Assembly: GCF_001194135.2 (NCBI RefSeq)
Contig: NC_068985.1
Location: 29,741,188-29,783,909, forward strand
Direction of reading: 5' to 3'
Origin: Octopus bimaculoides
Taxonomy: Eukaryota
Length of the DNA: 42,722 nt
Under the pieces are notes generated by a model that saw only the letters and a list, made by a program, of their open reading frames with translations, was not told the DNA's origin and did no database searches. Made by a program: the position numbers and the translations under genes. Shown here piece after piece: positions 1 to 42,722 of this stretch. Each line of letters begins with the position of its first letter. Positions within the stretch are counted from its first letter, which is position 1.

Positions 1-12
1 GTATGTGTGGTA

Positions 13-272
13 TGACGTCAGTGTCTGGGGAGGCTGACCGGAAGGGCGAGTCGACCGGAAGGGGAAACAGGGCAGAGGGAGCCTCGATCGGCGTTCGTGC
101 CCTTTTCGAACGGGGCTGCGGTCAGGACAAGACGTGTTAAGCGACGGTCTAGGTTTGAGAAAGTTTGGGAGAAGCAGCTGCTATACCTGGTGTACCTTGG
201 GTCGGGGCAAGCTTCAAGGATCGGATACCGCAAGACGGACTCGCAGTCGAGGAAAGGAAAACCGAGGTAAGG
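13..272 (+). promoter_or_regulatory. Candidate CpG-rich promoter and non-coding first exon of an unidentified plus-strand gene
   Basis: Palindromic CRE TGACGTCA (13-20); two copies of GACCGGAAGGG containing the ETS/GABP core (36-46, 53-63); GC/CpG-rich run ending at the donor GAG|GTAAGG (267-272), followed by AT-rich sequence. Confidence 0.5.
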
Positions 273-956
273 CGATTACATCTACTCGTACGCACACACC
301 ACAGTATGTAAATTTGTTTAAGATCATAAATATAAATTACTCACGAAGACTCGCTGAAAAGTTAATGGACGATATATGTTGGGTTACATACTCGATTCTG
401 ACCAGACTATCGCAACGACACAAGTTGACAAAAGAATTTAGTGCTCCCCCCCCAACCCCTGAAATTCAATGTAGTCACAAAACATTTTATCGCGTTGTAT
501 TCAGTTACTTCCAACATAATTGTTTGCTCATTCCACAGTATTGATTTCTGACCGACACTGATCTACATTTGGAGGTGTATAGTCAATTGTATATCAAGTG
601 GTTATCAACGCCGGTTTTAGATACATAATTACCTAAAACGTTGACCGACATTAAGCTTAATTTCTTTATATCACATTAAGCAAAGAAAAAAAAAATGCAT
701 AGTTGCATGTATAAGACAAACCTAAGTCGCCAAAATTAGGATGTGATAGTCCGTACGAAAAACCATTGAAGTCAGTCATAATTATAGGACAACCTTAGAA
801 AAAGACTGTCACTTGACAGAGAGAAGCTCTTGTGGTCAAACGCGTGTTAGTGTTCCCTTCACTGAACATCTGCACTATAGCCAACTGCCGAATTGACAAC
901 GTAACAGGACTGCAGACCTGTTAAGACGAACAACCCTACTTAATTGTCACAGTTAC

Positions 957-1348
957 TCTTTTACTTGTTTCAGTCATTTGACTGCGGCCATGCTGGAGCA
1001 CAGCCTTTAGTCGAGCAAATCGACCCCATAACTTATTCTTTGGAAGCCTAGTACTTATTCTATCGATCTCTTTAGCCGAACCGCTAAGTTACGGGGACGG
1101 AAACACACCAGCATCGGTTGTCAAGCGATGTTGGGGGGGGGGACAAACAGACACATATACACACATATACACACACATACATATATACGACGGTCTTCTT
1201 TCAGTTTCCGTCTACCAAATCTACTCACAAGGCTTTGGTCGGCCCGAGGCTATAGTAGAAGACACTTGCGCAAGGTGCCACGCAGTGGGACTGAACCCAG
1301 AACCATGTGGTTGGTAAGCAAGCTACTTACCACACAGCCACTCCCGCG
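957..1348 (-). mobile_element. tRNA-derived SINE family A (octopus OR/OK-like, internal CA/TA microsatellite), full length
   Basis: Head GGAGTGGCTGTGTGGTAAG...GGTTCAGTCCC (A- and B-box-like), CCTTGxGCAAGTGTCTT core; near-identical copies at 15180, 35876 and 40795. Confidence 0.85.
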
Positions 1349-1706
1349 AACAAGATACAATTATTGTACGTGTCAGAAATCAAATAGAAATAAACTCCCG
1401 TCCGACATCACTGCCACTCACTTGTCAACACTAACTGTAGTGGACTCTGTAAAGTAAAATTAGATTTTACTGAATTGTAATTAAATCAGTACCGACTGCA
1501 GGCAATAGCAATATCTCCTCGAACCAGTCATAGTGACAGATTATTAGAGAGAAAGAAAAAAAAAAGTGGAAAAGGCAATTCACTAGGCAACTGAAAAGAG
1601 ACTCCATAAGTAAGCCTTTCTATGGGCACAAAGTCTAATTTTTTGGAGGAGGGTCACGTCGACTCCAGCTTTTTTAAATATATTTTAAAAATATTCATAT
1701 ACATTA

Positions 1707-1933
1707 TGTATGTTAACATGTATTAATATATACAGATTTTTTAAAATGAATTTATAACTACGTAAGTAAAAAAAGTTGATTGCCTAATTCGAGTTTTATT
1801 TTAATTCTTATATGTATAAGAATTAAAATAAAACTCTAAAGCAATCAACTTTTTTTTTTTTTTTTTACATACGCATACATAGTTATAAATTCAATTTTAA
1901 AAATCTGTATATATTAATACACGTCAACATACA
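1707..1933. repeat. Fold-back palindrome (about 105-120 bp arms, 2-nt loop), MITE-like
   Basis: Centre ...TTAATTCTTATA-tg-TATAAGAATTAA...; the arms match out to tgtatgttaacatgtattaatatatacaga; the right arm runs into a gap. Confidence 0.75.
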
Positions 1934-2271
1934 ANNNNNNNNNNNNNNNNNNNNNNNNNNNNNNNNNNNNNNNNNNNNNNNNNNNNNNNNNNNNNNNNNN
2001 NNNNNNNNNNNNNNNNNNNNNNNNNNNNNNNNNNNNNNNNNNNNNNNNNNNNNNNNNNNNNNNNNNNNNNNNNNNNNNNNNNNNNNNNNNNNNNNNNNNN
2101 NNNNNNNNNNNNNNNNNNNNNNNNNNNNNNNNNNNNNNNNNNNNNNNNNNNNNNNNNNNNNNNNNNNNNNNNNNNNNNNNNNNNNNNNNNNNNNNNNNNN
2201 NNNNNNNNNNNNNNNNNNNNNNNNNNNNNNNNNNNNNNNNNNNATATATATATATATATATATATATATAA

Positions 2272-2600
2272 AGCCGTTGCCAGTACCGCCTGACTGGCCT
2301 CCGTAGGATTTTCGAGCGAGATCGTTGCCAGTGCCCCTGGACTGGCTTGTGCGGGTGGCACATAAAAGACACCATTTCGAGCGTGGCCGTTGCCAGTATC
2401 GCCTGACTGGCCTTCGTGCAGGTGACACGTAAAATCACCTACTACACTCTGAGTGGTTGGCGTTAGGAAGGGCATCCAGCTGTAGAAACTGCCAAATTTA
2501 GATTGGAGCCTGGTGTTGTCATCCGGTTTCACCAGTCCTGAGTCAAGTCGTCCAACCCATGCTAGCATGGAAAGCGGACGTTAAACGATGATGATGATGA
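2272..2600 (+). mobile_element. 5'-truncated non-LTR retroelement 3' end (RTE-like 3' UTR) with (GAT)n tail, family D
   Basis: Shares GTTAGGAAGGGCATCCAGCTGTAGAAACT and CCAACCCATGCTAGCATGGAAAGCGGACGTTAAACGATGATGAT with the copies at 10135 and 26675. Confidence 0.7.
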
Positions 2601-4712
2601 TAAACATAGCCACGTTTGTAGAGAGTAGGGATTTACATTTGATCACTGTACCAGTCTTACAGAATATTCAGGTTAAGCTGAGTAGCAACTCAGTATGGGA
2701 CCTGGAATTTCTGAAAACCTTCGAGAAGCATTATTTTCAGTTGTCTACCTGATACTTACGAACTGGACAGATAATCCTTTGAGCTAGTTTTTAAAGAAGC
2801 TACTTACATCAATAAAGTGCCACTAGAATAGAGGAGTCATGGATAAACACTACAGAACTTGTTTCGAAGACCAATTGTTTTAGATCAATGATCGACCAGC
2901 CAGAGTCGCATCATTTCAGCAATAACAGTTTAAAAAAAAAAAAAAACTTGCTGCAATAAGTTCGAGATTTAATGACCCAGAGTTTACCAACTATATGTAA
3001 ACGAATAGAAACCGGAGTATACAGACAAACCATGCAAGAAATTCGTTTTCACCGTCTGACAATCTCCAAATTGTAGCGAAGACATTGAAATTGATTCACG
3101 TATGCTCTAGACTCGGTAAATGCACCGTAGCATTGTAATACAGTAAAGAGAAATCTAAGTAGTGACAAACGAACATTACACATGCATAACATTGCTGAAT
3201 TATTCCCTCTCAAAGGGTTCACTGAATTAAGGCGTATAACGACCAAAAAAAAACAAAAAAACAAATAAAAAAACAACTTTCAGTTAAATTACTGTATAGT
3301 CCATAATATAGCTAGAAATACAGCTAGGGAAAAAGACGATTTTAGTTAACTGATCACTTCCATTTTCTGCAAAGCACGGTAAATACCTTTGAACAAGTTT
3401 TTGAAAGGTTCTTAGCTCTTCAGCTAAGTATAATTAGTAGCGTAATTAGTGCAGTGGTGGCGAATAAATAGAAAAAAAGGAAAAAAAAAAAAAAACACTA
3501 AATTCTAAAATTTCTAATGTTTGGATATCGTCGACTGAGTTATAGTAGAAATAAAAATCTAATAAGCCATGACATATTGCAGGAACCAATAAGTTTTAGT
3601 ATTTAAGTTTTGCCATCAAATTGGTTAATCTATAGCTGATGTCACTGGAAGCTACAGTTTGTTACCAAATTCTCAATCCCCAAAGTTGACAAAATGGATT
3701 ATAGGAATGTTTAGCAGTTATAAACTTTAAACAATTTAAAATATAAATAAAATGAAATCGAAGCCAAATTTACCTCCTGATTATCTTGTCTATGAAAATG
3801 TGAATATGTACATCGGAAATATTTCTTACATCGGTATAGCTTATTTTCTCTGTTCGGGAATTTTAACCGAGTTACTTAATGATTTCTTTTTGCTTAGGCA
3901 CGAAAGCCCTATTTTTGTGTTATAGAAAGAACAGATCGAGTCTCACACTTCCTAAAAAGGCATTAATAGTAGAGAATAAGTCATGTAAGCTTGCACCAAA
4001 CGCGAAATGAAGCTGTGCCGCCAGAAAGTACACTTGCTGCACAACGTTCGATTTAACTTTCGACTAAATATAGTTAAACTTGTCCTATTTATATAGGAAC
4101 TGCACAGGGTACATATATTAAATAGCAAAAATTTGTAAGGATAAATGCAAGCGAGTAGTTTTGATTAAACAAAAACGAGTAAATATAAATAACAGACCGA
4201 GCAGTGGTGGTTTCAAATAACAGACGTGGAGCTGGAACAATTTGAAATTACATTAATTCTACTGAATCTTTGGAGGAATGGTGCGAGTTAGAAAATTAAA
4301 TGTTTTTATATCAATGTAAATAAGAACATTGATGCAGTTTCAATTCCTGGTTCAAAATAGTTTCTTTCACTGGAATGAAAGATTTTAAATGAAAAAAAAA
4401 AAAAAAGATATTACAAATATAGACAACAGATACATAGACAATTGATGTGGGATGGTATAAAATAAAAAAACCCACCCCACTTATTTAGTGTCAATAACGA
4501 GGTGCCCAGGATCCTAGATAATTATTTTGTTCGCTTACACCAATATATTAGTTATTTGTAATTGGATGAAACTGCTTAGCTGTTAAATTTTACCGTTGTA
4601 GGTGAGCAGGACAAGAATGTTTTGTTACCGAAATCAAGATATTATCAAATTATTTCAGCGCAGTTTAGGACAGTTGATAACTTTCACTGGTAATGTCTTC
4701 ATATTCCTACAG

Positions 4713-4772
4713 GAAAGAACCAGCTTAAAATCCGACGAGAACTGAAGAGAAAGCACAACGGGCAATTAAAAG
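4713..4772 (+). other. Possible 60-nt internal exon of the plus-strand transcript
   Basis: tcttcatattcctacAG acceptor and weak AG|GTATTG donor; only one frame is open (KNQLKIRRELKRKHNGQLK); no homology recognised. Confidence 0.15.
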
Positions 4773-5637
4773 GTATTGCATGATCAAAGACCAAAGTGGA
4801 ATCCTTGTTAACACATGAAGATAATGTATTAGTTTCATGAAATGAAGACAATACCACAAATTACAATATTCAGGTATTCTGCTGCTGTGTAATTATCAGA
4901 AAGGACCACGGAACAATGTATTTGGTGTAGTGTTGCTCGTTTAGTCCAACTATGTACTACAGTATTGAACATCGTGTACATATAGTTGTGAACTGAGGCT
5001 GGTATACTGCAATGTAGCATGAAATAAATATTGGTGCACAGAATAAAATATTTCCAGACTGTTGTAACAGAGGATGAATGGTAGAAAGGTGATTTGCAAT
5101 ATGCCAGCAGATATGCAACCTGAAGTAACAGTTTTTCATGAAAGAGCGTGGTAGAATTTACAAACAAATCTGAACAGCAAAAATTGGCAGCACAGTGGGG
5201 CATAATTAACTGGTATTTATCGCATAAAATGAACTTGATTCACGGTGGAACGCAACAAAAAGGTATGCGAGTCAAGTGGATGAAAGCATTAACAATCCAT
5301 TGTGCAGACGTCAGATGAAATTCTGAACCGGTGTAAATCCAATGTAAGGTAACGACGAATTGATCCAGCGACTCGATGATAAACGTTTACGGTTGAGCAA
5401 GAAAAAAAAAGAAGCAAATTGACTGGAATACTGGTGGAAATCGATTTATAACCAATAGTGATGTGTCACATTACTTGGTGGAGGTAGTAATTTTAAACCA
5501 ACAATAGTAAAATAGTTCAATGGAGTAGCTTAGTTGAATAACTAGTGTGGTTTGGAGGCTGCAATGCTAAGCTGATGACTGCCTATGAAAAATGACAGCG
5601 TGAATCCAGGACATTATTCTCCTCCAGTACATTGCTT

Positions 5638-5868
5638 CTAATAGGAGCGGATGCGACCGACAAGACCGATACGAGAGGGCACTGAAAGCAACGGCCTGTT
5701 GATGACGTCTCCTTTCTTCATGCATTCGGATTCAAAGCGATCTATTCCAGCATCACACACGGACTTCCATGCCTTCCGATTAACAGTCAACGCCTTCAGC
5801 CGATTGGGAAGGACACTGCATGAAACAAGAGACCGCGACAATGGTGGGATAATTAAGAGAGCTGGCAC
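5638..5868 (-). mobile_element. Decayed RTE-clade LINE ORF2 C-terminal fragment
   Basis: SLVSCSVLPNRLKALTVNRKAWKSVCDAGIDRFESE...SRIGLVGRIRSY resembles the RTE/BovB C-terminus (WExLAxDRxxW...FE...SRIGLxSHxRxH). Confidence 0.55.
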
Positions 5869-7291
5869 AACAGAAGTTCTTCAGTGACAAATAGAACTGG
5901 GGTGTTGGTAGTGCACTGGATAAATCACAACAGCATTAATGTCAAAAGACAAAACACTTCAGAAATGACAGGACATATAGCACGGCAGAATTAATGTTGA
6001 TGATGCAAGAGTTGCGAAGAGATATTACAGAAATTGTGGTTCTGGTAACACTAAAACAAAGAAGCTCAAAGCAGCAAACGTAGTCCAGTGACAAATTGAT
6101 CCATAAAGTACTAACCGCTTTCACCGAGGACTTATGTATTTATCAAAAAGGAAAACGGTAGTAACTTCACGTCCCCACTCCACATTTCATTAAACAAAAT
6201 CGGCCGAAGTTACGCTTCATCACTTCTACATCTGATTTTTTTTTTTTAAACATTTGACTTATATAAATAAAAAGACACAAAGAAAAAACACGTGATTGTT
6301 TGGGGCTAAAGACGGTGGCGGGGGAAGATGTGGAATTGTCGATTAGTCGCTGTTAAGAATCATGGATGAATTTATTTAGAGAAATTATTCCGAAATGAAA
6401 AGCGGCTTGTNNNNNNNNNNNNNNNNNNNNNNNNNNNNNNNNNNNNNNNNNNNNNNNNNNNNNNNNNNNNNNNNNNNNNNNNNNNNNNNNNNNNNNNNNN
6501 NNNNNNNNNNNNNNNNNNNNNNNNNNNNNNNNNNNNNNNNNNNNNNNNNNNNNNNNNNNNNNNNNNNNNNNNNNNNNNNNNNNNNNNNNNNNNNNNNNNN
6601 NNNNNNNNNNNNNNNNNNNNNNNNNNNNNNNNNNNNNNNNNNNNNNNNNNNNNNNNNNNNNNNNNNNNNNNNNNNNNNNNNNNNNNNNNNNNNNNNNNNN
6701 NNNNNNNNNNNNNNNNNNNNNNNNNNNNNNNNNNNNNNNNNNNNNNNNNNNNNNNNNNNNNNNNNNNNNNNNNNNNNNNNNNNNNNNNNNNNNNNNNNNN
6801 NNNNNNNNNNNNNNNNNNNNNNNNNNNNNNNNNNNNNNNNNNNNNNNNNNNNNNNNNNNNNNNNNNNNNNNNNNNNNNNNNNNNNNNNNNNNNNNNNNNN
6901 NNNNNNNNNNNNNNNNNNNNNNNNNNNNNNNNNNNNNNNNNNNNNNNNNNNNNNNNNNNNNNNNNNNNNNNNNNNNNNNNNNNNNNNNNNNNNNNNNNNN
7001 NNNNNNNNNNNNNNNNNNNNNNNNNNNNNNNNNNNNNNNNNNNNNNNNNNNNNNNNNNNNNNNNNNNNNNNNNNNNNNNNNNNNNNNNNNNNNNNNNNNN
7101 NNNNNNNNNNNNNNNNNNNNNNNNNNNNNNNNNNNNNNNNNNNNNNNNNNNNNNNNNNNNNNNNNNNNNNNNCCTGTTAATACAACCCTTTTTTTTAAAC
7201 ATTAGTTTAAACTACCATTGATAATGGGACAGCTAGTTTCCACTTTTTTGGAAAATATCTATGTCAAGTTCCTTTAAAATGTAAGCATAAC

Positions 7292-8765
7292 TTACCTTTT
7301 AGGTATTTTGTTGGTGTCCATTTTTGTAACCCACCAATGGAAATCAGTTTCTTCTTCGTAATTTATCAATCTTGGGAGGTACTCCGGGTCCGCCACTGTA
7401 CAGCAAACGTTCTCGGGCAACCCTCCTATTCTCGTTATGTCCACTTCTATTGCTTTTTCTCATGTCTTTATCTCGTTGCAAAGTTCTTCTTTATTCCTGT
7501 TATATAATATAACAAATTTATCCATGGGCCGGGGTGGGGAAATTTGGGGCTCCTGTGTGTTTGTGCTTGTGTTTATGTCAGGCGGGGTATGGGGAGGGTT
7601 GGTGTCGGTAGGGGTGGTTGGGGTAGAGTGGGTGTTGGTGAGAGCCGGATGGGTGTGGGTTAGGGGTCGTCCTTTACAACGTGTGTTCTCTTTCTCCTCT
7701 TCCTTCTCTTTTTACCGCCATTTCCCAGCTGGTATTTACCTCTTCTTCCTCGACGCTGGTACTGGTCTTTGTCTGTGGTGCCGCTTCACTCTCCTCGTGC
7801 TTTTCCTCAATCTTCACGGGCAGTGGAGCACCAACCACTTTCTCACTCTCTTGCTTTTCCTTAGCCTTCACAGGTGGTGGAGTACAATCCGCTCTAATGT
7901 GGCCTTTCAGGCCACATTTATAGCATTGCGGAATCCTCCCTTCCACTCTGACTTTCAGCGTCACGTCTGCGACTGTGATTGTCTCCGCCATACTTTCAAT
8001 ATCTTCTGGGTTAATCTGTACCACCATGTCCAGACTCTGCCCTTGACAGTTTCTGGAGGGTGTTCTGGTGGCCTGCAGGACCACCACCTTTTCTTCCATG
8101 CCTAGCAGTATGACAGCCACCAGCCAGGCTACATTCACTTCTGGTGGTATGTCTTCTACCCTAACTCTGGAAGCAAGTCTCCCACGGTATACGGGTAGAA
8201 GCACCACTTCTTCGGTTTTTAATGGTGTGGCTGAGTGCAGTCTGGCGATAGCTATCTCCCGAAACTGAACTTCCACCGTTCCGTACTTTCTTCCTTTGGC
8301 AAGTAGGATATCTCTTGCCAGACTGGCCTCAACACCTTTTCAACTTGTGCCTCCGATACCACTTCTATTTTTCTTATTGCCAACGCGTATGTCCTGTAAA
8401 CAATCGTTCTCTCTCCCTTATCCTTTAACACTTCTTTGGGGGTGGGGAACACTTTCACGTCGTTCCTCTCCCTTTTAAATATTTCCTTGAACTTGCTCAG
8501 CTCTTCCAGACATATGTCTTCAATTTTTCCCTTTGCTGCTGCAGCATAATTCCTTGTTTCTATTGCTGCGTCAATCTTGTTCAAACATTTCACCATTTCT
8601 TCCTCAGATGACACAAATTCTGAAGAAGAATAATTTAAATCCTCACAACTCATCACACGACGCCCCTCCATTAAACAAAAGGGAAAACGTCGCACCACTA
8701 AGACAGCAAAAAAACACGTGTGTTACAAACAAAGACAGCAGTCGAACTAACCAAAACGATAAATT
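7292..8765 (-). mobile_element. Decayed ORF1/gag-like element with RRM-like segment and CCHC zinc knuckle; about 450 aa after repairing two frameshifts and one stop; no pol visible
   Basis: ORFs 8252-8698 and 7674-8276 join through a 1-nt frameshift near 8305 (ISYL/AKGRKYGTVEVQF). It carries RNYAAAAKGK, VRVEDIPPEV and CYKCGLKGHIRADC (C-X2-C-X4-H-X4-C). The frame resumes through a Pro/Thr-rich tract to KIPKR* at 7292. Confidence 0.7.
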
Positions 8766-8795
8766 GGAAGCAAGCTTCTTACCACACAGTCATAC
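8766..8795 (-). mobile_element. SINE family A head fragment abutting the 5' end of the zinc-knuckle element
   Basis: The reverse complement reads atgactgtgtggtaagaagcttgcttccaa, i.e. the A-box part of the family A head. Confidence 0.55.
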
Positions 8796-9224
8796 CAAAA
8801 ATGTTTCAAAAAGAAATGATAGAGAATTAATAGAAATCGTTATATCGTAATAGGATACGTTCTTACCACAAAAGAGGTTATATTGATCAAGTTTTTACTA
8901 TAACGGTGCTTCTGTTGTATAATTCGAATTTTATTTTGCTTACGCGGCGCTTTGCAAACCAGTGTATAAGTTTATATACTATGTCTATATACTTCAGACT
9001 AGCTAATTCGATTTCGTTTTGGAAGTGACACGAGTATATGATATTGAGGAGTTGCAACAACGGAGAAATACGTATCTATTGCTCTCGCAGTCATTTCTGA
9101 GGCGATTTCGTTACACTTAGCTCTGAAGTATATTGTGTTTTGTCTGTACAAGAATTTTTCCTGGACGACAAGCGCAGTTTCTGACTTTTCAACTATTCAT
9201 ATACATACATCACATATGTTATAT

Positions 9225-9370
9225 TGGTTTCAAATTTTGTCACAAGGCCAGCAATTTTGGGGGAGGGTGTAATTCGATTACATTGACCCCAATGCTCAAC
9301 CGGTACTTATTTTATCGTCCCTGAAAGGATGAAAGACAAAGTTAATCTCGGCGGAATTTGAACTCATAAC
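9225..9370 (-). mobile_element. tRNA-derived SINE family C, partial
   Basis: Shares TTCAAATTTTGxCACAAGGCCAGC...GGTACTTATTTTATC...GAAAGGATGAAAG...GGAATTTGAACTC with many copies; B-box GAGTTCAAATTCC on the minus strand. Confidence 0.75.
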
Positions 9371-9425
9371 GATTGTTATATTAATAAAGCTTTTTCTATA
9401 GAACTGCTTCCCCTTGCATAATTCG

Positions 9426-9426
<1 letters not shown>

Positions 9427-9467
<41 letters not shown>
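9427..9467. repeat. (CA)n microsatellite
   Basis: About 20 CA units seen directly. Confidence 0.95.
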
Positions 9468-9469
<2 letters not shown>

Positions 9470-10134
9470 ATGATACTGAAACTATGCTAGGTCATTAGGT
9501 GTTTTGTCTGTTACTCAATGGTAATACTTGATGTTGAACAATTTTTCTAGACAGCGAAAGTATCAGTAATTTCTTATTGAAATAAGAAACGGAAGTTAAA
9601 ATTTCCAAGTGAGAGAGCAAGAGTAGGAGGTATTGTTTTCTTGCGATATAAAAGCAATGAAGGCGAAGTTTTCAAATTTGTAATTCATCAAGGAAGAGTA
9701 ATTTACTACTTAGCAACACTACATGAACAGAGAATTTTTAGTCAGAGAGTAACAGTGAAAGGTGCTACCTATACAGTAACAGGTAGCAGGTTTTCAGTCA
9801 TATAGCAAGAGCTACTGGCGGATGATAGATATTTACTCAGTGTCACAACAAAGAAGAGCAGGTTTTATAATCAGATAGCAACAGTGAAGACAGTTATCTA
9901 AATATCAATAGAGAAGTATTCATCTCGTTCATAAGGCAGCTAAAACGGGTAAAAGAGAGAAAACAGTTTTGTAGTAAGGTAGTAAGACAAATGCAAATAA
10001 ATCTGTTTAACTTTATTCAAATATAATTTAAAAAAACACATAATATAGAGACAAATATGTTTAAATCAGCATTGCTTTGAGTATGGCAGCTGAAACCAGT
10101 ACAAGAATATGCACACACACACACACACACACAC

Positions 10135-10283
10135 TGCCAGATCAGATTGGAGCCGGGTGCAGCCATCTGGTTCACCAGTCNNNNNNNNNNGATTGGAGCC
10201 GGGTGCAGCCATCTGGTTCACCAGTCCTCAGTCAAATCGTCCAACCCATGCTAGCATGGAAAGCGGACGTTAAACGATGATGA
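10135..10283 (+). mobile_element. Family D LINE-tail fragment (with an assembly-duplicated segment across a 10-N gap)
   Basis: Same 3' end and (GAT)n tail as 2272-2600 and 26675-27099. Confidence 0.7.
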
Positions 10284-10309
10284 ATGGACCCTCTTGTCGA
10301 AGACTACGT

Positions 10310-10566
10310 ATGAGCATTCAGGTTTTGACAATCGACCTGCACAAATGATTTGTTTATAGAGATCAAATGTTCGTGCCCCACATTAGCTCATTCTCTCCAT
10401 CAAATCGACATTGTCTGAACAGGTGCATGGTATAACAACACATCGAAATGATTGCAGAGTAACGTGAGATAAAGTGTTTTGCTCAAGAACACAGCACACC
10501 ATCCGGTCCAGGGATTGAAATCACGATTGTTAGTACAACACCCTAAATACTAGGCCATGCGCCCTC
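10310..10566 (-). mobile_element. tRNA-derived SINE family B
   Basis: Minus-strand head GGCGCATGGCCTAGT...GATTTCAATCCC followed by GTGTTCTTGAGCAAAACACTTTAT; related copy at 21584. Confidence 0.6.
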
Positions 10567-10689
10567 ATGAACAATATATATATTTACAAAATAGTATATT
10601 GTATATGCATTCTTAATTATACATAGTATATATGTATGAATCTATGTATGCATGTTTGTTTGTTTCGTTGTGTGTGTGTATATGTGTAT

Positions 10690-10945
10690 AGGCCGCTTCG
10701 CCCCCCTGTCTTCGTCCGTCCAGTTTGCACGCGCGCGGCTTTGCTCCGGCGTCGCCGTCGCTGCTGCAGGTTTGCGGGAAACAAACGAGGCAGGCGTCGT
10801 CGTCGCACACGTTGCGGTAGCGCGTCCACCTCTCGGTCGTTTCGGCCCGCACGGTTCCTCCGAGAGTGCTCTTCGCCGAGTGTCCGAGGCGGCCGGTACG
10901 TTCACTGTGTATAATTTCCAGGATTCAAGAGAATCAGGTACTTAA
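10690..10945. promoter_or_regulatory. CpG-island-like segment; candidate promoter or first exon
   Basis: About 210 bp of GC-rich, CpG-dense sequence in an AT-rich background; plus-strand donor-like sites CCG|GTACGT (10896) and CAG|GTACTT (10938). Confidence 0.35.
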
Positions 10946-12355
10946 ATAGTGGAAGCACCAATGTCAGGCCGGTGATTGCGTTATCGTGTACAAACAATAT
11001 TTAATGACAAATGTGTATTTACTAAAGTAAACACGGGTTTGTATTCCGGTTATGCATACATTCACAAATGGCCGATTGAATACACAAGTCATCAAGGTCA
11101 CAGATGGGTATACTCATTACACCGCCATCTATACACCCTAGATCCAAACGGATTGCAAGTTCTGTGTTAGGTGAAGGATGAACAAATAACAACAGATGGA
11201 TTGTGGTTCACTACAGTTGTTTCAGACATGTTCTTTTTTTATTGACGAACAGAAGTGTTACATCATGCAAAAACAAAAAAAATGTTCATCAGGTGAATAC
11301 AAGTACGAATTAGATATTTAGAACTTCTCAAGAACAAGTACATGGCGCCATATCACTCTACTGACCCAAATTCAGTCAGAGAGTGAAGAGTTTAAGTTAG
11401 CATTAAGTTTATNNNNNNNNNNNNNNNNNNNNNNNNNNNNNNNNNNNNNNNNNNNNNNNNNNNNNNNNNNNNNNNNNNNNNNNNNNNNNNNNNNNNNNNN
11501 NNNNNNNNNNNNNNNNNNNNNNNNNNNNNNNNNNNNNNNNNNNNNNNNNNNNNNNNNNNNNNNNNNNNNNNNNNNNNNNNNNNNNNNNNNNNNNNNNNNN
11601 NNNNNNNNNNNNNNNNNNNNNNNNNNNNNNNNNNNNNNNNNNNNNNNNNNNNNNNNNNNNNNNNNNNNNNNNNNNNNNNNNNNNNNNNNNNNNNNNNNNN
11701 NNNNNNNNNNNNNNNNNNNNNNNNNNNNNNNNNNNNNNNNNNNNNNNNNNNNNNNNNNNNNNNNNNNNNNNNNNNNNNNNNNNNNNNNNNNNNNNNNNNN
11801 NNNNNNNNNNNNNNNNNNNNNNNNNNNNNNNNNNNNNNNNNNNNNNNNNNNNNNNNNNNNNNNNNNNNNNNNNNNNNNNNNNNNNNNNNNNNNNNNNNNN
11901 NNNNNNNNNNNNNNNNNNNNNNNNNNNNNNNNNNNNNNNNNNNNNNNNNNNNNNNNNNNNNNNNNNNNNNNNNNNNNNNNNNNNNNNNNNNNNNNNNNNN
12001 NNNNNNNNNNNNNNNNNNNNNNNNNNNNNNNNNNNNNNNNNNNNNNNNNNNNNNNNNNNNNNNNNNNNNNNNNNNNNNNNNNNNNNNNNNNNNNNNNNNN
12101 NNNNNNNNNNNNNNNNNNNNNNNNNNNNNNNNNNNNNNNNNNNNNNNNNNNNNNNNNNNNNNNNNNNNNNNNNNNNNNNNNNNNNNNNNNNNNNNNNNNN
12201 NNNNNNNNNNNNNNNNNNNNNNNNNNNNNNNNNNNNNNNNNNNNNNNNNNNTAAGGGAAGTACTGGATCTTCCCAGAAACAGCTGTAAGACTCTATCCAT
12301 AAAATACTTCTCCAACCTTACCTTTGCTCTCTTTATCTTTTTGTTTTTATATATT

Positions 12356-12386
<31 letters not shown>

Positions 12387-13078
12387 CCACACACATGCTA
12401 GACTATTATCTGTCATATGACACATAACTTTACAAGTATACTTTTGCCACTCTGGGTAACATCAGGAAATATGGCATACATATAATAATTAGAACTTAAG
12501 CTGTATTAAATTTATTGATGCTTAAAGAAACGATGAAAAAGAAACAAAAATTATTTATTAAGGAGTCATTTATTCCCTCTTCCTTCCCCCTCTGTCTAAT
12601 TGATTTTCTCTCTCCCTGTGTGTATGTGTGCACACCCGCACAACATTCCTTTACTTATTGATTGCCACCAAGCCTAGTATGTACACTCAGCTTGCACCTC
12701 TTATGCTAACTCTCTATATCTCTCTATTACTCTCTCCCCTTTTTACATTATGATATAAAGTGTGACTAGCGAAATGACATACAGAGAAACATATAGAAAT
12801 GTATATATACTCATACATACATACATGCAAACCATTTGCACATACGTCACTGGATTGAACACCTATGAACAATGAACCTTGTTGATCTTCTATGTTTTCA
12901 TTTATCACTGATGTTTTTCAGTAAACCTATTTTACAAATTTTCATATCCATGCAGATATGATGACCATTGCACATATAAATAACTCTCCATGTGCTTTGT
13001 GGATAATTACAAAAGACAGCTTTTGCACATGTATATATTTCTGTATATGTGTGTGTATCTATGTATATATATGTGCTC

Positions 13079-13110
<32 letters not shown>

Positions 13111-13560
13111 ATTGTAAATGCAAAAATAAAAACAAAACACAAAGGATTCTGCGGTACATGTGTTTCAAGCTTTATAGTTGTTACATTAGTGTATAATTGA
13201 CAGTATAAAGCTATCTTCAGCCGCAAATGTATTCTCTCCCAAGAATTATATCACATAGACGTTAAAGGAGGAAGAAAGATGAGATATAAGAGGTGAGGTT
13301 CCGTTTGGTATTTTGCATTGTAATATACCTCGTAGAATTCTTAATTTGATATATTTATACATAATTTCCTCGGTACTCCGGAATCCGTCCACACCTTGCC
13401 ACAATTCAGTGTGTAGTGAACGCTAAGTAAACAATACTATTTTATATTAGTTAGAAGGGTAGTGTTAAAGGATAGTGTTAAAAGGATGTATAAACACAAA
13501 TGCACACACACACATATATATATATATGTGTGTGTGTGTTTAATAGAATTTTGGTTACCA

Positions 13561-13751
13561 TTCTGGAACCCAATGATTCATGCTGATAGAAACTAGCATT
13601 TATTCATCCAGAATCCAAATCACAAATGCCATCCTGCCATGTAATTGATGTCAATTACAATAGCAAAATGTAGATTATGATTTGAATTCTGGAAAAACAA
13701 AAAAACAAAAAAATGCAGATTGCTGTCAGCATGAAACCTTGGGTTTCAGAA
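13561..13751. repeat. Degenerate fold-back palindrome, MITE-like
   Basis: Outer arms ttctggaacccaatgattcatgctgatag and ctgtcagcatgaaaccttgggtttcagaa match at 25 of 29 positions; inner CCAGAATxCAAATCA match; centre GTAATTGA-tg-TCAATTAC. Confidence 0.7.
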
Positions 13752-13826
13752 AGACAGCGAAAACTCTATTAAATGGATTTGTCTATCCACCTTATTAGTG
13801 TTAAGTTCATTATTATCATTATTATC

Positions 13827-14064
13827 AAGGTGGCAAGCTGGCAGAATCATTAGCACACTGGACGAAATGCTTAGCAGCATTTTCCCCATCAGTATGTACT
13901 GAGTTCAAATGCCGCTGAGGTCAACTTTGCCTTTCATCCTTTTGGGGTCGATAAATTAAGTACCAGTGAAACACTGGGGTCGATGTAATCGACTTATCTC
14001 TTCCCCCAAAATAGCTGCCCTTGGGGCAAAATTTGAAACCATTATTATTATTATTATTATTATT
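13827..14064 (+). mobile_element. SINE family C, full length with (ATT)n tail
   Basis: Head AAGGTGGCAAGCTGGCAGAATC, B-box GAGTTCAAAT, core GCCTTTCATCCTTTTGGGGTCGATAAATTAAGTACC, ATT tail. Confidence 0.8.
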
Positions 14065-14549
14065 GTGTGTATGTGTGTGTGTGCATATCTTATATAAGCT
14101 TACAAAAATGTACATCTGAAAACAAAGTGAAACATTGTACAGTATACAAAATTAAAATGATAAAAAGATACGCTTTTAATGCAAGGTTTTAACAAGGATA
14201 AAAAAATAAAACGCAAACAAAAAGTGAGAATAGTTTCACTTTTTTATTGTTTTCAGAAATACATTATTGTTCAGTCCTAGCTCAGCCCTAATCCAGCAGA
14301 TCTATGATCAAAGACTCTCCATCAGTGACCCCAGCCCTCCTTTTTGTGATGGTGTATAACTGGTTATCCAATATCTTCTTTTTTTTCTTTAAGATTGCAG
14401 TGTGTATGATTTGAGGGAGATATGGATGATCTAGAGAGAACAAGCAACAACATGTTCCCTTGTTAGCTTGCATAGCCAGTATATACACACATACATAATA
14501 TATATATATTGATATATGTATACATATATAGGATACATATAGATATATG

Positions 14550-14594
<45 letters not shown>

Positions 14595-15059
14595 NNNNNN
14601 NNNNNNNNNNNNNNNTGTGTGTGTGTATATATATATGTTTTTTGTGATGCCCTGTACCCATATATGTATACATATAGATGTAGGTATATGTATGGATATT
14701 TGCATATAGTTATATATTATTTATGCTATTATATATATATATATATATATTGATATAGGATAGTGTAATTTTTCATTAACTCCGAGCGAACACAGGACAA
14801 GGAGAACTATGATCAAGGGGACTCCAGCAGTGATCCTCTGTCAATTATTTCAGACATTGTATGTCTAGGACTGCATTACACAATGTGCCATTCCTACTTT
14901 TAAGATAGCAGGGTGAGTTGAAAGAAATGTTTTTAGCTGCCTTTGCTAGCAGATCAGTCAACAAAGCAAAAGCTCTTTCGATTACTTTTGTCATTGTTGG
15001 TTTAAATTGCAAAACAAAACAAACAAATAATATCTCATCATGTACGAGAGTGTATGTGT

Positions 15060-15093
<34 letters not shown>

Positions 15094-15147
15094 GCACACA
15101 TATATATATACATGCATACATACACATATAATATAGATACATATATA

Positions 15148-15179
<32 letters not shown>

Positions 15180-15439
15180 GGTGCGGGAGTGGCTGTGTGG
15201 TAAGTAGCTTGCTTACCAACCACATGGTCCCGGGTTCAGTCCCACTGCGTGGCATCTTGGGCAAGTGTCTTCTACTATAGCCTCGGGCCGACCAAAGCCT
15301 TGTGAGTGGATTTGATAGATGGAAACTGAAAGAAGCCTGTCGTATATATGTATATATATATGTGTGTGTGTATGTGTTTGTATGTCTGTGTTTGTCCCCC
15401 AACATCGCTTGACAACCGATGCTGGTGTGTTTATGTCCC
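15180..15439 (+). mobile_element. SINE family A, cut by an assembly gap
   Basis: GGAGTGGCTGTGTGGTAAGTAGCTTGC head; near-identical to the other family A copies. Confidence 0.85.
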
Positions 15440-15698
15440 NNNNNNNNNNNNNNNNNNNNNNNNNNNNNNNNNNNNNNNNNNNNNNNNNNNNNNNNNNNNN
15501 NNNNNNNNNNNNNNNNNNNNNNNNNNNNNNNNNNNNNNNNNNNNNNNNNNNNNNNNNNNNNNNNNNNNNNNNNNNNNNNNNNNNNNNNNNNNNNNNNNNN
15601 NNNNNNNNNNNNNNNNNNNNNNNNNNNNNNNNNNNNNNNNNCATATATATACAAACATATATATATACAAACGTATATATGCATACATACATATATAT

Positions 15699-15729
<31 letters not shown>

Positions 15730-15747
15730 CATATATACATACATATA

Positions 15748-16978
15748 CAAGGGTTGGACAAAATAATGGAAACACCTGGCATCATAATTTTGAAATATCT
15801 ATAAAACTGTCAAAAGCTTGTTTATTTTTTTGTTTTTTTTAATTTATTATTAGCGTTGCTTAATATGTTTTGCTAAAATTGCAGTTTCTTTTCAGCTATC
15901 AGTAAAAGGTAATTAAAATTCATGAAAATGACAGATCTATCGGACTTTCAAAGAGGTCAAATTGTTGGTGCTCATATGGCAGGTGCTAGCATAATGAAAA
16001 TAGCAAAAATGGTTTGTGTATTAAGGAGTACTGTCTTGAAAGTAATGACAGCCTTTGAGAAAGAGGAAAAACCTCCTCGTCAAAACAAAACTCCAGAAGA
16101 AAACCAAAACTTTCAAATAGGGACCATCAGACTCTTATGCCAATTGTTAGAAAGGATCACAAAAGTACAGCTCCCAAAATTATTGCCAGAGCTTAATGAC
16201 CACCTTGAGAACCCAGTTTCTCCAAAAACTGTTCACCGGAAGCTACACAAAGCCAGATTTCACGGGAGGGCTGCAATCAGAAAACCACTACTTTCAAAAA
16301 CAAATGCTGCAAAGCATTTAGAGTGGAGTAAAAACCTACAGAATTGGTCCCTAGAGCAGTGGAAGCATGTTATTTTCTTGGATGAGCCATCTTTTACCTT
16401 ATTTCTGACCACTGGCTGAGTATATGTGTGGAGACAGCCAAAAGAGGCATTTGACCCAGACTGCTTTCTCTCAACTGTTAAACATGGAGGAGGATCTGTG
16501 ATGATCTGTGGGGGCTACATCTTGGAAATCTGCTGGCCAATGGTTTCCCTTCACGGCAGAATGAATAGTCAAGACTATTTAAGCATCTTATCTGATCAAG
16601 TTCATCCTATGATTGTGGAACTGTTTCTGGAGGGGAAACACAATCTATCCAGATGATAATGCACCAATTCACACAGCTAAAGTTGTTACTGAATGGCACA
16701 AGGAACATTCTAGTGAATTTGAACATCTTATCTGGCCAACACAGTCCCCAGATCTCAATATTATTGAACATTTACAGTGCATTTTAGAAAAACAAGTAAG
16801 GAGCTGATATCCTCCACCATCATCACTACAAGAACTGGAGACTGTTTTAGCTGAAGAATGGACAAAAATTCCTTTGGAAACAATTCAAACTTTGTATGCA
16901 TCCACACCTCATAGAATTCAAGCTGTAATAAGTTTGTTTGAAATTTTAAGGTATTTCCATTATTTTGTCCAACCTCTG
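15748..16978 (+). mobile_element. Full-length (1231 bp) Tc1/mariner DNA transposon with DD36E spacing and inactivated transposase
   Basis: 29-bp TIRs (CAAGGGTTGGACAAAATAATGGAAACACC; reverse complement CAGAGGTTGGACAAAATAATGGAAATACC; 3 mismatches) flanked by TA. Transposase motifs DLSDFQRGQIVG, RKPLLSK, VIFLDEP, VKHGGGSVM, DDNAPIH and WPTQSPDLNIIEHL. TGA stops at 16417 and 16805 plus frameshifts. Confidence 0.95.
15922..16940 (+). pseudogene. Tc1-like transposase pseudogene
   Basis: ORFs 15922-16419, 16426-16656 and 16613-16807 and the downstream YPPPSSLQELETVLAEEWTKIP segment tile one transposase. Confidence 0.9.
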
Positions 16979-17025
16979 TACATATATATACGTATATATA
17001 TACATATATATATACATATACATAC

Positions 17026-17056
<31 letters not shown>

Positions 17057-17066
17057 CATACATATA

Positions 17067-17117
17067 TACTCTTTTACTTGTTTCAGTCTTTTGACTGTGG
17101 CCATGCTGGAGCACCTT
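17067..17117 (-). mobile_element. SINE family A 3' tail fragment
   Basis: CTCTTTTACTTGTTTCAGTC...GGCCATGCTGGAGCACC. Confidence 0.7.
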
Positions 17118-17153
17118 CTTTACATACATTTATATATACATACATATACATAA

Positions 17154-17184
<31 letters not shown>

Positions 17185-19165
17185 TGCATGTAGGAATTTG
17201 CCTCATGATTATAGGTTCCAGTTGTATTTTCAGGCAAGCAATATGGTTGACCCAAACCAAGCATTCTGATGGAAACTATGAGGAAGCTCATTGAATGGAC
17301 TGCATTGGTAATTGAAAAAGGTAAGCCTTGTTGCACATTGTGTCCGGCTGATTCTACTCAGGGATACACTAAGTGTACAAAGGTCTGTGGAATACTCAGT
17401 CATTTACAGATAATAATTCAATGAGTGGATACATAGATTGAGCAAAGAAATGGAGCTATTCATTGGCAAAATTGACATAGATCCTTTTCATTTTACTTTA
17501 TATACGAGAGACATTTATTGAGTCTCTAATATAACAGTTCTGAATATACATTTCAATGAACCTTTCTTGTCTTTTTCCATGTATGAATTGTATTTTTTCT
17601 GTGCGTGAAAATCTGTTTTCTGTTTTTAATATATTCAAAATTTTTGATCCCTTTCCCTGTTACTCGCATATAGAACAAAAAAAAAAAAACAATCATATTA
17701 AAATGTTTGTTTTGTTTTTTAAAAAAATGATTTAGAAAATTTATTGAATCCTTTTTTAAATATTCAAATTGTTTTTCTCACTTTTTAATTTTTTTTAAAA
17801 TTATGAATATGATTTTTTTCCATAGCAAATTGAAGTCCAAATATGCTTCAGTTACAAAAAAAAAAAAAAGAAAATGTCTGAAATAATTATTTTATTATCA
17901 AGTTTTTCTCTCAGATGTATCATTATTTACAATATTATTAATATTATTTCCAAAATGTAAAATAAAAAAACAAAAAATAAAATGCAAAAAATTTGTATTT
18001 CCCCAAAGACAAGACGATTATTATTATTATAGTGGCAGATTGGTATAATCATTAGACTTTGTGGTATTCTTTCTGGCTCTTTATGTTTTGAGTTCAAGTT
18101 CCAATGAGACCAAAAAAGCCATTGCTGACAGCACATATTCTGCTAAATTCTACCAACTTGCTGTGAAATGCTCTCTTATATATGACAAACACACATATAT
18201 ACATATGTATGTATATATAGATATTTAATAAAGGTCATAATTTTAAGCCTAGTTTAAACAAAATGGAGCACTTATAGATATGGTACCATAGTAGTGAGGG
18301 TCAAATTTTTCAAAATCCATGTTGCCTGGGACTATATATATATAAATTAATATAAGCAGCTACATGCAAGATAAAACCATAAAGGAAACATTTAATTGTC
18401 ACTAATTGTGACTAAGGGTGCCGAATAGCACCTATATTGTTAAAAATAAGAGTTAAAACCCTTAAAACTACGTAAGTGCACATACATACGTATATATACG
18501 CAGACACACACTGACAGGGGAGATAACCGCTCATGACCAAAACTGGAAAATCACCTGGACTAGACAAATTTCGTTTGTTAATCGTAGACTCATCAGCAGT
18601 GTCTATCCTCATTGCTAAGATATTCAGCATATATATATATATATNNNNNNNNNNNNNNNNNNNNNNNNNNNNNNNNNNNNNNNNNNNNNNNNNNNNNNNN
18701 NNNNNNNNNNNNNNNNNNNNNNNNNNNNNNNNNNNNNNNNNNNNNNNNNNNNNNNNNNNNNNNNNNNNNNNNNNNNNNNNNNNNNNNNNNNNNNNNNNNN
18801 NNNNNNNNNNNNNNNNNNNNNNNNNNNNNNNNNNNNNNNNNNNNNNNNNNNNNNNNNNNNNNNNNNNNNNNNNNNNNNNNNNNNNNNNNNNNNNNNNNNN
18901 NNNNNNNNNNNNNNNNNNNNNNNNNNNNNNNNNNNNNNNNNNNNNNNNNNNNNNNNNNNNNNNNNNNNNNNNNNNNNNNNNNNNNNNNNNNNNNNNNNNT
19001 TAATTATTACCTGTCTTTTAAAAGTATTCTCTGGATGCACTGAATACTCCTTTCTTTCATTTGTAACCAAAAATACATACACAGAAACTCGCATTATATA
19101 TATATATATATATATATGTTTTATTTATGGGTTAAGACAACCATTTGTTTTGTGTTATTCTTTTT

Positions 19166-19516
19166 CTTTTACTTGTTTCAACCATACTGGAGTGCCACCT
19201 TAGAGGGTTTTAATTGAAGAAATTGACCCCAGGACTTATTCTATCAGTCTCTCTTGCCGAACTGCTAAGTTACGATGGCACAAACATACCAACATCAGTT
19301 GTCAAGTAATGGTAGGGGGACAAACACAGACATATAAATATGTATATCCATATATGATGGGCTTTTTTCAGTTTCCATCTGCCAAATCCATTCACAAGGC
19401 TTTGGTCAGCCTGAGGCTATAGTAGAAGACACTTGCCCAAGGTGTCACACAGTGGGACTGAATCTGGAACCGTGTGGTTGGAAAGCAAGCTTCTTACCAC
19501 ACAGCCACACCTGCGC
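19166..19516 (-). mobile_element. SINE family A, diverged full-length copy
   Basis: Same tail, body and head as 957-1348. Confidence 0.8.
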
Positions 19517-19740
19517 TTATGTTAAGGGAAGTTCTTTAACATTAAGCCTATTACATGCAACATTGATGTTCGTCCCCAATCCCAAATGGAGATGAACACC
19601 AATGTTCCAGGTGATAAGCTTGATAATTGTTGAGGTATTTGCCTTAATATGAAACCAATGATGATAGTCTTAACCAATAAATAAAGAATTTTTATCTGCC
19701 AATGTAGTGCTGAACACTCATTCCCATTGCTTGCTACTAG

Positions 19741-19915
19741 TATGTACGTATGTATGTATGTATGTATGTATGTATGTATGTATGTATGCATGCATACATA
19801 CATACTAGTAATGCATGCATGCATGTATGTATGTATGTATGCATGTATGTATGTATGCATGTATGTATGCATGTATGTATGCATGCATGCATGCATGTAT
19901 GTACGTACGTACGCA
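19741..19915. repeat. (TATG)n/(TGCA)n compound microsatellite
   Basis: Seen directly. Confidence 0.9.
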
Positions 19916-20710
19916 CACACACACATATATATATGCACACATAAACAGATACACACAAAGACTTTTCATTGTTTAATGTGATCCACATATTTCTTTTACA
20001 CAATTTAAAAAAATAATTTCCTTACTCCTTTTGTATCTTGTAAACATGGTTTCATCTTCTTTAGCATAAAATCATCAGTACATGTGAAGAGTAAATCTCT
20101 ATACTTATATACACATCTTTTACTGATCTTAGTTACTCTATTTTAATTTTAAGGACTAAGTTTTCTTAAGAGCATGAATGTTACTCTTCCAGGATGATCA
20201 ATCTTATTCTCTGCAGTTTATCAGTTTAGGAATTGTTGTTATTTAGCCCAAATGAACAAACCTATTCAAGATCCTTTTTTTAAAATCTTTGGGCAGTATA
20301 TCTGAGGTATACATGTCTCCACTTTTTAAGAGTGTAGGACATATTTCAGAGAGAAACAGCTGCTATTTTTGGTCCCCACACTTTCTTCTATGTTATTTAA
20401 TTTTATAATCCATTTTGTTTTTTTTTTCCTTATACATAGGTCTCCTATAAAAATAGGGTATTCCTATTGTTTCCATACCACTTCTAGCAGCAGATCTTCA
20501 TTTTTATGCTTCAACTTTGACACTTGCATCTCATTATAATAGTTGTTATTAGACTATCAGTTATTGTGTCCTCAAGTGAAACAAGAGGGTGTTGGTCCAC
20601 TAATCCTCAAAAGGCCAAGGTAATATATATATATATATATATTTCGTTTTTGGATTTGGTTTCCAAGATTCTTTATGTGAGTTTGTGTGTTGAAGCATAT
20701 TCCGTTGTTT

Positions 20711-20987
20711 GGAGAGTCATTCTCTTTTAGTGCCTTATAATTTAACACACTCACCGGTNNNNNNNNNNGTGCCTTATAATTTAACACACTCACCGGTAAA
20801 ATTATCACTTATTTCTTTTCTATTCTTCTAAAATTTTCGTTGCGTCTTTCAACCTTTTCAATAGTCAAAACTATTGAAAAGGTTGCAAGACGCAATGAAA
20901 ATTTTAGAAAAATAAAAAAAAGAAATAAGTGGAAATTTTACGGGTGAGTGTGTTAAATTATAAGGCACCTAAAGAGAATGACTCTCC
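20711..20987. repeat. Fold-back palindrome with about 115-bp arms and a 6-nt loop (MITE-like); 28 bp duplicated across a 10-N gap
   Basis: GGAGAGTCATTCTCTTT...CAACCTTTTCAATAG-tcaaaa-CTATTGAAAAGGTTG...AAAGAGAATGACTCTCC. Confidence 0.85.
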
Positions 20988-21583
20988 ACAGACACAACAG
21001 TATATATATATATAATTTGCTGACTAGAACCAATCTAAGGGCAACAACCTATCCCACCTAACGCTCAGACAATATATTATTACAAATTTACTAACGTTTT
21101 TCTATTTCCATTTTGATGAGCTGTCTATAAGGCTAAGCACTTTATGAATGCAAAACCATAGTTCACTCTATGATTGGCAATATAATTAACTTCCTATAAA
21201 TATATATGAAATTTGGGTTAGTTAAAATATGTTTGTGACATTGTTTAACTTCTAAAGGCAAATTCATTGCAATTAACAGGAAGGGAAAAAATGATCTTTT
21301 ATGGTAAAAGGTGTAAAAACACCATATCTGCCAAGTGTACACATAAATACCACAGACTCATATGTATATACAGCTATAGTTTTAAGCACCATGATGATTT
21401 TACAGCAATCAAAGAAGTGCCATAAAGAGCTGTTAGGACAAAATACATATCACTTTGAGATACAGCAGCAGTGATAAAGATAACACCAGGGAGAGAGAGA
21501 GTAGTTGTAAATAGGTACCACAGTGAATGGTAACAATAAAACAAGTATACAGAAAAGTATGCGATGGCTCATGGTTTAATGGT

Positions 21584-21860
21584 TAGTGGGTATTCACTTA
21601 TGACTGTAAGGCCGTAACCTTGATTCCTGTTGGCGTGTTGTGTCCTTGAGTATGACACTTTATTTCACATTGCCTCACTCCACTCAGCTGGCAAAAATGA
21701 GTGGTACCCATATTTCAAAGGGCCAGCCTTGTCACACTGAACCTCCCTGTGGACTACTCAGTCATTTACAGATATTCCACTTGCACATTAATTTCATAAG
21801 CAGGCTGTTCGATTGATTGGATCAACTGGAACCATCATCGTCGTAAGCAATGGAGTGCCA
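21584..21860 (+). mobile_element. SINE family B, diverged
   Basis: Head GGCTCATGGTTTAATGGTTAG, core GTGTCCTTGAGTATGACACTTTATTTCAC; the body segment TGTGGAxTACTCAGTCATTTACAGATA also occurs near 17385. Confidence 0.55.
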
Positions 21861-22903
21861 GTTTTTTGCAGACAAGTACAACATTGTAGAAGTAATAACT
21901 GGTTTTGTTTTTTTCCCTCCTCCCCTATTATCTTACAGTATTAAGCTCAGATAAGCTATCTCCAAATGGTCTGAGAGGATTATAAAAACAGCACATTGTT
22001 ATTATTGTTATTACAATGGAAGTGAGTGAACTACTGAACTAAAAATGCATTGCATTTTGTGTAGTTATAAACTTTTTTTATTTTGAATTTTTACTCCTAC
22101 TGAGATTACCTCTGCTTTCATGACTTCAGGAATCATTAAAATACTGGTTGTCCACTGCGGTAATTNNNNNNNNNNNNNNNNNNNNNNNNNNNNNNNNNNN
22201 NNNNNNNNNNNNNNNNNNNNNNNNNNNNNNNNNNNNNNNNNNNNNNNNNNNNNNNNNNNNNNNNNNNNNNNNNNNNNNNNNNNNNNNNNNNNNNNNNNNN
22301 NNNNNNNNNNNNNNNNNNNNNNNNNNNNNNNNNNNNNNNNNNNNNNNNNNNNNNNNNNNNNNNNNNNNNNNNNNNNNNNNNNNNNNNNNNNNNNNNNNNN
22401 NNNNNNNNNNNNNNNNNNNNNNNNNNNNNNNNNNNNNNNNNNNNNNNNNNNNNNNNNNNNNNNNNNNNNNNNNNNNNNNNNNNNNNNNNNNNNNNNNNNN
22501 NNNNNNNNNNNNNNNNNNNNNNNNNNNNNNNNNNNNNNNNNNNNNNNNNNNNNNNNNNNNNNNNNNNNNNNNNNNNNNNNNNNNNNNNNNNNNNNNNNNN
22601 NNNNNNNNNNNNNNNNNNNNNNNNNNNNNNNNNNNNNNNNNNNNNNNNNNNNNNNNNNNNNNNNNNNNNNNNNNNNNNNNNNNNNNNNNNNNNNNNNNNN
22701 NNNNNNNNNNNNNNNNNNNNNNNNNNNNNNNNNNNNNNNNNNNNNNNNNNNNNNNNNNNNNNNNNNNNNNNNNNNNNNNNNNNNNNNNNNNNNNNNNNNN
22801 NNNNNNNNNNNNNNNNNNNNNNNNNNNNNNNNNNNNNNNNNNNNNNNNNNNNNNNNNNNNNNNNNNNNNNNNNNNNNNNNNNNNNNNNNNNNNNNNNNNN
22901 NNN

Positions 22904-24375
22904 GCTAATGATTATGCCAGCTCGCCACCTTAATAATAATAATAATTCTTTCTAATTTTGGCTTAAGGCCAATAATTTTAGGGGTGGAGAAAATTTGAAA
23001 ACATCGATCTCAATTCTTGACTTACTTTATTTTATTGATTCCAAAAAGATGAAAAGCCAAGTTGTCCTTGGTGGGATTTGAACACAGATCATAATAATAA
23101 TATTGATTTCAAATTTTGACACAAGGCCAGTAATGTTTGGAGGAGGGGGTACATCGACCCCCAGTGTTCAACTGGTACTTATTTTATTGATCCTAAAAAG
23201 TATGAAAGGCAAAGTCAACTTTGGCAGAAACTGAATTCAGAATGTGAAGATGGATGAAATACCACAAGGCATTTTGCCCGGCATGCTAACAATTCTGCCA
23301 GTTCATCACCTTAAATCACGATAATAATATTAATAATAAAAATCAAAACAATTTATATGAAGATTTTATCATGACATCATCAAACAATGCTTTAACAGCA
23401 CTGATCAATCACACTGAATTGTCCTATTTTTTTTTTTCAATTCTTTAAATATGCAAGTCTTGATACCATTATGTGCACACACATATATGTGTGTGTATGC
23501 ACATGCGGGTGTGTGAACATGTATGTAAACTTATAAATTCATTAATATGATAACACTAGCAGGGGAATTTATCCATCAACCAATTTTGTGATCAAGTCAA
23601 GTTACTGCTTACTCAGTGACTGACCAGTAAGCTAGTCAGTCAGTTGGTAGGTCACCATTAAAAAATTGACAGGAGTGGTGGGTTGGTGGGTTACTAGATG
23701 GAAGCAGTTCAATTTCCTTTATTCTGGTCACCAGGATTGCTAACAGTGATGATAATAGCAGAGGTTATGGTGACAGTACCAGTAGAAGTGGTATTAGTAG
23801 TGGTGGTGGTGGTGTCGTTAAGTAGTTGTGATGATAATGGTAGTCATTGTGGAAATAATGGTACATGCTGTTATCACGGTGGTGGTGGTGGTGTCTAGAC
23901 ATGTTCGGAATCCAGTAAGGCCAAACACACTGTCTTACCATTCTAATGAATTCAAAAATTAATTGTTGTTTATAATTATGATTTGTCACTTTGGCATCGG
24001 GCCTCGAATTGTATCCCATTACTTGACTGCTACATTATTTTTTTGGACCCTAGAAGGATGAAAGGCAAAGCTGACCTCAGTGGGATTTGAACTTAGTGGT
24101 AGCTGTAGTAGTACTAGTAGTAGCAGCAGCAGTTGTAGAAGTAGTTGTAGTAAAAATAAATAATAATGGTTTCAATTTTTGGTAAAAAGCCAGCAACTTT
24201 AGGGGTAGAGTAAGTCAATTACATTGACTCCAGTATTTGACTGATTCTTTTACTGACCCAGAAAGAATGAAATACAAAGTCAACTTTGGTGGAATTTGAA
24301 CTCAGAACATGAGTTGAAAGAAATGCTGCAAAGCATTTTTAGCCAATGCACAAACAATTCTGCCAACTCTGCACC

Positions 24376-24377
<2 letters not shown>
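22904..24377 (-). mobile_element. Cluster of about 5 co-oriented SINE family C copies or fragments (22904, 22948, 23104, 23985, 24167) with interspersed (GGT/AGT)n tracts
   Basis: Repeated GAAAGGxAAAGTxxAC...GGxATTTGAACTCAG and AAGCATTTTGCCC...CTGCCAG motifs. Confidence 0.75.
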
Positions 24378-24415
<38 letters not shown>

Positions 24416-24441
24416 TGATGATGATGATGATGATGATGATA
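24378..24441. repeat. (AAT)n-(GAT)n compound microsatellite
   Basis: Seen directly. Confidence 0.95.
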
Positions 24442-26129
24442 ATTATAGTATAAATAATAAGAATTTTTTAATTTTTTAATTAGAATAATTATTTATGGCA
24501 ACAAAAGTGAATTTCAATAGCTTTATAGGCTGGGGGGTATCTGGGTAGGTAAATATGAATAAAAAAAAAGAAAAAAGAAAAAAGGAAAAAGTGAGCAAAG
24601 ATCCATGAGGGTATGTGTAGACAGACAGTTGATAATGTAACTGTGTGAGATGCATGAACAATTGAAAAGCTGTGTTGGATGCATGGGTAATTTATGCTGG
24701 AAATGAATGTGAGATTAAATGGGTGTGAGGCTGGCTGAGTAGCAAAACACGAAAGCAGATGAATGTTGGTAGTCAGCTGGAAGTGGGGTATGTAACAACG
24801 GTATATAAGAGGAGATTACAAGGGAAACTGTATAAGATGGGCAAGTAGTTGTCTGTGTGTATAGGTAGGTAAGCTTGTTGCAAATGAAAAAAAAAAAAGA
24901 AAATAATGAAGAAAATTATATAATGCATCATATAAGATGAATTTTTAAGTTCTTAATGAAATTATATTTCAAATATTTCTAGCTTGAAACAACCCCCAAA
25001 TTATATCAGATCAACATTTAAAAAGATTATCTTACATAATATATATATATATATATATATATATGCATGTGTGTACTGGAAACTGAAAATTTCTCAAATC
25101 ATTGCATCAAGTTTCTTGTTTCCAATCTTTGGACAAAAGGAAGAAACTAGAACGTTTGGAAGATAATTAAAGGTAACTATAAACAAATAAAAAGAAATCA
25201 AAACGAATATATACACACACATACACATAGATAAATATATATATACATACATAAGTTGATATGTATAAGCATATGTATATATATATATGTATGTATATAT
25301 TATATATCTATATTTATATGTATGAGTGCATGCAAGTGCGTAAGTGTAAGTGAGCATAAAAATTTGTATAATATATATATATTACATAACACTCCATGGA
25401 ACATATGAATTTATTAATTCTATACAAGAAAGTATTTGCAGTTTTGTTCTAAAACAAAGCTTTGAGATGGTTATAACTATTTTAAAGAGGACATTGGAAT
25501 CTGACTCATGAAGCCTTGTAATTTAAACCTGGTTGGGTCTCATCCAGTGCCAATATAGTCGTACAATCAGAAACATTTGAGTCCCCCCGCCCAATCTGAC
25601 TATTTATATATTTTACTACATGGTTCTGGCAGCATGGAAACTGAATGAGAGCTAGCAAAAATTGAAATCAAAATCTCTCAGTTGTCAGATGGTTTATGTT
25701 TTTCTCTATAAAAAATAGATGGCTGCTATAACCCCCAAAATTATTTTAGAAGACTAGAAATATTATATTTGTCAAATTCATTATCTGGAGAGAAATGGGT
25801 GTGGGCAGGGTCGGTAGCTGGTAAAGGAAGGAGAGAAAGAAAGAGGGAAAAAGAAAGAGAGAGGAGGAAACACAAAGGGTGGGGTATGTGTGCTGGGGAT
25901 GGAGTCTGTCCATCAATGAGAAAATAATTATATATTCTATTGTTTGACCTCCTCACCACCACCTCTACCACAACCATCTTCCTCTTTTCCTTCACCACCA
26001 ATTCCACCACCCTCCACAACACACTGAGGTGTTGTATTGTTATTGTTTCTATTGTTATTTTTCCACTTTTTCCACTTATTTTTAATTTTTGATTTATTTA
26101 GTTATTATTTTTTTTTTGTTTTGCAATAT

Positions 26130-26313
26130 TTATTCGATGACTTCAAGGTATTCTGTAGATCCGGTAAATTCTACAGTAGCATTCAGTGGCTGAGCTTCAT
26201 CCTCTGGTACAGAAGGATCATTGGTGGAGACGCTGCGGAGGGCAGTACAGATCTCAGAGAAGGCTGGGCGGTCATCAGAGTCTTGCTGCCAACATCGTAA
26301 CATCAGTTGGTAA
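26130..26313 (-). CDS. RTK terminal exon M: subdomain XI and C-tail (YQLMLRCWQQDSDDRPAFSEI...LNATVEFTGSTEYLEVIE*)
   Basis: Lies inside ORF 26130-26414; acceptor cttccttctccAG; stop TAA at 26130-26132. Confidence 0.92.
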
Positions 26314-26636
26314 CTGGAGAAGGAAGAAAAAAAGAGAAAGTTTTTAAAAAAATAAATAAGACAAGAAAAAGTAAATAAGAAACAAAAAAAATTTCTGGTT
26401 TCAAATTTTGGCACAAGGCCAGCAATTTTTAGGGGATAGGGGATTAGTTGATTACATGGAGCAACCCAGAGCTCCCAGTGTTCAAATGGTACCTTATTAT
26501 AACAACCCTGAAAGGATGAAAGGCAAAGTCGACATCAGTGACTTTTGAACTCAGAACATAAAGTGTAGGAAGAAATACTATTAAGCATTTTGACTGGTGC
26601 AGTAACAACTCGGCCAGCGTGCCACCTTTGATTTTG

Positions 26637-26674
<38 letters not shown>

Positions 26675-29600
26675 CGTCGTCTCCTTCATTGGACACTAAA
26701 CTCGGCTTGTGAAGACCTATTGGGGCAAGCGAAAGCGAAATCGTGATGGCACCTGTGCCCAGTGTCGTCTTCCTGGGACTTGTACTGGTGGTACGTGTAA
26801 AGACATTCGAGTGAGATTGTTGCCAGTGCCGCTGGACTGGTTCCTGTGCAGGTGGCACGTAAAATACACCATTTTGAGCGTGGCCGTTGCCAGTACCGCC
26901 TGACTGGCCTTTGTGCTGGTGGTATGTAAAAGCACCCACTACACTCTCGGAGTGATTGGCGTTAGGAAGGGCATCCAGCTGTAGAAACTCTGCCAAATCA
27001 GATTGGAGCCTGGGGCAGCCACCTGGTTCACCAGTCCTCAGTCAAATCGTCCAACCCATGCTAGCATGGAAAGCGGACGTTAAACGATGATGATGATGAA
27101 TAATAACCCAAAGTAAGGAAACCTTACTAATGACAGTTAGGAACGAGGGAGTATTGAGAGCAGAGAAGAAAGGGAAAACAAAGGAAGAAGAATTACGCAG
27201 GAAGGGACTACACAATCAATTCTATGTAGCCACAACAGAAGTTGCTGAAAAAAATAGGTGGCATGCATGTGTGTGTGTGTGTGTGTGTGTGCACGTGCAT
27301 AAATGTGTATTTGATCTTTTACTTGTTTCACTCACTGAATTATAGTTGAACAAACAGATCACAGTACTTAAGTCAGATATTTATTTTGTCAGTCTCCTTG
27401 TTGCTGAATTGCTATGTTACTGATTGTCAATTGATGGAGGTGCAACGATGCACATCCACATACACACATAGATAAATATCTGATGGGCTTCCACACAGCT
27501 TCTGCCTACCAAATTCTCTTTCAAGGCATTGGTCAGCCTGGAGCTATAGTAGAAGAGATTTGCCCAAGGAGCCACATAATGACATTGAACCTGGAACCAT
27601 GTGACTATATAAATATTTTCTTTGTCCACTACAGGCATCTTACCTCAACTATAAGGAATTATTATGACAACAATAACGATGGAGTAAAGGGAGTGGTGGT
27701 AGTACAGGTTTGAAGCAAATGTTGGTACTTACATGAATTCTGGGCAATGTTTTGGCTTCTGCATACGTCGTCCACTCTGCAAGTAGCTATGCACATCCCA
27801 AGGTACAACATCTGGGTAAGGGGTAACACCTCGGGTAAGCAGTTCCCACAAAACCACTCCATAAGACCACTGCAATGATGATATGTTGATAGATTAAATC
27901 ACATACACACACACACACACAAAGACACATAAACACAAACACTTATGATAATGTTTCAGTCAATGAAAGACTTCTACACAGCTTCTTCACATATTAGAAA
28001 AAGCCATTGAATTCCTTCAAAATATACCCTACCATCTTTAAAAAAAAGGTAAGAGACATACTGAATAACGCACTCCTAGATACAGAAAAAAGATACATTC
28101 ATACACACACTAGTATAAATGAGCGTATATTTGTGTGTATGTGTGTGCATGTGTGTGTATACCTCACCACTACATATATGCAATGCATGTGTCTGCAGAA
28201 ATATGTACACACACATACACAAGAACGATATCCAGCAGTAGAAACTGAGCCAAAGCTGAGATACTGTAGAAAAATGTAGTCTTTTCACTTGTTGCATCTA
28301 GTTCAAAAGTCATGTCAGCATAAAAAGTGGATGTGAAATGATGACGATGATAATGATGGTGGTGGTGGTGAGATAATCAAGTACATATGTATGCAGGCAT
28401 TTGTAGCTATGTGTGTCTTTATATTGGTTTCAAATTTTGGAACAAGGCCAGCAAGTTCAAGCGGGTGGGGTAAGTCAATTACATCAACCCCAGTGTTCAG
28501 CTGGTACTTCTTTTATTGACTCCGAAAGGATGAAAGGTAAAGTCAACCGCGGTGGAATTTGAACTCAGAACATAAAGATGAATGAAATGCCGCTAAGCAT
28601 TTTACCCAGAGTGCTACCAATTTTGCCAGCTCCCTGCTTAAGAAACACTTAACTTTCACAAGTAGTGTGGCAGTATTATACAATTTATGAGTGCTTTGCT
28701 AACTCACAGTCTTGCGTTCAATTCCACCTATGGGAACTGAACACACAATTATCCATACATACAGAAGAGTACTTGTACTTATAATACTTGTGCTGGTGTT
28801 CAACCAGGATGTGTCAAAACCATCTTCAACCAATAAATCTCCAGTATTGCAAACAGAAGATGCTAACGTTTAGCAATCACACATGCCTAATGTCAATGTT
28901 ATCAACCAGTTTCTGATTCCAACATTGGATACCATGTATGCAAGGATCAGATATCAATTCAAGATCTGATTTAATTGTATTAATCAATGTTTTCGAGTAA
29001 CCCCTTTGCTGTTTCAGGAGAGGGCACTCAGCTTGATGGCATCTCATAGTGATAAAGATATCAAACAAGAAAAAAAGGGAAAAGATGGTGCTTCAGCATG
29101 GCCTTGGCTGTGAAACAAGCTAAAGAATTAAAGAGCTTACCACATCAGTCTGGGTGCTGAAGACAAAGTGTTCCACACTCTCAGGTGCCATCCATTTCAC
29201 TGGTAACTTGGCAGTGTGGTCCTCGGTGAAGTAGAAGTCCTTGCTGAACAGTTCATTGGTCAGGCCAATGTCAGTGAGTTTTACCGTTTTATAATCACAC
29301 AACCTGATGGGTAGACAAGAGAGAGTAAGTGAGTGAGATGATATCAGACTGAGAGAGAGAGAGGGAGACTGATGGGAAGATAGAGTGACACAGAGAAAGG
29401 AAGTTAATCCTGGAAGGATGAAAGGCAAAGTCAGCTTGTGTGAGTCAACTCAGAAGATGGAGAGATAGCTAAATACCATAAGGTATTTTGACCAACACTC
29501 CAATTTTGATTAAGCAATAATGATGGCAATGATGGAGGTGGTGGTGGTGATGATAATGGTAGTGATGGTAATGATGATGATTGTGATGGTGGTGCAGATG

Positions 29601-32600
29601 ATGATGATGATGATTATAATATTGATGATGTTGATGATGATTAAAGTTATACTTACAAACAATTTCTTGCAGCCAAATTGTGATGTATGACCTTCAGTTC
29701 AGATAAGTAGGTCATTCCTTCTGCCACTTGGAGACCATAATCTAATAGAGTGCACACTGACAATGACTGGCAACAAAGAGAGAATTGAATAGGGAGGTTA
29801 AGGTTCAGGCATACACTCACTTGTTTTTAACTAAAAAAAGCTTAATTGTGGAAGGAAATTTTACAACAAAAACAATTTAAAGAAACAAAATTTTATAAAA
29901 GTCACTTACTTTGCTGGAATCCCTAATGTGGGTGCGGAGGTCTACTGTTTCCATATAAGGAACAACAACCACAGGATCATCACTGATGGTCAAGCAGACA
30001 CCAAATATTGGTAGGACATTCTTATGCTGGAGTTCCTTAAACACCAATGAATCCCTCAGAAACTGTTGTAGAGCCTTCTGGTCAGTGTTAGTACCTGTGG
30101 TAGCAGGAATCAGAGAAAGAGTGTTTTAAAGTAATCTAAATTAAAACCATTCACCAAAATTTCATATTAATTCATGTTCCAAACACCAGTTTAATAATCC
30201 TTTCAGCTATAGGCGCAAGTCCTGTAATTTTGGGTGCAGGGGCTCAACAGGTACTTATTTCATCGACCCCCAAATAGATGAAAGGTAAAGTTGACCTTAG
30301 AAACATTTGAACTCAAGACATACACTACTTTATTAGTAAAGTTATTTTAGTAAATTTATCATTATTCTTTTTTTTAATGAATTAAAACAAAGGTGGCGTG
30401 TACTTCAAGAGAAATATGGTAATATAATAACTTAAACCATATCATCATTTAATGTCCGTTTTCCATGCTGGCATGGGTTGGACGGTTTGACTGAGGTATG
30501 GAAAGCCCACGGCTGCACCAGGATCCAATCTGATCTGGTGCAGCCGCGGGCTTTCCAGATCTCAGTCAAATCGTCCAACCCATGCCAGCATGGAAAACGG
30601 ATGTTAAATAATGATGCTGATGATGATAAGAGTTAAGCTGTATTTCATTAGAAAATGGAAAACTGGATCAAAGCCAGACAAGAGAGACAGACTGATGATG
30701 ATACATATTTGAGGTCAACCAATTAGCAAACAAAATAAATTGGCATAGATCAAAGAGAAATTATGGAAAATTCAAAGAGGAGAAAACTCCCAGATGAATT
30801 GATTCTAATGCCATAAATGGATCAATTTTAAAATAACAGAGTTGACACGAAGATTATAGATTAATAAGGTTTAAAGATCATACATGACTCAACTAAAAGA
30901 TCTTGTTTTGCTGTATTTGAAGTTTTTAAAAAATACTTAAGATGGAGAAGAGCAGCATCCCAGACTAACAAAGTGGTCGAGGTTGACTTGACCTTTTGTA
31001 AGTGAATGGTTACAGAGAAAAAAATATAATAAGGAAATTCTAGACCGAAGATGTTCTGGGAATGAATGACTGGGCAAAGTGTTTAGTATGGTGTTTGGAG
31101 AGTCAGTAGCAATAATAAGAAGAAAGTTTGGCATGCTGTGTAGAGTAGGTATGTAGTTTACTACTACAGAAGCATTGTAACTGCAGTATAAGATGGTGGG
31201 AGAAGAAACACCATATCTGTTAGTCTTTTGTCATCTCCCAATTTAATTGGCAATGGGTCTCTTTTTCACAAACCGCCAACAGGTTGTAAGGGATCCACCA
31301 GCATACTTTACATGTGTGCGTGTATGCACACACACACACACACACAAATATACATAAATGTACAATATTGCATGTATAATTTATAAAATTAATTTACCTT
31401 GCAAAGACTTGACAGCAACAGTCATAGGTGGTTCACTGTCACATTTAGTAAACTGGGCCTTGTATGCAACACCAAAGTTACCTGTTGTGAATGAAAGTTA
31501 ATATTGCAATGGACATGTGTCTAACATCGAAATCACAGAAAATATTAATATAAGGGAGTTTTGAATTAAAGAGACAAATTTATGATGGTTTCGTTTTTTA
31601 AGTAATATAGACTGAATGTATATAAATAGGAAAGAAAAGAATAAAAATAAGTTATTTAGTCCCAAGTCAGCACTATGATCAAAGCTAATCTAGATATGAT
31701 TATCTTATTTTCTTTTTGTACAGTGATTTAAGGGAAATTTGGCTGTTGTTTCTGTCATGTTGAACAACCATGTAAAGGTTCTCTTCTGGGCTTGTGTGTT
31801 CATATCCTATCACCACCAGCACTAGCACTCTAAATAATAGTCACTGTTATCTCAGTAGCAGAGTTTGCTCAATAACAGTCAGAAAAACTCTGATAATTAA
31901 CTATTTCAGTAACAATTGCAAGAATTATCCCAGTAACAGATAGTTATCCTAGCGAAAGAATTTCTCTGGTAATACTCAGAACTATAATAATGAGTTACTC
32001 CATTAACAAAGTTATTTCTTTAATAATCTCATTTACCTCAGCATTAACTTGTGATCCCAGTCAGCAGTTAGAGTTATCTCCTAGTGACATTATACAGCAT
32101 ACCATTTAACAAGAATTATAGCAATAAAAAAAGTTATAGGCTGAAAAGGGTTATTGTGGAGGCTTCCCTTCCTTCTCTGACTAAACCACCAGCACCTCTG
32201 ATCCTATGTTTGGTTGATTGGGACTAACATAAGGCTAAACAATGATAATACCTTCTAGATAACCATACAGTAGTCAAACTAATTCTATCATTCACGGGGC
32301 CGACCTGTCCGAGATGCGGGCGGAGCGACGAAACCGTTCTGCACGCACTCGTACAATGTCCCACCATTTCCGAGCTGTCGGCTTACGTCGAACAACTGCT
32401 ATCGCGTGTGGGACGAGTCGGTCTATCAGCCGAGTCTATCGTGAATATTGTCGCGCCTCCTTCTTTTAAATGGGAAGGAAGAGCTATTTTCATCGTACTT
32501 GTGGCTATGGCGAAAGAATGTGTATGGTGGACGCGTCTGAAAGGTCTAGANNNNNNNNNNNNNNNNNNNNNNNNNNNNNNNNNNNNNNNNNNNNNNNNNN

Positions 32601-35600
32601 NNNNNNNNNNNNNNNNNNNNNNNNNNNNNNNNNNNNNNNNNNNNNNNNNNNNNNNNNNNNNNNNNNNNNNNNNNNNNNNNNNNNNNNNNNNNNNNNNNNN
32701 NNNNNNNNNNNNNNNNNNNNNNNNNNNNNNNNNNNNNNNNNNNNNNNNNNNNNNNNNNNNNNNNNNNNNNNNNNNNNNNNNNNNNNNNNNNNNNNNNNNN
32801 NNNNNNNNNNNNNNNNNNNNNNNNNNNNNNNNNNNNNNNNNNNNNNNNNNNNNNNNNNNNNNNNNNNNNNNNNNNNNNNNNNNNNNNNNNNNNNNNNNNN
32901 NNNNNNNNNNNNNNNNNNNNNNNNNNNNNNNNNNNNNNNNNNNNNNNNNNNNNNNNNNNNNNNNNNNNNNNNNNNNNNNNNNNNNNNNNNNNNNNNNNNN
33001 NNNNNNNNNNNNNNNNNNNNNNNNNNNNNNNNNNNNNNNNNNNNNNNNNNNNNNNNNNNNNNNNNNNNNNNNNNNNNNNNNNNNNNNNNNNNNNNNNNNN
33101 NNNNNNNNNNNNNNNNNNNNNNNNNNNNNNNNNNNNNNNNNNNNNNNNNTTTTTTTTTCTCTCGATCCCTTTTGATTGACACCCACCCCTACTTTTTTTC
33201 TTCTCTATTTTTCTTTTTTTTCTTTCCTTTCCCCTCCCAAAAAGAAAAGCTCTACATTGTATTCGTCCCATCTTTGTTGAGCCCTGTGTGGCTAATAACA
33301 GAAATGTAATTCTACCATTCTAATGCTTACCTTTACCAAGGAGTTCTCCAATGTCTAGCTTGTTTCGTGTAATGAGAAGTTCTGTTATTTGTTGTCGTTC
33401 CTGTTCATCATCGAAGCTGGCCAGGAGTTCACTGATGTACTGTGAGGAATCTAATGAAAACAGTTGAAAAAACAGAAGAGGCCATAAAACGAATGAATAG
33501 CAATTTCTAATTTTGGTCCAGGGTCCATACATTTGGGGGCAAATAATGTAGTTGATTAATTAACCCCAGCACTTGACTTAATTTATTCTATTGATCCTAG
33601 GGGAATAAACCACAAGGTTGACCTTGGCAGAATATATCACATACACAGACAGATGACTGTATACATACACATATTAAGACCACACACATATGTTAATGAT
33701 CAGACACATGCAAATGACTTTCACATTAGCATGATTTTGTACAGATCAACCAACTCACACTGGCACACACACACCAGATGCTCTCATCACATATATTACA
33801 TTCCAAGACTCATAGTTGTGAATTAACTGATTGATTGATTGATTGATTGATTGATACATACACACACACACACATGCATATACATACATACAAGCAGAAG
33901 TGTAAATATATACTTGGAAAGACACATGCACAAATATTGACAAGTGGGGAAACATTCTGTTTAAAAGCATCTTTTCAGTGTGTATGAAGTGTAACATTAT
34001 GGATTTCATATTATTGTGTTGCTGTTGATTTGCATGGACATAAAGAGAAGATGGTAGAGAGAGAGGGGGGGAGGGAGAGTGAGAGGGAGAGAGAGAGATT
34101 TTTGAGAGATGGCAAAGAGAGAGAGAGAGATTGTTGAGAGATGGCAAAGAGAGAGAGAGAGACATTTTTGAGAGATGGCAAAGAGAGAGGGAGATTTTTG
34201 AGTGACGGCAAAGAGAGAGAGAGAAATGGAATGTTGCATACATCCGCAAATAAACATAAACTCATAAACCCTGACACATACAATGCCAGACACCTACCCA
34301 TCGTACCAGCTGACATGTGGTTCATCCCAATGGCTTCATTTTCTTTCTTGCCCTCATAGTCCTTGAGTACATCAGGGATATAGTTGTCGCTGGGATCATG
34401 CTTCATATGGCGCCTCACTACACATACTGTCAACAGGATGATGATTGTCAGCATCGGCAGAGCCACACCAAGGATTATGCCAAGGGCTATAGGTCTTTCC
34501 CCTTCCTGCTCCTCGTAGTAGCTCAAGTAACCAATGTCTGACTTGTACTGACCAATATGGAGCTAGAGAAGGAAGAAGAGAAAGAAAGAATTTTTTTTAA
34601 AAATGACAATTCGGTTAACTCACCATTAGGATGTGAGGCAGGGTATTATTTGAGGGCTGGTGGTAAGAAAAATGAATCCTAACAGAGGTAGTTTATGGCA
34701 TTTGTAGGCATGGATGTACCGGTGTCTTGGTTCTGCAGTCCTAAGAAAGAGCTAAACATCACTGTCTTAAAGCCTTTGTTGCCTTATTTCCGATGAAATG
34801 CACTACTTTTGCTTTAATAAATTTTGAAAATGATGAAGGATTTAGAAAAACAACTTTGTCATTATTAAGCTGGTGTTTGGAACATGAATTAACATGTCGG
34901 AGGGAAGGTTTAAATTTACATCGCTTTGAAACGGGAAGTTTGTGTCTTAGAACCTAGGGTGGTCTCAGGCAGGTTGGTATCAAAGGGTTAAGACAGTTGA
35001 GAGAGGAGTTTAGATACAAGTGGAGGTATTTTAATAAAATGAAAATTTCAAGGTGTCTTTTTCTATTTTATATGCATTTTTTTTTTACATATTAGTTTAG
35101 GTGAGATTTTATCTTTGTACAATATTTTTCACAGCTGAAGTTTCCTTCCCAATTGTAAAGCACTCATCAGTCAGGTGAGACTGGGACTTGTCATCTAGGT
35201 AGAATGAAGTAAGCAGGGTGACATGCTTTCTGCAGGAAGGTCGATCTTTGTGATGTGCTTTTTTGGAATAATTGCTGATCTGTAAAGTAAGAATGCAATC
35301 TGTTTTGCCATCTAGCTAGACAGAGGCTTACAGAATAAAGTACCTTATCCAGAGGCAATGGCGACTTAAATGGGTAGAAAGTTTATAAAAGAAGTATTTT
35401 TGAAGAATTGTTAAAAGAAGTTTTCAAAAAAAAAAAAAAAATTGAGGAATAAAGGCTTGGATTTGTAGGTTTAGAAAGTAAAAGATGAGTTGACTTACCA
35501 CTACAGGGGCATTGCCTTCTTTGTCAACACCACTTGGTGAAGAAGGGGGGGTGCACATCAATGCTGTGTCATGTGGTTTCAGATCAGTGCATAGACTGTT

Positions 35601-38600
35601 GCCTACATGTACATACACATCCGTTAACAGCTGGTTGATGCTACGGAATTTACCCTGTGAAAATAACACACAATTTAGATATAGAAAAACGATTTGGAAA
35701 TTAAATCAGTGATTTTGAAGAAAAATAGTGTCCCCTAAACCTTTGAAATAGTTTGATCTAAGAAATAGGAATTTTATTGATCCTTTTCTCAAGGGCACTT
35801 AGTGCATTTTGTCTGACGTGAACAATGAGATACAGAACTAAATAATTGTAAAGTATCTAAATCACTGTGTGTCTATTCTCTTTTACTTGTTTCAGTCATT
35901 TGACTGTGGCCATGCTGGAGCACCGCCTTTAGTCGAGCAAATCGACCTCAGGACTTATTCTTTGGAAGCCTAGTACTTATTCTATTGGTCTCTTTTGCCG
36001 AACCGCTAAGTTATGGGGACATAAACACACCACCATCGGTTGTCAAGCGATGTTGGCAGGGACAAACACAGACACACAAACATACACACACACACACATA
36101 TATATATATACATATATACAACGGGCTTCTTTCAGTTTCCATCCACCAAATCCACTCACAAGGCTTTGGTCGGCCCAAGGCTATAGTAGAAGACACTTGC
36201 CCAAGGTGCCACGCAGTGGGACTGAACCCAGAACCATGTGGTTGGTAAGCAAGCTACTTACCACACAGCCACTCCTACACCTATAAAATGTAAAGACAGA
36301 TGAAATACAGTTAAGCATTTCACCCAGCATGCTAACGTTTCTGCCAGAGGAATCCCTATTTTACTATACTTTTTCCCACTAAGAACCCCACTAGATTTTG
36401 CTTCTTACAGTTCACATTTTCCCTTCATTTCTACTTCATAAAACAAAACAGAAAAAAGGATAAAAGAGAATATAAAAGATAGATTTCATCAGCAACCGAG
36501 AGGCTGCTCATTCACCAGCACAGGATGGTAACTAGTTGAACTGATCCCTCATTTTATGTCCATGAAGATGTATAAAGGCAAGTACTAAAAATCTGTAGAT
36601 ATATTTCTGTAGTACAGTAAAGCACATAAGTGTGTGTGTGTGTGCATGTGTGTATTATCTACATTCATTTCTTTCTTTCTAGTCAGCTATAGAATACAAT
36701 GGCTGAAGAGATGCTTAACTTCATGTAAGACAAATGCTATCAGTGAGAATGCTGCTCCTGGCACCATCACATGTACAAAAAGCAAACGAAGTGCAGATCA
36801 CTCATCAAAATAAAAAAAAAAAACATATGAGAAGAGGAACAGCAAGGGCCTTTGAAACAAGTATGAAGCAGAACTGCTGCAAATCTTTGCTTTCAATTTA
36901 ATAGGCTAACATTTCTTGTTAAATTTTGCTTAATATTCTGTTTTTCAATTAATTCTGAAAATAATCAAGAATTTGGAGATATTTAGTAGAATAATTTTAC
37001 TTCTCATTATTAAGCTGGTGTTTGAAGTTTCTCATGTAAAATTATGATGGACGGTTTTAATTTAAACATAATTTTTTATGCAAAGTTTTCTATCACAGAA
37101 CCAGAGGCATTCTGAAGGAAGTTATTATCAAAAGGATTAACTAACAATAAGGCTGCCCTCTTAAACAGTCCTTTTGAATGTTGAGACACTATTTGTGACC
37201 TACTGAGAATGATCTACATACATTAACTCATAACATGGATTTAACTGGAAATCTTTCTCACTGAGAAGCAATATCATCAAAGCTTTAATATTTTTTTTCA
37301 TTATGAAGTATACACTTAGTTATTACACACTTAGATTCAATGAGAAGTATATAAAGGTGGAAGCAGACTAAGATATTTCATAATCACTGGTACAATTTAA
37401 GTTATTTAGAAACCATTGTGATGTGGAGTACTTGGTGCTAGTAAGATATGAAGAAAAATATTGAAAATAGAAGAATAAGAGAAAAATTGATTGAGAAGGA
37501 AAATGAGACAAAAAGAAAACAAAATGGAAGGAAATTAAGATAAAAAAAGAATAACGAGAAAAAAAGAAGAGGAAGAGAGAAGAGAGGATGGAAGAATGAA
37601 GCTAACAGAAAGACATAGACAAGAGGATAAAGAAGAAAGAGGAAGACAACCAAGACAAAAAGTACAGAATTGGAAGACGAGTCAGAAGAAGACAAAAGGC
37701 AACAAAGTAAAATAAAACAAAAACAAAATGAAAGAAAAATGGAGACTTCTCACCTCAATCACTAATTTGTCACCTTTCATATATTTTTTGGTACTCCTTT
37801 CACCGGTGAAAGGCTCAGCAACAGGGTCAGGGAAGTAAAGAAGAGGGCGGAACTCTGGATTATCTGAGAGATTTTTCAGTTGAACGACACCATCCATGAT
37901 GAAACCGTACTGCACCTCTTTGGGGCTTGTCAAAGACACCTGGTTTTCTCCAAAGTCCAATGATGGCATTCGGCATTCCAGCATGTTCTGGTGCTTTGAC
38001 TTGCAGGGCTGTTTTAATGATGTTTGGAATTTTTGAAAAAAAAAAAAAGTGAAAATAATTCTAGACTCAATGTACATTCCACTTAACTCTTCCATACCAT
38101 TAAATAAATCCCCTAAAAAATGATTTACTTAAACGTGGTTGTTCTTTTACGACAAATTATACTGCGGTAGATACCACGAGAGAAACTCTCATATTGACTT
38201 TTGATGCAAAATGCATACTTGTTTATATCACTAGCAGGGAGATAAATCCCTACCACCTCCAATGCCAAGATCACCAGACCATGTGATTTCAACTTTCCTT
38301 GGTCTCACCAATGATAGATGCTCGACTGCCAGAGATAACAGCAACTAATTTCCTTGCTAACAATATACAGAAAAACTGGCAGAACAAGCGCTGATGTTGC
38401 AATCAGCCAATGAGATTGTTAAAAAAATATATATTAACAACAGAGGCAGTATTAATACTGAGCGGTAATATTTATCCCCACTTAAATGTGGCTGTTCTAT
38501 TAGAACAAATTATACAGCAGTACATATTTTTCTCACATACGTAGTCAATATTTAAAAGTTGAGGTGGGCTGCACCTGCGTACCTCAGTTGCTATGGCATT

Positions 38601-41600
38601 GAGTTAGATCCAGCCACCCCCATTAACGAGGACAAAACCCGGATTTAAAACACATGTGGCATCTAAGAACAACAACTATGCCTGAGATCATTGGAGCTTT
38701 GGAGATAATTCCACATGGCACTCTTAAATACTACAATAAAGAGTTTAGGAAAATCACACAAGGTGACAAATGCTGGACATTATTTCTTTTTACAATTTAA
38801 TAAACTAAATCATAAAAATAATAAATAACTAATTATAAGAGGTTATATTCTATCAGTTGATAACATTTTATATACAATGTGAAAATCAGATATACCACTG
38901 ACCGCTCTTGTGTGATCCAAAATAAAGCTGTAGAGCTTTATTGCATTGAAGGAGATTTACAAAAGACATGCATTTCCTAATATCAGATTTAAGTGAAAAT
39001 GTTGACTTAGCGATGGACAGTGACCAAGAGGAAAATAAGACTAGTCAGTGAAAAGCTCACAATCTATTATGTTATGAACTACCATTTATGGAAAATGGAA
39101 GAGAATGTCAAAGAAGAGGTGTGCACATGCATGTGTTGTGTGTGTGTGTGTGTGTGTGTAACAGCAGTTCATTTGATATGAAGGTCATCACACACAGGCA
39201 TGTACCAGTGACTGGATATTTTCTTCAGCCACAAAGGATTACTATCACATACAACTGTCACTAAACAGATTAGTAGAATATTATAATAGATGAGGTGAAA
39301 CTAAACTATAAAGAAATCTCTAAAAGACAACTCACTGATTCCTTCATGGTGCTGTTGTATTTGATAAACAGTTTTGGTTCTTGAATAAGATTCAAATTGG
39401 TTCCTGTTACAGTCAATGTTGTCCCTCCACTAATGAAGAAAGAGATAGAAGAAACAACAATAAAAATAAAAATAATGATAATAATGATCTTCCACTGTAT
39501 CTACTAGAGCAGAGGTTCTCAAACTTTTTGGGTCACAGCCCCCCCCCCCATGGCCACGTGATACCCACAGCACCCCCACCCCTATTTTTATGCATAAATA
39601 TTTTATATTTTACTAATTTATATATACTATGAATCATTTGACATTTAATATAATATTATGTAATTTGTATACAATACTATAATAATATAATAAATTCACA
39701 GCATCCCACAATTCACTTCCTTCCTCCCAAGGTCTCCTTTTTCCCTCCCACTAAGGCACCAGCGCCCACCTGGACTGTCTCAATGCCCAATGGAAGGCAG
39801 TAGCACCCACTTTGAGAACCTATGTACTAGAGGCACAAGGCATTGGCAGAATTTGAGATCATGATGTAATGAATCAGATGGAATATTACTAAGCATTTTG
39901 TCTGGCATGCAAAATATTCTGCCAGCTTGACACCCTAATAATAATGATAATTCTTACTATAGGTGCAAACATGGCTGTGTGGTAAAGAAGCTTGCCTCCT
40001 CACCACATGGTTCCAGGTTCAGTCCCACTGTATGCTACCTTGGGCAAGTGTCTTCTACTATAGCCTTGTGAGTAGATTTGGTAGACGGAAACTTAAAGAA
40101 GCCTGTCGAATATGTATATATCTATGTGTGTGTGTGTGTGTGTCTTTGTGTCTGTGTTTGTCCCCTGCCACTGTTTGACAACTGGTGCTGGCATGTTTAC
40201 ATCCCCATAACTTAGCAGTTCGTCAAAAGAGACTGATAGAATAAGCACCAGGCTGGAAGAAAAGAGGTACTGTGGTTGGGTCATTCGATTTAAAATTCTT
40301 CAAGGTGGTGCCCCAGCATGGCTAAAGTCTAATGGTTGAAACATGTACAAGATAAAAGATAAAAGACACTATAGACAAAAAAAGGGGTACCTAATTTCTG
40401 GGTGGTTGGATTTGTAAGACAGGGGTGGGATGTAAGACATTTAGTCACAGGCTGCAAGAGATATAAAACTTTGTGTCTGTGTCAAGATATTTAACTCTCA
40501 AGTGAGCACAATCCACCTAGCAATATCTAGGTACCACATGTTAGGAAACAAAAGCATTGACAATGTACCGAAATTGACAAATAGTATGTTAGCTTGCAGA
40601 AGGCTGAATTGTTAGGAAACAAGACCTGAAATTTTGATCACATCAATGCCAATACTCAACTGGTGTGTATTTCATTAACCTCAAAAGAATGAAAGATAAA
40701 GTCGACTGTAGTGGAATTTGAACTCAGAACATAAAGCCATAAGAAATATTGCTTAGCACAGAAAAGAAGAACCTTCTGTGTGATGAGTTTGTACGGAGTG
40801 GCTGTGTGGTAAGTAGCTTGCTTACCAACCACATGGTTCCGGGTTCAGTCCCACTGTGTGGCACCTTGGGCAAGTGTCTTCTAATATAGCCTTGGGCTGA
40901 CCAAAGCCCTGTGAGTGGATTTGGTAGGCGGAAACTGAAAGAAGCCCGTCGTATATATATGTATATATATATATGTATGTGTGTGTATATGTTTGCGTGT
41001 CTGCGTTTGTCCCCCCCAACATCGCTTGACAACCGATGCTGGTGTGTTTATGTCCCCATAACTTAGCAGTTCGGCAAAAGAGACCGATAGAATAAGTACT
41101 AGGCTTCCAAAGAATAAGTCCTGGGGTCGATTTGCTCGACTAAAGGTGGTGCTCCAGCATGACCACAATCAAATGACTGAAACTAGTAAAAGAGTAAAAA
41201 TAGAGAGAAAATGAAAAACAAGGCAGGTGTCATACCTGAGAATACTTCTATTAGGTTCCACCATTGTAATGGTTGGATCTTCAACAAATTCAAACTTCTC
41301 ATCAAGGTGCTTCAGTAATCCTCCGAAACTTACTGACACATCAGCTGCTGTAATGGAACCCTCTGCTGAAGTAACACACTCAATAACTGAGGTGTTTTGA
41401 CTGTGAAGATAAAAAGATATTTAAAAAAATCAACAAAAAATAAAATAAGAATTGAAGACAGTGAATAAATAATGGTTTAAAATTTTGGTATAAGGCCCAA
41501 CAGCTTGGGGAAGGGGCTAAAGTTGATTAAATCGATTCCAGTGCTCAACTGGTACTTATTTTATTGACCCTGAAAGGATGAAAGGTAAATTTGACCTTGG

Positions 41601-42348
41601 TAGAATTTGAACTCAGAACATAAAGATAAACGAAATGTTGCTAAACATTTTGCCCAGCATGGGACATGGAATTGCAAGAATACTTTTTTTCCAACTACTG
41701 TGGGGTATACATTTTTCTGGAAAGTTATAGTGAGGCCTAGGGAAAAAATAAATTGGGGAAACACCGATCTAATCCTTCCTCCTGTGCACTGATACCTGGA
41801 AGTGTTCTCACTTCACTCCAGCCAATGCTTTATCTAAAGGCATTGACCTACAGATGTTCAAAATGTACCTCAACAGCAGGAAAGTCACTAGGAGAAGAAA
41901 AGTACTGCTCAGTCTCTTCTGACTAAAAAAATTACAAACTAATAATAATAATAATAATAATGATACTTTTTACTATAGGCACAAGGCCTAAAATTTTGGG
42001 AGTGTGGACTAGTTGATAAGTACATGCTCAGCATGTACTTATTTTATTGACTCCGTGAAAGGACAAAAGACAAAGAGGGCCAAGTGGAATTTGAACTCAA
42101 AATATAAAGTTGGAAGAAATGCTGCTAAGCATTTTGTTCAGTGTGCTAATGGCTCTGCCACCGCACAAACTAAAACAACAATAATAATAATAAAACTATT
42201 AAATATCTTACCTTACAACTTCACAGGGGTTGCTACCGACAATGATGTCCCATCTACTACCTGCATTCATATGGTCACCATGGATCATCACATGGGTTCC
42301 ACCAGATTTTGGACCCTTTTTCGGAGTGATCTCCTTCAAAGATGGGGT
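26130..42348 (-). CDS. MET-like: MET/RON (HGF-receptor) family receptor tyrosine kinase, predicted pseudokinase; 3' portion, 13 exons, 684 aa in window (3 IPT domains, TM, kinase-like domain); 5' exons outside window
   Basis: Manual splicing gives one open frame with canonical GT-AG sites and matching phases, 2055 nt in total. IPT motifs (PSLKEITPKKGPKSGGTHV; DPTITMVEPNRSILSGGTTLTVTGTNL), a TM helix, and MET-family kinase signatures (AKLPVKWMAPES, WELLTRGVTPYPDV). Confidence 0.93.
26393..26628 (-). mobile_element. SINE family C in the last RTK intron
   Basis: Full family C consensus motifs. Confidence 0.8.
26675..27099 (+). mobile_element. Family D LINE 3' end with internal sub-repeats and (GAT)n tail
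   Basis: Longest copy; repeats GTTGCCAGT...GACTGG...GGTGG units; tail identical to the 2272 copy. Confidence 0.75.
27316..27603 (-). mobile_element. SINE family A, old diverged copy
   Basis: CTTTTACTTGTTTCA tail and GCTATAGTAGAAGA...TGCCCAAGG body. Confidence 0.6.
27733..27869 (-). CDS. RTK exon L: subdomains IX-X (WSYGVVLWELLTRGVTPYPDVVPWDVHSYLQSGRRMQKPKHCPEF)
   Basis: Acceptor tcattgcAG, donor GTAAGT; 137 nt, phase 0 to 2; the MET-family ELxTRGxxPYPDV motif is present. Confidence 0.94.
28424..28640 (-). mobile_element. SINE family C
   Basis: Family C consensus motifs. Confidence 0.8.
29141..29303 (-). CDS. RTK exon K: DFG-equivalent and activation loop (TVKLTDIGLTNELFSKDFYFTEDHTAKLPVKWMAPES...TQTDV)
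   Basis: Lies inside ORF 29120-29428; acceptor tacccatcAG, donor GTAAGC; 163 nt, phase 2 to 0. Confidence 0.94.
29515..29641. repeat. (GAT/GGT)n low-complexity tract in the intron after the catalytic-loop exon
   Basis: Seen directly. Confidence 0.8.
29657..29766 (-). CDS. RTK exon J: catalytic loop (SLSVCTLLDYGLQVAEGMTYLSELKVIHHNLAARNC)
   Basis: Acceptor tttgttgccAG, donor GTAAGT; 110 nt, phase 0 to 2; HHNLAARN replaces HRDLAARN. Confidence 0.94.
29910..30094 (-). CDS. RTK exon I: alphaC to hinge (QQFLRDSLVFKELQHKNVLPIFGVC...PYMETVDLRTHIRDSSK)
   Basis: Acceptor ctaccacAG, donor GTAAGT; 185 nt, phase 1 to 0. Confidence 0.92.
30196..30312 (-). mobile_element. SINE family C fragment
   Basis: GGTACTTATTTCATCGACCCC...GATGAAAGGTAAAGTTGACC...ATTTGAACTCA. 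Confidence 0.65.
30441..30615. repeat. Inverted dimer of family D tails forming an 81-bp hairpin (7 mismatches, 13-nt loop) in the RTK intron between the VAVK and alphaC exons
   Basis: Arm 30441-30521 against the reverse complement of 30535-30615: 74 of 81 identical by manual alignment. Confidence 0.9.
31398..31481 (-). CDS. RTK exon H: glycine loop and VAVK lysine (GNFGVAYKAQFTKCDSEPPMTVAVKSLQ)
   Basis: Acceptor tcacaacAG, donor GTAAAT; 84 nt, phase 1 to 1; GxGxxG and VAVK are intact. Confidence 0.93.
33331..33450 (-). CDS. RTK exon G: juxtamembrane region to kinase subdomain I (DSSQYISELL...LDIGELLGKG)
   Basis: Acceptor ttttcattAG, donor GTAAGC; 120 nt, phase 1 to 1. Confidence 0.9.
33498..33630 (-). 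mobile_element. SINE family C, diverged fragment
   Basis: TTTCTAATTTTGGT...TTGATCCTAGGGGAATAAAxCACAAGGTTGACCTTGGCAGAAT. Confidence 0.55.
34085..34223. repeat. GA-rich minisatellite, about 4 units of about 32 bp (GAGAGAGATTTTTGAGAGATGGCAAA)
   Basis: Direct tandem repeats seen; TC-rich on the RTK sense strand just downstream of the TM-exon donor. Confidence 0.85.
34298..34562 (-). CDS. RTK exon F: end of IPT, transmembrane helix (IALGIILGVALPMLTIIILLTVCVV), basic stop-transfer RRH and start of juxtamembrane region
   Basis: Acceptor cttccttctctAG, donor GTAGGT (an alternative in-frame GTACGA lies 9 nt upstream); 265 nt, phase 0 to 1. Confidence 0.9.
34767..34991. mobile_element. piggyBac-like MITE (TTAA-flanked)
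   Basis: Ends TTAAAGCCTTTGTTGCC and GGTATCAAAGGGTTAA; the internal TCATTATTAAGCTGGTGTTTG recurs near 37005 and, inverted, near 30180. Confidence 0.6.
35499..35654 (-). CDS. RTK exon E: last IPT (GKFRSINQLLTDVYVHVGNSLC...LMCTPP...APVV)
   Basis: Lies inside ORF 35424-35669; acceptor ttttcacAG, donor GTAAGT; 156 nt, phase 0 to 0. Confidence 0.9.
35876..36278 (-). mobile_element. SINE family A, young full-length copy
   Basis: Near-identical to 957-1348; inverted relative to 40795-41194. Confidence 0.88.
36895..37140. mobile_element. Second, more diverged copy of the TTAA MITE
   Basis: Shares CATTATTAAGCTGGTGTTTG and a right end ATCAAAAGGATTAA with 34767-34991. Confidence 0.4.
37754..38008 (-). 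CDS. RTK exon D: IPT (PCKSKHQNMLECRMPSLDF...YFPDPVAEPF...KLVIE)
   Basis: Lies inside ORF 37682-38095; acceptor aaaacAG, donor GTGAGA; 255 nt, phase 0 to 0. Confidence 0.88.
39336..39429 (-). CDS. RTK exon C: IPT (SGGTTLTVTGTNLNLIQEPKLFIKYNSTMKES)
   Basis: Acceptor ttcttcattAG, donor GTGAGT; 94 nt, phase 2 to 0; GGTxLTVTGTNL IPT motif. Confidence 0.92.
39510..39824. mobile_element. hAT (Buster/Charlie-type) MITE, 315 bp
   Basis: TIRs CAGAGGTTCTCAAA and TTTGAGAACCTATG (13 of 14 match); perfect 8-bp TSD TACTAGAG (39502-39509 and 39825-39832) with central TA. Confidence 0.88.
39961..40358 (+). mobile_element. SINE family A, moderately diverged
   Basis: TGGCTGTGTGGTAAAGAAGCTTGC head, CCTTGGGCAAGTGTCTTCTACTATAGCC core, family A tail. 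Confidence 0.8.
40640..40762 (-). mobile_element. SINE family C fragment
   Basis: CTCAACTGGT...AAAAGAATGAAAGATAAAGTCGAC...GGAATTTGAACTCAGAAC. Confidence 0.65.
40795..41194 (+). mobile_element. SINE family A, young full-length copy
   Basis: Complete head, microsatellite and tail; highly similar to the reverse complement of 35876-36278. Confidence 0.88.
41236..41400 (-). CDS. RTK exon B: IPT end and next IPT start (SQNTSVIECVTSAEG...FEFVEDPTITMVEPNRSIL)
   Basis: Acceptor atcttcacAG, donor GTATGA; 165 nt, phase 2 to 2; open in frame. Confidence 0.9.
41473..41660 (-). mobile_element. SINE family C
   Basis: Family C consensus motifs. Confidence 0.75.
41968..42165 (-). mobile_element. SINE family C
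   Basis: CTACTATAGGCACAAGGCC-type end and GGAATTTGAACTC B-box. Confidence 0.7.
42212..42348 (-). CDS. RTK exon A: start of IPT domain (TPSLKEITPKKGPKSGGTHVMIHGDHMNAGSRWDIIVGSNPCEVV)
   Basis: Acceptor tttctttcacAG, donor GTAAGA; 137 nt, phase 0 to 2; typical IPT/TIG start motif. Confidence 0.9.
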
Positions 42349-42488
42349 CTGTGAAAGAAAAGAAAAAAATAATTAAACGGAAATGATTATTTGTAGTAAT
42401 TCACCATGAATTCTTAGGTTACACAAACATGACAATTAGTGATCTTGTATGAAATCTATGCATTGTAATTTCACATGAAATGCATGCA

Positions 42489-42560
42489 GGCTTTCCAGAC
42501 CTCAGTCAAACCATCCAACCCATGCCAGCATGGAAAACGGACGTTAAACAATGATGATGA
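42489..42560 (+). mobile_element. Family D tail fragment (same subfamily as the hairpin arms at 30441-30615)
   Basis: GGCTTTCCAGACCTCAGTCAAA...CCAGCATGGAAAACGGACGTTAAACAATGATGATGAT. Confidence 0.7.
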
Positions 42561-42722
42561 TACATACTTTGTTTGGAACAGTGGATCTCTAAGTAAATAA
42601 AGCTATTAATAAGAGAACGTAAATATTAGCTTGAAAAACCATTTTGGATAGGAGCGAGAAGGAAGCGATTGGGAGCAAGCAAAGAGAATGCGGACGCCTC
42701 GGCGGCGGACTGCCGCCGCCGA

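What the first reader, a model, noticed from the sequence alone, without database searches (positions are those of the whole stretch)
26130..33450. Intact MET/RON-family receptor whose kinase domain is a predicted pseudokinase (HRD is HHN, DFG is DIG, alphaC Glu is Asp)
Seen in sequence: the catalytic loop reads VIHHNLAARN (codons 29685-29677 CAT CAC AAT), so the catalytic-base Asp is Asn and the RD arginine is His. The Mg-binding motif is DIG (29272-29264), and the alphaC position (MET QFLTEG) is QFLRDS (Asp at 30053-30051). GxGxxG and VAVK are retained. All 13 exons keep canonical splice sites, phase and an open frame over 684 codons, which argues for a maintained gene rather than a pseudogene. 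Established knowledge: Asp-to-Asn in the catalytic loop marks the pseudokinase ErbB3 (HRN), while vertebrate MET and RON are active kinases. Inference: a catalytically impaired MET-like receptor could act as an allosteric partner, co-receptor (as PTK7/Off-track does with plexins) or ligand sink. I know of no described MET-family pseudokinase but cannot search to confirm this.
Basis: partly seen in the sequence, partly recalled or inferred. Interest (0 to 1): 0.85.

Follow-up and report, generated by a model that had tools for sequence, protein, structure and literature searches.

The report
Conserved mollusc MET-like receptor pseudokinase
The window holds the last 13 exons of a cephalopod receptor with a MET-type kinase domain that has lost its catalytic aspartate; cephalopods, snails and bivalves all share this loss under strong selection, so it is an old, working "dead-kinase" receptor rather than an error or a decaying gene.

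Summary
On the minus strand, 13 exons with AG/GT borders give 684 open codons: three IPT/TIG domains, a transmembrane helix and a tyrosine-kinase fold closest to human MET. The fold reads HHN for HRD, DIG for DFG and Asp for the alphaC Glu, but keeps GKGNFG, VAVK and the catalytic-loop Asn. The N gap lies inside intron 7. The split Gly-loop codon joins cleanly across it, so no exon is hidden.

This is not an assembly error. The Argonauta hians orthologue is 90% identical, has the same 13 exons and has identical HHN codons. Kinase-domain dN/dS is about 0.06.

Asp-to-Asn is found across the clade: 13 of 13 mollusc sequences that cover the site, in a group with 95% bootstrap support. Twelve canonical MET-family kinases keep every catalytic residue.

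Full-length orthologues (1429-1655 aa) have a plexin-type ectodomain, the "Met-LP" architecture described in 2019. The gene is therefore Met-LP rather than canonical MET/RON, and only its C-terminal 43% lies in the window.

Its motif pattern matches HER3. I infer a non-catalytic, HER3-like signalling partner that is phosphorylated in trans. No paper in the searchable library describes a MET-family pseudokinase. Biochemical inactivity is untested.

The parts
42212..42348 (-). Exon 1 in the window (aa 1-46 of the partial model). It starts an IPT/TIG domain. Earlier exons (Sema, PSI, first IPTs) lie beyond the window end.
   Evidence: AG/GT borders. Pfam TIG. Matches Argonauta residue 913 onward.
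41236..41400 (-). Exon 2, IPT/TIG
39336..39429 (-). Exon 3, IPT/TIG
37754..38008 (-). Exon 4, IPT/TIG
35499..35654 (-). Exon 5, last IPT/TIG
34298..34562 (-). Exon 6: stalk, transmembrane helix (34493-34416, containing the GxxxG motif LGIILG at 34484-34467) and the conserved juxtamembrane motif NYIPDVLKDYEG (34385-34350). The donor at 34298 is supported by Argonauta; an alternative in-phase donor lies at 34307.
   Evidence: This stretch is 100% identical to Argonauta and conserved across mollusc classes.
33331..33450 (-). Exon 7: juxtamembrane segment and the first half of the Gly-rich loop (..LGKG)
32551..33149 (.). Assembly gap (599 N), wholly inside intron 7. It does not affect the coding sequence.
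31398..31481 (-). Exon 8: second half of the Gly loop (NFG) and the beta3 VAVK (31419-31408)
29910..30094 (-). Exon 9: alphaC helix QFLRDS (30065-30048; Asp replaces Glu at 30053-30051) and the PYM hinge (29960-29952)
29657..29766 (-). Exon 10: catalytic loop VIHHNLAARN. HHN lies at 29685-29677; the catalytic Asp is Asn and the RD Arg is His.
29141..29303 (-). Exon 11: DIG at 29272-29264 (for DFG), activation loop SKDFYF (29245-29228; MET YY is FY here) and APE
27733..27869 (-). Exon 12: C-lobe (WSYGVVLWELLTRGVTPYPD...)
26130..26313 (-). Exon 13: end of the C-lobe, then the conserved C-terminal tail QPLNATVEF..GSTEYLEVIE with Tyr679 (26150-26148), then the TAA stop

Best explanation
The window carries the 3' 13 exons (684 codons) of the cephalopod orthologue of the mollusc 'Met-LP' receptor. 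This is a single-pass receptor with a plexin-type ectodomain. Only the last three IPT domains are in the window; Sema, three PSI repeats and further IPTs are seen in the orthologues. Its intracellular MET-type kinase fold lost the catalytic-base Asp (HxN) before cephalopods, gastropods and bivalves diverged. In most lineages it also lost the alphaC Glu, the DFG Phe and the RD Arg.

Shown:
- the motif changes and their conservation across the clade;
- monophyly of the clade;
- strong purifying selection;
- retention of the Gly loop, beta3 Lys, catalytic-loop Asn, DxG Asp, hinge and APE.

Inferred:
- The domain no longer works as an efficient phosphotransferase.
- It still folds, and probably still binds nucleotide. 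Its motif pattern matches HER3 row for row.
- It signals without catalysis. A ligand binds the plexin-like ectodomain; the published proposal is a semaphorin.
- The receptor pairs with itself or with an active kinase through the conserved GxxxG transmembrane helix, the juxtamembrane segment and the pseudokinase domain.
- Conserved tyrosines are phosphorylated in trans and recruit SH2 effectors. The candidates are the juxtamembrane NYIPDVLKDYEG and the C-terminal acidic GSTEYLEV, a Y-hydrophobic-x-Val site like MET's docking sites.
For: - Motifs and coordinates.
- The kinase fold is closest to human MET (1.6e-75), then RON, then MER. Pfam finds three TIG domains plus PK_Tyr.
- Argonauta hians orthologue P0023 (GAB1598516.1, 1597 aa): 90% identity, HHN/DIG/Asp identical, same 13-exon structure and identical CAT CAC AAT codons.
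- Nei-Gojobori (NG86) dN/dS: 0.048 overall, 0.056 kinase, 0.030 TM+JM.
- Site table. In the clade, D1204 is Asn in 13/13, E1127 is replaced in 13/14, F1223 in 13/14 and M1211 in 14/14. K1110 is kept in 13/14, N1209 in 14/14 and D1222 in 11/14. Twelve canonical MET-family kinases, from human to horseshoe crab, are invariant at every one of these sites.
- Taxa: Argonauta, Solemya, Lottia, Candidula, Bulinus, Plakobranchus, Elysia, Ostrea, Pinctada, Sinanodonta, Mactra, Mya.
- The clade is monophyletic with 95% NJ bootstrap support.
- Plexin-type ectodomain in Argonauta, Ostrea and P0027.
- Full-length intron-free transcript contigs show that the gene is expressed: P0018 from a Hua snail transcriptome and P0027.
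- Conserved TM, juxtamembrane and C-tail motifs.
- HER3 motif table: GXGXXG, VCIK, alphaC His, HRN....N, DFG, accessible ATP site, allosteric activator (PMC13259870).
Against: - No biochemical data exist. Sequence alone has misjudged kinases before; from general knowledge, WNK and CASK are active and HER3 keeps weak activity.
- In the cephalopod form the DxG Asp, the Gly of DIG, the Lys, the Gly loop and the PYM hinge are all intact, so some residual activity is possible.
- No partner kinase was identified. I could not find a canonical MET in any cephalopod with the searches available.
- The ligand is unknown.
- The activation-loop and C-tail tyrosines are not invariant. P0027 lacks the activation-loop Tyr at the Y1235 position; Mactra and Mya lack the tail Tyr; Sinanodonta has Phe there.
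- Deep nodes of the NJ tree are unsupported. The relation to the active-looking Lingula 1605-aa receptor is therefore unresolved.
Confidence: 0.62

Rival explanations
1. It is an atypical but genuinely active kinase. The Asn-containing catalytic loop still supports biologically meaningful phosphotransfer, so the receptor signals by its own catalysis, perhaps weakly as reported for HER3.
For: - The beta3 Lys, Gly loop, catalytic-loop Asn, DxG Asp, hinge and APE are retained.
- The kinase domain is under strong constraint.
- One activation-loop Tyr is kept in most members.
- From general knowledge, HER3 with HRN keeps very low activity.
Against: - The catalytic base is Asn in every clade member.
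- The alphaC Glu, the RD Arg, regulatory-spine residues (M1131, F1223) and the DFG Gly also drift. This is the pattern expected once catalysis is no longer selected.
- The kinase domain evolves faster than its canonical paralogue. Gastropod-bivalve identity is 41-58% in the clade against 69-73% in canonical MET.
Confidence: 0.2
2. It is an artefact or a dying gene: an assembly or sequencing error at the motif codons, a hidden exon in the N gap, or a recently inactivated pseudogene.
For: The window has ten N gaps, and one of them lies inside the gene.
Against: - The HHN, DIG and Asp codons are the same in an independent genome, Argonauta.
- All 13 exons are open with AG/GT borders.
- The gap is intronic and the Gly loop joins exactly across it.
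- dN/dS is about 0.05.
- The substitution is shared by three mollusc classes.
Confidence: 0.02
3. It is a pure decoy or ligand sink. Only the ectodomain matters, and the intracellular part is a passive remnant.
For: Catalysis is lost. Decoy receptors are a known outcome of such loss.
Against: - The intracellular part is as constrained as the ectodomain. Omega is 0.030 for TM+JM and 0.056 for the kinase, against 0.041 for the ectodomain.
- The TM and juxtamembrane stretch is 100% identical between the two cephalopods.
- Juxtamembrane and tail motifs are conserved across classes.
Confidence: 0.05
4. Coleoid A-to-I RNA editing conditionally restores the canonical motif. CAC to CGC gives His to Arg, and AAT to GAT gives Asn to Asp. 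Some transcripts would then encode HRD and an active kinase.
For: Read directly from the sequence, both changes are single A-to-G substitutions. Extensive recoding by editing in coleoids is established knowledge.
Against: - Synonymous conservation around the motif between the window and Argonauta is not elevated: 0.61-0.71 against 0.62 overall.
- The Asn state is ancestral, and it is conserved in molluscs that are not known for heavy recoding.
- The alphaC Asp and the DIG Ile cannot be repaired by A-to-I changes.
Confidence: 0.03

Closest known systems
Met-LP receptors (Met-like with plexin ectodomain; Junqueira Alves et al. 2019, PMC6374515)
   Same: - Orthologues of the window gene have Sema, three PSI repeats, plexin-type TIG domains, a TM helix and a tyrosine-kinase domain.
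- They occur in molluscs alongside a separate canonical MET. [quoted passage not shown]
   Different: - The paper describes the architecture and a Sema-domain phylogeny. The text I read says nothing about catalytic motifs.
- Here the mollusc clade is shown to lack the catalytic Asp throughout.
- A Lingula receptor with the same architecture keeps HRD/DFG, so not all Met-LP-type receptors are degraded.
HER3/ErbB3 receptor pseudokinase
   Same: - The motif pattern is the same: Gly loop and beta3 Lys kept, alphaC Glu replaced, catalytic Asp to Asn with the downstream Asn kept, DxG Asp kept (PMC13259870 Table 2).
- The HRNLAARN catalytic loop found in many clade members (Lottia, Candidula, P0027; Bulinus as FHRNLAARN) follows HER3's HRNxxxxN pattern. 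That it is letter for letter identical to HER3's loop is from my own memory.
- Both have an active paralogue in the same genomes.
   Different: - The RTK subfamily is unrelated (EGFR family against MET/plexin), and so is the ectodomain.
- The similarity is convergent.
- ATP binding, allosteric activation and trans-phosphorylation are proven for HER3 and untested here.
- The cephalopod form also lost the RD Arg (HHN) and has DIG.
Canonical MET/RON receptor tyrosine kinases
   Same: - MET is the best match to the kinase fold among solved structures (43% identity, E=1.6e-75).
- Both have IPT domains before the TM helix, a GxxxG at the start of the TM helix (the MET side is from general knowledge) and a C-terminal Y-hydrophobic-x-Val site.
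   Different: - Canonical members keep HRD, DFG, the alphaC Glu and the twin YY without exception, and they have a single PSI repeat.
- The window gene has HHN, DIG, Asp and FY, and its orthologues have a plexin-type ectodomain.
PTK7/Off-track (receptor pseudokinase that partners plexins)
   Same: It is a catalytically impaired RTK tied to semaphorin/plexin biology. It gives a precedent for a pseudokinase acting as a co-receptor.
   Different: - PTK7 has an Ig-domain ectodomain, keeps the catalytic Asp (HKD), lacks the DFG Asp (ALG) and has an occluded ATP site.
- It is not homologous beyond the kinase fold.
Plexins
   Same: The ectodomain architecture of the orthologues is plexin-like. Database names such as 'plexin-A4-like' reflect this.
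   Different: Plexins have a cytoplasmic GAP domain. This protein has a tyrosine-kinase fold instead.

Membership tests
Protein pseudokinase (sequence definition: lacks at least one of the beta3 Lys, the HRD Asp or the DFG Asp) | Loss of the catalytic-loop Asp | tested here: met
   HHN at 29685-29677 aligns to MET H1202-R1203-D1204.
Protein pseudokinase (sequence definition: lacks at least one of the beta3 Lys, the HRD Asp or the DFG Asp) | Absent or negligible phosphotransfer activity | not testable with these tools
   This needs recombinant protein assays.
Canonical MET/RON RTK | Kinase domain of the MET subfamily | tested here: met
   The best PDB hits are MET, then RON. It sits among MET-family kinases in the NJ tree, but deep nodes are unsupported.
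Canonical MET/RON RTK | Ectodomain of Sema, one PSI repeat and four IPT domains | tested here: not met
   The N-terminus is outside the window. The 90%-identical Argonauta orthologue has three PSI repeats plus TIG_plexin and TIG_2, whereas Haliotis canonical MET has one PSI.
Canonical MET/RON RTK | Intact HRD, DFG, alphaC Glu and twin activation-loop tyrosines | tested here: not met
   The window gene has HHN, DIG, Asp and FY, while 12 canonical members are invariant at these sites.
Canonical MET/RON RTK | Bidentate C-terminal docking site (YVHV...YVNV) | tested here: inconclusive
   There is a single conserved Tyr in GSTEYLEV (Y-L-E-V). Its function is unknown.
Met-LP (PMC6374515) | Complete plexin-type ectodomain joined to a tyrosine-kinase domain | tested here: inconclusive
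   In the window, only three IPT domains, the TM helix and the kinase could be tested, and these are present. The complete architecture is shown in the orthologues P0023, P0031 and P0027, not in this window.
Met-LP (PMC6374515) | Coexists with a separate canonical MET in lophotrochozoans | tested here: inconclusive
   Canonical MET with HRD/DFG was found in Haliotis, Batillaria, Mizuhopecten, Dreissena, Pecten and Owenia. None was found for a cephalopod, but the searches were insensitive.
HER3-type (nucleotide-binding, allosteric) receptor pseudokinase | HxN catalytic loop with the Lys, Gly loop, catalytic-loop Asn and DxG Asp retained and the alphaC Glu replaced | tested here: met
   compared with PMC13259870 Table 2.
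HER3-type (nucleotide-binding, allosteric) receptor pseudokinase | Binds ATP, allosterically activates an active paralogue and is phosphorylated in trans | not testable with these tools
   This needs thermal-shift, co-expression and phosphorylation assays.
Plexin | Cytoplasmic Ras/Rap GAP domain | tested here: not met
   The cytoplasmic part is PK_Tyr_Ser-Thr (7.4e-81), with no plexin cytoplasmic domain.

The most novel reading that the evidence does not exclude
In coleoid cephalopods the genomic HHN (CAT CAC AAT) is recoded by A-to-I RNA editing to HRD (CAC to CGC, AAT to GAT) in some tissues or conditions. An ancient pseudokinase receptor would then become a kinase that is switched on after transcription.
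Probability: 0.03. Interest if true: 0.9.

Novelty: new member of a known kind. Interest (0 to 1): 0.55.

Why it matters
Receptor tyrosine pseudokinases are a small, much-studied group. A 2026 review lists eight in humans, and none is in the MET family.

This finding adds a MET/plexin-superfamily example with these properties:
- It is ancient, being shared by cephalopods, gastropods and bivalves.
- It is strongly constrained.
- It has converged on HER3's motif pattern.

It also gives the little-known Met-LP receptors a concrete, testable signalling model: a plexin-like, possibly semaphorin-binding ectodomain coupled to a non-catalytic kinase scaffold.

It provides a natural comparison of an active paralogue with a degraded one in the same genomes. 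That is useful for asking which MET kinase features serve catalysis and which serve scaffolding.

Database names for these proteins vary ('plexin-A4-like', 'hepatocyte growth factor receptor', 'Plexin b2a'), and none flags the loss of the catalytic residue.

Tried and rejected
- **Word-index protein searches were insensitive.** The spliced protein, its non-kinase half and a canonical-MET alignment missed even the 90%-identical Argonauta protein. They found no cephalopod canonical MET. That question stays open and is not answered negatively.
I used the Bulinus homologue P0002 instead.
- **First tree attempts failed.** A Biopython distance/bootstrap tree timed out and one script call was lost. 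I replaced them with my own NJ run of 200 bootstraps.
- **Exon-6 donor.** I first used the donor at 34307 (681 codons). The Argonauta sequence favours 34298 (684 codons).
- **Missing microexon.** I looked for the 'VKADMNG' juxtamembrane segment that other molluscs have. It is absent from the minus-strand frames of the window, the strand that carries the gene, and absent from the Argonauta protein.
- **RNA-editing idea.** I tested it through local synonymous conservation and found no signal.
- **Source of the basal clade member P0027 (SRR6926326).** Only a neighbouring accession could be traced, to a chiton run. The organism is not established.
- **No structure prediction was run.** The spliced window protein cannot be submitted, and a shallow alignment would not settle whether the ATP site is accessible.
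- **Rejected readings:** assembly error, pseudogene and canonical MET/RON. The reasons are given under the rival explanations and the membership tests.
Full report
**1. What is in the sequence**

The gene lies on the minus strand. I rebuilt it from open-frame segments and splice sites. It has 13 exons:

| Exon | Coordinates |
|---|---|
| 1 | 42348-42212 |
| 2 | 41400-41236 |
| 3 | 39429-39336 |
| 4 | 38008-37754 |
| 5 | 35654-35499 |
| 6 | 34562-34298 |
| 7 | 33450-33331 |
| 8 | 31481-31398 |
| 9 | 30094-29910 |
| 10 | 29766-29657 |
| 11 | 29303-29141 |
| 12 | 27869-27733 |
| 13 | 26313-26130 (TAA stop) |

Every exon has an AG acceptor, every exon except the last has a GT donor, and the phases are consistent. 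Exon 6 has two in-phase donors 9 nt apart. The Argonauta orthologue reads MSAGTMD, which favours the donor at 34298.

Pfam finds three IPT/TIG domains and a tyrosine-kinase domain (PK_Tyr_Ser-Thr, 7.4e-81). A transmembrane helix lies between them.

- HHN at 29685-29677
- DIG at 29272-29264
- the Asp of QFLRDS at 30053-30051
- GKGNFG and VAVK retained

**2. The assembly gap**

The N run at 32551-33149 falls inside intron 7. The Gly-rich loop is split G-K-G|N-F-G by a phase-1 codon (g|gt), and the two halves join exactly. The junction aligns without a gap to human MET. It also matches the Argonauta protein and gene, where the same two exons are adjacent. Nothing coding is hidden in the gap.

**3. 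Which kinase it resembles**

Among solved structures the best match is human MET (E=1.6e-75; 43% identity in my alignment), followed by RON and then MER/AXL. The alignment places HHN opposite MET H1202-R1203-D1204, DIG opposite D1222-F1223-G1224, and the Asp opposite the alphaC E1127. The activation loop reads FY where MET has Y1234-Y1235.

**4. It is not an error and not a pseudogene**

An exhaustive HMMER search with the Bulinus homologue recovered a 1597-aa Argonauta hians protein, GAB1598516.1, annotated 'plexin-A4-like'.
- It is 90% identical to the window model and has the same HHN, DIG and Asp.
- Its genomic locus has the same 13 exons.
- Its HHN codons are identical, CAT CAC AAT.

Nei-Gojobori estimates between the two species:

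| Region | dN/dS |
|---|---|
| All 664 aligned codons (pN 0.048, pS 0.56) | 0.048 |
| Kinase domain | 0.056 |
| TM + juxtamembrane | 0.030 |
| Ectodomain part | 0.041 |
| C-terminal tail | 0.127 |

dS is near 1, so the ratios are approximate. The contrast between pN and pS is nevertheless unambiguous.

**5. The loss is shared across the clade**

Fifteen sequences form a group with 95% bootstrap support in an NJ tree of kinase domains. Its internal branching roughly follows cephalopods, gastropods and bivalves. The members are:
- the window sequence and Argonauta
- Solemya, Lottia, Candidula, Bulinus, Plakobranchus and Elysia
- Ostrea, Pinctada, Sinanodonta, Mactra and Mya
- two transcript contigs (P0018, P0027)

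The site-by-site table shows:

| MET position | Role | Pseudokinase clade |
|---|---|---|
| D1204 | catalytic base | Asn in 13/13 that cover it |
| E1127 | alphaC Glu | replaced in 13/14 |
| F1223 | DFG Phe | replaced in 13/14 |
| M1131 | regulatory spine | replaced in 13/14 |
| M1211 | catalytic spine | replaced in 14/14 |
| R1203 | RD Arg | varies (R, H or G) |
| K1110 | beta3 Lys | kept in 13/14 |
| N1209 | catalytic-loop Asn | kept in 14/14 |
| D1222 | DxG Asp | kept in 11/14 |

The Gly loop, H1202, P1158, D1164 and the APE Glu are also largely kept. Twelve canonical MET-family kinases, from human to horseshoe crab and including several molluscs, are invariant at every one of these sites.

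The basal member P0027 has HRN and DYG but keeps the alphaC Glu. This suggests that the Asp-to-Asn and Phe-to-Tyr changes came first.

The pseudokinase domain also evolves faster than its canonical paralogue. Gastropod-bivalve identity is 41-58% in the clade, against 69-73% for canonical MET.

**6. What family it belongs to**

Full-length clade members are 1429-1655 aa. Pfam shows this order of domains in Argonauta, Ostrea and P0027: Sema, PSI, TIG_plexin, PSI, TIG_2, PSI, three TIG, TM, kinase. Haliotis canonical MET has a single PSI repeat.

This is the 'Met-LP' architecture defined by Junqueira Alves et al. 2019 (PMC6374515). [quoted passage not shown] That paper does not discuss catalytic residues, and neither does a 2022 review that cites it.

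The word 'intact' cannot be shown, because only the C-terminal 43% is in the window.

A Lingula receptor of the same architecture (1605 aa) keeps VAVK, Glu, HRD and DFG. The degradation is therefore not a property of all such receptors. Its orthology to the mollusc clade is unresolved, because deep nodes are unsupported.

**7. Other conserved features**

- *TM and juxtamembrane.* This stretch is 100% identical between the window and Argonauta. It is unusually conserved across classes: KPIALGIILGV..P...LL..C..RRH.KH...NYIPDVLKDYEGKK, with a GxxxG motif at the start of the helix.
- *C-terminus.* It carries a conserved QPL..VE..GSTEYLEV motif with one Tyr in an acidic, Y-hydrophobic-x-Val context. 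The Tyr is lost in Mactra and Mya and is Phe in Sinanodonta.
- *Expression.* P0018 (from a Hua snail transcriptome, PMC12222893) and P0027 are intron-free full-length contigs of about 5 kb. The gene is therefore transcribed and spliced in those animals.

**8. How it most likely works**

The motif pattern matches HER3 row for row in the table of the 2026 review (PMC13259870): Gly loop intact, Lys intact, alphaC Glu replaced, HxN....N, DxG Asp present. HER3 has an accessible ATP site and acts as an allosteric activator of active family members.

By analogy, I infer that this receptor signals without efficient catalysis:
- The plexin-like ectodomain binds a ligand.
- The receptor associates with itself or with an active kinase through the conserved TM and juxtamembrane segments and the pseudokinase domain.
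- The conserved juxtamembrane and tail tyrosines are phosphorylated in trans and recruit effectors.

The strong constraint on all cytoplasmic parts argues against a mere decoy. Residual intrinsic activity cannot be excluded. None of this is tested biochemically, and no partner was identified.

**9. Novelty**

Searches of the paper library for MET-family or plexin-ectodomain pseudokinases found nothing. This covers the Met-LP papers, an oyster kinome paper and recent pseudokinase reviews. The proteins exist in databases under assorted names. The gene family and the pseudokinase concept are both known. What appears new is the recognition that the mollusc Met-LP clade is an ancient, constrained, HER3-like pseudokinase.

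**10. A speculative point specific to cephalopods**

Both CAC to CGC (His to Arg) and AAT to GAT (Asn to Asp) are single A-to-G changes. A-to-I editing could in principle write HRD. I found no local excess of synonymous conservation that would hint at an editing structure, and the Asn state is ancestral. I rate this at about 3%, but RNA-seq would check it cheaply.

Noticed in passing
window 15913-17266 (+): Degenerate Tc1/mariner-type transposase. Pfam gives HTH_Tnp_Tc3_2 at 1.5e-10, plus a Sleeping-Beauty-type HTH. The reading frame is broken into at least three pieces.
   Followed up: partly
window 7677-8722 (-): Two adjoining ORFs of a retroelement Gag-like protein with a CCHC zinc knuckle (PF00098, 2e-4).
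   Followed up: partly
window 941-1350, 15183-15439, 19228-19515, 27457-27603, 35878-36275, 39972-40352, 40795-41197: An interspersed repeat of about 400 bp, present in at least seven copies at 73-90% identity on both strands. Four copies lie in introns 2, 4 and 12 of the receptor gene.
   Followed up: partly
window 34298-34562 (exon 6) and orthologues: The transmembrane helix and juxtamembrane segment are 100% identical to Argonauta and highly conserved across mollusc classes, including a GxxxG motif (LGIILG) and NYIPDVLKDYEGKK. This is far more conservation than the canonical MET paralogues show in the same region.
   Followed up: partly
window 29500-29650 (intron 10) and 34010-34290 (intron 6): Long low-complexity tracts lie right after the exons. 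One is CAT/CAC-rich (reads as poly-His or poly-Ile) and one is CT-rich (reads as SLSL). Neither is coding.
   Followed up: no
homologue sets, not in the window: Canonical-looking MET receptors with HRD/DFG occur in chelicerates (Tachypleus, Argiope, Leptotrombidium, Ornithodoros). The 2019 survey reported no Mets in Ecdysozoa.
   Followed up: no
L002 (SRR6926326 transcript contig, P0027): This is the basal member of the pseudokinase clade. It has HRN and DYG but keeps the alphaC Glu. Its run accession is five away from a Tonicella lineata (chiton) run cited in PMC7003433. The source organism itself is not established.
   Followed up: partly
window 1935-22903: Nine further assembly gaps (10-839 N) lie in the 3'-flanking 26 kb. 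No other convincing protein-coding gene was seen there, and ARAGORN found no tRNA genes in the window.
   Followed up: partly
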